From Escherichia phage ESCO5, in the sequence record NC_047776.2: a DNA stretch of 64,000 nt, one strand, 5' to 3'. Made by a program: the position numbers and the translations under genes. The notes under the pieces were generated by a model, which saw only the letters and a list, made by a program, of their open reading frames with translations, did no database searches and had not been told where the DNA came from. Shown piece after piece: positions 1-64,000 of the stretch. How positions within the stretch are numbered: position 1 is the first letter of the stretch; every line of letters starts with the position of its first letter.

Positions 1-1
1 A

Positions 2-529
2 TGGTCAGAAGTGTACGCATCTACAGGAACCATTAATACTTCAGATGGAACATTAAAAACTAAACCTACAGAGATTGAAGATATTTTACTGAAAGCGTGG
101 GAAGATATTCATGTAATCTCTTATCAATGGCTGAGTGCTATCGCGGAGAAAGGAGATTCTGCGCGTATTCATTTTGGTGTTATAGCTCAAGATGTAAGAG
201 ATATTCTGATTAATTATGGTTTAATGGATGAAAATAGCACTGATTGTAAGTATGCTTTTCTGTGTTATGATGAATACCCTGCTATGTACGATAGTGTTGT
301 TACGGGACAAAAAGAAATCCCTTTATTTGATGATGAAGGGAATGTTGTAATTGATGAAGAAGGTAATCCAGTAACAATCGTAGAAGATGTTGTAGAAACT
401 ATCGAAATAATTCCAGCAGGATCGCGATGGGGTATCCGCGCTGACCAAATGTTTTTTATTGAGATGGCTTATCAACGTAAAAAGTTAAAAGCTCTTGAAG
501 AAAGACTTGCAACCCTGGAAAGTAAATAA
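2..529 (+). CDS. C-terminal fragment of a tail fibre/tailspike with intramolecular chaperone (peptidase S74-like) domain; 5' end lies outside the window
   Basis: Frame is open to window start. Motifs SDGTLK, HFGVIAQDV and a C-terminal coiled coil (KKLKALEERLATLES) match the self-cleaving chaperone domain of endosialidases and phage fibres. Confidence 0.6.
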   Translation, partial: WSEVYASTGTINTSDGTLKTKPTEIEDILLKAWEDIHVISYQWLSAIAEKGDSARIHFGVIAQDVRDILINYGLMDENSTDCKYAFLCYDEYPAMYDSVVTGQKEIPLFDDEGNVVIDEEGNPVTIVEDVVETIEIIPAGSRWGIRADQMFFIEMAYQRKKLKALEERLATLESK

Positions 530-556
530 TACCGCTTAGGCGGTATTTCAATCTTT
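529..556 (+). terminator. intrinsic terminator-like hairpin
   Basis: taccgcttaggcggta hairpin followed by a T-rich run just after the stop at 529. Confidence 0.4.
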
Positions 557-577
557 ATATCTCACTTAGAGGTACTC

Positions 578-841
578 ATGGTTAAAGAGAAAAACGGTTT
601 TAAAAAATTTATTCGCGGAATGTTCTGCACTTACCCCGGCAACGGGGTAAGCTCTACGAAAGTCTGGAACGCTGTAGGCATGTCGGTTATGACAGGCATG
701 TTTATCTTTTTAGGAATAGAAAAAGAAATTCCTGAATGGATGGGTTGGGCTTTTGTTTTCATGATAACCCCTTCTCGCCTCATGAAAAATCTTATTGATT
801 TACGTTGGGGCAGATCACAATCTACCAAAGAGGATGACTAA
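578..841 (+). CDS. hypothetical small protein, hydrophobic core
   Basis: 87-aa ORF with AGAGG upstream of the ATG; stop overlaps the next start. Confidence 0.4.
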   Translation: MVKEKNGFKKFIRGMFCTYPGNGVSSTKVWNAVGMSVMTGMFIFLGIEKEIPEWMGWAFVFMITPSRLMKNLIDLRWGRSQSTKEDD

Positions 842-2328
842 TGGACGAATATGGTTTGACAGATGCGGGATTTGTAATCCCGACTTTTGACGATGTTTTA
901 AACAACTACATGACAGCAGTAAAAAACACATTTGGTGCAGATGCAGCCACTTCGGAAGATACTGTGATCGGACAACTGTTTAGAATAATTGCATACACAG
1001 ATTACACATTGTGGGAAGGTATGCAAGGGGTTTATAATACTCAAACACTGGATGGTGCAGAAGGTATTTATCTTGACGAAATCTTTTCTAAACGTGGTTT
1101 CTATCGAGCAGGGGCAGCAGCAAGTACAGGTTATGCATATGTTAAAAGTAATAACAAAGCAGCTTGGACTTACGAGTTAGGCACAGATATTTACTTCAAC
1201 TCTGATAGCGATATGAACTACTATGTTAGCACACCAACTATGTTGAATGCTAAGATTGCAGCTTATCAAATTTCTCGTGCTAATGCCACTGCTACAGGTG
1301 TTCCAAATATTACTTTTTATGCACAAAGTGCGATAGATGGAGGACTAAACAGTAAAACACTTGCACCTGGTTCTTCTACATTTATAGCCGATCTTGAAAC
1401 TTTTATCAAGGCAAACTTAACAGAGGCTGATCGTAGTCTTGTATTTTCTGATTCTGGTAACTTGTCAATTGGTTTTACTTCTTTAACCAGTGATACTCCA
1501 GTGGGACTAGTAACTCCTATCAAATTTTATGCTAGTGTTCCAGTTGGAACCAAATGGAGTGAAATTCCGGTAGTTGCAGCAGAGAAAGGATACAATCCGG
1601 TGGGTGTGGAGTCTATTACAGGGATATCTTCTACCTTTACAGGTTATCTTGATAGTGGTAACTTCTATTCGTTTTCTCCTGGTCGAGATGTTGAGACAGA
1701 TGCAGAATTCCGCTCTCGTTTCAATGACAACGTTGACGAAGCTAACGCAGGGACACGAGCAGCTATTGTGAAAGCTCTGTTACTTACAGATGGTGTTACT
1801 AAGGTGAAGATTTATGATAACCCTACGTTACATGATCAAGAACATGCTCCAGCTATGACTTTCCAGACTATAGTCTATGGAGGGAGTGCTGAAGAAGTTG
1901 CTGAAGTTATTTACAAAACTAAACCAATCAACAGTTTGACACATGGAACAACTAACATAACTGTTACAACGGAAGACGGAGGACAAGAAATTATTCGTTT
2001 TTCTCCTGGTGCTTCTGCTACGTATTCCGTAAAACTTGTTTATCAAACTGTCAACGGAACAACTTTAAGTGGAACAGAAAAACAAAACATTGTAGAAGCT
2101 TTACAAAACCTGCAAGCTTACTTTGAATTAGGTTCTTCAGTAACGAACGATCAAATCAAAGGTGTTATTTATGCAGCACTTGCTTTTGGACGCTTGACTT
2201 CTCTTCGTGTTTATGTTAAACTTAATACTGAGGATGACAGTAAATATACAGAGAATAATATAGTTCCTGCTTATAATGTTGTCCCTTCTTTTGACCTTGA
2301 TAACATTTCTTACGAGTATGGAGTGTAA
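841..2328 (+). CDS. baseplate protein (gpJ-like, tentative)
   Basis: 495-aa ORF heading a J-I-H-G-like order of baseplate and fibre genes; call rests on size and context only. Confidence 0.45.
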   Translation: MDEYGLTDAGFVIPTFDDVLNNYMTAVKNTFGADAATSEDTVIGQLFRIIAYTDYTLWEGMQGVYNTQTLDGAEGIYLDEIFSKRGFYRAGAAASTGYAYVKSNNKAAWTYELGTDIYFNSDSDMNYYVSTPTMLNAKIAAYQISRANATATGVPNITFYAQSAIDGGLNSKTLAPGSSTFIADLETFIKANLTEADRSLVFSDSGNLSIGFTSLTSDTPVGLVTPIKFYASVPVGTKWSEIPVVAAEKGYNPVGVESITGISSTFTGYLDSGNFYSFSPGRDVETDAEFRSRFNDNVDEANAGTRAAIVKALLLTDGVTKVKIYDNPTLHDQEHAPAMTFQTIVYGGSAEEVAEVIYKTKPINSLTHGTTNITVTTEDGGQEIIRFSPGASATYSVKLVYQTVNGTTLSGTEKQNIVEALQNLQAYFELGSSVTNDQIKGVIYAALAFGRLTSLRVYVKLNTEDDSKYTENNIVPAYNVVPSFDLDNISYEYGV

Positions 2329-2330
2329 AA

Positions 2331-2960
2331 ATGGCAGTGAGTGTTGACCATGTAACAACTTGGGCCAGTATCAATGAAGATGTTAAAAACCTTCTGATTG
2401 AAGATTTTAAATCTTCTCCTAACATTGTCAAGCTCCTCTACATCGTATCCAGTGAAAAGCAAAAGATAGATCAGGCAATGATCTATCTTGCTAAACACCG
2501 CTTGATCTCCACAGCCACAGGCAAATACCTAGATATCTTAGGAGAAGAAATGGGGATCGAACGTAATGGCTCTGATGATGAAGAGTATAGAACAATATTA
2601 AAAATCAGGGCTTACCGCGTAGCCTCATCGGGGACTCGTGGTGACATAATTGATATCTTCGCCCGTTTCACAGGAACAGAGCGTGAAACGCTTAATACTT
2701 ACGTAGGTTTGAATAAAACCTTTGATGTGTTTTTCTACAACCTGTGTCTTCAATCTGATCAAGCTTTAGAGCAGTTGCTAAGTGTTTTCCCTATTATTAG
2801 TAGCTACCGTCTTGGAGCAAAAGCAGGATCAGCTTTTGGTTTTAGTTCTTATTATGCTGCCAAACCGCCTCATGGTATTGGTGGTTTAGGTTCCCTGTAC
2901 ATGGAATCTACTGGGGATGAAACAGGACGCATGTGTACGCTTCTCAAGCAAATAGATTAA
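2331..2960 (+). CDS. baseplate/tail protein (gpI-like, tentative)
   Basis: 209-aa ORF directly after the gpJ-like gene; context-based call. Confidence 0.4.
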   Translation: MAVSVDHVTTWASINEDVKNLLIEDFKSSPNIVKLLYIVSSEKQKIDQAMIYLAKHRLISTATGKYLDILGEEMGIERNGSDDEEYRTILKIRAYRVASSGTRGDIIDIFARFTGTERETLNTYVGLNKTFDVFFYNLCLQSDQALEQLLSVFPIISSYRLGAKAGSAFGFSSYYAAKPPHGIGGLGSLYMESTGDETGRMCTLLKQID

Positions 2961-2969
2961 GGAGTTTAA

Positions 2970-4031
2970 ATGGCGAAGCCAATATATTATCCTGACTGGG
3001 CTACACAAACTGTAACGCTCCCAGGAACTTTAAACACAAACAAAATTAGACCTAAAGAAACCATCCGCACAATTGGTATGGATTATGGTCAAATCATGAC
3101 TTGCGAAGAAATGAACTGGATTCTTAATAATATCGGTTTATGGATTCGCTATTTGGTGGATGACTTTCTTCCAACTTTACCTGATACTTACTTGCCTTTA
3201 ATTGGAACTAAGATTACAATGGCAGGTGATGCTACTGGTGAGGCTACTTGGAATGGTAATAAAGAAGTTACTTTATCTATCCAAGTTCAAGATAATAGTC
3301 ATAATCACTTGTCGGCAAACATTACAGATGCCACTAGTTCAACAGTAACACCAAACGTGTTGGTAAAACGTGATGCAGGTGGTGCTATTTACGGTGGTGA
3401 TATTTATGTTAATGGCACTTCCACAACAGATCCTGCAACACTGTTCTTCAAAAACTTTGCAGGACAAACGAATGGTGAGATTTCTGCCGAGTATCAAAGC
3501 GGAGGTCAGCTTTACATCTATCGTAGAAATCCTAGCACAGGTAGTGTATCGGCAGGTGTTCGTTTATATGATGCAGGTTATGTTCTAATAGATAATCCAA
3601 GATCAAACAGTGGACAAGACACTTCTAACGGAAATGCTTTAGTTCGTTTAGATTATCTGAACTCTCGTTTGACTTCCCTTCAGAATACATTGCAGACGAA
3701 TATTAACACTGTTCAAAACAACTTGAATAATGTTAACAACAACCTCTCTTCTCGTATAAACAATGTAGAAAGTAATCATCAAAGTCAGATTACAAATAAC
3801 TACAACTATGCTAACGGAACCTTTGTAAGAGATATTCGTTATACTAGCCAAGGTGTGTATTATCCACCAGGGAACGAGGTTTCTTGGACTTATATCTGTT
3901 CTTCTGGTTATGTTCTTTCTGGTATTATCGTACAGGAAACAGGACGTAGCTCTGCGGATAACATCGGTGGGGTTTACTTCAAACGCCTCCAGCGCAACGT
4001 TAACGGAAACTGGTACGATATTGGAGGCTAA
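2970..4031 (+). CDS. tail fibre protein
   Basis: 353 aa with N/Q-rich heptad-like segment (NTVQNNLNNVNNNLSSRINNVESN) and Gly/Ser/Thr-rich C-terminal part; sits in the fibre gene block. Confidence 0.5.
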   Translation: MAKPIYYPDWATQTVTLPGTLNTNKIRPKETIRTIGMDYGQIMTCEEMNWILNNIGLWIRYLVDDFLPTLPDTYLPLIGTKITMAGDATGEATWNGNKEVTLSIQVQDNSHNHLSANITDATSSTVTPNVLVKRDAGGAIYGGDIYVNGTSTTDPATLFFKNFAGQTNGEISAEYQSGGQLYIYRRNPSTGSVSAGVRLYDAGYVLIDNPRSNSGQDTSNGNALVRLDYLNSRLTSLQNTLQTNINTVQNNLNNVNNNLSSRINNVESNHQSQITNNYNYANGTFVRDIRYTSQGVYYPPGNEVSWTYICSSGYVLSGIIVQETGRSSADNIGGVYFKRLQRNVNGNWYDIGG

Positions 4032-4577
4032 ATGATATTTACAAACTTTAAAAAATATATTCCTGAAGACCCTGAACTAAAAGAATTGGTAGAAGCAGAG
4101 AACATTCTTTTTCTTCGTTGCGATCAAGGTTACGATTGGTATGATTTACGTAGCACAGAATTCAATAACGATAAAATGAAAGTCGTTTTTGATGATCAAA
4201 ATCGTATTGTGTTTTGGAATACTGATCCTACACTACTTTGCCCTGAAGATCTTTCTATAGCACAAGTAGACTTTAACATAGATACTTTTGAGGATATTAG
4301 GAACAAGGTTCTGGATTTAGAAACCTTAACTCTTAAGAATAAAGAGTATTCCCGTGAAGAGTTGATGACACAAGCTAGTGCAAAAATTCGCTCTTTACAA
4401 GAAACAGCGGTAGCACTTATAACACCTTTACAGTATGCTAAAGATTTAGAAATGGCTACTGAAGACGAATTAGCTTATCTTAAAAATCTTCAAGTTTATG
4501 TAGTTAAACTAAATCGTGTTCCGCTTCAAAAAGACTATCCTTACGCTATAGATTGGCCTACATTACCGACAGAATAA
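4032..4577 (+). CDS. hypothetical protein, possible tail fibre assembly factor
   Basis: 181-aa ORF immediately after the fibre gene with overlapping stop/start (TAAATG); context only. Confidence 0.35.
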   Translation: MIFTNFKKYIPEDPELKELVEAENILFLRCDQGYDWYDLRSTEFNNDKMKVVFDDQNRIVFWNTDPTLLCPEDLSIAQVDFNIDTFEDIRNKVLDLETLTLKNKEYSREELMTQASAKIRSLQETAVALITPLQYAKDLEMATEDELAYLKNLQVYVVKLNRVPLQKDYPYAIDWPTLPTE

Positions 4578-4586
4578 GGGATCACT

Positions 4587-4922
4587 ATGGAATTTCAAGA
4601 AGCATGGGGACTTGCAAAGGATGCAATAATCCCTTTAATCGGAGTCATCTGGTTCTTTTTCAAACAAAAAATGGATAAATTCGGCTCTGATCTTGAGGAA
4701 ATGGAGGAGAAAAGTCGAGAGCTAGAGAAGAAGTTGGTCTTTGTTGAATCAACTTATGCAACTAAAGCCGAACTTACCCAGATGCTAAATCAAATTAACT
4801 CTACATTAATGGCAAATAATAACACTCTTGAGCAAAAAATTGAAAAGATTATGGACCTCAAGAATGCGACTATCCAAATGATGCTAGATGACATAGTTAA
4901 ACGTACACAGAATAAGGGGTAA
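4587..4922 (+). CDS. hypothetical membrane-anchored coiled-coil protein
   Basis: 111 aa; N-terminal hydrophobic helix (IIPLIGVIWFFF) followed by a predicted coiled coil. Confidence 0.45.
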   Translation: MEFQEAWGLAKDAIIPLIGVIWFFFKQKMDKFGSDLEEMEEKSRELEKKLVFVESTYATKAELTQMLNQINSTLMANNNTLEQKIEKIMDLKNATIQMMLDDIVKRTQNKG

Positions 4923-4925
4923 TTA

Positions 4926-7900
4926 ATGGCAACATTCCCAACATATCCAGCAACGTCTCTCGAACAGGGCGTAGACCTGGTTATTTTCTCATCTAACCAA
5001 CTCCATGATGTTATTAATGGAAGTGCTACAGAGAGTATTGAAACAGAATCAGGGTTGATACCAACCCTGAGAAAATCCCTTGTTGACAACTTTTTCTTTA
5101 AAAGCCCATTGGATTGGGCGCAAGGCACAAACGAAACAGTTTTTAACCAACTACGTTATTTTCAGAATGGGGTATTGAGCGGTTATTATTATGCTCCTAA
5201 TGCTACATTGGTAAACCCAATTCCTATGCAAGGGACTCCAGTAGGAGATAACAACTGGGTATTGTGGGGACTGAAGACAGAACAACTAGCAACAGAAGTC
5301 ACCCCTTGGGTATATTCTGGTGCAACTGGTTATGAAACAGTAATCAGTCCTCCCTACATCTTTGATAGTGCTATTGTTACAATCAATGGTGTTATTCAGG
5401 TTCTGGGAGAAGCTTTCCGCATAGAAGATAGTAAAATCATTTTATCTGAACCTTTGGGACATGATCCTGCAACAGGACTGCCAAACAAGCTTTTTGCCTA
5501 TATTGGTAAAATCGTAGCTTCCGCAGATACAGATCCTAACTTAGAAAACCGTCTTGTCAGTTTAGAAACAAAAACTGAAGAACTGACAGAAAACATGGAT
5601 AAAGTACCTTTACAAACTATTGCTCGTAAATACGGTTTGTTGGATGACGAAGTAGCTTACGCAACAGCGGGTCAATCATTAACAGGGATTAAAGCTCTGT
5701 ATGATCCGGTAGCACAATCTTCCTACACATTGCCTCCTAACATCACAGGGACTTTAACATCTTTGTCTGTTTCTGGAGTAATGACTTATTCTGGCGGATC
5801 TGTAGATCTTTCTGCATTAGCTGTTGAACGTGGACAGTTTGTTCATTTGCCTACAAGCTTTGGTAATAATGTAACTCTGACAGCTAAAAATCAGACGATT
5901 GGGCGTGGCGCTGGTCGCTATCGTTGGGCGGGAAGTTTACCAAAAAGTATTTTAGCTTCTGATACATTGGAAACAAGTGGTGGATTAGGTCCAAATGCAT
6001 GGGTTCTAACTAATACAGAAGGACTGTTAACCCCTCGTGGTGGAACATACAACGATTTATTCGATGTTGTCCGCTTATCAGAATTTGCTAACAATACAAC
6101 TACCTATACCACACCAGAAGCAGCTTTCCAGGCGGCACTGTTAGCAGCAAAAGCTTCGAAAAGTAAGATTCTCGACGCTTACGGTTGTGATATGACTTTC
6201 ACGACAAGCTCTTTTGATATTCAAGATATCACTTTGCGTGGGGGTGTGTTCCGTGGTCAACGCGATTATCGTGTGCAAAATGCTACAGTAGAAGGCACAA
6301 CTTTCCGTAACTCTCGTGTTATGTATTGGGGTGGTGCTGTGCGCATGTTCGATTGTTTGTGGGACGGTGCTCCTCGCGCAGGTCAAGTTGGTAGCTTGGT
6401 ATTCCAAGGAAACCCAATATCAGGTACTTTTGAAATTGATAATTGTACTTTTAAAAACGGGTTATATGGCATCCTTCAACAAGGAACAGGGGAACCAGTA
6501 ACACGCGGTGTCTTCCGTAACCTTACCTTCATGGACATGCAAGGTGATGCAATAGAACTGAACGTCATCAATAAACATTATGATGATGGTTGTGTGATTG
6601 AGAATATTTACCTGTCTAATATTGATGGGACTAACGCTCCTATTCCTCTGTCCAACTGGGGTATCGGTATTGGTGTGGCTGGTAAAGGACCATATGGTTA
6701 CGGAATTCCTGATGATCAATATTGCAAGAATATTACAATTCGTAACGTTTTTGCAAAACGTTGTCGTCAGATTGTCCACGTAGAAGTTGGTCGTAATATT
6801 TCTATCGAAAACATTCATGGCGATCCAGATCAAACTGTATCTGTTGGGACAGGTTTGGCAACTGGCGCAGTTGTAATGTATGGAAGTAAAGATTTTACGA
6901 TTGATGGTGTTTACGGAGAGCCTAAAACAGACGGTAGCACACTTGCAAGTAATATCCGTATGATTTATTTGGAGTGGGGAACTAACGCAGTTCTGGATGA
7001 AGAGGGCAATCCGGTAGTTCCGGCACAGGGCAGACCTTCAAACCCATGCTTTAACTATTCTGTTCGTAACATTCACACCAAAACTGGGCGTGTTTTTGCA
7101 GGAGTTTCCGCTGGGCCAGGTTATGAAAACAGAGTCAGCTTTGAGAATATCCATTGTGCTGCGTTGCAGTTGTTCGGTGTAGCTTCTTGGCTTTCAATGT
7201 CTAACATCACCTGTAATATCTTTGATTGTGTTGGTCAACCTGAATCTGGTCCAGGGACATTTTATGATGGATTCTTCCGTAGAGAAAAATCTGTTCTTGA
7301 GATGGTTAACGTAAACTGTTACCCAGATGGCAAGACTATGGTTACTGGTCGCCCACAGTGGAGCCGTTGCCGTTACTCTGATATTCATCGTGTCAACTGT
7401 AATGTTGAAGCTAATATGTATACCAATATCGCAGGTGGTATTGGAGCTATTGTAGGGACAACTGGCAAAGTTTATTACTTAGAGCCTAACCCTAGCCGAA
7501 ACATTGATGGGATGCATTTCCCAACAGGGAAGGAGTTTGACAAAGGGGATATGATAGTCAAAGCGGATAATACGTTCTTCCTTGTAACAACAAGTGGGGC
7601 ATACATTCCAGATATCCCAGCTTTCGGTATTCGAGCTACACAAGCAGGAGATACCTTCCTGACACAGAACTTGACTCCTAATGGGACAGCAACAAACGCT
7701 TCTTGGTTGTATCACTATCCTCTGTCAGCAGGAACACGTATCCGTATTCCTGGTGCTGGTGTAGGTGGAGCAGATTTGGACACAGTTATTACTCGTGCAC
7801 CTTATCAAGATAATGATACGTGGACTAACCCAGTTAAAATAGACATTGCAGATCCAATTGTAACGCCTACGAGTGCTGGAGTTAGAATCAAAACCATACC

Positions 7901-7979
7901 TAACGATTCTAGTAATGTTTCTGTAGGTAATACTGCGGTTATTCGCCCAACACCAGTGGTAGATGTGCCAACAACCTAA
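4926..7979 (+). CDS. tailspike / tail fibre with parallel beta-helix (possible depolymerase)
   Basis: 1017 aa; recurring rung-like motifs (IENIHGD, VRNIHTK, FENIHCA, NITIRNV) typical of pectate-lyase-fold tailspikes. Confidence 0.6.
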   Translation: MATFPTYPATSLEQGVDLVIFSSNQLHDVINGSATESIETESGLIPTLRKSLVDNFFFKSPLDWAQGTNETVFNQLRYFQNGVLSGYYYAPNATLVNPIPMQGTPVGDNNWVLWGLKTEQLATEVTPWVYSGATGYETVISPPYIFDSAIVTINGVIQVLGEAFRIEDSKIILSEPLGHDPATGLPNKLFAYIGKIVASADTDPNLENRLVSLETKTEELTENMDKVPLQTIARKYGLLDDEVAYATAGQSLTGIKALYDPVAQSSYTLPPNITGTLTSLSVSGVMTYSGGSVDLSALAVERGQFVHLPTSFGNNVTLTAKNQTIGRGAGRYRWAGSLPKSILASDTLETSGGLGPNAWVLTNTEGLLTPRGGTYNDLFDVVRLSEFANNTTTYTTPEAAFQAALLAAKASKSKILDAYGCDMTFTTSSFDIQDITLRGGVFRGQRDYRVQNATVEGTTFRNSRVMYWGGAVRMFDCLWDGAPRAGQVGSLVFQGNPISGTFEIDNCTFKNGLYGILQQGTGEPVTRGVFRNLTFMDMQGDAIELNVINKHYDDGCVIENIYLSNIDGTNAPIPLSNWGIGIGVAGKGPYGYGIPDDQYCKNITIRNVFAKRCRQIVHVEVGRNISIENIHGDPDQTVSVGTGLATGAVVMYGSKDFTIDGVYGEPKTDGSTLASNIRMIYLEWGTNAVLDEEGNPVVPAQGRPSNPCFNYSVRNIHTKTGRVFAGVSAGPGYENRVSFENIHCAALQLFGVASWLSMSNITCNIFDCVGQPESGPGTFYDGFFRREKSVLEMVNVNCYPDGKTMVTGRPQWSRCRYSDIHRVNCNVEANMYTNIAGGIGAIVGTTGKVYYLEPNPSRNIDGMHFPTGKEFDKGDMIVKADNTFFLVTTSGAYIPDIPAFGIRATQAGDTFLTQNLTPNGTATNASWLYHYPLSAGTRIRIPGAGVGGADLDTVITRAPYQDNDTWTNPVKIDIADPIVTPTSAGVRIKTIPNDSSNVSVGNTAVIRPTPVVDVPTT

Positions 7980-8043
7980 TGGAAATAGAGAGGGGGATTC
8001 CCCCTCTTCTTCCAATAGAATGGTCTAATAATAGGAGAGATAA

Positions 8044-10068
8044 ATGAATTTAACAAGACCTAATAGTGCGATAGCCGATCTAGTAGAAGCTACTTATCGA
8101 AAACGTCGCAGTTTTGAGGCAGGTTTTACATTACGTAATTCCCGTGAAGTTTTGCTGTTAGCGGCAGAAGGGAATTATTACCAATGGAAAGGAACTTTTC
8201 CTAAAGTAGTTCCAGCAAACTCTACGCCAGCCACCACAGGTGGTATTTCTTCCCTTGCATGGCAAAGTGTTGGGACCGCTGATGATATAGCAATTATCAA
8301 TGCCAAGTTTACGGCAATGCAGCAACAGATTGATGATCTGTCGGAAACAATACCTGAAGCTGGTAAATCGGCTTATCAGATCGCACTTGATAATGGTTTT
8401 GTTGGAACAGAAGCACAATGGCTTGCTTCTTTGAAAGGGGATACTGGTGCTCAACTTAATATTAAAGGATCATTAGCAAGCACTAGTGAACTACCATCTA
8501 CAGGTAACGTAGCAGGTGATGGTTATATTGTAGGAGATGTAATCTACGCTTGGGATGGGGCTGTTTGGAAACTTATCTCTTCTCTTGGGCCAGAAGGGAA
8601 ATCAGCTTACGAGGTATGGTTAGCAGATGGTAATACAGGATCTGTTTATGACTTTCTTGCCTCTATAAAAGGTGATAAAGGAGACGTTGGTCCTACAGGT
8701 CCACAGGGTGCACCTGGTGTCAACGCTAATGGTTTTGATTACCGTGGAGATTTGCCTTCTACAAGTAACTTACCACAACCTAACTCTGAAAACGTAAGCC
8801 AAGCTTATTCTATTAATGGTAATCTTTATGTCTCTAATGGGACAGCTTGGGTCAACATGGGTAATATTGTTGGTCCTCAAGGTCCACAAGGTGAGGCAGG
8901 TAAAGACGGTCTAGATGGAACAGATGGAGACGAAGGGAAATCTGCATATCAAAGTTGGCTGGATGCTGGTAATGAAGGGACAGAAGTAGATTTTATTGCC
9001 TCACTTAAAGGTCCAAAAGGAGACAAGGGTGATCAAGGAGAGCGAGGTCCACAAGGTGAACTAGGTCCACAAGGACCAGTGGGTGCAACAGGATCAGGTT
9101 TAGAGATTATCGGGGTTCTGAACAGCGAAGCTGAACTTCCTCCTACTGGAGAAGTAGGTGATGCATATAAAATTAATAATGATTTGTATGTTTGGGTTCA
9201 AGATGCTACAGAATGGATGAATGTAGGCAGTCTTGGAGGAACATCAATTACAGCTAAAGGTCATGTTCCGAACAGTGAAGCTCTCCCTGTTTATAATAAC
9301 TACGGTGATGCCTATTTAACTGAAGACACTAGTAATCTTTACATCTATACCTACGATCAAGACACCAATTCCGCATCTTTTGTTGACATGGGAAGTATTA
9401 AAGGCGACAAAGGTGAAAAAGGGGATAAAGGAGATAAGGGTGATCCTGGAACAAACGGAACCAACGGTACTGATGGGACCAACGGTAAGGACGGCGCACA
9501 GTGGTTTGTAGCAACAACTAATCCAGTCACAGGAGACGGTGTTATCAATGATTACGCCTTCAATACTACCACTGGAGCAGTATTTAAGAAAACAGATTCT
9601 TCTACGTGGACACTTATAGGAACTCTTCCTAGTATACCAGAAGCCCCTCAAGACGGCTTGACGTATGGTCGTTCTGATGGAAACTGGATCGAAATATCAG
9701 GATCAGATCCTACGGAAGCTATAACACCAACTAGAGTTACAGCAGGTTTCATGGAACTTGAAACAACTACTGCCAACTCTGGAGCATCTTGGACTCCTTC
9801 TGGAACTTCCAATATGTATGTTGTTACAGTAACTGACGCTCTGACAGTTGGAGCATGGCCTGGTGTCACTGGCTCTACAAAACCTAAAGCGTTTTCAGCA
9901 ATGATTTATTTGATTCAAGATACAACGGGACACACGGTTACACTAGATGCGTCTTATGGAGCACTAAATGATACAGAAATAGCAACTACTGCTAACGCAG
10001 TAACAATTTTGCAATTAACGTATCCTGGTGTGGGTGATATCGTGGACATGGTTGTTGTAACACGATAA
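8044..10068 (+). CDS. tail fibre with collagen-like Gly-X-Y segments
   Basis: 674 aa; several G-X-Y runs (GPTGPQGAPG; GPQGPQGEAGKDGLDGTDGDEGK; GDKGEKGDKGDKGDPGTNGTNGTDGTNGKDG) and three GKSAY(Q/E)-W/A-L-D/A-GN modules. Confidence 0.7.
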   Translation: MNLTRPNSAIADLVEATYRKRRSFEAGFTLRNSREVLLLAAEGNYYQWKGTFPKVVPANSTPATTGGISSLAWQSVGTADDIAIINAKFTAMQQQIDDLSETIPEAGKSAYQIALDNGFVGTEAQWLASLKGDTGAQLNIKGSLASTSELPSTGNVAGDGYIVGDVIYAWDGAVWKLISSLGPEGKSAYEVWLADGNTGSVYDFLASIKGDKGDVGPTGPQGAPGVNANGFDYRGDLPSTSNLPQPNSENVSQAYSINGNLYVSNGTAWVNMGNIVGPQGPQGEAGKDGLDGTDGDEGKSAYQSWLDAGNEGTEVDFIASLKGPKGDKGDQGERGPQGELGPQGPVGATGSGLEIIGVLNSEAELPPTGEVGDAYKINNDLYVWVQDATEWMNVGSLGGTSITAKGHVPNSEALPVYNNYGDAYLTEDTSNLYIYTYDQDTNSASFVDMGSIKGDKGEKGDKGDKGDPGTNGTNGTDGTNGKDGAQWFVATTNPVTGDGVINDYAFNTTTGAVFKKTDSSTWTLIGTLPSIPEAPQDGLTYGRSDGNWIEISGSDPTEAITPTRVTAGFMELETTTANSGASWTPSGTSNMYVVTVTDALTVGAWPGVTGSTKPKAFSAMIYLIQDTTGHTVTLDASYGALNDTEIATTANAVTILQLTYPGVGDIVDMVVVTR

Positions 10069-10070
10069 CA

Positions 10071-10096
10071 GAAGCCCCGAAAGGGGCTTTCTTTTT
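10071..10096 (+). terminator. rho-independent terminator
   Basis: agccccgaaaggggct hairpin followed by ttcttttt. Confidence 0.6.
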
Positions 10097-10109
10097 ATGG
10101 AGGGTTTAA

Positions 10110-12782
10110 ATGTTTCCAATTCCAATATTTACTATTATGACCAGCACTGGTGTCGTTCCTCTGCCAGCAGGTATTGTTAAAAAAGTAATCACTCTAGATT
10201 ACCCAGATAATGCTGGCAATTCTAATAGCAGTTTAGCAATTTTGCTTAATGATGGTAGATTGTTTACTCAAGGCGCAAACCTTTTTGGTGAGATTGCAGA
10301 TGGAACTCGTAGTGCACGATTCAATAATTTCCACTTAGCTTCTACTGTAGTAGCGGATGTGTTTACCGCAGATCGTTGTTTTGTTATTAAAACTAACAGT
10401 GGGGGATGGCAATATTCAGGATTGACAGCAGGGTTGGTAGGATCTATAGCAGCAGGTGGTACGGATGCATGTGTAACTACTTGGACCAGCTTTCCATCTG
10501 TAATAACAGGGACTATCTCTTTAGCCAATCTTAAAGAGGTTAAGGGAGGATATAACAACACTCTCTGGTTGATGAATAGTGGTGTTCTTTATGGATCAGG
10601 TCAAAACACAGTAGGCAGTTTAGGTGCAAGTACTACTAACGAAGTTTCTACTCCTCGTCAGATAACAAGTGCAGCAGTTGCTTTTGATGCAGGTTACAAC
10701 CAATGCTCTTATGTCAACAATGTGGGAACCTTGCGTGTTTGTGGGGCTAGTAAAGGTTTAGCAGGTAATAATAACACAACAACAGCTTTTGTCAATGCCA
10801 AGATATCCGCTACTGAAACAGTGTATGTCAAAGATTACATCAATACAGTTTCCCAGACAATAGTTGTAGGAGATACCTCCGGTGGCACGGGTACAGTAAA
10901 CTACTTATATGTTAGATCTAATACAGAAACAACCTACACTAAACTGGACACCTTTGCAGCAGGTTTCTCAACATGGAAATTTCCACCAAGCCGCCACTCT
11001 TTTTTCGTTGGGATCAATAATTCCTTGTGGGCTATTGGTAAGAACTACACTGCAAACTTAGGTTTGGGGTATGATTCTGCGAGCGGAGATCCACTCCAAG
11101 TGGGAAAACCAGTTAAACCTGAAGGAGTGGGTTCCTGGGATATAAACAAGCTCACAAGCGTTCATACACTGAATATGGATGTTACTAACCAATTAGGTTA
11201 TCAAGGAACCTTTTTCGTTTATAATGGAGATATGTATTATTCAGGTATTTGGAAAGATGGGAAAGCCTCGTATCTGTTCAATAGTGGTCTAAACTATAAT
11301 AAATTCACACCAATAGCAAGCTCCGTGATTACAGGGGATGTTCTGGCAACTGGCTTAACTACAGATTCTTTAGGAATTTGTATTGTAGGTGGAACTAAAC
11401 AGTTGACACATTCTGTTAGCCCAGAAGGAGGTAAACTTTTCAATATTAAATACACTTCTTCTGCCCCTGCAAACATGACAATATCATCTACTGGTTTAAT
11501 GACTTTCCATGCAGAAGGTGGTTTTGATGCAGGTATGACAGCCTTAAACGCTGAAGGAACAATTTTATCAGATACCTCTGGAGGATATGCTTCAACATTG
11601 AGTGTTTACACCCCTAGCTTATCTGCGATGGATGTAGGAACAACACAAACAATGGTAGCAGAAATAACACCAACAGGAGCAGCAAGCTTACCTGATATGG
11701 TTGTTGAGTATACAACTACAGATCCTAATGTTGCTACAGTAGATCCTACAACTGGTGTAATAACTGGTGTTGGTGATGGTGGTTGTAGGATTGGTTGCAC
11801 AGCTACGTATCAAGGTGTTGTTACCGCTTCTGATAGTTCTTATTTAACGGTGAATGCTGTTGCGGGAAAGGAGTTAGCTCCATCTCCGAGTAGTAGTTTA
11901 ACGGTTCTAAACGGATATTTCAACCACTCGGCAGATGGGGCAATTACGTTCCCAACTTTATCGGGTACTGTTACACCAGCTAACTTTGTAGTTAAGGTGG
12001 ATGACGTTGTAGTTCCTTCAAGTAAAGTAATATTTAGAAACAAAGCTTTCTCTACAGTGGATAGTTATCCAGCAGGAGAATATAGACTGGCTATTGAATT
12101 TGCAAGTGCTTCAGTAGTTAATAGTGTGGAAGTGTCTATGGAAGCAAACCCAAGTCTTTTAGAACTTTGGGGCGGTAATAGAATCAGTTATTCTACAAGC
12201 CCAGCCTCACAATTCTTAAAAGGTTGTGCTAACTTAAGACGAATAACTTCTGATTGTTTTAGTAACACATCTTACACCGGAACATCTATAAGCGGTATCT
12301 TCTCTGGCTGCACAAGTTTGACAGCTATCCCTGAAGGATTATTCAGTGATGCTTTATTTCCTTCAATGACAACAATGTCAAGCACGTTTGAAGGTTGTAC
12401 ATCTTTAACATCTATTCCTTCAGATTTATTTAAGAATCTGTCAAAAGTTACAAGATATTCTTACACCTTTAAAGATTGCACCTCTCTTGCAGAAGTTCCA
12501 GCAGGAATGTTTGATAATATTCCAACGAAAGTGACCTCTTTAACAGCTACATTCCAAGGTTGTTTAGGACTTACAGATTTTAATAAGATCTTTAATGACA
12601 ACCCAGGGTTAACTGTTTGTGGTAAACGTGGAGCATTATCTTCTTTCTTTAGTGGATGCACAAATCTTACAGGAACAGGAACAACATTAACAAATACATT
12701 AGGCGGAGTAGCTAATAGTTACCTATTCAGGTATTGCACAAAACTTTCTGATTATAACAACATTCCTTCCGGTTATAAATAA
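10110..12782 (+). CDS. tail fibre with Ig-like segment and C-terminal leucine-rich repeats
   Basis: 890 aa; Big2-like stretch (TTDPNVATVDPTTGVITGV) and six repeats of F-x-G-C-T-S-L-T-x-I-P-x-x-L-F near the C-terminus. Confidence 0.6.
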   Translation: MFPIPIFTIMTSTGVVPLPAGIVKKVITLDYPDNAGNSNSSLAILLNDGRLFTQGANLFGEIADGTRSARFNNFHLASTVVADVFTADRCFVIKTNSGGWQYSGLTAGLVGSIAAGGTDACVTTWTSFPSVITGTISLANLKEVKGGYNNTLWLMNSGVLYGSGQNTVGSLGASTTNEVSTPRQITSAAVAFDAGYNQCSYVNNVGTLRVCGASKGLAGNNNTTTAFVNAKISATETVYVKDYINTVSQTIVVGDTSGGTGTVNYLYVRSNTETTYTKLDTFAAGFSTWKFPPSRHSFFVGINNSLWAIGKNYTANLGLGYDSASGDPLQVGKPVKPEGVGSWDINKLTSVHTLNMDVTNQLGYQGTFFVYNGDMYYSGIWKDGKASYLFNSGLNYNKFTPIASSVITGDVLATGLTTDSLGICIVGGTKQLTHSVSPEGGKLFNIKYTSSAPANMTISSTGLMTFHAEGGFDAGMTALNAEGTILSDTSGGYASTLSVYTPSLSAMDVGTTQTMVAEITPTGAASLPDMVVEYTTTDPNVATVDPTTGVITGVGDGGCRIGCTATYQGVVTASDSSYLTVNAVAGKELAPSPSSSLTVLNGYFNHSADGAITFPTLSGTVTPANFVVKVDDVVVPSSKVIFRNKAFSTVDSYPAGEYRLAIEFASASVVNSVEVSMEANPSLLELWGGNRISYSTSPASQFLKGCANLRRITSDCFSNTSYTGTSISGIFSGCTSLTAIPEGLFSDALFPSMTTMSSTFEGCTSLTSIPSDLFKNLSKVTRYSYTFKDCTSLAEVPAGMFDNIPTKVTSLTATFQGCLGLTDFNKIFNDNPGLTVCGKRGALSSFFSGCTNLTGTGTTLTNTLGGVANSYLFRYCTKLSDYNNIPSGYK

Positions 12783-12813
12783 GAAAAGGAGCCATTTGGC
12801 TCCTTTCTTTTAT
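12781..12813. terminator. bidirectional rho-independent terminator between convergent gene blocks
   Basis: aggagcc-attt-ggctcct hairpin flanked by an A-run upstream and a T-run downstream, between the + fibre genes and the - replication block. Confidence 0.6.
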
Positions 12814-12838
12814 AAAAACTCTTTATAAATCAATAAGA

Positions 12839-13726
12839 TCAGAACGGAATATCATCATCGAAGTCCATCGGAGGTTCTTCTTGATTACTTGGAGTTGGTT
12901 CTGGTTGTGGTTCAGGCTTTTTAACTTCTTTCTTCTCTTCTTTCTTAGGTTGTTCTGCGGAACCACGAATGGCAGCAGCAACTTTATCAGACAGAGCCAG
13001 AACTTTACGAGCAGAATCAATCAGATCTTCTACAGATACAGTCTTAATGGTATGGTCTTTACAAGCATTAAGGATAGCGTGACCAACAGATGCCCCAAGA
13101 TCATAATCATTAATATCAACGCCACGAGATTCAGCAATTTCAGATTTCAGCGTGACAGTTGCAGATTGAACAACCCCAGCGATATCGAAAGCATCGCCTT
13201 TAACACCATTACGAATCAGTTCCAGTGCACCATTTACTGCGTGACCAGTTTCCAGACCTACAGTATCACGTTTTTTATAGGACTGTTTAGGAGCAGCATC
13301 GTTGGAACCTTTATTGCCAGAAGATTTGTTAGACTTCTGAACACCATCGGTAGACAATACTGTAATACGAGATTTTTTAGTATTGTAGTAAGTTTTACCG
13401 CCTTTATTATCAACGCGATCAATATCAATACTTACTTCTACACCTTTTTCAATAGTGATCCAGTTATCACCTTCTTTGACTTGCAGGTTTTCATAACCTT
13501 CTTTCAGTTCAATGTCACCAAGAGAAATCCAAACACCTTTCTCCTCTGGTTTAGCACCTTTCTCTTTCAGAACAAGAGAAGCTCGGTGAGTTGAAACAAT
13601 CGTTTTTCCTTCCCAATGAAAAGTTTTAGGTTCAGCGAATTTATCCAGTTTAACGTAGTCTACGATACCAGTTGCATAAGTTACGGTTTTGCCTTTACGA
13701 TCAGTTTCAGTATTAATTACGGACAT
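12839..13726 (-). CDS. putative ssDNA-binding protein with E. coli SSB-like acidic C-terminal tail
   Basis: 295 aa; Pro/Glu/Lys-rich linker and C-terminus ...MDFDDDIPF, identical in its last six residues to the E. coli SSB tail; sits at the start of the replication block. Confidence 0.55.
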   Translation of the reverse strand: MSVINTETDRKGKTVTYATGIVDYVKLDKFAEPKTFHWEGKTIVSTHRASLVLKEKGAKPEEKGVWISLGDIELKEGYENLQVKEGDNWITIEKGVEVSIDIDRVDNKGGKTYYNTKKSRITVLSTDGVQKSNKSSGNKGSNDAAPKQSYKKRDTVGLETGHAVNGALELIRNGVKGDAFDIAGVVQSATVTLKSEIAESRGVDINDYDLGASVGHAILNACKDHTIKTVSVEDLIDSARKVLALSDKVAAAIRGSAEQPKKEEKKEVKKPEPQPEPTPSNQEEPPMDFDDDIPF

Positions 13727-13742
13727 TATTATCTCCTCTATA

Positions 13743-14135
13743 TTACATTAATTTTGCACAGAAAGAGCGGAGTCTTTCCATATCATCTTGCTCTAACAGG
13801 TATTTACCTTTACCTATTCCAACTCCAATTTCACCGTTAGGGAAATGAACTATTTGCACTGGAAAACCTCCGAGTTTAATTGTGGCAGCTTTGCCTTCTT
13901 CGTCTATAACGTTTCGGATTGTATCTTGCAGTGAAATGAATTCTTTGTTTGTAACAGTGGCTTCAATTATTTCAGAGGTTTCAACACGAGCCGTTAGCTT
14001 CTTGTCTCCACCTTGAATAATCAAAATTTGAAAATAAAAAGAGTTGTCAAGACCTACAACATTTTTCTCAACTAGTGTCAAACTGGTATAATTTCCATAA
14101 ACAGTTTCAACAGCTATTTTAGAACGTTCAGTCAT
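13743..14135 (-). CDS. hypothetical protein
   Basis: 130-aa ORF, same strand and tight spacing with neighbours. Confidence 0.5.
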   Translation of the reverse strand: MTERSKIAVETVYGNYTSLTLVEKNVVGLDNSFYFQILIIQGGDKKLTARVETSEIIEATVTNKEFISLQDTIRNVIDEEGKAATIKLGGFPVQIVHFPNGEIGVGIGKGKYLLEQDDMERLRSFCAKLM

Positions 14136-14180
14136 TGAATGCTATCCTATCATAAAATGTTTAATATTGTCAAGCTTTAA

Positions 14181-14774
14181 TTACCAAGGAATATCTTCTT
14201 CTTCCAATTTGGTATCTACTTGAGGTGGACGTGGAACCTTAACCTCTTTAACAAAACGAAGATATGGAAAACGTGTAGCGATTTTAATAACATGTTTGGC
14301 ATCTTCTCTAACATCTTTGTGCAAGAAGCAGATCCCTGTTTCCAAAGTTGTTTCAAAATCTTTAGAGTAATAACAATCCTTTCCATCAAATGCAGCCTGG
14401 CAGATGGACAGATCAAACTCATTCAGAAAGGTTGTCATTACATTTGGGTCCATAATCATAAGGTTGCAAAGCTGACCGTCACGTTCAAATTCAAAAACGT
14501 GTTTAAGACCAGTAACACCCTCGTAGTTATCAGAAGCCTCTTTGTTTCCTAGCTTACGAACATTAGTTCCCATTAAAGCAGATGCAATTAGTTCTTGTAT
14601 TTGCTCTTCTGATCGATGTGCAGGAAGTGACGTATAGAAATCCAGATCACGTCCAGCAATATCAAGAATACGCCAATCACGAACAGCACCGCCAGCCAAG
14701 ACAGAATTAGGATCAGCGATCTTTAAGACAGTAAGAATTTCTTTGGCAATGTTGATTTGTTTTGATTTAGTCAT
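14181..14774 (-). CDS. nucleotidyltransferase (CCA-adding-enzyme-like head domain) with SSB-tail-like C-terminus
   Basis: 197 aa; GGAVRD...RDLDF matches the pol-beta-type nucleotidyltransferase hG[GS]...DxD signature of CCA/poly(A) enzymes; C-terminus EEEDIPW resembles the SSB tail. Confidence 0.5.
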   Translation of the reverse strand: MTKSKQINIAKEILTVLKIADPNSVLAGGAVRDWRILDIAGRDLDFYTSLPAHRSEEQIQELIASALMGTNVRKLGNKEASDNYEGVTGLKHVFEFERDGQLCNLMIMDPNVMTTFLNEFDLSICQAAFDGKDCYYSKDFETTLETGICFLHKDVREDAKHVIKIATRFPYLRFVKEVKVPRPPQVDTKLEEEDIPW

Positions 14775-14985
14775 TGATACGCTCCACAGTTACTTTAACA
14801 ATATCGTCCATATTAATCTCATCTCCCAAGACTTCAATAACACCTTCCTCATAAAGTCGAGCACATTCTTCCCATACTTCTGCTTCCGTCATTCCACCTT
14901 CAATCTTATTTGCAAGACCTTTAATAACATCTTCATTTTGTTCATCAATAAGAATTGAAACATTAAAGCTCACTAGTTTACGCAT
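14767..14985 (-). CDS. hypothetical acidic protein
   Basis: 72-aa ORF; start overlaps the upstream stop. Confidence 0.45.
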   Translation of the reverse strand: MRKLVSFNVSILIDEQNEDVIKGLANKIEGGMTEAEVWEECARLYEEGVIEVLGDEINMDDIVKVTVERIND

Positions 14986-14995
14986 TGTTTTCTCC

Positions 14996-15163
14996 TTATA
15001 CCTCTAAACGGAAAGTTTCTTTAGATACAAAATCGTATCCACCTTTTTCAAGCCAGTCATTGTAAACCTCATCAGCTTGAGACTCTATCATAAAATACCG
15101 AGTGGTAATTTCGTCTCCGACAATACGCACAATTTTATAGCAAATCATGATACCATTTCCCAT
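14996..15163 (-). CDS. hypothetical small protein (below the ORF-track cutoff)
   Basis: 55 codons; GGAGG 7 nt upstream of the ATG; TAATG overlap with the upstream gene stop. Confidence 0.3.
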   Translation of the reverse strand: MGNGIMICYKIVRIVGDEITTRYFMIESQADEVYNDWLEKGGYDFVSKETFRLEV

Positions 15164-15354
15164 TAATCTTCCTCCAGATCAATTTCATTATAGCAATGTA
15201 TGCAGTAGCCATCGTTGTGCATATGTTGTTCATAAGACATATCTTTACCACAAGACCAACAACGAATATCGCCATCGTCCCATTCACGTTCTTCTTCGCC
15301 TTCAAATGCATCTGGTAGGTAAGGCATACCAAGACAATCTAAATCGTAATGCAT
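15163..15354 (-). CDS. small zinc-ribbon protein
   Basis: 63 aa from the ATG preceded by AGGAGG (track ORF starts further upstream inside the polymerase gene); CxxC...CxxC pairs (CWSCG, CIHC). Confidence 0.45.
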   Translation of the reverse strand: MHYDLDCLGMPYLPDAFEGEEEREWDDGDIRCWSCGKDMSYEQHMHNDGYCIHCYNEIDLEED

Positions 15355-15367
15355 ATCTCCTCCTATA

Positions 15368-15385
15368 AAGGGGCAGAAGCCCCTT
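15368..15385 (-). terminator. intergenic GC hairpin after the polymerase gene (weak terminator or processing site)
   Basis: aaggggcttctgcccctt hairpin on the - strand followed by ttataggagg, then the next RBS. Confidence 0.3.
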
Positions 15386-15403
15386 ATAAAACAATATGTT
15401 AGA

Positions 15404-18400
15404 TCAATGACAGGATGCCCAGGAATTACCCACGTCATATCCGGCAGTAAGCTGAACGTTAAGATTGTAAAATTCTCCAGCCTTAGTAACAGCTAAAGCA
15501 GCAAGTTCACCTGCCCGACTATAAGCTGTAAACCATCCACCTTTGGGAGATTCATGAATGTTAGCCCAAATTTGCCCTGTCTCTTTTTCCTTATTATGCT
15601 TCCATTCTTCAACTTTAGCAAGGCATTCTTTATCAATTTTCTTTTGTTCTTCAGGATCGTCTACTTTCTTCCAACCTAATGATTCAGGTGAAAACCATTT
15701 GAATTCTACAAGGTTACGAGAAACTTCAAGCTGGGCTTCATCGTGGTATGCAATCATTTGTTGCACGAAGTCTTTATTCTTCCAGTCATCTTTAAAGAAG
15801 TCAACACTTAGTCCTTCTTCTTCGATCATATCGTCATAAATAACCATTGCACGTTTAGCACAGATAACCCCACCACTTTGGAACAGAGAGTTAAGAATCG
15901 CGTGAGCAGAACGAGTAGGAACCTTACGACCGTCAATACCCAAAACATACTGTTTACCAGTCTTAACCCAGAAATCGTTTAAACGTTCTTTAAGACGCGC
16001 CAGTGGGAATGCAGCTTCCCAGAAAGCATCGAACACCAGTTGCCCTGTAAACTTATCGCTACCAATTGTTTTAGCAACCTTGTCGGCTTGTGCACCATAG
16101 GTAATACCATACTTAACAGATTTAGCAGGACTACGTTCAAATTTACGTCCAATAGTTTCAGTGATACGTTTTGCCATCATGGTATGAACATCGTTAGGCT
16201 TCTCTAACAAGAGAGCGTTACAGTATTCATGAGGCTCCGGTTCGTAGCGCCAACAGTTTCCTGTGATGGTAATGCAGTCTTTCTGACGCATGACCCACGT
16301 ACCAAGTTCTGTTTGTGGACACCAAACATCCTCTACACCCCACTCTTCAATAGTCAAACTTTGAACAGGAATGTGAGAGCGGTTAGCCAATGTTACCACT
16401 TTTACTTTCTGCTCTTTTGTATTGAAAGCTACAGAGATATTGCCTCCATGCACCAGGTACGAGGCAGTTAAAGCTGCTTCAAAAAGTTCACCTGGGTTCT
16501 GCGCCCAACGCCAAACAGGTTTTTGTTTATGTTCATGCCAGTAACCATCTGCAATCAAGAAACCTTCCAAGAAAGCTACACGCTCGGCATGAGACATATT
16601 AACTACACGCTCTACCCACGGAACATCCCATTTACCTTGTTGAACAGAAGTTAAACTATTTACCTGATCTTGTTCCATGTTAAATGGAGCATTACAAATA
16701 ATATTATCTCCTGTGCAAAGCTCGGCAGTTGTTCTGACTTTAGGCACATAAGTATTCCCTTTACTACGGGTATTAACATACCAACGGTGATCTGCTGTTG
16801 CACGGTAAGTGTGTGATTTCCCTTTAATCTCAAACGTCTTACTATTTTTATAGAAGACCTTACCTTTTACTTTAGTCCATTCTTTCAGACCTGTTTCAGC
16901 ATTGTACCCTAAAATCTCATCCCCTTCCTTCAGGTCGTGATATCCTACCCAACCTTTACGAGTCAAAGCTTGAGCATCCATCGGCACACAGTAATGCGAC
17001 TCAATCTTTGCTTCCAAAGAGTCGAAGTCATAACCGATCTGGAAATATTTAGGAACTTCTACACCAAACAAGTTACGCATCTCCCATCCAAACAAAGATG
17101 TGACACGAGGGATATTGGCTACAGACCTATGCTTCATACGAGAGGTTGCAGCATCACATGTAGCGGCTGGGGTAGGAATACGCCCATCTGCCCTTACTGC
17201 GGCTAAGAAACCTTTATCGTATTCTTGATCTTCTTCATCTTCTTCCCAATCAGCACCGCCACCTAAAATAGAGTTCCTACGATGCTTATACGTTAAGTAT
17301 TCTACAATCTGAGTAGCATAAGGAAATTTCTCACCCAAAGCTTGCAGGTTAGGACAGATTTCTTTTTCCTGACCTTTGGTAAAACATGGGTTAGTCAATA
17401 CTTTAAGACCGCGACCTTTACCTTTTGCTATACGCTCTTGAATCTTCCTTTCCAAGGTTTCCGGTGCGCACTCCAGATGATCACAACGGTCCTGACAAAA
17501 ATTAGAAGATAAAGTTTGCTCAACGTAAGCTCGAATACCTTTCTGAAGTTCTTCCTCACTCTTTTTAATCTTGGTGCCAGATTTAAGAGTCAAATCTTTA
17601 TCTTTATATTCCGATGGTACCCAACCTAATCCTACAAGCCAGTTTTTAATATGGGTTGTATCGTTCAATGTCGCAGGGATGTTAGGATCACACAGAGGCT
17701 CATCTGCTGCAACTGGCAGTTTCCACTCTTTCCCCAACATAACTAACCACCAATCGCCATCCCTCTCTTCCAAATGACCATCATGTTTTTTAGCAAAATT
17801 GATCATATGGTTAGTTGGTTCGAGGTTCTTTTTAATTTGCAATTTAGGCGGAATAAAAGCTTTAAGATAACCTTTTGTTGCTGGTTTAGGTGGCAAAATA
17901 GGCTCAACGAGTAAACGAAGACGCTCCATTTCTGCATCCAAAAAAGCAAGGTTCTCTTCTGCTTGCTTCATATTAAAAGCAAACCCACGGTGTTCCTGGC
18001 GCGTGATAATGTCTGCTACACGTTGTTCAAGTTCAAATGGACCTTCCCATTTATCATAATCACCCCATTCTTCCATAAGGTAGTTATATACGCTCGTATT
18101 GGCTTTGTTGTCATAGATACAGTAATAAAGCATATCCGCAGCAAAAGTCTTAAATCGATCTTCTTCTGGAATCTCTTTACGGAAATCTATTTTTACATCA
18201 CCACCTGCTTTTCGAGAAAGTGCTGCCAAGCTATGTCCTGATTTGCCCTCAATCTTTCGATCTGGGTTTAACACTTTACTCAAAATCAAGGAGTCAATAA
18301 GTTTTACCTTATTTTTGCCCCACGTATTATATTTAACACTGTAATCTAATCCATAAAACAGTTTTGTAGCCAACCAGTCGTAGTTGATACCGTTGTGAGC

Positions 18401-18736
18401 CACAGCCATTTCAACCAGATATTCAGGCTTGTCTTTAAAATAACCTTCATGATTAATAAAGTCTGGGAAATCTTTTAGTTGAAAATGCGTGTAATCTTGC
18501 GCCACATACTCTTTAAGAACATATGTATATTTACCATCTGACTCTTCATAAGGACGCCCATCAAAGATGTATTTAGGGCCATCGTGGAAAGCTACTATTT
18601 CTCCTGTTTCATGGTTCTCTAAGACAATACAGTGCATTTGAAATGTGTCTTTGAGACGATAAGGACTAGCTAAATAATCAATAGTGTCATTATTCAACAA
18701 TCCGTTTGCTTCAATATCCCATGTAAACTTACTCAC
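15404..18736 (-). CDS. DNA polymerase, family A, with 3'-5' exonuclease domain and an intein-like insertion
   Basis: 1110 aa; GTG start after AGGAGG. Exo I motif DIEANG; motif A DFDSLEAKIESHY; motif B AKSVKYGITYGAQ; motif C YHDEAQLEV; about 245 extra residues between motifs A and B. Confidence 0.85.
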   Translation of the reverse strand: MSKFTWDIEANGLLNNDTIDYLASPYRLKDTFQMHCIVLENHETGEIVAFHDGPKYIFDGRPYEESDGKYTYVLKEYVAQDYTHFQLKDFPDFINHEGYFKDKPEYLVEMAVAHNGINYDWLATKLFYGLDYSVKYNTWGKNKVKLIDSLILSKVLNPDRKIEGKSGHSLAALSRKAGGDVKIDFRKEIPEEDRFKTFAADMLYYCIYDNKANTSVYNYLMEEWGDYDKWEGPFELEQRVADIITRQEHRGFAFNMKQAEENLAFLDAEMERLRLLVEPILPPKPATKGYLKAFIPPKLQIKKNLEPTNHMINFAKKHDGHLEERDGDWWLVMLGKEWKLPVAADEPLCDPNIPATLNDTTHIKNWLVGLGWVPSEYKDKDLTLKSGTKIKKSEEELQKGIRAYVEQTLSSNFCQDRCDHLECAPETLERKIQERIAKGKGRGLKVLTNPCFTKGQEKEICPNLQALGEKFPYATQIVEYLTYKHRRNSILGGGADWEEDEEDQEYDKGFLAAVRADGRIPTPAATCDAATSRMKHRSVANIPRVTSLFGWEMRNLFGVEVPKYFQIGYDFDSLEAKIESHYCVPMDAQALTRKGWVGYHDLKEGDEILGYNAETGLKEWTKVKGKVFYKNSKTFEIKGKSHTYRATADHRWYVNTRSKGNTYVPKVRTTAELCTGDNIICNAPFNMEQDQVNSLTSVQQGKWDVPWVERVVNMSHAERVAFLEGFLIADGYWHEHKQKPVWRWAQNPGELFEAALTASYLVHGGNISVAFNTKEQKVKVVTLANRSHIPVQSLTIEEWGVEDVWCPQTELGTWVMRQKDCITITGNCWRYEPEPHEYCNALLLEKPNDVHTMMAKRITETIGRKFERSPAKSVKYGITYGAQADKVAKTIGSDKFTGQLVFDAFWEAAFPLARLKERLNDFWVKTGKQYVLGIDGRKVPTRSAHAILNSLFQSGGVICAKRAMVIYDDMIEEEGLSVDFFKDDWKNKDFVQQMIAYHDEAQLEVSRNLVEFKWFSPESLGWKKVDDPEEQKKIDKECLAKVEEWKHNKEKETGQIWANIHESPKGGWFTAYSRAGELAALAVTKAGEFYNLNVQLTAGYDVGNSWASCH
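16256..16990 (-). mobile_element. putative intein (Hint domain with LAGLIDADG-like remnant) inside the DNA polymerase
   Basis: Insertion starts with Cys right after motif A (SHY|CVPMD) and ends ...ITGN|CWRY (Asn then +1 Cys); contains a TxxH block (RATADH) and a LAGLIDADG-like motif (FLEGFLIADGYW). Flanks rejoin as a normal family A motif A-to-B spacing. Confidence 0.45.
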
Positions 18737-19530
18737 TATTCCTCCTTTCTAATGTTCTCCAGAACCCACTGAAGTTCTTTTAAACTTAAACTTCTTACTC
18801 CCGCAGTTTTACTAGCTTCAGCTTTAAGTAACGGGTAAGCCTCAATGATACGCGTTTTAAGATCAGAAGTCAAGGCTTTTAAAAAATAGGTAGATGCTTC
18901 AGATAAAGAATCTTCTTCTGATAACACTTTACCTGCACTTGCTCCCGCTCTCCTAACGGCTATATCGTAGTCTTTACTGTTACCTAATACGAATAGTCGA
19001 TTCTCTCCTAAAACAACGGGAGAACGCTTCTCGTTGCGTTTAATCCATATCTGGAATACACAAGGAACATCCCAAGGTTCTCCATGAAGAATAAAAGATC
19101 CTTTTGGACATTCTTCTTCGTAAAGAAGATGCATGTGGGGATTTAGTTTGTGTGCAAAAAAGATTTTTTGAAATGTGCGAGGCAAGATAAAACAAATACC
19201 ACCTTCGTTATCCAACATTTCAGCACAATGGTTAAAGAACTTAATGGCAAGACTAGCATTTTTTCCAAACGGAGGATTACCGACAAAAGCAGTTACACTA
19301 CCAACAGACTCAACAGATTGAGCTAAAAAATCTGCCTCAATACAATCTTCAAACTTAGGGTCAATATCAAAAGAAGTTATGTTTTTAAAACAAGAAGAGA
19401 AAGCTCCTTCTCCCGCAGATGGTTCTACGTAGTTAGCTTCCTCTCCAAAAATTTCTTTGATCTTATCACATAAGAACCCCGCATAAGCGGGGTTAGTGTA
19501 ATATTGATCAAGTGTGTTCAACTTGCTCAA
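18736..19530 (-). CDS. DNA N6-adenine methyltransferase
   Basis: 264 aa; TTG start after AAGGAGG. AdoMet motif EPSAGEGAF and catalytic NPPF motif. Confidence 0.7.
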   Translation of the reverse strand: MSKLNTLDQYYTNPAYAGFLCDKIKEIFGEEANYVEPSAGEGAFSSCFKNITSFDIDPKFEDCIEADFLAQSVESVGSVTAFVGNPPFGKNASLAIKFFNHCAEMLDNEGGICFILPRTFQKIFFAHKLNPHMHLLYEEECPKGSFILHGEPWDVPCVFQIWIKRNEKRSPVVLGENRLFVLGNSKDYDIAVRRAGASAGKVLSEEDSLSEASTYFLKALTSDLKTRIIEAYPLLKAEASKTAGVRSLSLKELQWVLENIRKEE

Positions 19531-19539
19531 TAGTCCTCC

Positions 19540-19971
19540 TTAGTTGTTAGCGAACTCAATAGTGAGGTCAACTTTACCATCGTCAGAAATAACCATGTTT
19601 TTGGTATTTTTAAAGATGATATCTACTTTACCTTCACTTACACGACAGAATGCAACACCATCTGCAACTTTATCGATATAATATTTGTAAGAAAGAATAC
19701 CCACTTTACTACGACCAGCACCTTTTGTGAAAGAAGGGCTTACATCGAAACGGAAACCTTTAGAAGAAACAACACGGTAAGAACGTCCAGTTGGAAGATG
19801 TTCAATAACAGAGACATTGTTCTCAACAACTTTTACAGCAAACTCTTCAGGATGATCCTCAACAATCATATGTGGGATGGCAAATGCCAACGCTTGTTTG
19901 TGTTTAATAACACCAGCACCCAGAGCACCAGCAGCTTTAACTTTTGCATTCAGATCGATTGTCATACGCAT
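19540..19971 (-). CDS. hypothetical protein
   Basis: 143-aa ORF with its own promoter and RBS (GAGGAG) upstream. Confidence 0.5.
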   Translation of the reverse strand: MRMTIDLNAKVKAAGALGAGVIKHKQALAFAIPHMIVEDHPEEFAVKVVENNVSVIEHLPTGRSYRVVSSKGFRFDVSPSFTKGAGRSKVGILSYKYYIDKVADGVAFCRVSEGKVDIIFKNTKNMVISDDGKVDLTIEFANN

Positions 19972-20004
19972 TTTTACTTCTCCTCTTGTTTGGTTGATGA
20001 GACA

Positions 20005-20033
20005 AGTATAAGTCCCTTCCGTAAAGTTGTCAA
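20005..20033 (-). promoter_or_regulatory. sigma70-like promoter (TTGACA-N17-TATACT) for the 143-aa gene
   Basis: On the - strand: TTGACA at 20033-20028, TATACT at 20010-20005, then RBS and ATG at 19971. Confidence 0.45.
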
Positions 20034-20045
20034 CAGGTATTTTTA

Positions 20046-20066
20046 ATAAAAGGGCCGAAGCCCTTA
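20046..20066 (-). terminator. terminator-like hairpin after the primase-helicase gene
   Basis: aagggcttcggccctt followed by ttattaaaa on the - strand. Confidence 0.35.
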
Positions 20067-21842
20067 ATAATTGCTATCCGTAGGCAAATTAGCAGGATTG
20101 TTGAAATACTGCTCTTTGTCATGCAGAGTTGCAGTTCTAATGTCATAGTAAAACTGCCCTGCCGGACCAGTTTCCGAGAACTCACGGTTTTTTAGGATAA
20201 AGCAATGAGTCGTATTGCGTTCTACAGGGTCTTCAGCGGCTTTATCTCGTTCCAAAGCCAAGGTAATACCAGCACCTTTAGCCAAGAAACTACTACCCAT
20301 TGCATCGTCCTCTGTTAAGTGTTCATTGCCACCATTAGCCGATTTCTTAACGTGTGAGATGACGATAATAGTTATAGCATACTCTTTCATGATGCGCTTC
20401 AACCATGTTGCTAACTCTTCCTGGGCTTGAACATCCATACCAGAAAGCAAATCAGAATAAGGGTCGATAACAAGAATTGTTACTCCAAAATAGATGATCA
20501 TCTCCAAAACTTTTTCTTTGATAGACTCCACATCTGCTCCACGATCATCACACACATAAAAACGTGGTGATCCATCTTCTCTTTCGTAAAAATCCAGGAT
20601 TTTTTCTTTATTCTCTTCCAAGATTTGAAATTTCTCTTCCGGTGTTTTCCTGTGTAGAGGAATATGCAGGAACGAGGACAACAGGTTACGAGAATATTTC
20701 TTATAAGTTGCTTCCAAGGACAGAATACCTAGGGTATGTTCTGGGTGCGCAACAATAATATGTTTGGTGATCTCGTTCACCATCAAAGTTTTACCGATAC
20801 TGGTCTTTGCCAGGATGACTGTAATCTCTTCCTCTACTAAACCACCACCCAGCATATTTGCAGCAACACGCATAAAAGGAGGCAAGGTAATCATCTTGGA
20901 TTCCAAGCATTCTAATGCAGCTTCATACAAGACATTAGAAGCATAAACACCTGCTGGGGTGTATAGACGAGCACTCCAAAAAGCTTTTACGAAATCTTTT
21001 GCACGACCTTCTTCCAGATACTGATTGGCATCCTTAAGATCCATCTGCATACGATAGACTTTGTTACGAGGCAGCACCTTAACAATATTTTCAAATGCCT
21101 CATTACCTGCTTTGTCGTTATCCATGCAAACAATAATCTTCTTAAATTTTTCAAAGAAAGGATATTGTGCCTGAACTTGTTTATACATACTGGTTTCACC
21201 AGTTGTGCCACTTACTACGGCTGGAAGCTCATATTTACTGTCCAAGTTTTCAGATAGCATTTGATAAGCTGCCAGAGCATCGTGTTCACCACCTGTAATT
21301 ACAACAGTATGAGAACGGTCTGCAAAACGAATTTGTCCAAAAAGATCTACATCTTTACCTACTTGACCAATAGGTTTACTGAAATCTTTAGGATGAATAC
21401 GACGCTTAAAACCAACCAATTCTTTACCGATGGTAGTCGGATATAAACAACTTTCTACTACCATCTGATCTCCTTCCTGACGGTATTCATAACGAACACC
21501 ATAGAAAGATGAAACTTTTTCTTTAATGCCTCGATAACCACGTGGGTTGGTTGATGTTTCTTGAACAATTTTACGATGAATCTGTTTATTAAATTCCGAA
21601 CCCACAATCTCCTCCTCTTCTTCTAAAACTTCACCATTTTCTCGTAACCATTCTACGCTAGGAATAGTGTATTCACACGCAAAGCACTTAGCACCTTTAT
21701 GCTCTCCATTAGAATCTAATCCGTAAACCATCAGGTTATTACGAGAGCGATCCTTGCCATTTTTCATGCAGCGCGGACAACCTGTATGTCCTTCCTTGCT
21801 AAGATCAACATCAAATCCATATTTAGTTATAATGTGCGACAC
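20064..21842 (-). CDS. primase-helicase (T7 gp4-like)
   Basis: 592 aa; N-terminal zinc ribbon (CPRC...CFAC), Toprim-like GGEHDALAA, Walker A ILAKTSIGKT, Walker B-like VLVIDPYSD. Confidence 0.8.
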   Translation of the reverse strand: MSHIITKYGFDVDLSKEGHTGCPRCMKNGKDRSRNNLMVYGLDSNGEHKGAKCFACEYTIPSVEWLRENGEVLEEEEEIVGSEFNKQIHRKIVQETSTNPRGYRGIKEKVSSFYGVRYEYRQEGDQMVVESCLYPTTIGKELVGFKRRIHPKDFSKPIGQVGKDVDLFGQIRFADRSHTVVITGGEHDALAAYQMLSENLDSKYELPAVVSGTTGETSMYKQVQAQYPFFEKFKKIIVCMDNDKAGNEAFENIVKVLPRNKVYRMQMDLKDANQYLEEGRAKDFVKAFWSARLYTPAGVYASNVLYEAALECLESKMITLPPFMRVAANMLGGGLVEEEITVILAKTSIGKTLMVNEITKHIIVAHPEHTLGILSLEATYKKYSRNLLSSFLHIPLHRKTPEEKFQILEENKEKILDFYEREDGSPRFYVCDDRGADVESIKEKVLEMIIYFGVTILVIDPYSDLLSGMDVQAQEELATWLKRIMKEYAITIIVISHVKKSANGGNEHLTEDDAMGSSFLAKGAGITLALERDKAAEDPVERNTTHCFILKNREFSETGPAGQFYYDIRTATLHDKEQYFNNPANLPTDSNY

Positions 21843-21854
21843 TTTGTTCTCCTG

Positions 21855-22133
21855 TTAAAATGGTTCGTTAGTCTCCATCATATATTCTGCTTCTAGTTCT
21901 TCCATGTGCTTTCTAAATTGGAAAGCAATTTCTGCTACAGTTACATTTAAATCTTTTTCAAAAACTTCTGTAGATCCTTCATAAAAACGAATACCGTCAA
22001 TTAAAAGCCCTCCGTGGTAATCCCAATCGCTTTCACGAGAAAGTGGATTAGGTTCTTCATAATAGTAATCCACCTCCACAACCAAGGCTTTCCCGTTACG
22101 AGTGGTGTATTCAAAATCAAAAGTGTTAATCAT
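21855..22133 (-). CDS. hypothetical protein
   Basis: 92-aa ORF; stop overlaps the next start. Confidence 0.5.
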   Translation of the reverse strand: MINTFDFEYTTRNGKALVVEVDYYYEEPNPLSRESDWDYHGGLLIDGIRFYEGSTEVFEKDLNVTVAEIAFQFRKHMEELEAEYMMETNEPF

Positions 22134-23077
22134 TATAGCTCCTCAAATAAAAGTCTACGACGCTCATTCAACACATCAATGTGATAATGAGTCCTGACAT
22201 ACTTAGCTAATGCTAATCCTTTCTCCATGCAAACATCGGGAGCACTTAATAAGTATTCCGTAATATCTTTCCACTCGGAAGGTGTTTCAGCAAAGAATAA
22301 CAAATCTTTAAACTCTTGTGTATGATAATTCTCACGAGGAGAGCAGATTAAAGGTAAACCCTTAGCACCTGCCTCAAGAATTTTAAGATTGCTTTTTGCA
22401 TTATTAAACACGTTATCGATCAATGGTGCAAGACTGATTTGATGACCATCGTAAGATTCCATGTAGTAGGCATATGGTCTTACACCTTCATAAACACAAG
22501 TTGGTGCTACATTTTCCCTGATTAAAGACCATTCACGACTACTTAAAACTTCAGAATCCCTACGAAAACCACATATTGTAAGATCTTTACCAAAATCGGG
22601 CAAGATAGCCAAATCTTGTTTATGTGTTTCACTTCCAGCCCAGACTAATGGAGTTTTGGAGTAGCGATCACGGGTCAACACAAATTGACCTTCATCGTAA
22701 GGAAGTCCATTAGGGATTATGTGCACATTATCATTGTATTGTGAAAGTTCAACTTGCAAGGCAGGTGTCGTAGTTGTAACAAGATCACTGTGCTCTAAAA
22801 ACCATTTTAAATGTTCACGAATACCTGATTCAAAAATACCTTCTAACATGTGTCCTTTTGGAATAACTAAAGAGTCATCCAAATCCATAACCATTTTAAA
22901 GCCCAGGTTTTTAAGGGCTAAAAAGCCCTCTTTACCTTTTGTTGGCACTCCGTTAAAAACGAAAACGTTGTGTTTAGGTTGTGAAGAGAACTGCCTTGAG
23001 TAAGGCAGCACTACCCTATGGAAATCGCAGACACTATAATTGATTCCGTTACGATTGTCAAGAATTATTTGTCCCAT
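22133..23077 (-). CDS. glycosyltransferase (GT-B fold, group 1-like), paralog 1
   Basis: 314 aa; C-terminal KSNLKILEAGAKGLPLICS resembles the GT1 sugar-donor-binding motif; clear paralog of the next gene. Confidence 0.5.
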   Translation of the reverse strand: MGQIILDNRNGINYSVCDFHRVVLPYSRQFSSQPKHNVFVFNGVPTKGKEGFLALKNLGFKMVMDLDDSLVIPKGHMLEGIFESGIREHLKWFLEHSDLVTTTTPALQVELSQYNDNVHIIPNGLPYDEGQFVLTRDRYSKTPLVWAGSETHKQDLAILPDFGKDLTICGFRRDSEVLSSREWSLIRENVAPTCVYEGVRPYAYYMESYDGHQISLAPLIDNVFNNAKSNLKILEAGAKGLPLICSPRENYHTQEFKDLLFFAETPSEWKDITEYLLSAPDVCMEKGLALAKYVRTHYHIDVLNERRRLLFEEL

Positions 23078-23084
23078 ACTTCAC

Positions 23085-24032
23085 CTACAAACTTTCAATA
23101 ACCTGGCGTCGCAATTCGTTTGCATCTGCCAGATTATAATGTGTTCGAACATGTTCCGCTAAGAACAAGCCGCGATCTTCCCGATAGTTCGGATTGCGAA
23201 GAAGCTTAACAATTTCGTAATGCCATTCAGCTTTATTCTCTGCGTAAGCAACAGCGCGAGCATCTACAGGGTTAAAATAAGGTAATACCTTAGAACAAAC
23301 AATCGGAATACCTTTTGCCCCAGCTTCAAGGATTTTGAGATTACTTTTACAATTATTAAAATCATTGTCTACCAAAGGAGCTATAGCAATAGCATGACTT
23401 TCGTAAACACTCATGTAATTATCTAAATCTTTTACAGCAGCTTTATATTTGGCGTTTGGTAAATTTCTACGGATCTTAATCCACTCTTGCCCTGTGATAC
23501 TCTGCGATGCTTCATATCCTGCAATAGTAAGAAGTTCATCATCGAAAGTATTAGAGACTAGTCGTAAATCGGGTTCGTGACTAGCACCGCCAGCCCATAC
23601 AACAGGGGTACCGGATGAACGATCATTTGACAAAGTGAATTGTCCGCTATCAAAAGGAAGTGCATTTCGGATCACAACAACATTCCTATTTAAGTGACGG
23701 ATCTTATATGCCAAATATTCCGTAGTCACAATGACCACATCGGCAAGCTTAACCATAGCTACAATAGCATGAGTGTTTGACTCATATAAACTTGCTAAAT
23801 AATGTTCTGGATTAAGTTGGTAGAAATCATCTAAATCTACAACAATCTTAACACCTTGACGTTTCAGTGACAGAACATATTCTGCCCCTTTAGAATGAAT
23901 ACGGTTAAACACGACAACATCTTTCTTAGGCTGAAAATTATTGTTGTTAAATGGTATAACAATACGATGATAATCACAACCACTGTGAGGTTTTGCATCA
24001 ATTTTCAGTTTAGTCCATTTTTTATTTGACAT
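23085..24032 (-). CDS. glycosyltransferase (GT-B fold, group 1-like), paralog 2
   Basis: Shares VVWAG, APLVDN and KSNLKILEAGAKGIPIVCS with paralog 1. Start placed at the ATG 9 nt after AGGAGG (track ORF extends to 24071). Confidence 0.5.
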   Translation of the reverse strand: MSNKKWTKLKIDAKPHSGCDYHRIVIPFNNNNFQPKKDVVVFNRIHSKGAEYVLSLKRQGVKIVVDLDDFYQLNPEHYLASLYESNTHAIVAMVKLADVVIVTTEYLAYKIRHLNRNVVVIRNALPFDSGQFTLSNDRSSGTPVVWAGGASHEPDLRLVSNTFDDELLTIAGYEASQSITGQEWIKIRRNLPNAKYKAAVKDLDNYMSVYESHAIAIAPLVDNDFNNCKSNLKILEAGAKGIPIVCSKVLPYFNPVDARAVAYAENKAEWHYEIVKLLRNPNYREDRGLFLAEHVRTHYNLADANELRRQVIESL

Positions 24033-24705
24033 GTGCCAGTGCCTCCTCATAAGAAATTCGGATTTTCCCATTTTTAATATCTTCTAAAGACGCTTTATAT
24101 TCTTCCCAGTTAATGCCAATAGCAACTTCTTTCTCTTCTTTTGTCAGATTAGCAAAAGGCATAGGATTGTTTCCAAAAACATCGTCTGGGTGGATATAAG
24201 CCATGATACGAAGTGGACAAGGTATTGCCTGAATGCCCTGATTCAAACCAGCAGCTTTCAAACGGTGTACCCATTCAGCATCTTCAAAACCATAGCCGTG
24301 AGTGTAAGGGCGGAAATAACCCATCTTCTCAACAACGGCACGAGAATACATTGCAAATTGACACATTGCAAGTTCCCAGAGAATAACTTCTCCTTTACTC
24401 CCAACAACTTTATCTTTGAAATACTCCGGCATACCAAAGAAATCCCATCCTCCAGAGACAGCTTGATCTACAAAATATGTTTCCCATCCCTCCATGATTG
24501 GGTAGCAATCGTCGTCAAAAATAAACCAATAATCATAACCTTCTTCATAAAACTGGTGCATAAGTTCATTCCTGGCGTAAGCTACACCTTTACGATCTGG
24601 ATCGTTGAATACTCGAAAATCTGCATGTGGATCTGTTACAAGGTAGTCTTTAAGTGGACGGACACCTACAGTGATAACACCCACTCCGATTTTAATATTT
24701 TCCAT
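24022..24705 (-). CDS. glycosyltransferase-like protein (GT-A-like, DxD-type motif)
   Basis: 227 aa; FIFDDDCYP acidic motif after a beta-strand, typical of GT-A nucleotide-sugar transferases. Confidence 0.45.
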   Translation of the reverse strand: MENIKIGVGVITVGVRPLKDYLVTDPHADFRVFNDPDRKGVAYARNELMHQFYEEGYDYWFIFDDDCYPIMEGWETYFVDQAVSGGWDFFGMPEYFKDKVVGSKGEVILWELAMCQFAMYSRAVVEKMGYFRPYTHGYGFEDAEWVHRLKAAGLNQGIQAIPCPLRIMAYIHPDDVFGNNPMPFANLTKEEKEVAIGINWEEYKASLEDIKNGKIRISYEEALAHVK

Positions 24706-24713
24706 TTTCTCTC

Positions 24714-25277
24714 CTAAATAGTTTTACTGTGATCGTGACAGTGTAATAAATGATGTATAGACCGTTGAGGATTTGTTTGACCTAATCTGTAAATGTGAAA
24801 CAGATACATTCCCCGCATCAATCCTAACCTCTTTCCTTTTTCATGTAAAGTGCGAGAGAAAATTAAGTCGAATTGGATAGATTTTTCTTCGAAAGGAATT
24901 TCATTCCACAATGATTTTCTAAAAAGCAAAAAGAAACCTGCCAGAGGTGTTCCGAAAGGAACTTCTTCAACACTCACTTTATGATATTCTCTTGCAATCT
25001 TAGCATATTCTATATGGTTTAGAATATCTGGATCATCGTTAATTTGGTTAGAGAAAAGCTGATAACCACTACCTAACCTGTTACAAGTTGCACCTATTAC
25101 ATCAAAAGGCGGGTTTGACATAACAAGCTCTTCAAGCATAGATGGTTGATCAGGCAGGAGGAACATTGTATCGGTATCTCTTAAGCACACCCAACTATCA
25201 TCTGGAAGAACGGCAATAGCTTCATTGATAGCCTTGCCGATATTTCCTGTCAGATAGGGAGTAATATAATAAATCAT
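24714..25277 (-). CDS. glycosyltransferase-like protein (GT-A-like)
   Basis: 187 aa; N-terminal Rossmann-like IYYITPY... and LRDTDTMF motif. Confidence 0.4.
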   Translation of the reverse strand: MIYYITPYLTGNIGKAINEAIAVLPDDSWVCLRDTDTMFLLPDQPSMLEELVMSNPPFDVIGATCNRLGSGYQLFSNQINDDPDILNHIEYAKIAREYHKVSVEEVPFGTPLAGFFLLFRKSLWNEIPFEEKSIQFDLIFSRTLHEKGKRLGLMRGMYLFHIYRLGQTNPQRSIHHLLHCHDHSKTI

Positions 25278-25293
25278 TCTCCCCTCCGTTATA

Positions 25294-25485
25294 TTAACTG
25301 TCAGCTACAATCCCACGTTTAATCATTTCTTGTTGGATTTGGATGACACGATCTCGTGCTTCCATATATTCTTTAAAAGATTCTTGGAGATGGTCACGAG
25401 CTACATCCCGTAGTTTAATCAGCTTGTCGTTTGTCACTTCTTGAAGAGAGATCTCGCCAGTTTCATTGGTCCCAAGCGTTTTCAT
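25294..25485 (-). CDS. hypothetical protein
   Basis: 63-aa ORF, predicted helical. Confidence 0.4.
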   Translation of the reverse strand: MKTLGTNETGEISLQEVTNDKLIKLRDVARDHLQESFKEYMEARDRVIQIQQEMIKRGIVADS

Positions 25486-25693
25486 TTACAACCTCCTTAA
25501 TAGCTACTGCACAGTTCTTACAAATACATTGACCTTTGTTCTTAGAAATTTCAATGTAAGGTTCATTTTCGTTTTCTCCGCGTCGTGAATCGTATATTAC
25601 AGTATTGAAGCAGACAACGCAAATGTTTTTAATAACAACATATTTTTGCACTTTTTGTTTAGTGCGAAAATTTACTTCAATGACTTCTCCCAT
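25463..25693 (-). CDS. small zinc-ribbon protein
   Basis: Start placed at the internal ATG that overlaps the upstream stop (TAATG), giving 76 aa; CVVC...CKNC pairs. Confidence 0.4.
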   Translation of the reverse strand: MGEVIEVNFRTKQKVQKYVVIKNICVVCFNTVIYDSRRGENENEPYIEISKNKGQCICKNCAVAIKEVVNENAWDQ

Positions 25694-25977
25694 CAGTGAA
25701 TCTCCCCTAAAATGTTGTTTTGAGACATTACTGCGGAGCATTCTACAGCATCATGAGTCCTTGCAAAACGCTCCCACAGCACAGCATCTACTTTAAGAAC
25801 CACACAAGGATAAATACTGTCGTTGATCATATCAATGCTATATTTATCTACATCCTTTTCATCTTCCATAAACAAAGTAGCGTATGCTTCCAAATGTTTA
25901 CGGGTGTAGTATACGTCCTCTTCGGTAAGACCGACAACCAGGTAACTTGCTACAACAACAGTATTATCTTCTTGCAT
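25693..25977 (-). CDS. hypothetical protein
   Basis: Start placed at the ATG after AAGGGGAG (MQEDNTV...), 94 aa; track ORF extends upstream into the hydrolase gene. Confidence 0.4.
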   Translation of the reverse strand: MQEDNTVVVASYLVVGLTEEDVYYTRKHLEAYATLFMEDEKDVDKYSIDMINDSIYPCVVLKVDAVLWERFARTHDAVECSAVMSQNNILGEIH

Positions 25978-25978
25978 T

Positions 25979-26500
25979 TTAACTCCCCTTTGGTAGATAG
26001 AAACCATGCACTTTATCTCGATAAACAAGACGCATATCACGCTCCCAGTGTGTCCTTATATTCCGTTTCTTGAAGTATAGAGCACCTTTAGTAACATCTA
26101 AAACAGACCGCAATTCAGGAAAATGTTTCTCTAAATAAAGTAAACGCTCCGCTATTGCTTTTGCTTCCTGCCATTTATCTTTCTCTGTCACGTTAAAAGT
26201 TTTCGCATATGAGAATTGCCCTTTCTGGAACAAGACTCCCTTGACTGTGTTAGGGAAGTAGGCATCATTTCTTCTGTTGATTACCACATTCCCAACGGCA
26301 TTCATTCCTTTTTTACCCAGACCGCGACCTTCTGCGTAAATTGCACAAGCTAATAGAATTTTATCATTATATTGCTTTGTACATTTGTGAACTACTTTAG
26401 CGGTTTTTACGTTTGCAGCTTCGGCTTTCGCCACAACAGGTGTAAATGTAAAAGCAGTTAAGGATAGTAACGCAACTGTTACAAAGTTTTTTATCAGCAA
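25979..26500 (-). CDS. secreted cell-wall hydrolase (SleB/Hydrolase_2-like); candidate endolysin or peptidoglycan-remodelling enzyme
   Basis: 173 aa; TTG start 7 nt after AAGGAGG; N-terminal signal-like segment (VALLSLTAFTFTPVVAKA); AIYAEGRG motif typical of SleB-type hydrolases. Confidence 0.55.
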   Translation of the reverse strand: MLIKNFVTVALLSLTAFTFTPVVAKAEAANVKTAKVVHKCTKQYNDKILLACAIYAEGRGLGKKGMNAVGNVVINRRNDAYFPNTVKGVLFQKGQFSYAKTFNVTEKDKWQEAKAIAERLLYLEKHFPELRSVLDVTKGALYFKKRNIRTHWERDMRLVYRDKVHGFYLPKGS

Positions 26501-26532
26501 ATTTTGCCTCCTTTTTAAGTTAACGAATTTCT

Positions 26533-26561
26533 AGTATAACACGATAGAGGCTTTATTGCAA
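26533..26561 (-). promoter_or_regulatory. sigma70-like promoter (TTGCAA-N17-TATACT) upstream of the hydrolase gene
   Basis: Read on the - strand; preceded by a GC hairpin (gagggggagaaatccccctc) downstream of the TerD stop. Confidence 0.4.
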
Positions 26562-26596
26562 GAGGGGGATTTCTCCCCCTCAAAATCATTTGTTAA

Positions 26597-27199
26597 TTAT
26601 GGACATTCATACCATTCTTTTTTACCACCGAAGGCCATTACCACATCGCAAATATCCAGACCAGCTTTACCTACACCATATGCTTTCAGCTTCCATTCTC
26701 CATCTTCACGAACCAGGGAAGCCACGTGGCAGATTGTGTTGCCAGCTACTTCAGGAGCCAGGAAGTCAAAATCCAGAATTTCCACATTACGCTCGGAGTC
26801 GAAGATTTTAAGCATACCTTCAGAAGCATGACCAAAACGTTTCAGACCTGTATCATCATCAATAGTCAGAACAAAGGCAATCTCTTGTGCATCAGGAGAG
26901 ATTTTAGCCAGAGTAATATCAATCTGCTCCATGCTGCCAGTTCCATCACGAACATCGTCACCAGCAAAGGTAGAACGTTCAGGATCAAACTTATTAGCAT
27001 AGCAAACCAGATGACGTGCAGACAGCATTTCAGGATTGCCAGCGGCATTGTGACGACAAACCAGTGCACTTACATCCAGATCCAGTTTAGAATCAGATTT
27101 CCAAGAGAACTCCAGGCGTAGTTCTTTCAGAGCCGGAGCAACTTTCTTCAGGGAAATTTTTTCGCTAGAGCCTTTTTTCAGGGAAATTTTATCAGTCAT
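26597..27199 (-). CDS. terD: TerD-family protein
   Basis: 200 aa; duplicated N-terminal ISLKK motif, LDLDVSALV, FAGDDVRDGTG, IAFVLTIDD and GEWKLKAYG closely parallel E. coli TerD. Confidence 0.8.
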   Translation of the reverse strand: MTDKISLKKGSSEKISLKKVAPALKELRLEFSWKSDSKLDLDVSALVCRHNAAGNPEMLSARHLVCYANKFDPERSTFAGDDVRDGTGSMEQIDITLAKISPDAQEIAFVLTIDDDTGLKRFGHASEGMLKIFDSERNVEILDFDFLAPEVAGNTICHVASLVREDGEWKLKAYGVGKAGLDICDVVMAFGGKKEWYECP

Positions 27200-27214
27200 C
27201 TTTTGTCTCCTCTA

Positions 27215-27484
27215 TTATTTAAGTGTAATACCAGTTACAGTCAATTCTACTTCCAAAAGCTTAGATGTGTTTTGGATTGATACTAATTGTGCATGATGGT
27301 TTAGTTCTACAGCAGAATAATCATTTTCCCCATCATCTACTTTTAAATAAACAATGATTTCACTAAGGTCTAAACCATTTTCGTCAAATGCATTTTCATA
27401 GACGAAAGTATCTCCTACATCCAAATCTTTAATGGTAAGGCATCGTTTATTTACTTTTTGCTCATCAATTTCGAAGTTTAACAC
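27215..27484 (-). CDS. small protein, paralog of 28506-28784, sits directly upstream of terD
   Basis: 89 aa; shares DLDVGDTF(V/M)Y, DENGLD and (T/N)ITLK with its paralog. Confidence 0.5.
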   Translation of the reverse strand: MLNFEIDEQKVNKRCLTIKDLDVGDTFVYENAFDENGLDLSEIIVYLKVDDGENDYSAVELNHHAQLVSIQNTSKLLEVELTVTGITLK

Positions 27485-27713
27485 TTCTTCCTCCTAATAT
27501 TATCTCCGGTTTATATATACGAAGAATTATAGCATTTTCATTTTCTTTGTCAACCCATTCTTCATAATCAGGCCATACATGAATCTCTACTCTACTTACA
27601 ATATCTTCCATTCGCACAGTCCCAATGAAATACTCTTTGAGACTGCACATAATGAAAGCTTCTCTCTCGCGCCAATAATTTTCTATGACTTGAGAGGCAA
27701 GCTCGTCGATCAT
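27465..27713 (-). CDS. hypothetical protein
   Basis: 82-aa ORF with overlaps at both ends. Confidence 0.4.
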   Translation of the reverse strand: MIDELASQVIENYWREREAFIMCSLKEYFIGTVRMEDIVSRVEIHVWPDYEEWVDKENENAIILRIYKPEIILGGRSVKLRN

Positions 27714-28504
27714 TTTTTAGCACCTACTTTAACAACCCACTCTCCGAACTCTTCAGATAAGAGTTTGTCATAAAGCTCTGAATCTGTCAAGTCTAAATCT
27801 TTAATGCCAATAAAACCAACATTATCATAAGCATTTGCCAGTTCTTTCAGGAAGCCAAACTTCTCATTACCAACGCCAACCATGAACCAATAAATAGGTT
27901 TATTCTTATTCTCTTCAATAAGACGACGAACAGCACTAGGATCACCATTCTCACCATCCGTCTGGAAGAATACAACACCAGGGGTAACGTCAGCACCTGG
28001 TTCAGACACAGCTACAACCTTTTCACGCTCTACAGATACTGTTTCAGTTTTACCAAGCAGACGATTAAAGAAGCCTTTCTTTGGAGCCTCTTCTTGTACC
28101 ACTTGTTTAGTGGTAATATATTTGGTAACAGTGCCAAAATACTCATCGTAGATATCTGCCATTACAGGGGCGTAATTTGTTCCACCTCCGATACGAACAT
28201 TACGCATACATTTACCAACATAGTCATCGTAAACGTCTGCTGTTGCTGGAGTAAGCTCTTGGGAACTCGTATTGAAGGCCCACATATCAATTTGTTGATT
28301 ATCGTCGAACAGCATACCAAAAGGAAGCAGTTTACCTACAAAATCACTCACTACCCCACTAGAATATAGACCATGCATACTACCAGAAATATCTAGAGCA
28401 CATGCTACACGAAGAACAATCTTACCTTCATTCAGGTTCTTATTCTTTTTCAGAGAGAAAGCAAGGTTTTCTTGACGTTTTTTCAGGCTGATTTTATCGG
28501 ACAT
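27710..28504 (-). CDS. TerD-N-terminal motif plus von Willebrand factor A domain protein (TerY/TerF-like)
   Basis: 264 aa; N-terminus MSDKISLKK as in TerD; vWA MIDAS motif LDISGSM, then GGGTNY and FFQTDGENGD. Confidence 0.7.
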   Translation of the reverse strand: MSDKISLKKRQENLAFSLKKNKNLNEGKIVLRVACALDISGSMHGLYSSGVVSDFVGKLLPFGMLFDDNQQIDMWAFNTSSQELTPATADVYDDYVGKCMRNVRIGGGTNYAPVMADIYDEYFGTVTKYITTKQVVQEEAPKKGFFNRLLGKTETVSVEREKVVAVSEPGADVTPGVVFFQTDGENGDPSAVRRLIEENKNKPIYWFMVGVGNEKFGFLKELANAYDNVGFIGIKDLDLTDSELYDKLLSEEFGEWVVKVGAKK

Positions 28505-28505
28505 A

Positions 28506-28784
28506 TTATTTCTCCTTCTTAAGTGTAATGTTGGTAACTTCTAAATCTACTTCCACCATATTTGTATCTGGCGGGATGCAATGAGTATAGCCTCGTTGTG
28601 CTAGTGATCCATTAATACAAATCGCACTGTTTGTGGAATTTTTAATGAACACCAAGTTACGGTAGGTATCCAACCCTGCGTCTTCATAGGCATCATAATA
28701 CATGAATGTGTCCCCTACGTCAAGATCTTCGAAAGCAATAGGTAAATCCTGACCTTTTTCTTCTTGAATATTGAATCTAAACAC
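28506..28784 (-). CDS. small protein, paralog of 27215-27484, sits directly upstream of the TerD-vWA gene
   Basis: Start placed at the GTG 5 nt after GAGGAGG so that the product aligns with the paralog (VFRFNIQEE vs MLNFEIDEQ); track ORF extends to 28850. Confidence 0.45.
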   Translation of the reverse strand: MFRFNIQEEKGQDLPIAFEDLDVGDTFMYYDAYEDAGLDTYRNLVFIKNSTNSAICINGSLAQRGYTHCIPPDTNMVEVDLEVTNITLKKEK

Positions 28785-29340
28785 GCATACCTCCTCTACC
28801 AATTTTGAAGCCCAAATCGTAAGCTTCCTTAGTAATCTTTTGTAACTCACTTATAGGAAGTGTTACAAGAGGATCATCTTCTTCAATTTCCATCTTGTCA
28901 TCTTCTGTTTCAATGAGAGTATTATGCACTTTGTGATAAGGGTTGTCAACACGTTTAAACTTATTCTTTTCTGTGCTGAAAAAACAATCTGGATCTTCTT
29001 CACCATCACCCCAACCTTGATTAGGATCTCCGTCAGATTGTTCTGTAGGGATTTCACCTGTAAAGTACTCTTCCAGCACCATAGCAATACCGTCCCTTGG
29101 ATTTGAGGAATGCATTAAATCACAAACCTTACCCCAATCCATAGCCCATTCGAACCGTTCACGAACGCCATTTTCATCCTCTTTTCCAGAGAAAACACAA
29201 CCATAACTATCATAGTTGCCATACATCTCTTCAATAACAACACCGTCTTTCAAAAGAAAGAGGTAGCAAGGTGATCCGTCGAAAGAAGTAGAAAGGGCAG
29301 CTTTGCCCGATTCTTTGCACAAAAAACTAAAACAACCCAT
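28777..29340 (-). CDS. hypothetical acidic protein
   Basis: 187-aa ORF, Asp/Glu-rich centre. Confidence 0.5.
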   Translation of the reverse strand: MGCFSFLCKESGKAALSTSFDGSPCYLFLLKDGVVIEEMYGNYDSYGCVFSGKEDENGVRERFEWAMDWGKVCDLMHSSNPRDGIAMVLEEYFTGEIPTEQSDGDPNQGWGDGEEDPDCFFSTEKNKFKRVDNPYHKVHNTLIETEDDKMEIEEDDPLVTLPISELQKITKEAYDLGFKIGRGGMRV

Positions 29341-29543
29341 TACAAACCCTCCTTCAGATTATCAAGAGCTACAGTGGTTTCACAAAATTCTCCATAAGCT
29401 TTATGATGTTCCAGAAAAGCTTCGGGTCCACCCCAGTCATTATCTTGTGTATTCCAACCATCAATAAAAGCATCTTCAATGATTGTGATCAGTTCTTGTC
29501 GGGTTAACTGGATAATATTAGGATCGTTATCGTAGTTAAACAT
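29340..29543 (-). CDS. hypothetical protein
   Basis: 67-aa ORF; stop overlaps the next start. Confidence 0.45.
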   Translation of the reverse strand: MFNYDNDPNIIQLTRQELITIIEDAFIDGWNTQDNDWGGPEAFLEHHKAYGEFCETTVALDNLKEGL

Positions 29544-29709
29544 CTTCTTCCTCCTCTAAAATATGAAACCCGTAATTACAATAGTCCTGAAAGGTTTCGT
29601 GCGCAAGATCTTCTATATCCTCTTGAGACATATCATCTTCAATTTCGATATCCACAACCTCATTGCATCCACACCAAGCAGTTTCAATATTCACTCGTAA
29701 TATTTTCAT
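29536..29709 (-). CDS. hypothetical small Cys-containing protein (below the ORF-track cutoff)
   Basis: 57 codons (MKILRVNIETAWCGCNEVVD...); TAATG overlap with the upstream stop. Confidence 0.3.
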   Translation of the reverse strand: MKILRVNIETAWCGCNEVVDIEIEDDMSQEDIEDLAHETFQDYCNYGFHILEEEEDV

Positions 29710-29906
29710 TACTCCTCCTCCTCATTGAAGTCAATATCTGCAAGGAGTTCGAATTTACGGAAGTTACGACAACCTTCATAAATATAACAATCACGACAAA
29801 CTGCTAGAACACTTGGGGGATATATGCCTCCCATCGGTGCGAATCGTTTTTCGTCATCATAACGGACACCAATGTCTTCATCAATTATATAGATACGGAT
29901 TCTCAT
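29709..29906 (-). CDS. hypothetical protein
   Basis: 65-aa ORF, Cys-rich. Confidence 0.45.
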   Translation of the reverse strand: MRIRIYIIDEDIGVRYDDEKRFAPMGGIYPPSVLAVCRDCYIYEGCRNFRKFELLADIDFNEEEE

Positions 29907-31015
29907 TTACCAAGCCCTCGTTTCACAGCAGCTACCATCCCGTCTTCCAGAGATTGAACTTCATTAATATAATCAACACGAGCAGCACGGGCTTCCGTAT
30001 TGATGCGGTTAGTTTCTTCCAACATCTTAACCAAGTTTTCCTGATCGTGACGCAGAGTTTCAATATCCAACACTTGACGGTTAGCCAGTGCTGCTGCTTC
30101 GATCTGATTCTGTGTGGCAAGATCGCTACCTAGTTTAATTGCCAGGTTAAATTCATCAAGAACGTTATTCTGCGTCTCTGCTGCTTTCATTTGACGTAAG
30201 CTCTCGATATACATTGAGAAGTTAGCAGAGTAAGCAGGAATAACATTATTTACTATGTTACGCGCAGATCGCATTAAGCTTGCAGAAACTTTTTGCATAC
30301 CTTGTACACGCGGTCCCATTTGGACACACAGTAGGCGCAACGCCTTTAAATCTGCAATACGAATCTCCAGGAGATCCAAAGTATCTCGGATCACTTGTCG
30401 CTGTTCTACGGCATCTTCTGGAAGAGCAGCCAAAGCTTGTTCTTCTTTTTCATAGGTTGCTGTTAGAAGCTGCATATCTCGGTTCAAACTTGCAGCATAT
30501 TGTCCAATAGCTTGGTGTAGCTTTTCAAGATATACCAAGGAATCTTCTTCTTTGCGAATATCCATTTGAAGGTTCTTTACCAACTCTTCAATACGGTTAT
30601 TAACATTATCAAACTCCCCAAACAGGTCTTCTTTCATACCCATAACTTTTTTAATGAGTTTAGTAATACCCTTGCTTTGTTTAATAGAGTTTGGATCAAG
30701 TTGTTTTGCCTGTTTAATCAAGGCTGTGAGTCGTTCACTCATCTGATCGCCTTGATTACTACGTTGATGTTTTAACACCTCGGCATTCAAGGAACGCAAG
30801 GTTGTTCCTGCCTCTGCCCCAATCTCTTCGATCTCTTGTCGGGTCATAGAAGGTAAAACTGGAACTTCTTGCGGTGCTGCTGGTGCATAAACAGGACTGG
30901 CATCTAACACACTTGGAGCAAATACAGATTTACTTGCATCTGTTGTTGCAGCGAATACACTCATTTCAGACTTCTTCTGACCACCAGTAGCTGCTTTTAA
31001 AAATGGACTTGTCAT
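29903..31015 (-). CDS. TelA-like (toxic anion resistance family) helical protein, tentative
   Basis: 370 aa, predicted long helical/coiled-coil protein with Pro/Ala-rich N-terminus; size, architecture and Ter-gene context suggest TelA/KlaA; PspA-like is an alternative. Confidence 0.4.
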   Translation of the reverse strand: MTSPFLKAATGGQKKSEMSVFAATTDASKSVFAPSVLDASPVYAPAAPQEVPVLPSMTRQEIEEIGAEAGTTLRSLNAEVLKHQRSNQGDQMSERLTALIKQAKQLDPNSIKQSKGITKLIKKVMGMKEDLFGEFDNVNNRIEELVKNLQMDIRKEEDSLVYLEKLHQAIGQYAASLNRDMQLLTATYEKEEQALAALPEDAVEQRQVIRDTLDLLEIRIADLKALRLLCVQMGPRVQGMQKVSASLMRSARNIVNNVIPAYSANFSMYIESLRQMKAAETQNNVLDEFNLAIKLGSDLATQNQIEAAALANRQVLDIETLRHDQENLVKMLEETNRINTEARAARVDYINEVQSLEDGMVAAVKRGLGK

Positions 31016-31602
31016 TCTTCATTCTCCTCTTCTGCATCTCTTATATATGGTGAAACACCGTACTCTTTAGCTACTTTAACCCAATCATCCCATTTATACA
31101 ACCATAATTTTCCTTCAGTTCCTTCTTTATCTGATTTCAACCACATGTTAGGTTGCTTGCCTGGGTACATGCGATTAGGTTTACGATTATAACCTCTAAC
31201 ACATCTTGTCGCAAACCTATCTACCAGAACAAGAACATATTTATATTCGTGGTTCAACGGCTCTTTGGAAGTGGCTTTAGGATTAGCTCCTAATTCTGCT
31301 GCCAGTTTTTGCCAATGAGCACCGTGTCTACTAAACTTACCCATACAACCATCAATAGCATGAGCAATTTCGTGCTTCATTGTATCCACGATCATATCTC
31401 TTGTAGAGTTCTTATGCAAGTGCCAATTTACAACAACAATTTTATCTCGGTAGTTGCACCAACCGAAAGAGTTATTAACTTTGTTTCTAACACAAGCTTT
31501 ATATCCTGCTTCACGTAACATGTTGTAGTAAACAGGAAAATCTTCTTTTATTTCCTGCATCACTTCCCACCACAAGAGTTGCAAGTCTCTCTCGGTATGC
31601 AT
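31012..31602 (-). CDS. SprT-like zinc metallopeptidase domain protein
   Basis: 196 aa; HEIAHAI (HExxH) followed by a further His. Confidence 0.45.
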   Translation of the reverse strand: MHTERDLQLLWWEVMQEIKEDFPVYYNMLREAGYKACVRNKVNNSFGWCNYRDKIVVVNWHLHKNSTRDMIVDTMKHEIAHAIDGCMGKFSRHGAHWQKLAAELGANPKATSKEPLNHEYKYVLVLVDRFATRCVRGYNRKPNRMYPGKQPNMWLKSDKEGTEGKLWLYKWDDWVKVAKEYGVSPYIRDAEEENEE

Positions 31603-31605
31603 AAC

Positions 31606-32199
31606 TTACACCTTAAAAGCGAAATGCGTGGTCGTGGCTTCAAAATCAGGGCCAGATAAACTTGCACTGAAATCTGAAATATTTGTAATTAAAAAGCTTT
31701 TATGCATACCTAACACAGCCACGCTTTCAATATCTTCTACTAACATTTCAATCATGTTAGAAACATGGCTGAACGTAGAGTTTTGTTTTTTGATGGTGTA
31801 GAAAGAAAGATTCCCACCTGCTATATAAGACACCTCTTCAAAATCTTTAATCGTATATTGTGTGCCATCAGTAAAGAAAATGGTAGCTTTATTAGTAGCA
31901 CGTTTCTTGTTTTTTGGTCCTTTTTTACGTTTACTGCGAGTAGGCAAACCGTTTGGAAATACCGTAGCTACAAATTCTTCAGGAGAAACCTCCTTACCGA
32001 AATCATAACCGTAAGAAACAGCGTCTATAAACTCGTCGTCTTCATTTTTAAAATAATGAAAATAGGGCCAATTTGAGAGATTATCGAGCATCTTATGCTC
32101 ATCCACAGCAGAGAACGTATCCCTCAAAGCACGTGTGATTTGCAAAGCATTAGGCAAACTTTTAACACCTGTAATGGAAGTACGAATAGAAATTGTCAT
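31606..32199 (-). CDS. hypothetical protein
   Basis: 197-aa ORF. Confidence 0.5.
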   Translation of the reverse strand: MTISIRTSITGVKSLPNALQITRALRDTFSAVDEHKMLDNLSNWPYFHYFKNEDDEFIDAVSYGYDFGKEVSPEEFVATVFPNGLPTRSKRKKGPKNKKRATNKATIFFTDGTQYTIKDFEEVSYIAGGNLSFYTIKKQNSTFSHVSNMIEMLVEDIESVAVLGMHKSFLITNISDFSASLSGPDFEATTTHFAFKV

Positions 32200-32213
32200 T
32201 GTTTTTCTCCTTA

Positions 32214-32651
32214 TTAACGTCGCTTGCTACGAGATGAACTCTTTTTACTTAAAGGACTATTGTAAGATTTACGAGTTGTATAGCTACTATTTGTTTTAAA
32301 AGTTTGTCTCGGCTTTTCATAAGTTTTTATCTCTTGTTTAGGCTTACTATAAAAATTAGTTTTCGGTTTAGGTGTATTATAATGCTTATTAATAATCGTT
32401 CTGTTATCGTTATAATCCCCACTGCTACGATTACTACCGCCACTCATCATATGCCCTAACAACATACCTGTAGCAAACTCACCAACACCGCTACTACTAG
32501 AACCGCCACCATTGTTGATAATAGTTGTATCTCCGTCAGATCCTTGTTGAGCGTATTGTTGAGGAGGTTGTTGGTATTGTGCAGGATTTGTTTCATCCTC
32601 GCAAGCTGTTAAAAAGATACAACCAATTAAAATCAGGGCTAGTTTTTTCAT
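32214..32651 (-). CDS. putative lipoprotein, Gln/Gly/Ser-rich with basic C-terminus
   Basis: Start placed at MKKLALILIGCIFLTAC (signal peptide with lipobox LTAC); track ORF extends to 32726. Confidence 0.5.
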   Translation of the reverse strand: MKKLALILIGCIFLTACEDETNPAQYQQPPQQYAQQGSDGDTTIINNGGGSSSSGVGEFATGMLLGHMMSGGSNRSSGDYNDNRTIINKHYNTPKPKTNFYSKPKQEIKTYEKPRQTFKTNSSYTTRKSYNSPLSKKSSSRSKRR

Positions 32652-32838
32652 ATTTGCTTTCCTCGTTTTGGCTATTAATACATCTGTGTTTGAAATCTCC
32701 AGAGAAGCAATAAAGTTGCTCTCCATCTCGGTATAAACTCACTTTACTGCCGTTGATTACGCTTGTCAATACAAAAATTACAACAAACAACCCTATTGCA
32801 AAACAAATATTTTCAAACACAACCAACAAGTATTTCAT
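32593..32838 (-). CDS. hypothetical small membrane protein
   Basis: 81-aa ORF with a hydrophobic N-terminal segment; overlaps the lipoprotein start by about 58 nt, so uncertain. Confidence 0.3.
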   Translation of the reverse strand: MKYLLVVFENICFAIGLFVVIFVLTSVINGSKVSLYRDGEQLYCFSGDFKHRCINSQNEESKYEKTSPDFNWLYLFNSLRG

Positions 32839-33185
32839 TTTAAAAATACCTCATCATCAGTTTCATTATCCCAGAAGAACAAGTCCCAACCATTCGGATC
32901 ATTCCATTTAGCTGCTGGAGAAGTCCATATTTGCTCGATATCAATATTCAAAACTTCACCGTTTCGTTTTGAAACAGCTTTAGTTAATTCCCAACGGGAT
33001 ACAGGCTCCACTTCCCCTGAACCACTCCCACAACAAGCTACCACATTAGGAGGCAAATTAATTGGATCTTTGGTCACAATCATAACGCTTACCCCAGGGT
33101 AAACTTTTGAAAGATAATCTAAAACGTAATCCACATCACCAGATAAATCCCAAACAAGTTCTTGAATTTCATCAAAATTATTCAT
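32835..33185 (-). CDS. hypothetical acidic protein
   Basis: 116-aa ORF with RBS AGGAGAG. Confidence 0.5.
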   Translation of the reverse strand: MNNFDEIQELVWDLSGDVDYVLDYLSKVYPGVSVMIVTKDPINLPPNVVACCGSGSGEVEPVSRWELTKAVSKRNGEVLNIDIEQIWTSPAAKWNDPNGWDLFFWDNETDDEVFLK

Positions 33186-33191
33186 AAGTCT

Positions 33192-33222
33192 CTCCTATAA
33201 AATAGCCTCCCGAAGGAGGCTC
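33192..33222 (-). terminator. terminator-like hairpin after terC
   Basis: gcctccttcgggaggc followed by tattttata on the - strand. Confidence 0.4.
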
Positions 33223-33227
33223 ATCTA

Positions 33228-34202
33228 TTAAACAGCAGCTTCTTCTTTTTCAGGGAAGATAAAGCTTGCAATAACACCAAGAGATAATGTGCCTAGAACA
33301 ATCATCAGACTTACGTTAGGGGAAATATCATGCGGGAGGAATGACCACTTGGCATGAAGTGTTTCACCGAACGGGTGATACATAAGTTTAGCACCAACAA
33401 ACACCAGAACCACAGCAACAGCTTTCTCTAAGTGAACCAGATATTTCACAGCTACACTTAACACAAAGAAAAGTGCACGTAAACCAAGAACAGCCATCAG
33501 CATTGCAGAATAAACTAGCAGAGGTTCTTGTGTCACACCGATTACAGCCGGAACTGAATCAAAAGAGAAGACAATATCTGTAAGCTCAATAACAAACACA
33601 CAAAGAAGAGCAGGAGTTGCATATTTAATACCATTCTTAATGGTAATGAACTTTTCACCATCTAGTGCATTGTGCACAGGCAGAACTTTACCTACTAAAC
33701 GAACAGCCCAATGCTTAGAGTAATCAATATCCTCTTCTTCGTCACCACCTTTGATGATAGCCACGGCAGACCAAGCTACAATCAAACCGAACAACACTTG
33801 GACCGACCAATGAAGGTTAAACAAAGCGGTCCCTGCTGCAACAAAAATACCTCGGAAGACAATGGCTCCTGCAATCCCCCAAAGTAAAATCTTATGTTGA
33901 AGATGTGTGCTCTTAATTCCAAAGCTTGCAAAAATTGCCATGAATACCATCAGGTTATCTACAGAAAGACTCTTTTCCAACACATAGCCACTTAGGAAAA
34001 GCGCGGCAAACTCTTTACCATGTTCTACCCAAATGAATGCGTAATATCCTAAAGCTAAAGCAATCCAAAAAACAGACCAAAGCAAAGCAGATTTAATTCC
34101 AATTTCTTTATTCTCTTTATGACCAAAGAAATCGATACCAATAGACAATGCCAAAATACCAACTAAAACAACTACATCAATAATTGGGAAACCGAGTTGC
34201 AT
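33228..34202 (-). CDS. terC: TerC-family integral membrane protein
   Basis: 324 aa, multi-pass hydrophobic; twin signatures EKSLSVDNLMVF and DIVFSFDSVPAV typical of the TerC family. Confidence 0.75.
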   Translation of the reverse strand: MQLGFPIIDVVVLVGILALSIGIDFFGHKENKEIGIKSALLWSVFWIALALGYYAFIWVEHGKEFAALFLSGYVLEKSLSVDNLMVFMAIFASFGIKSTHLQHKILLWGIAGAIVFRGIFVAAGTALFNLHWSVQVLFGLIVAWSAVAIIKGGDEEEDIDYSKHWAVRLVGKVLPVHNALDGEKFITIKNGIKYATPALLCVFVIELTDIVFSFDSVPAVIGVTQEPLLVYSAMLMAVLGLRALFFVLSVAVKYLVHLEKAVAVVLVFVGAKLMYHPFGETLHAKWSFLPHDISPNVSLMIVLGTLSLGVIASFIFPEKEEAAV

Positions 34203-34220
34203 TCTTTTCTCCTCTCTTTG

Positions 34221-34280
34221 CGGGGAACTATTCCCCGCTTCATTTGATATATATCTTACTCTTTTTAAGAACTATGTCAA
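34221..34280 (-). promoter_or_regulatory. promoter plus 5' stem-loop cassette upstream of terC
   Basis: On the - strand: TTGACA (34280-34275), -10-like TAAGAT/TATATA, then hairpin gcggggaa-cta-ttccccgc, RBS and ATG at 34202. Confidence 0.45.
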
Positions 34281-34283
34281 CAC

Positions 34284-34505
34284 TTATTTTGTTGAATGAG
34301 AGGAAAAGATTCCTCGTAATACCGCCAGAATAAACGAAACACAAACCACGGTCCAGAAGGTTACTGGGACAGTGATATCTGCATGACCCATAACTTCAGC
34401 AACATAGTTGTAAGCCAGCAACAGTAACCAAGCTGGAATCAAACTAAGCATAAAAGCAATAACAAAAAAGCTTACCACCGCAATAATACCTGCAAAAACA
34501 CCCAT
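34284..34505 (-). CDS. small membrane protein
   Basis: 73 aa with two or three hydrophobic helices. Confidence 0.5.
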   Translation of the reverse strand: MGVFAGIIAVVSFFVIAFMLSLIPAWLLLLAYNYVAEVMGHADITVPVTFWTVVCVSFILAVLRGIFSSHSTK

Positions 34506-34517
34506 ACTAATCTCCTC

Positions 34518-34991
34518 TTAAAGTTTATAAATAGTCACATCGTGACCTGTTTTTACTAAAGTTTCTTCAATCATCACTTGGATGATAGCCCAATTACCTC
34601 CAGCATATCCAGCGCCAATCATAGGTAAGCCGATCTTACATTTTTGGTCACGGAGAAGCACATCATTAGCCATAGCTATTAGTGCATCGTAAAGTGCATC
34701 ATAGTCCAACTGACGACCTTTAGCATTGTATCCGTAACGGTATTGCCCGTATAGATTATATACCAAAGGGTCTGATTGTTCGTCTGGCACCCCTAAACTA
34801 AAAGAACCTAACTTACTTTGATCACCAGCCATTGTGTCTAAATCTGCCGCATATGCATAAGGGAATGCTCGTTTAATTTGCGGAGCAATTCCTGCCCCCA
34901 TATTACACATACAATTGCAACAATGAGCAATAACAGTTACTTCACCTGCTTTAGCGGCATCAATAAGATTACCTGTTTTCATTTTAAGCAT
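34518..34991 (-). CDS. macro-domain-like protein (ADP-ribose binding/processing), tentative
   Basis: Start placed at the ATG after AAGGAG (track ORF extends to 35057); IAHCCNCMCNMGAGIA and GLPMIGAGYAGG resemble macro-domain signature segments. Confidence 0.4.
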   Translation of the reverse strand: MLKMKTGNLIDAAKAGEVTVIAHCCNCMCNMGAGIAPQIKRAFPYAYAADLDTMAGDQSKLGSFSLGVPDEQSDPLVYNLYGQYRYGYNAKGRQLDYDALYDALIAMANDVLLRDQKCKIGLPMIGAGYAGGNWAIIQVMIEETLVKTGHDVTIYKL

Positions 34992-35004
34992 TTTTAGCTC
35001 CTTA

Positions 35005-35832
35005 TTACAGAATGTGTTGTTTTGTGTAACGATCCAAGAATTCAAAGTTTTCAGCATACTTTGAAATTCGGTTGTAACCTTCTCCCAAACATCCGAAGAA
35101 AAGTTGCTCTACATAGTAGTGTGGCAATTGGCTAAGAATGATTTTGAAGTCTTCGTGATTTTGGCCCATAAGATACTTAATAGGACGAACAAGACACTGT
35201 GCATCACGTTCTTCATTAATCATTTTAACAAACGCTTCTGGTGTATTGATATAGTTAAAATTCAGTTTAGCTTCAGTATCTGCTTGATTACCTTCATATT
35301 TTGCAAAATACAAGAAGTAAACATCATTTTTAACTTGATTTTCATCAAGAATCTCAATCAGTTTGTCTTCATGAGTTCCGGTGATATTTACATCATCAAT
35401 GAACACAAGCTTCTTATCACCCCAGAATTCTTTGTTGCAGTAGAATGTATCCCCATCAATAAGTTTCTTACGACTAGCTTTATCCAAGAAACCATAATCG
35501 TTGATATAGCTAACTTTACGATGAATAATATCCAGTTCTGCTGAACGACCTTGATCATATTGTGCTTGCAACATATTAAAGTAATTAATAAAATGATCTG
35601 TCATCATTGTTGCAGCATTGTGCACATGGTTATAAGGAGAAGGGATGATAACAAATTGTTCCCCAATATGTTTCATTGCCACTTGAGCAAAAAACTGAAG
35701 TACCAATTCTTTACCCATACGACGCGCAGCTTGGTTACTACCAAATTTCAATTTTGAATAGTCTTTGATATCAAAAGTAGCAGTTTCCAGGTCATCAAAT
35801 TTATTTGCAAAAATTTGAGTTTGATTACGCAT
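35005..35832 (-). CDS. phosphoribosyltransferase-like protein (type I PRTase fold)
   Basis: 275 aa; KKLVFIDDVNITGTHEDKL matches the PRPP-binding motif (hydrophobic-hydrophobic-D-D-hydrophobic-x-T-G-T). Confidence 0.5.
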   Translation of the reverse strand: MRNQTQIFANKFDDLETATFDIKDYSKLKFGSNQAARRMGKELVLQFFAQVAMKHIGEQFVIIPSPYNHVHNAATMMTDHFINYFNMLQAQYDQGRSAELDIIHRKVSYINDYGFLDKASRKKLIDGDTFYCNKEFWGDKKLVFIDDVNITGTHEDKLIEILDENQVKNDVYFLYFAKYEGNQADTEAKLNFNYINTPEAFVKMINEERDAQCLVRPIKYLMGQNHEDFKIILSQLPHYYVEQLFFGCLGEGYNRISKYAENFEFLDRYTKQHIL

Positions 35833-36481
35833 TTACAATTTCTCCTCTTTTAAGTTTCTCTAGTAAGTCGTTAGGGTTCTTAATATGACAGAAGTTAATC
35901 CCTATGTCAACACATTTACCATCAAATTCTTCGCTGTCCCCAACATGTAAAATCTCTTCAGCCTTCAAAGGAATGCTTGAATATGTGGCGGTCCTAACAA
36001 AGAATCTAGGATCTGGTTTACATAACAGATGTTCGTCTGAAAAATGCATAAATTCAAAACAATTCCAACTGTCGAACATACAAGCACGACGCAAAATATC
36101 CCCAGATATAAAATTAGTATTGCTTTTAATACTAAGATCATATTTACCAGACAAGTATAGCAAACAAACTGGCAAATCTAAAGCGATATGTGGAGGAAAT
36201 TTAAGAAACCATTGCTCACAATCAAAACGCATTTGTGCAGATTCTACAGGGGTTAAACCTATCTTTCTTCCCAACATATTCCATGCATATGCTACACCTT
36301 CTGCACACCCATTTAGTGCAGCATTATCCATAATTTCTTTGGCATCTTTATATGCTTCTTTTGCCGCACGTTCAGACATTCTACCATATGTAGCAATAGT
36401 GTGCGTACGTGCATCTGCATAGTTTTGATTGGCAGAAATAAGAGTATTCCATACATCAAAAGAAATATGTTTTATTGTCAT
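35825..36481 (-). CDS. HAD-superfamily hydrolase-like protein
   Basis: Start placed at MTIKHISFDVWNTL; motif I-like FDVWNTL (second Asp replaced, as in haloacid dehalogenases) and motif IV-like LHVGDSEEFD. Confidence 0.4.
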   Translation of the reverse strand: MTIKHISFDVWNTLISANQNYADARTHTIATYGRMSERAAKEAYKDAKEIMDNAALNGCAEGVAYAWNMLGRKIGLTPVESAQMRFDCEQWFLKFPPHIALDLPVCLLYLSGKYDLSIKSNTNFISGDILRRACMFDSWNCFEFMHFSDEHLLCKPDPRFFVRTATYSSIPLKAEEILHVGDSEEFDGKCVDIGINFCHIKNPNDLLEKLKRGEIVNA

Positions 36482-36482
36482 A

Positions 36483-37088
36483 CTAGGCCCACCACGCATC
36501 AAGATTTAAGTTACTGTCTACCACAACTTGTTCTATGTGGTAGCCTTTTATCTGTATCCCACTGTTCAAGAGCATATCATATGCTTCATTGAAACGCAAC
36601 TTATCTTCTGCGGAATATAAGCGAGCATTGTAAAATCGGTAATCAAGTTCTTCAGCATTAGAAGAAATACGGAAGAAGTTTGTTTCTACTTCAGGATCAC
36701 TTGCTGAAGTTTTAATGTGAACTTCTCCGTAATTTTCTTTGCTTAGATCCATGAAAAGAACACAGGCAACATGTTTAAACATTCGTTCCAGTTTGTAACG
36801 AACAACATTGAAACCTGCGTTCTCAAGTTTTTCTACACATTGCAACATTAACGTAGTGTCGAGATCGCTTTGATACTTTGTTAACATACGATCACGTTGA
36901 GACTTTGTATCCCGATGTAAATCAATTGTTGTGCATTTGGCACCAATGATCTTAGCTGCTTTCATCAACTCTTCAGAACTAACGTTAGATAAAGTAAGAT
37001 GAAAATGGGCTTTCCACACTTTTTTAGCAGGGACACCAAAAGATTTATCCCCACTATTCGGCATGTTGACTACTACACTATGTTGCAT
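36483..37088 (-). CDS. hypothetical protein
   Basis: 201-aa ORF. Confidence 0.5.
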   Translation of the reverse strand: MQHSVVVNMPNSGDKSFGVPAKKVWKAHFHLTLSNVSSEELMKAAKIIGAKCTTIDLHRDTKSQRDRMLTKYQSDLDTTLMLQCVEKLENAGFNVVRYKLERMFKHVACVLFMDLSKENYGEVHIKTSASDPEVETNFFRISSNAEELDYRFYNARLYSAEDKLRFNEAYDMLLNSGIQIKGYHIEQVVVDSNLNLDAWWA

Positions 37089-37103
37089 TACTTATCTCCT
37101 CAC

Positions 37104-37295
37104 TTAAAATGGAAGTCTTTGAAGTTCATCTCCTCCGATATCAAGTAATTTAGCAACATCTCGATCAGAAAGCAACTCTTTTCTTTGTAAAATATCCACA
37201 AGGGTTGCAAGAATGTCCTTAACGTCCCGATCACTGTTCTTCAAAAGTTCTCCTGCCGTCCCTACCCTATCTCCTACAGCAAAATATGTAACCAT
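37104..37295 (-). CDS. hypothetical small protein
   Basis: Start placed at the ATG after AGGAGG (MVTYFAVGD...), 63 aa; track ORF extends into nrdG. Confidence 0.4.
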   Translation of the reverse strand: MVTYFAVGDRVGTAGELLKNSDRDVKDILATLVDILQRKELLSDRDVAKLLDIGGDELQRLPF

Positions 37296-37308
37296 AAAAC
37301 CTCCTACG

Positions 37309-37779
37309 CTAATCTGATTGCCAACCACTCGCCGTTTTGGTCCATAATCTTTGATTATCTGACCCTCTGAAAGGTTTTGTGGTTGGATTGTTTATTTCAT
37401 ACTTTCCGTCTACAATAATGTCAACAAGATTTTTAATATACAAAGGCACTTCCTCAAAAGTATATCCTGTATACACCATTATATCTTTGCTTGACCCATA
37501 AACGTCTCTAACCTTTTCTATAAGGTTTTTAACATTGTAAATATTCTGCGGATCTAATGGTTCTCCTCCTAAAATTGTTAAACCTTTTACAAACGGTCTT
37601 GACAAATCTTTTAAAACTTGCTCTACATTTTCGTTAGTGAACGGTTTCCCATAAGAATAAGACCAGGCTTTCTGGTTAAAACAGCCACGACAACCGTGGC
37701 TACAACCACTAACCCAGAGGGAGCACCTAACTCCCTCACCATTAATAAGATCTACAGGTTCATATCCTGCAAAATTCAA
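37309..37779 (-). CDS. nrdG: anaerobic ribonucleotide reductase activating protein (radical SAM)
   Basis: 156 aa; CSHGCRGC (CxxxCxxC) cluster near the N-terminus; immediately downstream of nrdD with overlapping stop/start. Confidence 0.8.
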   Translation of the reverse strand: MNFAGYEPVDLINGEGVRCSLWVSGCSHGCRGCFNQKAWSYSYGKPFTNENVEQVLKDLSRPFVKGLTILGGEPLDPQNIYNVKNLIEKVRDVYGSSKDIMVYTGYTFEEVPLYIKNLVDIIVDGKYEINNPTTKPFRGSDNQRLWTKTASGWQSD

Positions 37780-39590
37780 AGATGTTTCTCCCTTTGCAAA
37801 ACTTCCTGCATTTTACCTTTGTTATAAGGCCGTGAATTAGGGGCAGAAAGATACCCTGATACACGTCTAACTACAGAAATAGTTTCTTCTTCATGGTTGC
37901 CACAATTAGGACACTCAAACCCTTTAGCCGTTGCCTTAAATTCTCCATGAAAACCACACTTAAAGCATTGATCCACGGGCTGATTAATACCAAAATAGTG
38001 AATATGTTCATAAGCGTAGTCTACTAAAGTCTCCAAAGCTTCTAAGTTATTCTTTAAGTTTGGTGTTTCGACATAACTTATGTTACCACCATTGCTAATC
38101 TGTGCAAAACCTGCTTCATAATCCCATTTTTCAAAAGGATTTGTTACCAACCATACAGGTTGATGAAAAGAATTAGTAAGATAGTCTCTTTCTACCAGAC
38201 CTGGATATTTTTCATTTAAAGCTGTTGCAAATTTATAGCACAAGGATTCTGCTGGAGTTCCATAAAGACTAAATGCCAACTTAGATCGTTCTTTAAACAC
38301 AGCACACACATCTTTCATATGTTGCAGAATGTTTTTACCTAGTTCCTTTTTATCTTTTTCCTCTGGATAAAGGATTTCCAAAGCTTCGGCAAGACCTACA
38401 TAACCAATACTAATAGAAGCATAACCACCTTCAAACAAAGCACCAATTTCATCGTTGGCATTTAAACGCGCTAAAGCCCCTTCCATGAAAAGAATAGGGT
38501 TTTCAGATGCTTTGGTATGTCTGATACGGTTTACACGTAGCATGTGAGCATCGTAGGCTATCTCCATATGTTTATTAAGAAGATCGGTGAAAGATTCTCC
38601 TTTACTTCTCGCTTCCGCAGCAATCAGAGGCAAGTTGATAGAAACTACTCCAAGGTTGAATCGTCCATCATATTTTTCTCCTTGTTCGGTGGCATAGTAC
38701 GACAAAAAGGAACGACAACCCATACTCGTAACGGTACCATCTGCTGATCCCGTAACTTCTTTGTTCAAAGGAACAGAAATAAAATCTGGATAAATACGAT
38801 CAGCACAACATGCCAAAGCTTGTTGCTTAAGGTCGTAGTTAGGATCACTAGGTTTCATGTTAACACCTTCTTGTAAAAAGAAAATAACTTTAGGGAATAC
38901 AGGCGTTACATGATCTTTACCTAGACCGTTACTATGCACTTTAAGATAGTTAGCTGTGATCATTCTGCCAAAAACAGAGGTATCCAGACCCATACTGATT
39001 GTAATAAAAGGAGATTGTCCATTAACACTCATTAAAGTGTTAACCTGATACAAAAGAGTTTGCATAGCGTCATATACATCTTGTTCGGTCATTTCTAGGG
39101 CTTCTTTCCTTGCATAACAACCGTAGCGACGTTTGGTTATCTCCATGTTTTTAAGGAAACTGGCTTCAACATAAGGACTAAGACCTTTATCAATGTGCGC
39201 ACACGTCTGACCTCCATACTGACTGGAGGCAACAGCTTGGATGATTTGAGTTAGCACTGTAGTAGCTACTCCAATAGATTTTGGTTTTTCTATCTGTGCA
39301 GCACCGATCTTAAAACCATTCTCTAACATATCTTGATAATTAACAAGACAACAGTTTGTAAGAGGAGAGAGCAGATAATCCAAGTCGTGAATATGTCCAA
39401 AACCTTCTGTATGCCATTCTGACAAGTTTTTTGGCAGTATCTGTGTCATTGCCATATGTTTGCTTAAAATCCCCGCCAAGAGATCCCTGTGCGTGTTAAC
39501 AAGGTGGGAAGGTTTGTTTGCATTCTCTCTAGTGTATGTTTCTGAAGTGCGATCTAAAAAAGAAAAAACATCTTGGTACAAATCTTTCAT
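37776..39590 (-). CDS. nrdD: anaerobic ribonucleoside-triphosphate reductase
   Basis: 604 aa; C-terminal zinc ribbon (CFKCG...CPNCG) and glycyl-radical motif RRVSGYL. Confidence 0.85.
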   Translation of the reverse strand: MKDLYQDVFSFLDRTSETYTRENANKPSHLVNTHRDLLAGILSKHMAMTQILPKNLSEWHTEGFGHIHDLDYLLSPLTNCCLVNYQDMLENGFKIGAAQIEKPKSIGVATTVLTQIIQAVASSQYGGQTCAHIDKGLSPYVEASFLKNMEITKRRYGCYARKEALEMTEQDVYDAMQTLLYQVNTLMSVNGQSPFITISMGLDTSVFGRMITANYLKVHSNGLGKDHVTPVFPKVIFFLQEGVNMKPSDPNYDLKQQALACCADRIYPDFISVPLNKEVTGSADGTVTSMGCRSFLSYYATEQGEKYDGRFNLGVVSINLPLIAAEARSKGESFTDLLNKHMEIAYDAHMLRVNRIRHTKASENPILFMEGALARLNANDEIGALFEGGYASISIGYVGLAEALEILYPEEKDKKELGKNILQHMKDVCAVFKERSKLAFSLYGTPAESLCYKFATALNEKYPGLVERDYLTNSFHQPVWLVTNPFEKWDYEAGFAQISNGGNISYVETPNLKNNLEALETLVDYAYEHIHYFGINQPVDQCFKCGFHGEFKATAKGFECPNCGNHEEETISVVRRVSGYLSAPNSRPYNKGKMQEVLQREKHL

Positions 39591-39693
39591 TATTAATCCT
39601 TATTTTGTGAGTAGAACTATTATTCTACCTCTTTCAACCGAAAAAAGCTTTGAGGGAAATCAAAAAAGGCGCAAAGTGCGCCTTTAAGTTTTA

Positions 39694-41079
39694 TCATTTG
39701 GAGAGGAATTGTCTTCCCATGATCTTACCGTTCTTCACAGCGGTCCCATCGTGTCCATTGTAATCCCAGGTTCCATCGATATTACGCAAGAAGCTATCAC
39801 GAACAGTATAGGCTTTACCGTTCTCTACTTTACTTTCTTCCACAATGATTGCCATAACAAGCTTATTTTCAATTTCGGTAGTAACCGATTCTTTGATACC
39901 CTCTGTAACTTCACGATCATATTGGATATAAACTCGCTCCTCGGTTACTTGCACGTCTACCACATTTTTAAATGTGTAGGTCTGTTGCGTAGTGTAGAGG
40001 ACACGAACGACACTCTTCTTACCTACCGGAGGCTTCTTACGAGGCTTACGGTAACGTGGTTTAGGGTTGTTAGTTGGAAGCCAACCAACAATATCCCGAT
40101 CATATCCAACATGACCCCAAGTGAAATGCGTAGCCGATCCACTATCCGTAGTTCCGTCACGAAAGAGAACTTCTACGTGACCACCACAAGGGCGGTGTCC
40201 ACCATTATTATAGTTGTATTTTGCCGTGCGCGGGAGAATGAAGTATTCTTTAATCGCCCACTCTTCCAGATTGTCGATATTCCAAGTGAATACTGTTCCC
40301 TTAGCAACATCTGTTTGACCATTGTTGAAGCGAACCTGCACGAAATCTTCCGAAGGCATAACACCTGTGTTCGGCAGATATTCAAATGCAGTATCTTCCG
40401 CTACAAACTGTTCTTCCTCTTGCTCCTCAATACTTGGCACAGGCGCAGCTTCATCGTATTTCGCAGCAAACATATTTTTAAATTCTTGAGCCGTGACTTC
40501 TACAAGGCCGCGATCACCAGTAGCAGCAGAGTGTGGGCGTGGTAAATCCCCAACTTCAATATGCATTGCATCTAAGCCTGCTTGACGATCAAAGAAGATA
40601 ACCTTGCGGAATTGTTTATCTTTATATTGTGGCAGTTCATACATACTTGGATCGATTGTCTTCAAACGTTCAGCATCTTCTGGCTTCCAGAAGCTTTTAC
40701 CTGTTGCAAATCTAAAGTCTACCAGTAGTTTAACAACATCTCCTAATGATAAACTATCTGCATCTACGAAAACGTCTTCGATTCCCAATAACCCTGATTT
40801 CTTAAGAATCAAATCTAACATGTAACCTCCTGTGGTTTGTTCTGCGTCTGGATAACGATCAACACTGGTGCTGGTTACACCGTTTATTTCACCAGTGGAG
40901 GCATTGTAGGAAATATATGGGAAGGTCATATCGTTCATTGCAAAATCACCTGAACAGGTTGGATCATCTTCTCCCTCCCAGCCATACACCTTCACAATAC
41001 CTTCACACAATTTGTCATACACACCAGCGCGACGTGCTGCTTCAGCAACTTCCTGTTTACGGGCAAATTTATTAATCAT
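39694..41079 (-). CDS. hypothetical protein
   Basis: Start placed at the ATG after AGGAGG (MINKF...), 461 aa; no recognised motif. Confidence 0.55.
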   Translation of the reverse strand: MINKFARKQEVAEAARRAGVYDKLCEGIVKVYGWEGEDDPTCSGDFAMNDMTFPYISYNASTGEINGVTSTSVDRYPDAEQTTGGYMLDLILKKSGLLGIEDVFVDADSLSLGDVVKLLVDFRFATGKSFWKPEDAERLKTIDPSMYELPQYKDKQFRKVIFFDRQAGLDAMHIEVGDLPRPHSAATGDRGLVEVTAQEFKNMFAAKYDEAAPVPSIEEQEEEQFVAEDTAFEYLPNTGVMPSEDFVQVRFNNGQTDVAKGTVFTWNIDNLEEWAIKEYFILPRTAKYNYNNGGHRPCGGHVEVLFRDGTTDSGSATHFTWGHVGYDRDIVGWLPTNNPKPRYRKPRKKPPVGKKSVVRVLYTTQQTYTFKNVVDVQVTEERVYIQYDREVTEGIKESVTTEIENKLVMAIIVEESKVENGKAYTVRDSFLRNIDGTWDYNGHDGTAVKNGKIMGRQFLSK

Positions 41080-41629
41080 GATTCCTCCTGTTAATTGCCA
41101 TAGATGCACGAGGTTCGGCTATGGCTGTTGCATAAATATATGGATGACCTTGTGGGGACAATCTTGTTCCGAATGACCCTAATTCTAAACCATTCATGTC
41201 TTCCACGTCAAGCCCTATTTCTGTTTCTACAATTCTTGTTTGGACTTTGTAGTAGGTCCAGAAGAAGTATCGCATTTCTTCGGCATACTCTTTCACTTCA
41301 CCAAAGCTGGGATAGAACTCAATCAACTCCAGCTTCAAGAAGATGTTGAAGTGAGAATCATCCAACACTTCCTCTGTGCGGTAACATGGTGTCAGGGCCA
41401 TGTAGGGATGACCAGCGATAAACTCGTAGCCATCCTTTTCCATTTGCAAGAATGATTGCTCGGCACTGGCAACATAAAACTTCCCATTAGGATGCCCCAA
41501 AGGAGCATCTTCTTTGCCAGGTGGCAGTGTGAATGCCAAAATATCTGCATCCACTAAATAAGGAACATCTAACATTTCAGCAAAGCGTCCATAACTCTGG
41601 ATGGCTTCGGCAATCACACCTGTGTTCAT
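41072..41629 (-). CDS. hypothetical protein
   Basis: 185-aa ORF. Confidence 0.5.
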   Translation of the reverse strand: MNTGVIAEAIQSYGRFAEMLDVPYLVDADILAFTLPPGKEDAPLGHPNGKFYVASAEQSFLQMEKDGYEFIAGHPYMALTPCYRTEEVLDDSHFNIFLKLELIEFYPSFGEVKEYAEEMRYFFWTYYKVQTRIVETEIGLDVEDMNGLELGSFGTRLSPQGHPYIYATAIAEPRASMAINRRNHD

Positions 41630-41877
41630 GACCTTCCTCCTGTGCGGAAAGCGCGTTTAGTAATGTTGGACATAATGATTAAATCTTGTAAAGTCATATC
41701 TGGGAACTGTTGTTCTAAAACTCCCTCGACAGCCCCTATAATATCTGACAATTCAACAAGTTGCATTATTTTGCAATCCTGCTCAACAGCATCAAAAAGT
41801 TCTTCTACTTCCTCTTTAATCTTTTCTATGCTGCCATAAGGTTGTTTCTTAATGTCTGTTATGTGATACCCTGCCAT
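41626..41877 (-). CDS. small all-alpha protein, possibly MazG-like nucleotide pyrophosphohydrolase
   Basis: 83 aa; EEVEELFDAVE and ELSDIIGAVEGV resemble the MazG/HisE-type EExxE...D motifs; weak. Confidence 0.35.
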   Translation of the reverse strand: MAGYHITDIKKQPYGSIEKIKEEVEELFDAVEQDCKIMQLVELSDIIGAVEGVLEQQFPDMTLQDLIIMSNITKRAFRTGGRS

Positions 41878-43470
41878 TTAACGATCCTCTCTGATTTGAT
41901 TAATCTTACGAGCAAGGGCAGCTATAAGCTTATCTTCTTCAGATACAGGAGCCGTGCTCTTACCTAAACGATGCATGTCTAAAATCTCTTGAACAGTTCG
42001 GTTCCATTGCAGACATTTAATACAACGTGTATGTGCAACATACAGAAGATTTCGTTCTGATTCTTCAAGACCTACCCACTCACCCTTCTTATCGTAATTA
42101 GAAGGGAAGTCATTTGCAACAATAACCTGATCCCATTCCAAACCTTTTGATTTGTGGGCTGTAGTTAAAGTAACTTTAGCCGTTGGAGAGTTACGGTGCA
42201 TACGTAAAGTGTATGCAATATTATTAGCTTTACCAGAAACAACAATGTTTAAAAGTCGTTTTGCATCAGGATCTGATTCTGCACACTCTACAAATTCTTC
42301 CCAAGAAGTGTAAGGTAGAACTGTCTCATGCTTAACTTTGTCCAAATCACCTCTACGTAAAGCATTAACACTATCAACCATAGAAATGAAATCTTTGGTA
42401 TCTACGTTAATAATAATCTCTTCTCCGTTAGCGATTCGGTCCATAGCTTCGAGCAACAGGGTCAAATTCTTACGGAAAATAATGGTGTAAGGTTTACTAT
42501 AATCTACCACATCAGAATGAAAACTTCCAGTGACAGTATCATAACCTTTCCCTACCAGCGGATGCTTCAGAGGTGAGCGATCAGAAAGGATCGCATTAGC
42601 AATGTCCGCAACTTTAGGACCAAAGCGAAAACAAGCTGTCAGAGGCAACTCAACCCCATATGTAGCCGTTTGCTTCATCATGTTCTGGCTTCCACGGAAC
42701 TGATAAATACTCTGAAACTCATCACCCACAACAACAATACGTTTAGCCGATTTAGCATTGCGAAGGATAGACAGGAATGCAGGGTTAACATCCTGGAATT
42801 CATCTCCAAAAATAATATCGTATCCTAAATCTTCTTTACTCAATTCAAAGAGTTTCACATAGGTGTCATGAGTCATAATGGTTTCTGATTTAGGATCAAT
42901 ACGCTCACGCCAAAGTTGCTTCGCATATTTAACAACTTCGTTAATAAGTTTTTGTTCGTTGATGTTCTTACGTTTAAGATCTGACATATGCACTTTAGGA
43001 AAATGTTTATGTCCAATATATTCATCGTCAGAAAACTCGTATTTAGCTAAAGTTTGTTTTACCATTAACCCGATCATTGCACGAGTCAGTAGCACTTTAC
43101 CATTCTTATCAATCAAGTTCTGAATCTTGAATTTTTTGGCAATCTCACTACCAGTTCCAGCTACGTTAACATATTGACCTTCTGGACGAGACAATTTGTG
43201 TCGAAGGTTTTGTGGAAGACGCTGGTAACAGATTGAATGTAGCGTTCGGCACATAACATTAGGCGGCATTTTACGTCGAGCTTCCTCTGCCATACTTTTG
43301 TTAAACGCCAAGTATAGAATACTATCATTTGTGCCATTAGCCAACATATACAGCGTTGACGTTTTACCTGATCCAGATTTAGCTTGAATTGTAACGAAAC
43401 GATTTTCTTGATACCCACTTTCAATAGCGTATTGTTCGTCGGTAGGTGTAAAACTCAATTGTGTAGACAC
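41878..43470 (-). CDS. SF1 (UvrD/Dda-like) DNA helicase
   Basis: 530 aa; Walker A AKSGSGKTS, motif II FGDEFQD, VVVGDEFQSIY and TAHKSKGLEWD. Confidence 0.7.
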   Translation of the reverse strand: MSTQLSFTPTDEQYAIESGYQENRFVTIQAKSGSGKTSTLYMLANGTNDSILYLAFNKSMAEEARRKMPPNVMCRTLHSICYQRLPQNLRHKLSRPEGQYVNVAGTGSEIAKKFKIQNLIDKNGKVLLTRAMIGLMVKQTLAKYEFSDDEYIGHKHFPKVHMSDLKRKNINEQKLINEVVKYAKQLWRERIDPKSETIMTHDTYVKLFELSKEDLGYDIIFGDEFQDVNPAFLSILRNAKSAKRIVVVGDEFQSIYQFRGSQNMMKQTATYGVELPLTACFRFGPKVADIANAILSDRSPLKHPLVGKGYDTVTGSFHSDVVDYSKPYTIIFRKNLTLLLEAMDRIANGEEIIINVDTKDFISMVDSVNALRRGDLDKVKHETVLPYTSWEEFVECAESDPDAKRLLNIVVSGKANNIAYTLRMHRNSPTAKVTLTTAHKSKGLEWDQVIVANDFPSNYDKKGEWVGLEESERNLLYVAHTRCIKCLQWNRTVQEILDMHRLGKSTAPVSEEDKLIAALARKINQIREDR

Positions 43471-43484
43471 GTATTTCTCCTCTC

Positions 43485-43994
43485 TTAATAAAAACTCTTG
43501 ACAATCCTCATCATTTCCTTAGCTCTGCTGGCATAAGGTTCTTTTAGATTAGGTGGCAAATGTGCATTAATGTATCCCATTTGTTTTTCCCATGTCCACT
43601 TATCTTTAAATCTTGGCATGGTATCTCCTGCTAAACTGTTTTCTTTTCGTGTTTGAATAATCCAATTACATGGAAAATGCACACCACCTTTACGGAAGGG
43701 AATATAATGTCCCAATGTGAATGCCTTATTGTTCTTTAAACGTCCAGCTAAATTAAGATTAACAATAAGACTACGAAACACATAGTATTGATAAAGATTG
43801 TCAACAGTATATACAGAGTAGTATGCTCTAAGTGCATTATCTCTACTAAGATTACCAACATCCAAACTGCACCAGTTTAAATTACTTGGATCATAGTTGT
43901 GATTATCAATCCATTCTTCTCTTTCCTCAAATTCTGCATTAACAGCAGATTGCCCTGCTGTAGATACAAAAAGAGAATTTGCATCAAAGAACAT
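43485..43994 (-). CDS. hypothetical protein
   Basis: 169-aa ORF. Confidence 0.5.
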   Translation of the reverse strand: MFFDANSLFVSTAGQSAVNAEFEEREEWIDNHNYDPSNLNWCSLDVGNLSRDNALRAYYSVYTVDNLYQYYVFRSLIVNLNLAGRLKNNKAFTLGHYIPFRKGGVHFPCNWIIQTRKENSLAGDTMPRFKDKWTWEKQMGYINAHLPPNLKEPYASRAKEMMRIVKSFY

Positions 43995-44004
43995 ACTCCC
44001 TCCT

Positions 44005-44415
44005 TTAGTTTACATCGTTTAGAGCATTACCAATCTTTAAGATAATAACATCGTTAAGGGCTTCTTCTCCATTAAGGCCAGAGAAAGCAGGAGTAACGAA
44101 AGTTACCATATAATAATGGTCTTCTTGTAGGATTGCGATAACGCCGTCTAGTTTAACATCTCCTGTGAAACGAAAAACTTTCAACTTTTGTTCTAAAGGA
44201 AGATCTCCTTCAACATTTAAAACCATATCTCCAACACCAAACTTTTCTGCCCCGATGTAGATGTAAGCTTGGTCCTCTTTTTTATGATAATACAGTGTTG
44301 CTTGTTTGTCTTGTAGTGTTGTGATACCAAACACATCTACATCAATAATATTTTTCAAAAATTCTCCTCCCAAATCCAATAATTGTCTACATAAGTAGGA
44401 TGCCTTTTGTCCCAC
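44005..44415 (-). CDS. hypothetical protein
   Basis: 136-aa track ORF; an internal TTG 6 nt after GGAGG (about 44358) is an alternative start that avoids a 61-nt overlap. Confidence 0.45.
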   Translation of the reverse strand: MGQKASYLCRQLLDLGGEFLKNIIDVDVFGITTLQDKQATLYYHKKEDQAYIYIGAEKFGVGDMVLNVEGDLPLEQKLKVFRFTGDVKLDGVIAILQEDHYYMVTFVTPAFSGLNGEEALNDVIILKIGNALNDVN

Positions 44416-44723
44416 TCTTTTCTAGCCCAAGCCACGGCTGCTATCAATACATCTCCATGACAAGGTTGAGGGGAGCAGAAGCAAACTAAATCTTTCCCTT
44501 CTAGCTCTAATAAATCTTCAAGAGTGATCTTACCACAACGAATTTGCTCCCACAACCACTCTTTATACCTTTGTATAGTTGATCCTCGTGGTTCATCATC
44601 TTTTAACTTAAAAGGGTTTGCAAACTTGGAGGCTTTTAGTCCCATGTGTGGCATTGCTCTACCAATATAAACAGCACCTTCTGGGATTGTTTTGCCTAAA
44701 TGGTAAAAGTTTAATACCTTCAT
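44355..44723 (-). CDS. DUF4326-like protein
   Basis: 122 aa; NPF...GS...Y..W...CFC.P.PCHGDVL pattern recalled from that family. Confidence 0.45.
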   Translation of the reverse strand: MKVLNFYHLGKTIPEGAVYIGRAMPHMGLKASKFANPFKLKDDEPRGSTIQRYKEWLWEQIRCGKITLEDLLELEGKDLVCFCSPQPCHGDVLIAAVAWARKEWDKRHPTYVDNYWIWEENF

Positions 44724-44724
44724 A

Positions 44725-45087
44725 TTAACCTAAACACATACGTGCGATCAGACCTTGAATTAGTTTATCTGCTTCTTCTCGATCATAGTCGGTATCTTCT
44801 ATACCACCATCTTCGTCACGATAAACTTTACCTTCCAGGTACCCAGCATCGATCAAACCAATAATCAAATCGAACTGCCAACAAGAATTACCGAAAGGAC
44901 GTTTTCCACTGAAACTGTCTTCTTCTTCCCAAAGTGTAGAGAGCAGTCGTCTGAAATATTCACGCACAGTAACAGTGCCAAGATCATCGTCTTCAAAAAC
45001 AACATCTAAAGCATCTGGTTCAGCTTTATCTACAACAGGCACATAACGTTGACCATTAATAACAACATCTACAATCGTTTCTCTCAT
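44725..45087 (-). CDS. hypothetical acidic protein
   Basis: 120-aa ORF. Confidence 0.5.
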   Translation of the reverse strand: MRETIVDVVINGQRYVPVVDKAEPDALDVVFEDDDLGTVTVREYFRRLLSTLWEEEDSFSGKRPFGNSCWQFDLIIGLIDAGYLEGKVYRDEDGGIEDTDYDREEADKLIQGLIARMCLG

Positions 45088-45446
45088 TTTTCCTCCTTCT
45101 TGTATTCTAAGAACATGTCAACTTCATAAGCTGCCCGTTCATTAAATTTACTAGGATCTACTAAAATAAAAAGTTGTTTATTTATATCTTGAAACTCTTT
45201 TACTACAATGTAAAGGTGTTTCTTACAAGAGAAGCCTGTTGCTTGATAAGCATCGCCCCAATCATCCACACCTTTTAATGTTTCTACATACTTACATTTT
45301 ATTTTATCTTTACCGTCTTGGTAAAGTGCTTCACCTCCGAACCATGTGAAGAATTTAGTGCGATCTGCCCCAACCTTAAAGCCGTCACGAGCAAAAACAC
45401 CAGTAGAGGCTAATAACAGCAAGGCAAACAGCACTTTTCTCATCAC
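45084..45446 (-). CDS. hypothetical secreted protein
   Basis: 120 aa; N-terminal signal-like segment (MMRKVLFALLLLASTGVFA). Confidence 0.5.
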   Translation of the reverse strand: MMRKVLFALLLLASTGVFARDGFKVGADRTKFFTWFGGEALYQDGKDKIKCKYVETLKGVDDWGDAYQATGFSCKKHLYIVVKEFQDINKQLFILVDPSKFNERAAYEVDMFLEYKKEEK

Positions 45447-45751
45447 ATCTCCTCGTCGGACTTCAAGGCTTTAGAGAATACTACATTAAACATTTCACCG
45501 CAACCATTATTAACATAATACATGATGTAATTATCATCTTCGTCTACAGGCGCACGATACTCCAATTCATAACTATACAGATTAGAATTACTTGTGCAAC
45601 CTTGTGGATACCAAAAGTAAAGTTCACCACAAGATTCTACCCATTTAAGACCAGTCCGATCTTCAAACACCAATGTAGAAGGGTTTTCTGAATCTTTCAC
45701 AGCTTCTTCATACTGTTGATGTACCATAACTGCTAATGATAATGTACTCAT
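45443..45751 (-). CDS. hypothetical protein
   Basis: Start placed at the ATG after GGAGG (track begins at a GTG one codon upstream). Confidence 0.5.
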   Translation of the reverse strand: MSTLSLAVMVHQQYEEAVKDSENPSTLVFEDRTGLKWVESCGELYFWYPQGCTSNSNLYSYELEYRAPVDEDDNYIMYYVNNGCGEMFNVVFSKALKSDEEM

Positions 45752-45924
45752 CACGCCTCCAAATAGTGTTTACAAATGACAAAACGCCATGTTTGTTTAT
45801 AATAGTTTCTTTTTTCAAGAGCCTCTTTGTAAGAGGGTATACGTTGCGACAGAAGCATCCATTCACAATCTGCACCCATTCTTCCATAAAGCGCGTAACG
45901 GATGTTACTTTGTTTATCTCCCAT
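45751..45924 (-). CDS. hypothetical small protein (below the ORF-track cutoff)
   Basis: 57 codons; AAGGAGG upstream of the ATG; stop overlaps the next ATG. Confidence 0.3.
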   Translation of the reverse strand: MGDKQSNIRYALYGRMGADCEWMLLSQRIPSYKEALEKRNYYKQTWRFVICKHYLEA

Positions 45925-45967
45925 AAATGCCTCCTTAATCTTGTTTACAAGTATACCCTCTAATTAG

Positions 45968-46165
45968 TTACACTTTTTCCCAAGTACCAAAAGCACAGGA
46001 AGGGTAGATTCCAACTTGAGGGTTTCCGTTATCATCTTTGAAAGTAAAACTGTTGTTGTCTTTATCAAGAACTGTAGAATAAATCTTACCAACAGTAACG
46101 CAGTTGGAAGCTTGACCCAGTTCAGTAAGAGTAAGACATTTCATTTTCTGTTTCTTTGTAGCCAT
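45968..46165 (-). CDS. hypothetical protein
   Basis: 65-aa ORF. Confidence 0.45.
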   Translation of the reverse strand: MATKKQKMKCLTLTELGQASNCVTVGKIYSTVLDKDNNSFTFKDDNGNPQVGIYPSCAFGTWEKV

Positions 46166-46247
46166 TTATAAAGTCTCCTTAGTAAGTGAATCTTTATTCT
46201 ACACAAAGAGCTTTGCACATGTCAAGTAACTCTTTGTGAGATTAATC

Positions 46248-46517
46248 TTAATGATTGATGATGTTGATGACGATCTTAGTTTCAACCTTAGCCCAACAGG
46301 AATCTGCTTCATTAAAACGACTATTTGCAATGTATTCTCCTGCACGAGAACCTGTTAAGCAAACTGCACCTGTATCTGTAGCTAAGTAGTAGTCCCGTTC
46401 TTGTTCATTTACTTCTGAGTTGTAGTAATAGAAAACAGACATAGGTTCAATTTCAGATAAACGGTATAACTTTGGAACAGGGGATTTCTCGATAAACTCA
46501 ACAGAAGTTTTACTCAT
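46248..46517 (-). CDS. hypothetical protein
   Basis: 89-aa ORF. Confidence 0.5.
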   Translation of the reverse strand: MSKTSVEFIEKSPVPKLYRLSEIEPMSVFYYYNSEVNEQERDYYLATDTGAVCLTGSRAGEYIANSRFNEADSCWAKVETKIVINIINH

Positions 46518-46750
46518 TTGTTTTCTCCTAGATCTAAACTAATTAAGAAGTCACGAAGGATGATCATTTGTTCTGTAGACAATGATAATACACCTTCTCC
46601 ATAAATATCACCAGACCATTCAGCAGTTAGATCTAGTGTACCAGTACCAGGAAACCAATCAATAGTGATCTGATTACCATTAGAGTCAGGTAGTATTTCA
46701 CTGACTAACATAACACACTCTCCTATTATTGTTCTTGATCTTACGATCAT
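46514..46750 (-). CDS. hypothetical protein
   Basis: 78-aa ORF; stop overlaps the next start. Confidence 0.5.
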   Translation of the reverse strand: MIVRSRTIIGECVMLVSEILPDSNGNQITIDWFPGTGTLDLTAEWSGDIYGEGVLSLSTEQMIILRDFLISLDLGENK

Positions 46751-46880
46751 CTACCGATAAGAACAAGTACTTAAATCTCTGTTCTTCGAACATCTAACGA
46801 TAGAGATTAATCTATTACATAATCTATACTCGCTATCGCTCGACCCTTCGGGGTTAGGGTAGCATATTTTTTGAAAAAAG

Positions 46881-47204
46881 TCAACACTTATTTTTGGTAA
46901 GTAGATAAATCAATTGTTCACCTGCTTCTGGTGCATATAGTGCTTTAGTATCGAAGTCAAAGAAGTGAGTGACTCCTGTTACTTTGGATGCCTGAATAGA
47001 TAATCGTGCAAGCTTAAGCAGATTATCCATTTCTGCAATCTTTGCACGAAACACTGCACGTGTAGCGTCAAAAGCTGCATGTGGCATGTATTTACGATTT
47101 AGACTACTACGTTTAAATTTACGATAATCTGCAATGATCTTGTTACGTTCTTTGTTCAAGTGCTTTACCAGTGCAGTGTATACATGTGGTTCTTTGTTAG
47201 CCAT
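46881..47204 (-). CDS. hypothetical basic protein
   Basis: Start placed at the ATG after GAGGAG (MANKEPHVY...); track ORF extends to 47237. Confidence 0.5.
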   Translation of the reverse strand: MANKEPHVYTALVKHLNKERNKIIADYRKFKRSSLNRKYMPHAAFDATRAVFRAKIAEMDNLLKLARLSIQASKVTGVTHFFDFDTKALYAPEAGEQLIYLLTKNKC

Positions 47205-47409
47205 TGTTAATCTCCTCTTCATATGTTGGTAGTGCATGGTATGCGATCACAGGTGCCAAGTCAAAATAAAAATGACCATTGATAACAGCTATCGTGCCAT
47301 TGCGTGTTTTGTTAACTTCACAGAATCCCTTCTTGCCGTTTGCCATGATTACAAGCCACTCTCCGATAGGAACATCCTCGGTACCAGATACTTTAATCCA
47401 TCCACTCAC
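47197..47409 (-). CDS. hypothetical protein
   Basis: 70-aa ORF. Confidence 0.45.
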   Translation of the reverse strand: MSGWIKVSGTEDVPIGEWLVIMANGKKGFCEVNKTRNGTIAVINGHFYFDLAPVIAYHALPTYEEEINNG

Positions 47410-47663
47410 TTTACTTCCCCTTTGTAATCGGACACTATACCAGGTCTTACTTTTGCCTTAAGATGTTTCAACTCTACCATAGGAGTTGCCACTTGTATAG
47501 GGCTAACTTCAACCTTGTAGATAGTATATTCATAAGTCGCATATTTACCGATGGAATGCAAATACTTAATTGCGTGTTCAGGGGAATCTGCTTCAACATA
47601 CCCTAAATCTTTCGTAGTGCGGCCTTCACAGTCGCCTTCTGTAGTTACGTGATAAAGTGTCAT
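47406..47663 (-). CDS. hypothetical protein
   Basis: 85-aa ORF. Confidence 0.5.
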   Translation of the reverse strand: MTLYHVTTEGDCEGRTTKDLGYVEADSPEHAIKYLHSIGKYATYEYTIYKVEVSPIQVATPMVELKHLKAKVRPGIVSDYKGEVK

Positions 47664-47983
47664 AAAACCTCCTTCTTGTTGGCTGCTTCAATCATAGCGT
47701 TAAGAGTCTCCATACCGCTTTCAACTGCTTGAGCAATCTCTTGGAACACAGACTTCTTAAAGATGTATAAAGACCCTGCCTGTAAGCGTTGCACACAGCA
47801 TAAGATCGCTTGGTGATCCATCAGGAAGTCGCCGTAGGCTGAATCAATCTTACCTGTAATTGGGTTGTCTCGTGAGCGAGGATCGTATTCTAATGTGATA
47901 TGCGTTACACCAGGTAAAGTAACAAACTGACAACGGATGTTGACACGTGGTGCAATTGACACGCTAAACAGACTGTTTGACAT
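47660..47983 (-). CDS. hypothetical protein
   Basis: 107-aa ORF with RBS GAGGAGG. Confidence 0.5.
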   Translation of the reverse strand: MSNSLFSVSIAPRVNIRCQFVTLPGVTHITLEYDPRSRDNPITGKIDSAYGDFLMDHQAILCCVQRLQAGSLYIFKKSVFQEIAQAVESGMETLNAMIEAANKKEVL

Positions 47984-48130
47984 TTAAACCTCCTCATAGT
48001 AAGGCAAAGCTTTAATCAACTGTTCTGAAATGCCATTCTCTGTCCATGTAACCCCGTTGTCAAGAGAAACATACCCTTTCTTATCGATAAATTTACGGAG
48101 ACAACCAGTGAACTTGTTTTTGTAGATCAT
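47984..48130 (-). CDS. hypothetical small protein (below the ORF-track cutoff)
   Basis: 48 codons; ATGA overlap with the upstream stop; AAGGAAAG upstream. Confidence 0.3.
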   Translation of the reverse strand: MIYKNKFTGCLRKFIDKKGYVSLDNGVTWTENGISEQLIKALPYYEEV

Positions 48131-48570
48131 TTCTTCTTTCCTTTCTTTAATTTGTTGTGACCTTTACCCTTGTAAAGCTTGTGATTACGAGCAGACGGGT
48201 TATTTTGGTTCTCCAGTCGGCTAACAGGTGTCTTCCAAAGATTCCCTGCTACAAAAGAGGCTGCCACAAGTTCTTCCAGGCATACAAAATCCAAAGCAGG
48301 CATCTTTGTTTCCCTCATCTCGCGTTCTACATTAGACAACACTCCTTCTTCCTTACTGTCTTCTTTTTCAATTACAGACCAACCCTGTTCCTGCCAAGCT
48401 TCCCCTCTGAACCAAGTTTCCATGTTATAACCGTGTTCGTCGAGAATAACACCATCTCGCATCTCAAACCATTCGCCACCACAAAAATGGCGGTGCTCAA
48501 CACGTCTACCTTCCTTCATTGCTTCTTTAGCTTCGGGCCAAGTCAGTTTGATGTTTTGGATGTTTTGCAT
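48127..48570 (-). CDS. hypothetical protein with Lys-rich C-terminus
   Basis: 147-aa ORF, first gene of the - strand block; divergent promoter region upstream. Confidence 0.5.
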   Translation of the reverse strand: MQNIQNIKLTWPEAKEAMKEGRRVEHRHFCGGEWFEMRDGVILDEHGYNMETWFRGEAWQEQGWSVIEKEDSKEEGVLSNVEREMRETKMPALDFVCLEELVAASFVAGNLWKTPVSRLENQNNPSARNHKLYKGKGHNKLKKGKKK

Positions 48571-48600
48571 TTGTTTTCTCCTTTTGTTTGGTAGGAGTTG

Positions 48601-48628
48601 ATCTTAACAAGATTAAAAAGTATGTCAA
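48601..48628 (-). promoter_or_regulatory. sigma70-like promoter (TTGACA-N16-TAAGAT) for the - strand block
   Basis: On the - strand: TTGACA at 48628-48623, TAAGAT at 48606-48601, upstream of the ATG at 48570. Confidence 0.45.
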
Positions 48629-48631
48629 TAC

Positions 48632-48659
48632 TTGATCTGAAATTATTTTCAGGTATCAT
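48632..48659 (+). promoter_or_regulatory. sigma70-like promoter (TTGATC-N16-TATCAT) for the + strand block
   Basis: Divergent from the - strand promoter; upstream of the ATG at 48685. Confidence 0.35.
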
Positions 48660-48684
48660 GTATGAACATTAACAAGAGAGGTAG

Positions 48685-48978
48685 ATGATGAACATTACTT
48701 TAGCAACTAAGAATATTTCTGAAACAATTAACGGTTTTGGTGTGATTGTAGCCTTGCACGGTAACAATGAGAAATGGTTGGCTTCTTTTGAAGAGGATCG
48801 TCAACACAACATTATTTTAGATGCCCCTATAAAAGTTATGCATATCGTTGGTGAAAGCAAAGTGCTCACTTCCTCCCGTTCAAAAGAACAAATTACAAAT
48901 GAATTAGTAAAACTGCTTGACAATGTTCTTAACATGTTTGATAATGCACCCATCGATACAAAACGTGTCTTAATGTGA
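48685..48978 (+). CDS. hypothetical protein
   Basis: 97-aa ORF. Confidence 0.5.
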   Translation: MMNITLATKNISETINGFGVIVALHGNNEKWLASFEEDRQHNIILDAPIKVMHIVGESKVLTSSRSKEQITNELVKLLDNVLNMFDNAPIDTKRVLM

Positions 48979-48990
48979 GAGGAGAACAAA

Positions 48991-49278
48991 ATGTACTATT
49001 CACAAGACGAAGTAGCAAACATTAAACTGGCAGTGGGAGATCTTATTGTGTCACCTAACTACTATTGGGATAACACAGATTTGGTTGAAGTAGTAACCCA
49101 TGTTGGAGTTGAAGGTATTGTGCTCTACACACTAGGTGGAGGTGTTGTTGGGGAAATGGAACGTTATACGACAACGAAGAAACTGGTAAGCTCTTATCAC
49201 ATGTTTTTACACCAAGGTTCGGAAGAGTATACAGCTTTCTTGTTGAAATTAGATGCAGATCGGGAGAAGGCACGATGA
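48991..49278 (+). CDS. hypothetical protein
   Basis: 95-aa ORF with RBS GAGGAG. Confidence 0.5.
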   Translation: MYYSQDEVANIKLAVGDLIVSPNYYWDNTDLVEVVTHVGVEGIVLYTLGGGVVGEMERYTTTKKLVSSYHMFLHQGSEEYTAFLLKLDADREKAR

Positions 49279-49631
49279 AAATTGTACACGATGAAATTCA
49301 AATAGAAGAAAGTGACCTGATGGATTTGGATGCAGCTTTGGGGAAGGTAATCTATGCAGGAATTAAAGCCTTCCGTGAGAAGGCAAACAATAGCACGTTT
49401 GTCATGATCCCCACTAAACTGATGCGTGTTTTGTATCCAAATAGAAGTGCGCCGTATACAGATGAAGAAGAGGAGACAGGTAGAAGAGAGTGGTTAAATA
49501 TTTTAGAAAAGATGGAGAATGCTTTTATTGATAGTGGTAATCCAGAAATCGTGTATGCTGAAGATCAAAGGAAGGCACGGTTAGAGGGCCGTCTTTTATT
49601 CGCTAGTTATTTTGATAATCTTTGGAGCTAA
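49275..49631 (+). CDS. hypothetical protein
   Basis: 118-aa ORF; ATGA overlap with the upstream gene. Confidence 0.5.
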   Translation: MKIVHDEIQIEESDLMDLDAALGKVIYAGIKAFREKANNSTFVMIPTKLMRVLYPNRSAPYTDEEEETGRREWLNILEKMENAFIDSGNPEIVYAEDQRKARLEGRLLFASYFDNLWS

Positions 49632-49633
49632 AT

Positions 49634-49810
49634 ATGTCTGAATTCTTCACAATGGCTTTCTTAGGGATCTATCTGATTATTAGTGCTGTTGGCTTAATCA
49701 TGTCTCTAATAGAGGAAATGGGAATTAAGTGGAATTGTGCATTCGGTATAGCTCTTATGCTCACTCCAGTTTGGATCTACATTTGCAAATCGGTTGAACT
49801 AATTGGTTAA
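49634..49810 (+). CDS. small membrane protein
   Basis: Start placed at the ATG (MSEFFTMAFLG...), 58 aa, hydrophobic. Confidence 0.45.
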   Translation: MSEFFTMAFLGIYLIISAVGLIMSLIEEMGIKWNCAFGIALMLTPVWIYICKSVELIG

Positions 49811-49820
49811 TGGAGGTAAT

Positions 49821-50159
49821 ATGTTTAGTAAAGAAATGAGAGAGGTGATCGCTACTCTGGTAGTTGATCATGGTGTTGAAGTTGAGCGTCACGTTTGGAA
49901 AGACGAGCCTCCTTTCTTTGATTTGGCATCACGGGCTAAAAGTCACATGTATCTCCTTGAAGATGATAAGGATTTTATTCTGCGTATGCGTTATGATCGA
50001 GAGTTTAGAATTCCTCTTGACACAGATCCTGATGATGTAGTATTGTGGTTGGCAGAGCATTTCGCATTTAACGCTCTACATGGAAGAAGTTTTGGTAATG
50101 AACGTTGGGATACCATTTGTCGTAAACATAATATTGAACCAGAATACGGGAGTATGTAA
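49821..50159 (+). CDS. hypothetical protein
   Basis: Start placed at the ATG after GGAGG (MFSKEMREV...). Confidence 0.5.
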   Translation: MFSKEMREVIATLVVDHGVEVERHVWKDEPPFFDLASRAKSHMYLLEDDKDFILRMRYDREFRIPLDTDPDDVVLWLAEHFAFNALHGRSFGNERWDTICRKHNIEPEYGSM

Positions 50160-50410
50160 TGTTAAGTATCAAACCTAAAATGATTACTGAAGATCAAAAA
50201 GATTACATTTATAAATGTGGTCGGGTGTGGAAAGAATACACTAAAGGTAATGAAGTTATTGTAGTTACGGAACATGCTATTTCTTTATCAGATCTTTTTG
50301 GTGATTATTTGCAAGTCATTAAAATTGGTATTGACAGAGGTTTGGTGCAGGTGTTAACATTATCCCAAGTTGAAGCAGAACACTTAGACAAAATCATTGT
50401 CGAGTTCTAA
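50159..50410 (+). CDS. hypothetical protein
   Basis: 83-aa ORF. Confidence 0.5.
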   Translation: MLSIKPKMITEDQKDYIYKCGRVWKEYTKGNEVIVVTEHAISLSDLFGDYLQVIKIGIDRGLVQVLTLSQVEAEHLDKIIVEF

Positions 50411-50423
50411 GAGGAGAAAGAAT

Positions 50424-50588
50424 ATGATCTCTTTAGAATCAATAGCTTTTAAGAAAGGGTATACCGCAGGGTTCAAGTTTGGTATGTTTAATAAAGTAAA
50501 TCCATATTGTCCAATGACACACAAAAAGGAATTCGAAGAATGGGAAGATGGATTTTCTAAAGGCTATCAGGCAAAGGGTTGGTTGTAA
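50424..50588 (+). CDS. hypothetical small protein
   Basis: Start placed at the ATG after GAGGAG (MISLESIAFKKG...). Confidence 0.45.
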   Translation: MISLESIAFKKGYTAGFKFGMFNKVNPYCPMTHKKEFEEWEDGFSKGYQAKGWL

Positions 50589-50597
50589 GGAGAGAAT

Positions 50598-50762
50598 ATG
50601 ATTTTAAACTTCATCATCAACTTGTGTTTGACATTGGGACTACTTTGTGCAATAGTATCCCCTTTGGTTGGTGAATATTGTTCTGAATTGGCGATGTTTA
50701 TAGTTCTTGGTGCGGCTATTGCTAATATGTTTGTCGCTGCGATTTGTATGTTGTGGGAATAG
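50598..50762 (+). CDS. hypothetical small membrane protein (below the ORF-track cutoff)
   Basis: 54 aa, hydrophobic (MILNFIINLCLTLGLLCAIV...); AGGAGAGA upstream. Confidence 0.35.
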   Translation: MILNFIINLCLTLGLLCAIVSPLVGEYCSELAMFIVLGAAIANMFVAAICMLWE

Positions 50763-50773
50763 GAGGGAAGTTT

Positions 50774-51130
50774 ATGAAAAAATTAATCTTAGCCACATTG
50801 CTGGCTACCGTAAGCTTCACCACTTACGCTCAAAAATTTGTAGCAGTTAAAACGGATATTGGTAAAGATGTTGTGATCACAGGCAACAAGTTTTACTATA
50901 CACCTGGAAATGGTGTTCTAGAAGAGTGTAAAGATGTTGAGGCATATACAGGAAAAGAAGATAACACGGAACGTCCTTTTTATTCGATTATAGCTACTTG
51001 CAAAAATGAAATAGTAGCTATTAAACAATACAAAGATGCCCCTGGAGGAGAGTACTTATTAATCAAGAATATTAAGAGTGAAAAAACTGCAAAGTTTACA
51101 GTAATTATTTTAAAAGGAGAAACGTTCTAA
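50774..51130 (+). CDS. hypothetical secreted protein
   Basis: Start placed at MKKLILATLLATVSFTTYAQ (signal peptide) after GGAGGGAAG. Confidence 0.5.
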   Translation: MKKLILATLLATVSFTTYAQKFVAVKTDIGKDVVITGNKFYYTPGNGVLEECKDVEAYTGKEDNTERPFYSIIATCKNEIVAIKQYKDAPGGEYLLIKNIKSEKTAKFTVIILKGETF

Positions 51131-52269
51131 TGAAATACACTATTTTTGGAGATGTGGCTGTTGTAAATAAGGAATATGGCGTTGAAGCTAATAAACTTCC
51201 TGCTGGAGTTTGGGTTGTCAACTGCGATCCGCACGGTAACTACTCTTTAGTGCGTGGTGAAAGTTTCTCTCTTCCGAACACTCTTTATGGGGAAACTAAA
51301 GACCGCGCCGCACATGTTATTAAAACATTTGCTCGTCGTAGTAAAGAAGGTAAAAATACTGGGGTGTTACTGACAGGGACAAAGGGCAGTGGTAAGACGA
51401 TGTTAGCTAAACTGATTAGCATGTCCCTAATGTCCACAGAAGGTTTAGGTATTCCAACCATTTTGGTGACACAGCCTTACACAGATGCTGGATTCTTAGA
51501 ATTTATGAGCAAAATTACAGATCGTGCTGTTGTTTTATTTGACGAGTTTGATAAAGTGTACGCTAAGAAAGAAGATCAGGAAGCACTGTTGACCTTGTTG
51601 GATGGAACAGGAAGTGGAAATAAACTTTACATCCTCACTAAAAATAGTGGCTATATCTCGGAATATTTTGTAAACCGTCCTAGTCGTATCTATTACAGTT
51701 TCAATTACGATAAACTGTCTAGTGAAACTATGTTAGATTACTTGGATAAGAACTTGGTAAATAAAAAACACGTAGATAACTTCCAACGTTTATGGGATGT
51801 TAGCACAGAGTTGTCTTTCGATGTTATTCAAGGCATTGTAGAAGAATTGAATTTCTATCCAAAAATGACTTTTAAAGAATGTCTTGAAATGATGGGTATT
51901 TCTTTAGGGAACGATGCTAAATGGAATGTGGCTTCTATCGTAGCTAATGGCAAAACCTTGAAGGTGAATTGGATCAATAACTGGCACGACTTCACCCCTA
52001 CTAAGTTTTTGTCGGGTGCTTGTTCCCTGAACATCTATCTACAAAGTTTGAAAGATGATGAAGTGGAAGCAATGGAAACCAACAGTTATGTTATCCTGGA
52101 TGAAGATGGTGATCCACATATTGATCTATGTGCAACGGCTGATGGTCTAACTTGTGATCTGATTGAAGGTGGTAAGATTCTGGTTATGAGCACTACACCA
52201 GGAAACACTCTGCGAGTGGTGCTGGAGCCTGTAACACAACGTTCCACCACACTGGGTAGCGTGTTCTAA
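51130..52269 (+). CDS. AAA-family ATPase
   Basis: 379 aa; Walker A LLTGTKGSGKTMLAK and Walker B VVLFDEFDK. Confidence 0.65.
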   Translation: MKYTIFGDVAVVNKEYGVEANKLPAGVWVVNCDPHGNYSLVRGESFSLPNTLYGETKDRAAHVIKTFARRSKEGKNTGVLLTGTKGSGKTMLAKLISMSLMSTEGLGIPTILVTQPYTDAGFLEFMSKITDRAVVLFDEFDKVYAKKEDQEALLTLLDGTGSGNKLYILTKNSGYISEYFVNRPSRIYYSFNYDKLSSETMLDYLDKNLVNKKHVDNFQRLWDVSTELSFDVIQGIVEELNFYPKMTFKECLEMMGISLGNDAKWNVASIVANGKTLKVNWINNWHDFTPTKFLSGACSLNIYLQSLKDDEVEAMETNSYVILDEDGDPHIDLCATADGLTCDLIEGGKILVMSTTPGNTLRVVLEPVTQRSTTLGSVF

Positions 52270-52274
52270 TAAAG

Positions 52275-52300
52275 ATGCCCCGCAAGGGGCATTTCTTATA
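52275..52300 (+). terminator. terminator-like hairpin
   Basis: atgcccc-gcaa-ggggcat hairpin followed by ttcttata. Confidence 0.45.
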
Positions 52301-52310
52301 GGATGAAATC

Positions 52311-53519
52311 ATGAGTAAAGCTAAAAGTTGGGAAGAATATAAAGCAGAATGCGAGATCATAGCTCTCTCTAAAGGATATAAAATTTTAGGCCATAAAGAA
52401 TGGAAAGGGTGTGAGACTAAACTCCTGATAGAATGTCCTGTGCACGGTGTATGGGATACTTGTAAAATATCTAACTTTAAAAGTGGGAAGTCTTGCCCTT
52501 CTTGTGGTGAATTAACAAAAAGGGAGAAGAGAACGAAGAGCAGAGAGGACCAAGAGAAAGAGTGTGAAGAAGAAGCGTTAAAAAGAGGTTGGCGCTTCTT
52601 GGGTATCTACGGAGAATGGCTGAAAGCTAAAAAGACACGAGTAATCTTACGTTGTGATAGGGGTCACGAGTTTAACACATCTACCATAGACAACTTTAAG
52701 AATAATAAACAAGGTTGTCCAGTTTGTCGTTTAGAGGATATAGGTAAACACAATAAGCTTTCAGACGATCAGCACATACAAGATTTCATGAGTACGGGTG
52801 TGTTTCCCGAAGGCACTACCTTCACTAATACAGGGGAAAAAGCTGGGAGGAGCGAAATACTTTGGAGTGTATTTTGCCCTATCTGTGCTATAGATGAGTT
52901 TTCCAAAGCTGGGGTAGGAACGGGATATTTTATCGGTAGAGGTAGTTCATTAAAACAGGGTATGCGCCCTTGTCGTTGTTCTGCCAGTTACAAATATTCT
53001 GAAGAAGAGATGACATTTAGAGCAAAAAGTGACGTAGAACGTAGAGGGTACGTGTGGTTGGGGTGGATTGGGAAAGCTTCTATACTTGGGGATTTTGAAT
53101 ATGGTTGCAAGGATCATGGGAAACATGTGTGTAGTGCTAACAATTGGTTAAATAAGGGGTGTGGTTGCCCTGGTTGTGCAGGTATGAATCAACAACAAGC
53201 CTACATTAATTATATTTACGATGAGCAAGATATTATCTGTGCACTGAAGTTTGGTATTGCTAATAATAGTAATCGCCGTATGAAAGAACAAAATAGTCGT
53301 AATGTGTTTACTATGAAACAGAGCCAAGTGTGGCACTTCCCTACTGTGAAGCAATGCAAAGATGCAGAAAAGCGTTGTAAGCGTGTCCTTCACACGGAAG
53401 CAGTGAGCAAATATTCTATGCCAGATGGCTACACAGAGACAGTGGAGTTATCTTGCATGGCATCAATACAAAATATTTATAAACTTTATGGTGGAACATT
53501 ACAGGAGGAAACATGTTAG
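52311..53519 (+). CDS. multi-zinc-ribbon protein
   Basis: 402 aa; at least four C-x2-H/C ... C-P-x-C-G/R units (CPVHG...CPSCG; CDRGH...CPVCR; CPICA...; CKDHG...CPGCAG). Confidence 0.5.
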   Translation: MSKAKSWEEYKAECEIIALSKGYKILGHKEWKGCETKLLIECPVHGVWDTCKISNFKSGKSCPSCGELTKREKRTKSREDQEKECEEEALKRGWRFLGIYGEWLKAKKTRVILRCDRGHEFNTSTIDNFKNNKQGCPVCRLEDIGKHNKLSDDQHIQDFMSTGVFPEGTTFTNTGEKAGRSEILWSVFCPICAIDEFSKAGVGTGYFIGRGSSLKQGMRPCRCSASYKYSEEEMTFRAKSDVERRGYVWLGWIGKASILGDFEYGCKDHGKHVCSANNWLNKGCGCPGCAGMNQQQAYINYIYDEQDIICALKFGIANNSNRRMKEQNSRNVFTMKQSQVWHFPTVKQCKDAEKRCKRVLHTEAVSKYSMPDGYTETVELSCMASIQNIYKLYGGTLQEETC

Positions 53520-53878
53520 TTGACGTTCAAATTATGCGCAACGAAAGAATGGACTTCTTTGAAGCAGTAGAGAAACATCTGATCCGATGGGACTATGAAT
53601 TTGTTCCTGCTGGATGTGGACCAGTAGAGCATTTAGCGGAAGACGACGATGTATACATGATCATTCGTCAAGTGTACCAGACAGACCAGTGTGAAGAAAC
53701 TCCCGAACTGATTTTGTTTGAGTGTAAAGATCTTGCAAAATATTTTGACTATGGTGGAAAAGAGGGTCATAATCTCTCCAGATACAATAAACGTCTACTT
53801 ATCTTAGACTACATGCGGAACAACAAACACAAACTCATCGACGCAGACGCAGTTTATGGCTACTGGTGGATGGACTAA
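53513..53878 (+). CDS. hypothetical protein
   Basis: 121-aa ORF. Confidence 0.5.
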   Translation: MLVDVQIMRNERMDFFEAVEKHLIRWDYEFVPAGCGPVEHLAEDDDVYMIIRQVYQTDQCEETPELILFECKDLAKYFDYGGKEGHNLSRYNKRLLILDYMRNNKHKLIDADAVYGYWWMD

Positions 53879-53891
53879 CAAAGGAGAAACT

Positions 53892-54071
53892 ATGGCACGT
53901 TTAGCAGACCATGAAATCTTTAAACCTATTCTGAACCACTATGATGAACTTAAGGCAGTGTTGGATTGTTATAGAGAGGATGAAGAACGTTTGGAAGTGA
54001 ATCTTAAGATAGTTCTGATGAAAGCTTTTCAAGACGGGCAAGCTGAAGTCTTAGGAGGCATGAAAAAATGA
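53892..54071 (+). CDS. hypothetical small protein
   Basis: Start placed at the ATG after AAGGAGA (MARLADHEIF...). Confidence 0.45.
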   Translation: MARLADHEIFKPILNHYDELKAVLDCYREDEERLEVNLKIVLMKAFQDGQAEVLGGMKK

Positions 54072-54610
54072 GAATAACTGATGAATATGTATTCTTCTTT
54101 TCACATAAAGATGTGTTTAGTAATTGGTATATTGCACCCTTTACAGAAACCGAACCAGGTTACAATCAGACATTTAATTGTGTCGAACAATACATGATGT
54201 GGCGTAAAGCTTTGCTTTTTAATGACCACAACACGGCACAGGCTATTCTGACTCATAGTTTGATACGGAAAGATGAGAAGATCCAAGCTTATTACAAACG
54301 TATGGGTAGGGCAGTGTCAGATTTTGATAACAACGTATGGGAAGAGAACCGTGAGCGTATTGTTATGCGAGGTTTATGCTTGAAATATGTACAGAATCCA
54401 GATTTGTATGCAGACTTACACCTTTACCAATACAAAACGTTTGTTGAAGCAAGTCCTTACGATAAGGTTTACGGTATTGGAATGGGAATGTATGAACCAG
54501 GGGTGCTAAATCCGGTCAACTGGAAAGGGCAAAATCTTTTAGGTAAATATCATAACAAACTGATCGAAATACTTTTCCCAGACAAAATACCGCAAAGACG
54601 ATATTTGTGA
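54068..54610 (+). CDS. NADAR-domain (YbiA-like) protein
   Basis: 180 aa; FSNW, CVEQYMMWRKALLFND and WEENRERIVMRGL align with the YbiA/NADAR pattern (FSNF ... EHYFQAQKF). Confidence 0.6.
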   Translation: MRITDEYVFFFSHKDVFSNWYIAPFTETEPGYNQTFNCVEQYMMWRKALLFNDHNTAQAILTHSLIRKDEKIQAYYKRMGRAVSDFDNNVWEENRERIVMRGLCLKYVQNPDLYADLHLYQYKTFVEASPYDKVYGIGMGMYEPGVLNPVNWKGQNLLGKYHNKLIEILFPDKIPQRRYL

Positions 54611-54852
54611 TATTTTAACTTTTTTCATTTTTAGAACAAAGGCGTCACTTTGTAGCACAGAAATAAGGCTCCTACAGCACCGTAGAGAGCCTATTATTTT
54701 GTCCTATACAAACCCTTGTCTTTTTCAGTTTGCATCACTAGGATTCGATCTGAGTGGGTTCCTGAAGGTCTGCCAATAAGATTAAAGGTTATCTCAAATT
54801 CCCACTACCTATTATCTCAAAAATCCCTCAAATTATTTAAACTTTTTAAGAA

Positions 54853-55038
54853 TTTACAAAAGTGAAAGTTGAAAACCAAAATTTAAAGTTTAGGAAAATT
54901 ATCTTAAAATGTCAGATACAAAACAAAACTCAAAAGTCAAGGAAAATTTTAAAAATTTTGCGCGCCCACAGTATTTAAAGTTTTTTTGCTTTTACAAAAA
55001 TGAAAGTACAAAAGCAAAATTTAAAGTTTACAAAAATT
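54853..55038. repeat. iteron-like imperfect direct repeats in an AT-rich non-coding region
   Basis: About 48-bp units at 54853-54900 and 54991-55038 (roughly 42 of 48 identical), with a degenerate third copy between them. Confidence 0.5.
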
Positions 55039-55050
55039 TATGCAGATGGG

Positions 55051-55166
55051 AATGAGAAGAGTTCTCATATGGAAATGCAAATGATAATGATTCGCATTTA
55101 GGTTTATAAATGAGATTGATTCTTATTTGATAAGGTAAATGATAATCATTCTCATTTAGAGAATGA
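55051..55166. promoter_or_regulatory. array of four palindromic operator-like sites, two closely matching the Fur-box 7-1-7 pattern
   Basis: ATGAGAA-gag-TTCTCAT (55052-55068); TGATAATgATTCGCA (55082-55096); aaatgagattgattcttattt (55108-55128); TGATAATcATTCTCA (55140-55154) with TCATTCTC/GAGAATGA inverted repeat; spacing about 29 bp. Confidence 0.45.
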
Positions 55167-55415
55167 CGCGCAGGGGCGGTGTTTGTCTCGCGCTCCCGTG
55201 TCCCCTCGCCATGTAATAAGAATAACAGATCCAGCCAGGAAAGCAAGCGATTATTTTATCTTTACATTTCTTTACAAATATATAGCGCCCAGCCTACCGG
55301 CGATCAACCTTCCAACCAGCGCCCTGGTATGTTAGCCCCGCCTTTACGCCGTGGGGGTGGCGCTTCCTCTTCTGTATGTAAAACAGTATAAGCCCGATCC
55401 CTGGGCTTGTCAAGA

Positions 55416-55682
55416 TTATTTTTTGTTTTCTTGCCAGGATAGGACACCTAACCAAAAATGCATATCGCCCCGCGCCCCTGGTGGGATCTTGCTTTCCCCG
55501 CCGCCACTGCAAGCCCATAAATAACCATCAGCGAACGGATCAAAGTTTTCTATTTCTTCCACCTTATGATCGCCCAGGTTGAGAACTGTTTCAACCTTTA
55601 AGCCCGTTGCGCTTGCTACCTGGTGCACCGTGCCGCCTTGCCAGCCTAATGAGTGCATAAGGTGTAATGTAGTATTCGTCAT
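55416..55682 (-). CDS. hypothetical protein in a GC-richer segment
   Basis: 88-aa ORF on the - strand with codon composition visibly GC-richer than the rest of the window; weak RBS. Confidence 0.35.
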   Translation of the reverse strand: MTNTTLHLMHSLGWQGGTVHQVASATGLKVETVLNLGDHKVEEIENFDPFADGYLWACSGGGESKIPPGARGDMHFWLGVLSWQENKK

Positions 55683-55790
55683 GGTGTCGCCCTTTCTTTG
55701 TTGTGCGCCCTGGTTGGCGCGGTAGAAAGATGATAGCCCTTTCTTTTATATATAGCAAGCAAAAAGAAAATAAAAAGATTGAAAAAGTGA

Positions 55791-55849
55791 TTGACGTTCG
55801 CCAGGTGGCGGCATAATATTTACCACGTAGGGCGGCAATGGTGCCGCTC
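55791..55849 (+). promoter_or_regulatory. promoter plus 5' stem-loop cassette
   Basis: TTGACG-N17-TAATAT then ttaccacgtaGGGCGGCAatggTGCCGCtca hairpin just downstream of the -10. Confidence 0.55.
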
Positions 55850-55868
55850 ATTATTTGGAGTTAAAATC

Positions 55869-56066
55869 ATGGCAACATTGCACATTGTGGCGAAAGCTGG
55901 ACAAATAAACGTGGTAGTAAACGGTTTTACTGAGTTCAGTCATCCCCAGGATGATCATGAAACGGTTTTATCTTTCATTGATTCTCTGTTAGAAATGGGA
56001 GTCATTACAGAAGACCAGCACGCTACAAAATGCAAGCGCGTTAATCAAATTGCAGGGATAGAATAA
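55869..56066 (+). CDS. hypothetical small early-type protein
   Basis: 65 aa from the ATG after GGAG; the track start at 55791 lies inside the promoter. Confidence 0.5.
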   Translation: MATLHIVAKAGQINVVVNGFTEFSHPQDDHETVLSFIDSLLEMGVITEDQHATKCKRVNQIAGIE

Positions 56067-56073
56067 AAAGTAT

Positions 56074-56131
56074 TGACAACAAACAACAACCTGATAAGAT
56101 GTATCACATAGGGCGGCGGAATGGTCCACCG
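56074..56131 (+). promoter_or_regulatory. promoter plus 5' stem-loop cassette
   Basis: TTGACA, -10-like TAAGAT, then atagggcggcggaatggtccaccgc hairpin; the ctgataagatgtatcacatagggcggcgga segment recurs at 57531. Confidence 0.5.
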
Positions 56132-56157
56132 CTCACAACAGAAGAGAGATTATAATC

Positions 56158-56430
56158 ATGGCATCATATAGCGCAACAATGATCGTAGCTGGCACCACTG
56201 GTAAACCTATGAGCGGTGGCGGATCTTTCGCAAATATCAACATTGACGGGCGTTTATCCCTGGACGCAGCGATCACCGTGGCGCGGGAAACATTTAAGAA
56301 AGAATGTAAATTCAATAAACAAGATTATCTCGGTTTTGCTATTGAAAAAACCGCGCGCTTTGTTGATTATAAAAGCCCGAAGATGGTTGATACTACACTA
56401 AAAGCGCAAGATGTAGCGTTTTTGCTTTAA
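56158..56430 (+). CDS. hypothetical small early-type protein
   Basis: 90-aa ORF. Confidence 0.5.
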   Translation: MASYSATMIVAGTTGKPMSGGGSFANINIDGRLSLDAAITVARETFKKECKFNKQDYLGFAIEKTARFVDYKSPKMVDTTLKAQDVAFLL

Positions 56431-56434
56431 GGCT

Positions 56435-56489
56435 TGACATTAACGAATAATTTGTTAATATGTTACATAAAGCGGGAATAGTTCCCGCT
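56435..56489 (+). promoter_or_regulatory. promoter plus 5' stem-loop cassette
   Basis: TTGACA, TTAATAT, hairpin agcgggaa-tag-ttcccgct. Confidence 0.5.
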
Positions 56490-56506
56490 ATTTGTAAGGT
56501 GGTAGA

Positions 56507-56764
56507 ATGTTTTACATCAAATTAAAAGGTCACGTGATCGCGTTCAAAGATAACGCTTTTTACAGATTAGCAAAATATGCGTTAATACATCCCCACTATG
56601 TTTATATAAGGGGGCGTGATGAAATAAATATCTTTGATCAAACAACATGCGAGAACATCGAGATCCGCAAGGTTGGCGTACGTGATTATCGTACATCTTT
56701 CTACCCTTGCAAGGATTCAGCAAGTCTTTTTAAAGTATGCCAATTGTTGAAAAAAGGTGGTTAA
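56507..56764 (+). CDS. hypothetical small early-type protein
   Basis: 85-aa ORF. Confidence 0.5.
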   Translation: MFYIKLKGHVIAFKDNAFYRLAKYALIHPHYVYIRGRDEINIFDQTTCENIEIRKVGVRDYRTSFYPCKDSASLFKVCQLLKKGG

Positions 56765-56765
56765 T

Positions 56766-57323
56766 ATGGGCCGCGAATATGTGATCCAGTCTTGGGTAAA
56801 ACATGAAGCAGATGATCCGCGCATCATTCCCGATCATCTTATCGATGAATCCACGGGATATAGCGGTGAGCAAATAGGTAACAGATTAGCACGTAGTAAC
56901 GGCAACGTAAAAGCGCGTTATGTGCGCCCTGGCTGGCTGGCAAATGGTAACGCTGATTTATCCAGTGCGGAAGATGCGAGCGACGGCGCGAAAGATAATC
57001 CTTTGTACAAAGTTGATCCGGCTTTTCGTGTCCTGGATGAATACCCCAGCAAGATAGCGGCGCTCGATCAGGCCCTGGAAAGTCAGCGCATCACCTGGAC
57101 CGCTTACAACATGGCAAAAAACGTACTTGATGGTAAATTGATTCAAGCTGAAAGAAAATTAGCCAAAATTGCAGCCATAGCCCAGGAGGAAGACGAGGAG
57201 ACAACGGAAGAGGAAGAGTACGAAGAGATCCCGCCGTTGTTGTGTGTTGATGCTTTTCCTGATTATCAGCCGACAGAGGAAGAAAAAAGGATCGCACTAG
57301 AAAACTTTGAAAATAGTCTTTGA
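56766..57323 (+). CDS. hypothetical protein with strongly acidic C-terminal region
   Basis: Start placed at the ATG after GGTGG; C-terminal EEDEETTEEEEYEEIPP. Confidence 0.5.
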   Translation: MGREYVIQSWVKHEADDPRIIPDHLIDESTGYSGEQIGNRLARSNGNVKARYVRPGWLANGNADLSSAEDASDGAKDNPLYKVDPAFRVLDEYPSKIAALDQALESQRITWTAYNMAKNVLDGKLIQAERKLAKIAAIAQEEDEETTEEEEYEEIPPLLCVDAFPDYQPTEEEKRIALENFENSL

Positions 57324-57376
57324 CATATCGCCGCCACTGGCATAATATTTACCACGTAGGGCGGCAATGGTGCCGC
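57319..57376 (+). promoter_or_regulatory. promoter plus 5' stem-loop cassette
   Basis: TTGACA-N17-TAATAT plus the same ttaccacgtagggcggcaatggtgccgctca leader as at 55821 and 60166. Confidence 0.55.
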
Positions 57377-57404
57377 TCATAGTGAAATTATGCAAGAGGC
57401 TTAC

Positions 57405-57500
57405 AATGATTAATAAAGGAAATAGCTTGACGGTTGGAACGATTAACGCTATCATTCTCGCCGTTCCATTTTGGGTTGTAGTAGCGGCTATTATTTTCTA
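57405..57500 (+). CDS. hypothetical 31-aa hydrophobic peptide
   Basis: Only ORF available downstream of the cassette before the next promoter (MINKGNSLTVGTINAIILAVPFWVVVAAIIF). Confidence 0.3.
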
Positions 57501-57510
57501 AAAAATATTC

Positions 57511-57563
57511 TTGACAACGTTTTTTAATCTGATAAGATGTATCACATAGGGCGGCGGAATACT
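57511..57563 (+). promoter_or_regulatory. promoter plus 5' stem-loop cassette
   Basis: TTGACA, gataagat, hairpin gggcggcggaatacttccccgcc. Confidence 0.5.
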
Positions 57564-57592
57564 TCCCCGCCAAAACAAAAAAGGGTAACACA

Positions 57593-57955
57593 ATGAGCAA
57601 GCAAATCAATACTATCATGTTAAACCTGGTATCCTTCCGCGATGATATGAAAAATTTACCACGTGAAACGGTTGATATTCATGTTTCAGCTTATCGCGCC
57701 CTTATTGACATGTTACCGCTAAAACGTGATCAACATGCCGCTAATATGATGCTTAATGCTATGCTTAAAAAAATGATTCAAACGGATCTCACTCTGGCGT
57801 ATGAGTATCAAGGGCGCTTATATGCAACTTACAACAAGGCGGTACCTGGTCTGGGAAGTACCGAAGAGTTGCACGGCTTAAACCTGGATCAAAACACTTG
57901 GGATAGTATGCGCCGCGTTATGGTATGGGCCGAAAGCGGTAAAATTTACGAATAA
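57593..57955 (+). CDS. hypothetical early-type protein
   Basis: 120-aa ORF. Confidence 0.5.
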   Translation: MSKQINTIMLNLVSFRDDMKNLPRETVDIHVSAYRALIDMLPLKRDQHAANMMLNAMLKKMIQTDLTLAYEYQGRLYATYNKAVPGLGSTEELHGLNLDQNTWDSMRRVMVWAESGKIYE

Positions 57956-57961
57956 AAACGG

Positions 57962-58022
57962 TTGACACTGTTTAAAATTCTAGTATAGTTTACCACATAG
58001 GGCGGGAAGTGGTTTCCCGCCA
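57962..58022 (+). promoter_or_regulatory. promoter plus 5' stem-loop cassette
   Basis: TTGACA-N16-TATAGT, hairpin ggcgggaa-gtggt-ttcccgcc; leader nearly identical to the one at 58748. Confidence 0.55.
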
Positions 58023-58043
58023 ACAATGAAAAAGGTTATCATC

Positions 58044-58409
58044 ATGGCTATTAATATTAATGTTTCCTCTTATGCTACCCTGGCTAACACGGCTAAAATT
58101 GAATTATCCAGCATTGAGGCGGTGCATATTAGCGCCCGTCGCTGGTTTCAACAGTCCTACGGTAACACATATTTTTCTTTAATGGTTGACGTTGAGATCG
58201 GCGGCAAACTGATTGAAGTGGTAAACGTGCCGTTCCAATATGGATACGGGGATCACTTTGACACTGTAGCAATGGAAGAATTTAGCAAGGTTATTAATAT
58301 GGAAGGTAAAGAGTTTTCACGCGGCGAGTATCTTTCCCGTTTTTGCCGTGACAATGGGATCACTGTATACAGTCATGCAAGCGATGTTAAACGTAAAAAA
58401 GATCTATAA
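58044..58409 (+). CDS. hypothetical early-type protein
   Basis: Start placed at ATGGCT by analogy with the duplicated leader at 58830 (aaaggttatcatcATGgct). Confidence 0.5.
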   Translation: MAININVSSYATLANTAKIELSSIEAVHISARRWFQQSYGNTYFSLMVDVEIGGKLIEVVNVPFQYGYGDHFDTVAMEEFSKVINMEGKEFSRGEYLSRFCRDNGITVYSHASDVKRKKDL

Positions 58410-58415
58410 AAAGCA

Positions 58416-58476
58416 TTGACAGCACGAATAAAAAGAGTAAACTGTATTACATAGAGAGCGGGAACACTTCCCGCCT
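58416..58476 (+). promoter_or_regulatory. promoter plus 5' stem-loop cassette
   Basis: TTGACA, weak -10, hairpin agcgggaa-cac-ttcccgcc. Confidence 0.45.
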
Positions 58477-58498
58477 CACTGAAAAAGAGAGAAAAATC

Positions 58499-58738
58499 AT
58501 GGCTAAATCTAAAATTTACAACGGTCACAAAAACAAAACTCATTGGAATGTAAGCCTTTGGATCAACAACGATGAAGGTTTTTATAATCTTGCGCGTGAA
58601 TTTATTGCAGCTAACACCAATAAGAATGACGCAGCGCGTGATATGATGTTATTTCTTGAAAGTATGGATCAAGATAAAACGCCAGACGGTTACAAGTTCA
58701 GTAAAACTGCAATCCGTGCCGCTATGGTAGGAATGTAA
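58499..58738 (+). CDS. hypothetical small early-type protein
   Basis: 79-aa ORF. Confidence 0.5.
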   Translation: MAKSKIYNGHKNKTHWNVSLWINNDEGFYNLAREFIAANTNKNDAARDMMLFLESMDQDKTPDGYKFSKTAIRAAMVGM

Positions 58739-58747
58739 TAAAATAGC

Positions 58748-58807
58748 TTGACACTGATTTTTATTCTGGTATAGTTTATCACATAGGGCGGGAAGTGGTT
58801 TCCCGCC
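58748..58807 (+). promoter_or_regulatory. promoter plus 5' stem-loop cassette
   Basis: TTGACA-N16-TATAGT, hairpin ggcgggaa-gtggt-ttcccgcc. Confidence 0.55.
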
Positions 58808-58829
58808 AAATCAAAGAAAGGTTATCATT

Positions 58830-59057
58830 ATGGCTATCGTTATTGTTCGCGTATCCGGCACGGTTGGAATCTCCCAGGTAGTAGCAGTTATCACCGAGAA
58901 GAAAGGGGATGATCTTCACTCTTCCTTGAATAGCTGGGCGGTCGCTAACTTCGGGCAATGGTCGAGCGTCGAGTACATCGAATCCTACCAGGTGCCGACG
59001 ATTAGCCTAACCGATCTCAACGTTGATCGCTTGTTGTGCCTGGATGAATTAATCTGA
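58830..59057 (+). CDS. hypothetical small early-type protein
   Basis: 75-aa ORF. Confidence 0.5.
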   Translation: MAIVIVRVSGTVGISQVVAVITEKKGDDLHSSLNSWAVANFGQWSSVEYIESYQVPTISLTDLNVDRLLCLDELI

Positions 59058-59067
59058 AAAAAGATTA

Positions 59068-59124
59068 TTGACACCGGAAAGAAAAAGAGTAGAATATATT
59101 ACATAGGGCGGCAATGGTGCCGCT
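59068..59124 (+). promoter_or_regulatory. promoter plus 5' stem-loop cassette
   Basis: TTGACA-N16-TAGAAT, hairpin gggcggcaatggtgccgc. Confidence 0.55.
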
Positions 59125-59146
59125 CACAACTAAAAGAGAAATCATC

Positions 59147-59341
59147 ATGGCGCTTAAAAAACTAACAAGCAATACTCGTTGGGATGAAATTGACGGGGAA
59201 GTATACATTTTCGCCCGTAAACCAGGTGATCAAAAATGGTCAAAGGCTTTTACTTGCCACCCTGCAACAATAGACCTGATAAAAAGGGAAGGTTTACGTG
59301 AAGCGGTAGCAAGAAGTTTACTGATCCCTTATAAAAAATAG
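59147..59341 (+). CDS. hypothetical small early-type protein
   Basis: Start placed at the ATG (MALKKLTS...); the track start at 59114 lies inside the hairpin. Confidence 0.5.
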   Translation: MALKKLTSNTRWDEIDGEVYIFARKPGDQKWSKAFTCHPATIDLIKREGLREAVARSLLIPYKK

Positions 59342-59342
59342 T

Positions 59343-59405
59343 TTGACAATATGCTGTTATCTGGTAAAGTGTACGACATAGGGCGGGGCAATAAGGCAAC
59401 GCCCA
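59343..59405 (+). promoter_or_regulatory. promoter plus 5' stem-loop cassette
   Basis: TTGACA, TAAAGT, hairpin gggcg-gggcaataaggcaa-cgccc. Confidence 0.45.
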
Positions 59406-59422
59406 TTAATGAGGGTAGAATC

Positions 59423-59527
59423 ATGTTAGAGAAAATTTTCACGGTTGTAATAGTTGGCCTGGCGTTATCGGTTGGATTGGTTGCAACTATGGCTAACATG
59501 ATCCTATCTTCCCACGGTATTGGATAA
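59423..59527 (+). CDS. hypothetical 34-aa membrane peptide
   Basis: First ORF after the cassette (MLEKIFTVVIVGLALSVGLVATMANMILSSHGIG). Confidence 0.3.
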   Translation: MLEKIFTVVIVGLALSVGLVATMANMILSSHGIG

Positions 59528-59537
59528 GGTGAATCAA

Positions 59538-59753
59538 ATGATCACGAATAAGACAGGTAAAACAGAATTTTTACGCGGCTTGCAAATAGGTAAACCTGAG
59601 ATCTGGCATTGCACTAAATCCGCGCATAATGAAATGAAAGATTTTACCGCTACTTTACAACGTGTTAAAATATCTATCACACAGAAAAAAGCCTTGTTAG
59701 TAGTAGAAAACGAGATCCCGCAAACTATTATTATTGTCGAGCGTACAGCATGA
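59538..59753 (+). CDS. hypothetical small early-type protein
   Basis: Start placed at the ATG after AAGGTG (MITNKTGK...). Confidence 0.45.
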   Translation: MITNKTGKTEFLRGLQIGKPEIWHCTKSAHNEMKDFTATLQRVKISITQKKALLVVENEIPQTIIIVERTA

Positions 59754-60136
59754 AAACAGAAATCATTATTGAAATCATCAACGGCTATAAAGAAGCCTTT
59801 ATTTTTGCTGAATCAGCAAGGGATCATGAAGGTAATTTTATTGATAACTTAGACGATTATGATTTTTCTCCTAGCGCGGACGAACGGATCGCCCAAGATG
59901 TAACAGCCTTTATTAATGCTAATCTTGCCGCTATCTCTGAGGCAATGAGCGACGGCGCAACAGCCAACCAGATCGGGAATGATTTACATTTTACCCGTAA
60001 CGGTCACGGCGTAGGCTTTTGGGATCGCCCTGAAATATACACCACTAACACGGCGAACCGCCTAACCAATGCAGCTAAGTTTATGCCGAACGTGTCGGCT
60101 TACATTGGTGAAGATAATTTGATTTATATTGAATAA
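59750..60136 (+). CDS. hypothetical early-type protein
   Basis: 128-aa ORF; ATGA overlap with the upstream gene. Confidence 0.5.
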   Translation: MKTEIIIEIINGYKEAFIFAESARDHEGNFIDNLDDYDFSPSADERIAQDVTAFINANLAAISEAMSDGATANQIGNDLHFTRNGHGVGFWDRPEIYTTNTANRLTNAAKFMPNVSAYIGEDNLIYIE

Positions 60137-60142
60137 AAAGTA

Positions 60143-60254
60143 TTGACACAGATCGCCAGTGTGCTAATATTTACCACGTAGGGCGGCAATGGTGCCGCTG
60201 ACACAGATCGCCAGTGTGCTAATATTTACCACGTAGGGCGGCAATGGTGCCGCC
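60143..60254 (+). promoter_or_regulatory. tandemly duplicated promoter plus stem-loop cassette
   Basis: TTGACA at 60143-60148; the 55-bp unit gacacagatcgccagtgtgctaatatttaccacgtagggcggcaatggtgccgc(t/c) occurs twice head-to-tail (60145-60199, 60200-60254). Confidence 0.6.
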
Positions 60255-60272
60255 GATAATGAGGAAAGTAAA

Positions 60273-60572
60273 ATGGAAACTATCGCTATTGTTACCGTAG
60301 AAAAACTGGTTGTTGGTGATGTATTCGCGTTAATGGTGCCTAACAGCAGCAAGCTGGGCGCTTATGAAGTAATGGATCATAAAAATGAATCATTTGGCGA
60401 CGGTTGCACAATGGCGGTAAAATCTTTAAAGGATGGAATCATCCGCCAGGCTAACTGGCACAAAGGGAATCAAGTCGGTTTAATATCAGCTAATTTCTTG
60501 CCAGAAGAGCAAACGTTAGACCAACTATCAGGCGGTAAGACGTTAGCCGAACTACTGGAAACAGCGATCTAA
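60273..60572 (+). CDS. hypothetical early-type protein
   Basis: 99-aa ORF with RBS GAGGAAAG. Confidence 0.5.
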   Translation: METIAIVTVEKLVVGDVFALMVPNSSKLGAYEVMDHKNESFGDGCTMAVKSLKDGIIRQANWHKGNQVGLISANFLPEEQTLDQLSGGKTLAELLETAI

Positions 60573-60580
60573 TCAACAAA

Positions 60581-60596
60581 GGGGCGGCAACGCCCC
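60581..60596 (+). promoter_or_regulatory. intercistronic GC stem-loop (no -35/-10 recognised)
   Basis: ggggcg-gcaa-cgcccc between two genes, no U-tract; likely RNA stability or processing element. Confidence 0.4.
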
Positions 60597-60616
60597 ACAT
60601 CAGAAAGGAAAAGATT

Positions 60617-60853
60617 ATGAGTATTGCAACAGTATTAAACGCCGTTAAAACCGCTGAATCATCCGGCTTGCATGTTGAGCTTATAGATCAACCAGGTGGC
60701 GATCTCCTTGTCCAGGTTTACCCGCCGAAAGTAGGGGATGATTATTATTGGGCTTATTCTGATACGTTCGAACAAGTAGACACGAAAGCGATCACGGCTT
60801 TTATTTTAAAAACTATTGAAGAAAATAACTTTCATCATAACATCAATCAATAA
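60617..60853 (+). CDS. hypothetical small early-type protein
   Basis: 78-aa ORF. Confidence 0.5.
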   Translation: MSIATVLNAVKTAESSGLHVELIDQPGGDLLVQVYPPKVGDDYYWAYSDTFEQVDTKAITAFILKTIEENNFHHNINQ

Positions 60854-60863
60854 ACCATAAGCG

Positions 60864-60879
60864 GGGCGGTAACGCCCCA
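60864..60879 (+). promoter_or_regulatory. intercistronic GC stem-loop
   Basis: ggggcg-gtaa-cgcccc, same type as at 60581. Confidence 0.4.
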
Positions 60880-60907
60880 TTAAACGCAATAGGAAGAGGA
60901 TAGACGC

Positions 60908-61198
60908 ATGAAAAAGATGATCGCAGTAGTTGCCCTGGTTGTTGGTATTAACGCGCCTGTACTGGCTAATGAGTTGCCAGAATCCATCACGCTAACCGAT
61001 ATCAACGCAATAAACCGGATCGGCGTTAATTATCGCCTATGCCTTGCCGCTAAAACTTTCCAGGACGGCACGACAGAATACCACGGATTCGAGGGTATCC
61101 GCTGCGGTGAGCTTGCACGCGACCTTAAGGAAGATCCAGACCTTGAGGCCATACCGATGACCGTAAACGGTAAAGCTTACGTAAACCGCCAACAATGA
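60908..61198 (+). CDS. hypothetical secreted protein
   Basis: 96 aa; N-terminal signal-like MKKMIAVVALVVGINAPVLA. Confidence 0.5.
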   Translation: MKKMIAVVALVVGINAPVLANELPESITLTDINAINRIGVNYRLCLAAKTFQDGTTEYHGFEGIRCGELARDLKEDPDLEAIPMTVNGKAYVNRQQ

Positions 61199-61215
61199 GA
61201 AAGGTAATCATCACA

Positions 61216-61329
61216 ATGGGGATCGTAGTAGCAACGCTGGCGCTTATCCCCTTCATGGTTGAACATGTGCTGATCAGTGTTGTCCTTGTAGTCAGTGACC
61301 TATTGGAAACGGTTGGCACCTGGTTTTAA
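61216..61329 (+). CDS. hypothetical 37-aa membrane peptide
   Basis: RBS AAAGGTAA then ATG; hydrophobic product; followed by a terminator-like hairpin. Confidence 0.3.
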   Translation: MGIVVATLALIPFMVEHVLISVVLVVSDLLETVGTWF

Positions 61330-61334
61330 GATAA

Positions 61335-61366
61335 TAAATAGGGCTTGCAATAGTCCTATTTTTTGT
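61335..61366 (+). terminator. terminator-like hairpin with T-run
   Basis: Imperfect hairpin tagggc...gtccta followed by ttttttg. Confidence 0.35.
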
Positions 61367-61503
61367 TATACTTATTGAACGGGCGGCACCTGGGAGCAGG
61401 GGAAGATAATCACCGGAAGACCCCGCTATATATTGATAACTAACGCCTATCAAACAACAAAACATCAAAGGAACAAACTATCAAATCTTTACAATTCTAC
61501 CTA

Positions 61504-61562
61504 TTGACACCGGATCACGCTTACATTATTATTTATCACGTAGGGCGGGAATGTTTCCCGCC
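61504..61562 (+). promoter_or_regulatory. promoter plus 5' stem-loop cassette
   Basis: TTGACA-N17-TATTAT, hairpin ggcgggaa-tg-tttcccgcc. Confidence 0.55.
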
Positions 61563-61580
61563 TGATTTAGGAGTCATATC

Positions 61581-61814
61581 ATGATCGAACAAATTAAAAG
61601 CACTAAACCAAATGTTAACGGTAATGTTTCTCACTTTATCGGGGATAATGAAAGAGGTACACCGTACGCCGCCGTAACCGTTCAACCGAACGGGGATTAT
61701 TGGTTTACCGTGTACGGATCTTACTCTTTTGGACGTTCGGCACATGATAAGATCTTGCAAGTGGTTAAGCCTACTGGGAAGAATATCACAGCAGAAAAAT
61801 TTTATAAAAAATAG
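61581..61814 (+). CDS. hypothetical small early-type protein
   Basis: 77-aa ORF with RBS AGGAG. Confidence 0.5.
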   Translation: MIEQIKSTKPNVNGNVSHFIGDNERGTPYAAVTVQPNGDYWFTVYGSYSFGRSAHDKILQVVKPTGKNITAEKFYKK

Positions 61815-61815
61815 C

Positions 61816-61875
61816 TTGCTTTATAGCTCCTGTTAACTTATAGTTATTGCGTAGGGCGAGCAATACAGCAAGCCC
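61816..61875 (+). promoter_or_regulatory. promoter plus 5' stem-loop cassette (variant)
   Basis: TTGCTT-N17-TATAGT then gcgtagggcgagcaatacagcaagccc. Confidence 0.45.
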
Positions 61876-61892
61876 ACAAAGAGGAAAATAAA

Positions 61893-62261
61893 ATGAGCAA
61901 ATCAGCAATTAAAGCACTTGAAAAAGCACAAGAAGTGATCGCAACGTCAACCACTGGCGCAAAGGTTAATCTCGTTTGTTATCTGACAGATGAAACTATC
62001 CGTAAAAATTGGCGTAATGCTGATTTACTGGCTTGCTTATTGATTAATAGTGTCGCTAATGCTTTCCAGTGTGAAACAGCCGAGAGCCTGGAGGAAAACT
62101 TGTTTGATAATATGGATCAAGCCATTGAAACCTATATACAATCAAACCTGGATAGCTGGAACAGTAAAACATGGCCCGACAATTTACGCGATACAACTGA
62201 TCAACTGATCCGCCTTGCCCTGATGGTTGAACGCGATAACGTTCACAACCGCACAAAGTAA
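61893..62261 (+). CDS. hypothetical early-type protein
   Basis: 122-aa ORF with RBS AGAGGAAA. Confidence 0.5.
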   Translation: MSKSAIKALEKAQEVIATSTTGAKVNLVCYLTDETIRKNWRNADLLACLLINSVANAFQCETAESLEENLFDNMDQAIETYIQSNLDSWNSKTWPDNLRDTTDQLIRLALMVERDNVHNRTK

Positions 62262-62326
62262 GATTATACAAGGGCGCACTAAGCGCCCTTTAACGTAAAG
62301 AAATGTAAATAATGCGCTATCCCCTA

Positions 62327-62355
62327 TTGACAGGGGATCGGCGTTATATTATATT
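62327..62355 (+). promoter_or_regulatory. sigma70-like promoter (TTGACA-N17-TATATT)
   Basis: The -35 sits in a small palindrome cccctattgacagggg; preceded by hairpin agggcgcactaagcgccct at about 62270-62290. Confidence 0.5.
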
Positions 62356-62400
62356 TAACTCACTGGCAGCAAACAACGAAATGAAACAAAGGATAACAAC

Positions 62401-62820
62401 ATGAACATTAAATCAAATAATCCGGCTTACTCTTTCGATAATGCTTTTTGTCACGGGAGCGCCGCTAAAGGCTTCGAAATTGAGGGTAAGCTGGTTATTG
62501 TGAACGTTGACGGGGAAGAGGTTGCAGTATATCCGGCAAACGATGTTAAAAGCCGTCTACAATGCCGCATGGATGTTACCGCATATCAGCTTGATCCGAT
62601 CCGTGTAGTTGCCCTGGTCCTGGAGGAAGAGATCAAAGCAATGCATCATAGCAATAAGTTTATTGGTGACGCGCAGGACAATATGAAAGTATGCCGCAGT
62701 AAAGTTAACGAAGCATTGAAAGAATACGGTTTTAAGGATCTGATGATTAAACGTGATGAAAAATTCCGCTTTCGTAATGACCTGGCGAACCGGATCTACT
62801 CAATCTATGAAGCGTTATAA
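62401..62820 (+). CDS. hypothetical early-type protein
   Basis: 139-aa ORF, last gene before the terminator and the non-coding region. Confidence 0.5.
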   Translation: MNIKSNNPAYSFDNAFCHGSAAKGFEIEGKLVIVNVDGEEVAVYPANDVKSRLQCRMDVTAYQLDPIRVVALVLEEEIKAMHHSNKFIGDAQDNMKVCRSKVNEALKEYGFKDLMIKRDEKFRFRNDLANRIYSIYEAL

Positions 62821-62834
62821 TTGACAACAAAACA

Positions 62835-62862
62835 AGGGCGCACCAAGCGCCCTTTCTTTTTG
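62835..62862 (+). terminator. rho-independent terminator
   Basis: agggcg-caccaa-gcgccct hairpin followed by ttctttttg. Confidence 0.65.
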
Positions 62863-63069
62863 CCCGAACAATGTTGATAGATTCCGCCTATGAAAAACCG
62901 ACACAGAACAAAATTGCATAATTTGCGCTATCGAGCTAATCAACCAGCAAACGAATAACCATACACCCCAGGGTTACAGGCTGTTAGAGAGCTATTTAGA
63001 GCGGTTAAAATCGATCAACAACCAACAACAAACAACCGAAAAAGGCTGTTTTCTTCCTTTCCAGTGCAA

Positions 63070-63084
63070 TGATAACCATTATCA
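63070..63084. promoter_or_regulatory. Fur-box-like 7-1-7 palindrome
   Basis: TGATAAC-C-ATTATCA matches the Fur 7-1-7 consensus (tGATAATnATTATCa) at 14 of 15 positions. Confidence 0.4.
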
Positions 63085-63139
63085 TCTACCCTTGCGTATC
63101 TATACAATATAAGTGCATAACTATAATGTTGATAATAGT

Positions 63140-63330
63140 TCGCAACAACTAACCAACCAACAACCTAAAACAATAAGCAAACTAATCATAATCAAAGGAA
63201 TAATAGCAAGATGATTGATAACGACAAACAATCAAACCATGATGAATACTAAGCAAGATAACGATAACACGACAAAACAACCAACTAACGAACAATAACA
63301 AACGAAACCATTAAAATAATAACTATTAGC
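63140..63330 (+). repeat. A+C-rich strand-skewed low-complexity region (non-coding)
   Basis: About 190 bp made almost entirely of A and C with few G or T (caacaactaaccaaccaacaacctaaaacaataagcaaac...); no ORF. Confidence 0.5.
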
Positions 63331-63480
63331 AAAATAGTGCCTGAATGAAATCATTACAAAACGAATCATTCACAGAGTCATCATTAGCACGCTATGCCGG
63401 ACACATAGCGAGCTAATAATAAGCCAACTACACCCCAACAATCATAACCATCGGTGACGGTTATTTCTTGTTACTGCGTA

Positions 63481-63499
63481 GCTTGCAATAATTGCAAGC
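63481..63499. repeat. perfect 19-bp palindrome
   Basis: gcttgcaat-a-attgcaagc. Confidence 0.6.
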
Positions 63500-63823
63500 G
63501 TAATGACGCTTACACTTATTGCGCTGGCTTATTATTAGCATTATATGTAATTACCAAGATCATAACATTAGCGCAATAACAATAATCATTGTAATGATTA
63601 TGTAAGGAAACAATTAGCATGGCAATAATTATGGGGGCAATGGGAGGATGATTATCATCATTCCGATACATTGCACACTATGCACATAATAGAATAAAAG
63701 TCAATAATTTTGGGGGCGAAATGTTACCGCCACAGGCGGGAATGTTGAGCAAGTTCTCTTAAACGTAAATAAAATCAGAAAATTCTTGATTTATTTTGGC
63801 TTTTATGTTAATAAACGTTTAAA

Positions 63824-63838
63824 TAATAATCATTCTCA
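63824..63838. promoter_or_regulatory. Fur-box-like palindrome
   Basis: TAATAAT-C-ATTCTCA, same half-site (ATTCTCA) as at 55140-55154; related sites at 63581-63601 and 63648-63663. Confidence 0.35.
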
Positions 63839-64000
63839 TATAAATAATAGTCTGCTTGTCATGAGCGGGATTAGTTGACATTGTTCCGTCATATGATGAA
63901 GTTGCCAAACCATTGATAAATAAGTGTTTGTGTGATTTATAATCAAGTGGCCCACCTTGTCGCTATGTTGGCATGAGCCTTGCATAAGTCATTGAATACG

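Follow-up and report, generated by a model that had tools for sequence, protein, structure and literature searches.

A 55-bp head-to-tail duplication of a promoter–hairpin unit among candidate PeSL-like cassettes in the early region of Escherichia phage ESCO5

Structure of the duplicated unit

The window analysed here is a 64,000-nucleotide stretch of Escherichia phage ESCO5 (NC_047776.2), to which all coordinates refer unless another record is named. Two genes on the + strand flank the locus, both of unknown function: upstream a 128-aa gene at 59750..60136 (the homologue of phAPEC8_0011, phrog_1915) and downstream a 99-aa gene with an ATG start at 60273-60572 (the homologue of phAPEC8_0012, phrog_22684). 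Between them lie two copies of a 55-bp unit, head to tail on the + strand, copy 1 at 60144..60198 and copy 2 at 60199..60253. Tandem Repeats Finder reports 60144-60253 as one array with a period of 55, 2.0 copies and 100% matches, and its score of 220 is the highest of the 26 arrays in the window. The window contains exactly two copies of the 55-mer, with 0 mismatches, and no match turned up in 100 dinucleotide shuffles. At the edges of the repeat, the base in front (T60143) does not match the one that ends copy 1 (C60198), nor does the base behind (C60254) match the one that opens copy 2 (T60199), so the duplication is exactly 55 bp and blunt-ended, with a microhomology of 0 nt; boundary microhomology of the kind that slippage would leave was looked for at both duplication ends, and the overlap there was 0 nt. 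The original prediction had described a perfect 55-bp tandem duplication that places two -10 elements and two stem-loops before one gene. Tandem Repeats Finder and the exact 55-mer count bear out the repeat, and the promoter scan and folding bear out the elements; the interval it gave, 60145-60254 with a last base of t/c, is the same repeat in a register one base off from 60144-60253.

Copy 1, together with T60143, forms promoter P1 (+ strand), in which the promoter scan places the -35 TTGACA at 60143-60148, a 16-nt spacer, the TG at 60162-60163 and the -10 TAATAT at 60165-60170, with a predicted start at ~60176-60178. Copy 2 forms promoter P2 (+ strand), with the -35 CTGACA at 60198-60203, again a 16-nt spacer, the -10 TAATAT at 60220-60225 and a predicted start at ~60231-60233. 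Both score as sigma70-like with a TG-extended -10 (TGc-TAATAT). The stop codon of the 128-aa gene sits within an A-rich tract, TAAAAAGTA, that precedes P1; P2 is without such an upstream tract and has lost the first T of its -35 (CTGACA, weaker), the DNA upstream of copy 2 being the G+C hairpin of copy 1.

In each copy the 8-mer TAGGGCGG starts 8 nt past the -10, at 60179-60186 in copy 1 and at 60234-60241 in copy 2 (both + strand), and leads into a hairpin at 60182-60199, whose final base is the first base of copy 2, and at 60237-60254, respectively. Both hairpins (+ strand) fold as GGCGGCA-AUGG-UGCCGC(U/C), at ~-12.5 to -14.2 kcal/mol, and with the start set ~7 nt past the -10 the hairpin is predicted to begin 4-6 nt from the mRNA 5' end. 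The Shine-Dalgarno sequence GAGGA of the 99-aa gene follows at 60261-60265 (+ strand). Folding z-scores for single leaders are only -2.0 to -2.6. The P1 leader, with two hairpins in 97 nt, has a predicted fold that pairs the Shine-Dalgarno region weakly and, with z = -1.24, is no stabler than shuffles.

A family of promoter–hairpin units in the early region

The duplicated unit has many sisters: in total, 13 units occupy 5.7 kb (55.8-61.5 kb), all on the + strand, each preceding an ORF of 24-190 aa. The window has 11 exact TAGGGCGG sites where 0.54 would be expected, and every one of them is on the + strand within 55.8-61.5 kb; 2 of the 13 units (56434 and 58416) have a degenerate 8-mer and keep the hairpin. 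The common layout begins with the upstream stop codon in an A-rich tract, TTGACA, 16-17 nt and the -10, and continues with 8 nt (consensus tTAyCACr), TAGGGCGG and the hairpin, 10-25 nt, a Shine-Dalgarno sequence and the start codon. The A-rich tract that holds the upstream stop codon is present at copy 1 and at the sister units and absent at copy 2; in the promoter scan the sister-unit promoters score 10-11 of 12 against the sigma70 consensus.

From left to right along the + strand, sister units lie at 55791..55849 (TTGACG-17-TAATAT, then TAGGGCGG and a hairpin identical to that of the duplicated unit), 56073..56134 (variant hairpin GGGCGGCGGAATGGTCCACCGCTC), 56434..56489 (degenerate motif ATAAAGCGGG, hairpin retained), 57320..57378 (-10, leader and hairpin as in the duplicated unit), 57511..57571 (variant hairpin), 57962..58021 (hairpin GGCGGGAAGTGGTTTCCCGCC), 58416..58477 (degenerate motif CATAGAGAGCGGG, hairpin retained), 58748..58807, 59068..59125 and 59343..59404. 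The homology of several relatives begins inside the unit at 59068..59125 (at 59090 and 59097), and that of most relatives at or inside the unit at 59343..59404 (59332-59379). The genes next to the units belong only to PHROG families of unknown function, or to no family. Between the unit at 57320 and that at 57511, the sole plausible coding sequence is a possible mini-gene for 24 hydrophobic aa at 57427-57501, with a TTG start, TVGTINAIILAVPFWVVVAAIIF after the initiator and an AAGGAAA Shine-Dalgarno sequence ahead of it.

All 13 units fold into hairpins of -12 to -15 kcal/mol with a G+C stem of 7-8 bp, and the stem-loop always lies 10-12 nt past the -10, a fixed distance that locates it in the transcribed leader. 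Across units and phages the outer stem varies by compensatory substitutions (C:G to G:C; CA/UG vs GAA/UUC vs GAAA/UUUC), giving stems such as GGCGG-CA/UG-CCGCC, GGCGG-GAA/UUC-CCGCC and GGCGG-GAAA/UUUC-CCGC, and the folding energy is held at -11 to -16 kcal/mol despite these changes. The compensatory changes were taken from individual folds, a MAFFT alignment of 16 distinct hairpins having lost the register of the 3' arm. Together with the steady folding energy, they argue that the hairpin is under selection, and likewise the sequence of its 5' arm; TAGGGCGG is conserved even in one phAPEC8 unit where it is unpaired. Rfam covariance models gave no match at E <= 1 in 52000-64000, and ARAGORN found no tRNA or tmRNA. 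A role of the hairpins as intrinsic terminators was judged unlikely, given that they have no T run and lie downstream of their own promoter; a T-rich tail comes after just 1 of the 13.

Alleles at the junction in related phages

The window is 93-98% identical to Phapecoctavirus genomes (phAPEC8, Schickermooser, ESCO13 and others), and by this similarity its phage is a Phapecoctavirus, a phAPEC8-like myophage of the Stephanstirmvirinae. Phages labelled Campylobacter, Acinetobacter, Pseudomonas, Serratia and Klebsiella are 94-98% identical here to E. coli phapecoctaviruses, and those host labels may not mirror true host differences. In phAPEC8 (JX561091) a single orthologous unit, identical in sequence to one window copy, lies between phAPEC8_0011 and 0012. 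The record annotates its positions 3165-3201 as a "putative host dependent promoter determined with MEME" (TATTGACACAGATCGCCAGTGTGCTAATATTTACCAC) and the directly adjoining positions 3202-3221 as a "putative promoter determined with PHIRE" (GTAGGGCGGCAATGGTGCCG).

For a census of alleles, a 321-bp query across the repeat was compared with phage records; the best 60 of the 130 records found were sorted by inter-gene length, and the sorting was checked by reading 17 sequences. Among these best 60, one unit with a spacer of 87 nt is the allele of 38 records, and 18 have unit 1, a 63-aa ORFan (ORF63) and a second unit, with a spacer of 359-361 nt. Two further records have ORF63 with different downstream DNA (no spacer value), and the tandem, with a spacer of 142 nt, is found in two, OQ031492 and PP129558. 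With the window, the tandem is known in three genomes. The intergenic spacer of 142 nt in the window compares with 87 nt in eight single-unit genomes in which it is otherwise identical. The second unit of the ORFan allele has a differing promoter (TTGATC...TTATAT) and an identical hairpin, and the junction between presence and absence of ORF63 falls in the common 21-nt hairpin motif. A function for the flanking genes and for ORF63 was sought in Pfam and PHROGs, and none was found there.

The two other tandem records are not copies of the window. In OQ031492, copy 2 differs at 5 positions, 4 in the -10/leader and 1 just upstream of the -10, and is chimeric: its -35 and spacer are those of unit 1, and its -10 and leader (TTATATTTAATGC) are those of the ORFan allele's downstream unit, a combination absent from both the single-unit allele and the ORFan-bearing one. 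In PP129558 a run of Ns covers precisely the tandem junction, which may reflect a mixed population or weak read support. At 1654-1668 of PP129558.1 (vB_EcoM_01) these Ns are broken by a few called bases, and both OQ031492.1 and PP129558.1 are flagged as partial or UNVERIFIED; flags and Ns together suggest consensus trouble or a mixed population at the repeat.

The exact tandem junction is present in only one other phage record and had 0 matches in IMG/VR, the JGI metagenomes and the GTDB genomes. Searching with a promoter 20-mer gave 3 relevant metagenome contigs, two single-unit and one ORFan-bearing, so that the tandem was seen in 0/3; a search for the locus of the upstream gene gave 3 close IMG/VR relatives, the other 36 loci being too distant to inform. 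In four redundant JGI contigs (L056, L057, L059 and L061) the exact 20-mer TGACACAGATCGCCAGTGTG sits in surroundings that are otherwise unrelated; given the very large size of the database, this is probably a chance match. The flanks of the three tandem genomes differ from one another by ~2.5-3.3%, and those of the window are nearest to the ORFan-bearing B15 (9 differences/903 bp), then to ZCKP1 (14). In the comparison of flank SNPs the three tandem genomes are not mutual nearest relatives, a result that fits a single or a multiple origin.

Gene gain and loss at other units

A second two-unit arrangement on the + strand, at 61504..61865, consists of a promoter, a TAGGGCGG hairpin, a 77-aa ORFan (ORF77, 61581-61814, + strand), a weak promoter, a CGTAGGGCGAGC hairpin and ORF122. 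In phAPEC8, which is without ORF77, the second hairpin directly follows the same promoter, and the junction falls within the 9-nt CGTAGGGCG. Over 61504-61892, ORF77 sits between two units that bear TAGGGCG, and in ETEC-TG other DNA replaces it.

Two promoter-less G+C hairpins on the + strand, GGGGCGGCAACGCCCC at 60581-60596 and GGGGCGGTAACGCCCC at 60863-60878, flank a 78-aa ORFan (ORF78, 60617-60853, + strand). ETEC-TG is without ORF78, one hairpin remains there and the junction lies inside the hairpin; hairpins alone therefore also mark the breakpoints of indels. The two hairpins share the form GGGGCGG(C/T)AACGCCCC. The ends of homology to relatives also fall at units: in the 30 best megablast hits, the left ends at 59090, 59097, 59332-59343 and 59378-59379 lie within, or just ahead of, the units at 59068-59125 and 59343-59404.

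Comparison with known systems

The array recalls the promoter-early stem-loops (PeSLs) of the T4-type phages RB49/phi1, PST and nt-1 (Arbiol et al. 2010, PMC2839356; Comeau et al. 2014, PMC4122927). A PeSL consists of a stop codon in an A-rich tract, an early promoter of sigma70 consensus, a GGGG...CCCC stem-loop, a Shine-Dalgarno sequence and a start codon. The stem-loop is found at several positions, including just downstream of the -10, which make up five positional classes, and PeSLs are concentrated in hyperplastic regions around ORFans, where recombination between cassettes gives rise to indels and mini-circles (PMC2839356, PMC4122927). The window units have in common with PeSLs the stop codon in an A tract (in the window at copy 1 and the sister units), the sigma70 early promoter, the G+C stem-loop (GGG...CCC), the Shine-Dalgarno sequence and the start codon, as well as the many repeats in a region of small ORFans and the insertions, deletions and replacements of genes in close relatives that break in the cassettes.

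The differences are also clear. PeSLs were defined in T4-type (Tevenvirinae-like) phages, whereas the window comes from a myophage of the Stephanstirmvirinae; the stem-loop has a fixed position in the leader in the window, while PeSLs fall in five classes; and the window units have an invariant 8-mer, TAGGGCGG, ahead of the stem or at its beginning. PeSLs are known for terminator activity and mini-circles, whereas the window units are known from sequence alone. A head-to-tail pair of cassettes with no gene in between is absent from the PeSL papers, and the word "tandem" occurs 0 times in PMC2839356. Since the window phage belongs to the Stephanstirmvirinae and is not T4-type, we call the units PeSL-like for their architecture and behaviour, with no claim of descent. 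Read in this way, the array would be one of PeSL-like cassettes, new for the Phapecoctavirus group. No literature was found that ties PeSLs to rV5-, phi92- or phAPEC8-like phages or gives the transcription starts of these phages, and the rV5 genome paper reports only sigma70-like promoters. The promoter pair annotated in phAPEC8 is the orthologous unit at the same junction, but it is present in one copy, and the hairpin half is annotated as a phage-specific promoter and not as a transcribed hairpin.

We believe that the context is of more value than the duplication itself: a regular family of promoters with 5' hairpins at which isolates gain and lose genes, as at PeSLs in T4-type phages. It offers a simple guide to the mosaic early regions of phapecoctaviruses, which are widely isolated and are candidate therapeutic coliphages. 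The units would also be compact natural promoter/leader parts, predicted to be strong, and the one-copy, two-copy and gene-bearing alleles at one junction make a tractable system for recombination and for 5' hairpins.

Two other comparisons concern the leader and the promoters. Emory, Bouvet and Belasco are said to have described, in 1992, 5'-terminal stabilising hairpins of E. coli mRNAs of the ompA leader type, for which 4-6 unpaired 5' nucleotides are reportedly at the edge of known mRNA protection. The window units similarly have a stable hairpin ahead of the ribosome binding site, a few nt into the predicted transcript; however, the start in the window is only predicted, 4-6 unpaired nt may be too many, and the 5' arm in the window is conserved in sequence, which suggests that more than the structure is constrained. 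Closely spaced tandem sigma70 promoters are known both in nature (rrn P1/P2) and as engineered repeats of core promoters. As in the rrn P1/P2 type, two co-directional promoters serve one gene in the window, but their spacing is only 55 bp, so that polymerase footprints would overlap, copy 2 is without the upstream A tract, and the arrangement is a rare allele and not a conserved design.

Origin of the duplication

We consider it likely, within the PeSL-like proposal as a whole, that these 110 bp represent a real duplication of a cassette, head to tail. Because the ends are blunt and without microhomology, the tandem would have come from one illegitimate copying event, a blunt 55-bp duplication in a single-unit genome being the simplest route, and stalling of replication at the hairpin is one possible trigger. 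A junction without microhomology is not the product expected from homologous recombination between cassettes. The copies would be young or else homogenised, and the corresponding suggestion in the original prediction is plausible. The chimeric copy 2 of OQ031492 points, on its sequence, to a more complex history.

A scar of cassette loss is a rather unlikely alternative, in which a two-unit allele lost ORF63, the gap was filled in on the template of unit 1 and the copies were later homogenised. It would account for the -10 and leader of the ORFan allele's downstream unit (TTATATTTAATGC) that copy 2 of OQ031492 retains, at the price of two or more events. Hairpin 1 is followed by T, which the ORFan allele also has there (the single-unit allele has C), but this T is equally the second T of TTGACA. 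The flanks nearest to those of the window, B15 and ZCKP1, again point to the ORFan-bearing allele, an argument that is weak because phage flanks are mosaic, and among the alleles sorted and read there was no intermediate in which the spacer of unit 2 directly follows hairpin 1.

Proposed function and expression

A simple duplication of a promoter–hairpin unit remains our preferred reading. We propose that the units drive early transcription through the host RNA polymerase, that each early mRNA would gain a 5'-terminal hairpin, which on the predicted starts and folds would most likely guard it against 5'-end-dependent decay, and that the units could supply short patches of homology for the shuffling of genes. 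In the tandem, both P1 and P2 could fire, since a TG-extended -10 lessens the dependence on the -35; P2 would give the normal mRNA, and P1 transcripts with two hairpins and a 97-nt leader. With CTGACA in P2, no A-rich tract and polymerases that overlap at 55 bp, the effect on the 99-aa gene would be modest or neutral, and by this model the net effect of the tandem on expression is probably small. The duplication is a rare and probably near-neutral allele of an early promoter that the phAPEC8 record already annotates.

The main role of the hairpin might instead be that of an attenuator or insulator, as proposed for PeSLs, or of a site for a protein or recombinase, in which case the tandem would double such a site. 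By analogy, PeSL stem-loops cut reporter expression like a strong terminator (PMC2839356); in the window, however, the hairpin lies downstream of its own promoter without a T run, only 1/13 units passes a scan for terminator-like sequences, and a terminator there would abort the transcript of the unit itself. The conservation of TAGGGCGG in the phAPEC8 unit where it is unpaired and the breakpoints that fall in the motif even with only 9 nt in common would also fit this alternative, but no candidate binding protein was identified, and we regard both forms of this alternative together as unlikely.

Somewhat less probable is a selected change in dosage, in which the second promoter was kept for raising or retiming the expression of the 99-aa gene and those that follow it, for instance on a particular host. 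Both copies retain all promoter elements including the TG-extended -10, yet P2 is missing the A-rich tract upstream and the initial T of its -35. The identity of the copies fits recent selection or homogenisation and the arrangement is present in three genomes with different flanks, but the allele is rare (2 of the best 60 records, 0/3 metagenome contigs with this promoter). The gene that would profit is without known function, and the long P1 leader has the weak pairing of the Shine-Dalgarno region noted above, with a z-score of only -1.24.

More speculative still, and very improbable, is the analogy in which TAGGGCGG and the hairpin form a recognition site, either for a recombinase of attC-like hairpins or for an RNA-binding regulator or nuclease of early mRNA. 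The breakpoints in the motif with only 8-9 nt in common and the 8-mer conserved where unpaired would fit such a site, and phAPEC8 gene 0049 is annotated as a "putative site-specific recombinase". If this were true, a lytic phage would have in its early region an integron-like array of gene cassettes that bear promoters, and the tandem, which has no ORF, would be a product of the "empty cassette" kind.

Authenticity of the duplication

The original prediction had left room for an assembly artefact and had proposed a comparison with related isolates as a check. This comparison found the tandem at the same junction in two non-identical Phapecoctavirus records, and since the second copy of OQ031492 is diverged and chimeric in an independent assembly, expansion or collapse of the repeat by an assembler cannot explain it. 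An assembly or consensus artefact, in which the phage is single-copy and its repeat was expanded by the assembler, is extremely unlikely: the 100% identity of the copies, the Ns of PP129558 exactly at the tandem junction and the exact junction in only one other phage record (0 in IMG/VR, JGI metagenomes and GTDB genomes) would suit it, but a repeat of 110 bp is shorter than ordinary reads and so is not a typical source of mis-assembly, OQ031492 has the same junction with a copy 2 that differs at several positions and is a chimera present in neither other allele, and the arrangement is common to three assemblies with different flanks.

Other features of the window

Just upstream of the first unit, in an apparently non-coding stretch of ~1.1 kb (54.7-55.8 kb), three ~29-bp copies of a repeat (aAATGATAATGATTCtCATTTAg) lie at 55079-55160 (Tandem Repeats Finder score 87). 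They resemble what we take to be the E. coli Fur-box consensus, GATAATGATAATCATTATC. Short "tttaaagttt" repeats are found at 54.85-55.04 kb. On the other side of the array, a strong promoter at 62327-62355 has no hairpin downstream, and 62900-64000 is AT-rich, has no long ORFs and appears to match an unannotated gap of phAPEC8 at 5.5-7.0 kb. Far from the early region, 8837-9485 contains runs of 9-bp and 18-bp repeats with GGT-rich codon triplets, a pattern that suggests a collagen-like Gly-X-Y segment of a structural gene, probably a tail fibre.

Follow-up and report, generated by a model that had tools for sequence, protein, structure and literature searches.

The gene-free stretch at the right edge of the window (the whole 64,000 nucleotides of DNA analyzed) very probably forms the non-coding right terminus of a linear Phapecoctavirus genome that ends in short direct terminal repeats (DTRs). 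The window belongs to a Phapecoctavirus, a phAPEC8-like myovirus; the region is 97.5% identical to that of Schickermooser, and matches over 80% or more of its length occur in 63 phage records. A sequence-only reading of this DNA had listed a genome-end or packaging region among its options, and the left DTR boundary of the phage group indeed maps to 63747|63748. As judged by comparison with the relatives, the genome-end reading is correct, and it is already known for this subfamily. We add to it a shared boundary motif with flanking units, a covarying fold, and candidate Fur boxes at kept positions.

The terminal repeat and its boundary

The region lies between two rightward arrays of small genes, as in phi92 and other Stephanstirmvirinae. 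The gene-free gap measures ~1.54 kb in the relative ZCKP1 and extends ~360 bp beyond the window end, so that the region is clipped by the window. Up to position 63747, the layout is a terminator followed by ~885 bp of conserved unique sequence, which holds Fur box A, the A/C-rich tract, the six-helix fold with its palindrome, and the hairpin units; the DTR then begins at 63748. The features of this framework are as follows.

62834-62864, plus strand: intrinsic terminator closing the upstream small-gene operon (8-bp stem with 6 G-C pairs, T-run)
62865-63060, no strand: conserved non-coding block, 87-94% identity across 8 Phapecoctavirus-type phages
63623-63680, plus strand: upstream unit copy GGGGGC – hairpin – ACATTGCACA, direct repeat D12 (63623-63638/63702-63717)
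63702-63751, plus strand: terminal unit of GGGGGCGAA, hairpin, and ATGTTG|AGCA
63748-64000, plus strand: first 253 bp of the DTR, a 328/329-bp repeat whose remaining 75-76 bp lie past the window end

The terminator noted upstream of the region was recovered as a hairpin at 62834-62854 followed by a T-run; it also scores on the minus strand and is conserved in all relatives. The adjoining block contains a second hairpin (63030-63051), and its sub-blocks GATAGCTTTTACCTAT and GAATAGATCGCGGTATCGAGCTAATCAA recur in phi92 and KP13-26. As first noted, no ORF of at least 60 aa occurs in 62863-64000, the longest having 51 aa. Among nine small ORFs on both strands, most of which start with TTG or GTG, variable sites were spread evenly over codon positions with no third-position excess. 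Protein-coding small genes, as annotated in the ETEC-TG and WPEC records, were rejected given that substitutions had no codon-position bias, and the hydrophobic minus-strand ORFs and a 13-aa ORF at 63211-63252 were likewise rejected as genes on the absence of a codon-position signal. A tRNA/tmRNA scan of the window returned none. Pattern scans of IMG/VR, metagenomes, and bacterial genomes returned 4-7 and 6 loci, every one of which belonged to this phage group, and 0 bacterial loci.

The window holds a single clipped copy of the DTR, and the position of the boundary was taken from the repeats of relatives. In Schickermooser, an exact terminal repeat of 329 bp starts on the left at the equivalent of window position 63748, and Mt1B1_P17 carries an exact 328-bp repeat with identical boundaries. 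A terminal repeat of 328 bp has been reported for Schickermooser (Korf 2019, PMC6563267), and a further published statement agrees with a terminal repeat in this phage group (PMC12695924). The phi92 RefSeq record (NC_023693) annotates 343-bp DTR-L and DTR-R with the boundaries TTTGTTG|AGCC and CGCGTTA|AGCAC, and BME3 has a 342-bp repeat, which its authors reported from PhageTerm. Both boundaries have a common conserved context, GTTR|AGCA(C), which reads ATGTTG|AGCA on the left and CGCGTT(A)|AGCAC on the right with an ambiguity of 1 nt. The left motif at 63747|63748 is invariant in 9 phages, even though the interior of the DTR is only 63-64% identical in the Wec phages, and sequence comparison places homologous boundaries in phi92, BME3, Tr1, and KP13-26.

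Units of the form GGGGGCGAA–hairpin–ATGTTGAGCA precede the left DTR boundary. In the terminal unit, GGGGGCGAA occupies 63712-63720, the hairpin CCGCC-ACA-GGCGG 63727-63739, and ATGTTG|AGCA 63742-63751; the hairpin has a 5-bp stem and a 3-nt loop, and its sequence varies between phages while self-complementarity is kept. There are three copies of the terminal unit in nepoznato and KP13-26 and two in Tr1, and the upstream unit type occurs only in the window, ZCKP1, ETEC-TG, and nepoznato. We found no description of the shared boundary motif and flanking units in the literature searched on this phage group. The two papers cited above, the BME3 report, and the phi92 annotation (PMC6563267, PMC12695924, NC_023693) give the repeat or its length and leave the boundary motif, units, fold, and Fur boxes undescribed.

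We propose that the terminase would recognize the repeated units and cut at the GTTR|AGCA sites in replicated concatemers, and that the repeat would be duplicated so that each virion DNA has a copy at both ends in T7-type fashion. The two boundary motifs stand in direct rather than inverted orientation, which counts against the proposed cutting given that the classical staggered-nick model more simply predicts inverted sites. The DTR would also carry host-type early promoters firing at the first-injected end, for which a position-weight-matrix scan returned two candidates.

63875-63880 (-35), plus strand: sigma-70-like candidate TTGACA-17-GAAGTT
63913-63918/63938-63943, plus strand: sigma-70-like candidate TTGATA-19-TATAAT

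At the equivalent DTR offset (+137), phi92 has TTGACA-17-TAGACT. Counts of sigma-70 promoters were no higher than in shuffled sequence, and the hits at 63875-63943 are therefore candidates only. A literature search for transcriptomes of this subfamily found none.

Candidate Fur boxes near the genome ends

Four Fur-like sites had been proposed in this region. We scored sites against the 7-1-7 consensus TGATAATnATTATCA over 14 positions with a cut at 2 mismatches, alongside the 19-bp Fur consensus GATAATGATAATCATTATC (PMC4506495), and two of the four stood.

63065-63084, no strand: candidate Fur box A, core TGATAACCATTATCA at 63070-63084, 1/14 mismatch, invariant in 9 phages
63824-63838, no strand: candidate Fur box B, TAATAATCATTCTCA, 2/14 mismatches, 76-90 bp inside the DTR

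The sites at 63581-63601 and 63648-63663 were rejected, with 4-5 mismatches of 19, a location in the variable zone, and no conservation in relatives; the latter is the hairpin of the upstream unit copy. A third candidate, box C, lies just past the window end with 1/14 mismatch.

The matches are non-random and their positions conserved. The stringency scan returned 5 matches in the whole window (region-composition Markov expectation 0.039, P ~0.001). Fur-like boxes equivalent to box A are present in phi92/BME3/muut, KP13-26, and KP2025, and the Tr1 sequence at this position is a weaker match, GATGATAATATTATCATT, above the 2-mismatch cut. Box B is invariant in 9 phages despite the 63-64% identity of the Wec DTR interior. 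Its counterpart in phi92/BME3/muut, at +78, is a perfect 15-mer; the phi92 DTR site has 0/14 mismatches, and the phi92 Fur site matches the 19-bp consensus at 17/19 positions. The distance from box B to the left DTR end is 76-79 bp in the lineage of the window and Phapecoctavirus, in phi92, and in Tr1, and +104 in KP13-26. Box C is 55-59 bp from the right DTR end in ZCKP1 and phi92, has a counterpart with 3 mismatches in KP13-26, and is absent in Tr1. Comparison of the homologous region in related phages, which the first reading had suggested as a check, found the DTR boundary, the fold, and boxes A and B kept across relatives.

The boxes recur at kept positions in four other lineages (six lineages by another count) and in rV5, whose non-coding gap holds 3 of the 5 Fur-type matches found in 48 kb. 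The LL12 paper places the 459-bp repeat of the rV5 group in a non-coding region between two convergent transcripts; the rV5 gap may be this location, going by the matching gene layout and similar coordinates only. Measured from either physical end, near-consensus boxes lie ~55-90 bp in, and another precedes the A/C tract.

We hypothesize that host Fur would bind boxes A, B, and C and there either repress the DTR promoters in an iron-dependent manner or play an architectural role as a host factor at the ends. A rival view, which we hold to be possible but doubtful, is that Fur does not bind these boxes, which would instead be promoter or structural sequence of high AT content, or operators for a protein encoded by the phage. 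The boxes do look like -10 hexamers, and being AT-rich they could be bound by another protein. Box A lies between a weak -35-like TTTCCA and a -10-like TATCAT, and box C overlaps a -10-like GATAAT; these overlapping promoters are weak -35/-10 candidates, and promoter-like counts were no higher than in shuffles. Our search for Fur boxes in lytic phage genomes found no paper linking the two, nor any description of candidate Fur boxes near genome ends. Against this rival stand the specificity of the match (0-2 mismatches of 14, and 17/19 in phi92), the rarity of the boxes elsewhere in the window, their conserved position across lineages, and their occurrence in rV5. The IHF consensus had only 1 match in the region, with no enrichment.

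A covarying fold and an A/C-rich tract

Between box A and the hairpin units lie the tract, the fold, and two perfect palindromes.

63136-63340, plus strand: A/C-rich tract with little G, which reads G/T-rich on the minus strand and has the window's top A+C content
63390-63539, minus strand: six-helix fold of ~150 nt, from covariation in 25 sequences
63390-63397/63403-63410, minus strand: fold helix H1
63412-63426/63525-63539, minus strand: fold helix P1
63429-63433/63476-63480, minus strand: fold stem
63444-63452/63456-63464, minus strand: fold helix H2
63481-63488/63492-63499, minus strand: fold palindrome hairpin
63507-63509/63521-63523, minus strand: fold short stem
63481-63499, no strand: perfect palindrome GCTTGCAAT-A-ATTGCAAGC (9+1+9)
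63582-63601, no strand: second perfect palindrome (9+2+9), variable zone
63597-63625, minus strand: promoter candidate TTGCCA-17-CATAAT, upstream of the fold in the minus sense

The fold is under selection for base pairing. Over 48 pairs in 25 sequences from ~6 lineages, 99.6% of cells were paired and 13 pairs had changed on both sides; 0 of 500 shuffles reached the observed values, and slid controls were 26-50% paired. Only the minus strand makes all 48 pairs canonical, with 70 cells that are G.U pairs there and read as A.C on the plus strand; the plus-strand reading was 93.8% canonical with 0 G.U. The minimum free energy was -76.4 kcal/mol (z -8.6) for the minus strand versus -56.5 (z -6.9) for the plus strand, and the consensus fold energy was -60.9 versus -47.6 kcal/mol. 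The plus-strand reading, worse in both pair canonicity and folding energy, was rejected. Searches of Rfam 15 gave 0 matches at E <= 1 over 60000-64000 and, at E <= 10 over 63330-63640 (311 nt), a best score of 18.7 bits against a gathering threshold of 50; we found no description of the fold in the literature searched. The earlier idea of a cluster of regulatory RNAs thus survives at best in part, as one covarying structured element on the minus strand with no Rfam match.

The perfect palindrome at 63481-63499 was confirmed and is unique in the window. Its 8-bp arms are invariant in 25/25 sequences, its center varies (TAA, TTA, CAA), and a scan of 185,579 bacterial genomes did not find it. The palindrome forms one of the fold's hairpins or would bind a dimeric protein. 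Conservation of the second palindrome does not extend to ZCKP1, phAPEC8, or the Wec phages. Together they are 2 of the 5 such palindromes in the 64-kb window, with 0.045 expected per region.

The fold could be the gene for a minus-sense structured ncRNA, transcribed leftward from near 63600, close to the DTR, through the G/U-rich, C-poor tract; we regard this as a serious possibility with somewhat less than an even chance. Such an RNA would act in packaging, replication priming, or regulation and would be compatible with the genome-end explanation. The strand asymmetries of pairing and consensus energy favor it, as do promoter-like minus-strand sites upstream of the fold in several lineages (in Wec188, phi92, and KP13-26, similar candidates are found 100-150 nt to the right of the palindrome), the minus-strand score of the terminator at 62834-62854, and the expectation that a C-poor untranslated transcript would escape Rho. 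However, the promoter candidate is not conserved in ZCKP1 and phAPEC8, an Rfam relative is absent, the wobble asymmetry may partly reflect A/C-rich composition or strand-biased mutation, and single-stranded minus-strand DNA would yield identical counts.

The tract had been described as almost only A and C, which is overstated: positions 63140-63330 contain 53% A, 21% C, 16% T, and 9% G (A+C 74.9%). No other 191-nt stretch of the window is as A+C-rich, however, and the value lies 5 SD above the mean. We rejected the tract as uniquely G-poor given that other 200-nt windows are equally so and only the A+C skew is extreme. The tract is 94-99% identical among 9 phages; exceptional conservation was rejected as well, given that a neighboring gene is equally conserved (97% identity to the Wec phages), and the near-invariance may stem from a mosaic module that these phages share, with no special constraint on the tract. 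Other genera have a different sequence here but keep G at 2-5% per 150 nt.

Three further readings of the fold and tract are less probable. In the first, the region would be a replication origin in which an initiator binds the TATTATTAGC iterons and the palindrome, and unwinding takes place in the AT-rich, G-poor tract. Tr1 and KP13-26 each have the core TATTATTAGC as one inverted and three direct copies adjoining a low-GC tract; 3-4 copies are present in these two phages and 2 full copies, as an inverted pair, in the window, and the longer form GGTATTATTAGC is common only to the KP13-26 copies. The GC content of the tract is 28-30%. The two full window copies, however, form both arms of helix P1, and the distal, non-iteron part of P1 covaries too, which favors pairing over an iteron role. 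Only 1 DnaA box occurs in the region, with 1 mismatch (21 such in the whole window), and there is no enrichment; GC is lowest elsewhere in the window, at 54830; and the element directly adjoins the DTR cut site. The origin proposed earlier found no specific support, and we consider it unlikely.

The tract could also yield a plus-sense, Fur-repressed unstructured RNA serving as a sponge or regulator, which would start at the Fur box A promoter (-10-like TATAAT at 63122-63127) and end at H2 plus a T-run. The C/A-rich unstructured RNA of the first reading holds to the extent that a plus-sense transcript would be unstructured (fold z = -0.2); the RNA itself is only predicted. A second Fur-like box with a -10-like hexamer just upstream occurs in several lineages; TTTCTTGTT follows H2, and AAN triplets are abundant. 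Against these points, an adequate -35 element is absent, H2 has an AT-rich stem that, read on the plus strand, contains A.C mismatches in 11 cells, conservation of the tract sequence does not reach across genera, and an untranslated G-poor RNA would be a Rho substrate; we think this RNA very unlikely. Improbable to about the same degree as the origin is a Rho-loading (rut) role for the tract, which would halt terminator read-through before the packaging signals and repeat. The tract is untranslated and unstructured, and composition rather than sequence is conserved between genera, with C/G ratios of up to 18-19 in phi92, muut, and Tr1 and of 3.6 in the window. The window tract, however, has only 10 YC dinucleotides in 205 nt, and its C/G ratio is in the top 1-5% of the window and not unique, which makes a Rho-loading role weak in this lineage.

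Returning to the genome-end explanation, we infer roles for the Fur boxes, the fold, and the A/C tract. In phi92-like and rV5-like phages, Fur may be a host factor conserved at the termini, where it would gate immediate-early transcription by iron or organize or protect the ends, with the minus-sense RNA acting in end processing or packaging; this reading of the sequence is tentative, and we would not expect it to hold in full. To our knowledge, neither a Fur role at termini nor a terminal minus-sense structured RNA has been described for lytic phages.

Relation to known systems

The DTRs of phi92 (DTR-L/DTR-R, NC_023693), Schickermooser (328 bp), and BME3 (342 bp) are homologous in sequence, with the boundaries GTTG|AGC... 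and ...CGCGTT(A)|AGCAC. Those of phi92 and other Stephanstirmvirinae have a similar length (328-343 bp) and an equivalent place between rightward small-gene arrays. There is no essential difference from these repeats, and the window stops 75-76 bp before the right boundary.

In concatemer junctions of the T7 type, the terminal repeat is flanked by short repeats and packaging signals. The region resembles this type in its short non-permuted repeat, fixed ends, adjacent short repeats, and host-type early promoters at the first-injected end. Unlike T7, there is no sequence similarity, the phage is a large myovirus without a phage RNA polymerase, the units consist of a G-run, hairpin, and cut motif, and the boundary motifs are direct. 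Lambda cosB combines terminase-binding repeats with a site for the host factor IHF beside the cut site, and here too repeated elements and a host DNA-binding-protein motif adjoin the putative terminase cut site; the ends here, however, are repeats and not cohesive, and the host motif is a putative Fur box rather than an IHF site. In phi29, packaging uses the pRNA, a structured RNA whose gene lies close to a genome end. The multi-helix fold encoded beside the terminus is comparable by analogy only; it has no Rfam match, and the RNA is putative. As in Fur-repressed bacterial promoters (GATAATGATAATCATTATC, PMC4506495), the boxes match the 7-1-7 and 19-bp consensus near -10/-35-like hexamers; unlike those, they lie in a lytic phage terminal repeat with no iron-related gene downstream, and their promoters are weak predictions.

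The terminus as such is routine, given that short DTRs are already annotated or reported in the subfamily. The new part is the comparative anatomy, a shared cut motif with candidate repeated recognition units, which offers testable handles on DNA cutting and packaging in large rV5/phi92-like therapeutic phages. The covarying minus-sense fold beside the repeat and the Fur boxes are two unexplored layers; the latter would tie the first minutes of infection to host iron status, which bears on phage efficacy in iron-limited body sites. The DTR position also helps to orient and trim genome records, a good many of which begin at an arbitrary place in the region. In the BME3 record, we set aside the DTR annotation, which is shifted 73 nt from the record's own exact terminal repeat; the tail of this record carries a 585-bp duplicate.

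The terminal repeat and the gene-free stretch

The stretch at 62863-64000 matches 71 phage records, 63 of which cover at least 80% of it, and all save a handful belong to Phapecoctavirus (phAPEC8-like myoviruses of ~150 kb, subfamily Stephanstirmvirinae), with Schickermooser the best match at 97.5% identity. The proposal that a genome end lies here was right, given that exact or annotated terminal repeats of relatives place the left end of the direct terminal repeat (DTR) at window position 63748. The two ends of the Schickermooser record share an exact 329-bp repeat that begins with this base (328 bp according to its authors; PMC6563267), and the independently sequenced Mt1B1_P17 contains an exact repeat of 328 bp that is bounded identically. 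The phi92 reference genome is annotated with a DTR-L and a DTR-R of 343 bp each, and the BME3 record, for which a 342-bp repeat was reported from PhageTerm, contains an exact terminal repeat of that length at the homologous position. Because the repeats of relatives start at 63748, the stretch comprises the last 885 bp of unique sequence and the first 253 bp of the repeat, whose right boundary lies 75-76 bp past the window end. That the region is a genome end is already known for the phage group: Stephanstirmvirinae genomes terminate in direct terminal repeats (PMC12695924), and in the sister rV5 group a 459-bp repeat lies inside a non-coding gap (PMC6658697).

Features of the region
62834-62854, 8-bp stem followed by a T-run, terminator scoring on the minus strand too
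63070-63084, Fur-like box A
63136-63340, A/C-rich, G-poor tract (plus strand)
63390-63539, minus strand, conserved six-helix fold
63481-63499, perfect palindrome (9+1+9), one hairpin of the fold
63582-63601, perfect palindrome (9+2+9)
63623-63680, degenerate copy of the boundary unit
63748, first base of the DTR
63824-63838, Fur-like box B
just past the window end, Fur-like box C

The terminator stood up to analysis, and no open reading frame of 60 aa or more was found in the stretch, as had been claimed. In the ZCKP1 record, where the region is internal, it sits in a gene-free gap of ~1.54 kb with a rightward array of small hypothetical genes on either side; the window end cuts this gap ~360 bp short. 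The ETEC-TG (3953-5468) and WPEC records annotate five to eight tiny hypothetical genes across the region, mostly on the minus strand. These are probably over-calls, since variable sites in nine small ORFs compared over nine phages were spread evenly across codon positions, with no coding signal. A 13-codon ORF at 63211-63252 (MIDNDKQSNHDEY), 10 nt downstream of AAGGAA, is conserved within Phapecoctavirus; it was not seen in the phi92, Tr1 and KP13-26 sequences compared and has no coding signal.

Only some GenBank records of the genus were opened at the true repeat ends, and many open or close at differing arbitrary points within 62863-64000 (ESCO13 at 62897, MRostami-2023b exactly at the window end, Ro121lw and REC elsewhere). 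In the BME3 record (PP239276), the DTR-L annotation is displaced by 73 nt from the exact repeat, and the tail contains a second copy of head positions 204-788 (585 bp), followed by 73 nt and the 342-bp repeat; the duplicate and the shifted annotation look like a record-assembly artefact.

Boundary motif and repeated units

The left boundary of the repeat reads ATGTTG↓AGCA(A/C) and the right CGCGTT(A)↓AGCAC, with 1 nt ambiguous between records. The left motif is invariant in nine of nine Phapecoctavirus-type phages and the right is kept in these nine, the sole deviation being Wec188 (CGCGTTCAGCA); in the Wec phages the repeat interior is only 63-64% identical despite the conserved boundaries. 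The same contexts bound the phi92 and BME3 repeats and predict repeats of ~320-344 bp in Tr1, KP13-26, KP2025 and Wec188. At the left boundary stands the last copy of a repeated three-part unit made up of a G-run (GGGGGCGAA), a hairpin with a 5-bp stem and 3-nt loop, and ATGTTGAGCA. The hairpin varies in sequence between phages while its self-complementarity is kept. Three copies occur in nepoznato, three in KP13-26 and two in Tr1, and the degenerate upstream copy in the window includes, as its hairpin, the site at 63648-63663. Position and conservation suggest that the terminase would recognise the repeated units and cut at GTTR↓AGCA. As sequence features, the cut-site motif and the units have good support, and no description of them was found in the literature searched.

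In nepoznato (~990-1130; alignment columns 1016-1154), a 140-bp insertion directly left of the repeat brings the GGGGGCG – hairpin – ATGTTGAGCAC unit to three copies. Behind the two additional ones stands TAAGAGAAG or TAAGAAAAG; the former is the reverse complement of CTTCTCTTA, the sequence after the true boundary, and the latter is one base off CTTCTCTTA.

A conserved minus-strand fold and the A/C-rich tract

An alignment of 25 sequences, drawn from GenBank phages and from IMG/VR and metagenome contigs and including phi92-type phages, Tr1, KP13-26 and three further lineages, yielded a consensus structure of six helices. On the minus strand its 48 pairs are 99.6% paired, with both sides changed in 13; none of 500 shuffles reached any measure, and slid controls were 26-50% paired. 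The same pairs on the plus strand are 93.8% canonical with zero G.U, compared to 70 G.U cells on the minus strand, and single-sequence folding was better for the minus strand by 20 kcal/mol. The minus-sense fold is well supported as a sequence feature; no Rfam family matches it or the region, and the literature searched held no description of it.

A minus-sense RNA is the simplest reading of these patterns, and candidate promoters for it are present, though not universal among relatives; the fold may instead act as single-stranded minus-strand DNA. The distal part of the long-range helix P1 (63412-63426 with 63525-63539) covaries (GCC/GGC, CGC/GCG, CCGC/GCGG, CAC/GTG) and is absent from the additional copies of TATTATTAGC in Tr1 and KP13-26, which argues for pairing over mere iteron identity. 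The arms of the 63481-63499 palindrome, confirmed as perfect, are invariant in the alignment, so this one hairpin could equally well be a site for a protein. Five perfect palindromes of this kind occur in the 64 kb, two of them in the region (expected, 0.045), and that at 63481-63499 was absent from 185,579 bacterial genomes.

The description of the neighbouring tract as almost only A and C was overstated (74.9% A+C; A 53%, C 21%), but no 191-nt segment of the window has a higher A+C content (5 SD above the mean), and the suggestion of an unstructured C/A-rich RNA agrees with folding to the extent that a plus-sense RNA, if made, would be unstructured. The tract is 94-99% identical among nine phages, and the neighbouring gene is also 97% identical to that of the Wec phages. 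Between genera the sequence is not conserved, whereas plus-strand G-depletion is (2-5% G per 150 nt in phi92, Tr1 and KP13-26). Such a tract could load Rho, a weak case here given only 10 YC dinucleotides; it may also be the C-poor body of a minus-sense RNA, or a spacer.

Fur-like boxes and a second AT-rich stretch

Against a 7-1-7 consensus, two of the Fur-like sites in the sequence-only reading held, box A (1 mismatch) and box B (2 mismatches), while 63581-63601 and 63648-63663 were weak and fall where close relatives differ from one another. Five matches of this quality occur in the whole window, against an expectation of 0.039 for the region. The positions of boxes A, B and C are conserved in several lineages. 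The first precedes the A/C-rich tract in the Phapecoctavirus and Wec phages, phi92/BME3/muut, KP13-26 and KP2025, with only a weaker match in Tr1. Box B is inside the repeat, 76-79 bp from its left end in Phapecoctavirus, phi92 and Tr1; in KP13-26 its offset is +104. In ZCKP1 and phi92, 55-59 bp separate box C from the right boundary; KP13-26 has a 3-mismatch counterpart and Tr1 none. The repeat box of phi92, BME3 and muut is a perfect 15-mer and agrees with the 19-bp consensus (PMC4506495) at 17 of 19 positions. A -10-like GATAAT overlaps box C, and weak -35/-10 hexamers flank box A. The conserved boxes are well supported as sequence features, and Fur may bind and act there; our literature search found no paper on Fur boxes in lytic phage genomes.

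A further Fur-like box, weaker than box A, is separated from it by an inverted repeat, TATGCA-N6-7-TGCATA, which is conserved at 63100-63127 (TATACA in the window) and at the homologous sites of phi92 and KP13-26 and is followed by a -10-like CATAAT/TATAAT.

In rV5, three of five Fur-box hits in 48 kb sit within its 2.6-kb non-coding gap. This gap (NC_011041, 14013-16618) separates convergent gene arrays and has boxes at 15002, 15118 and 15662; the other two (26909, 27045) belong to a different intergenic stretch. The gap lacks the cut motif, palindrome and iteron of the Stephanstirmvirinae. According to the LL12 paper, the rV5-group repeat sits in a non-coding region on which two transcripts converge (PMC6658697), and gene layout and similar coordinates suggest that the gap may be that region.

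The suggestion of an origin in the flagged region found no support, and the 200-nt segment with the least GC in the 64 kb (22%, at 54830) lies outside it. That segment falls within a second large, very AT-rich non-coding stretch at 54620-55300, which holds the sole other good Fur-box matches (55082-55096, 2 mismatches; 55140-55154, 1 mismatch) and repeated AAATTTAAAGTTTA-type units, and which may serve as an origin or as a further promoter region under Fur control.
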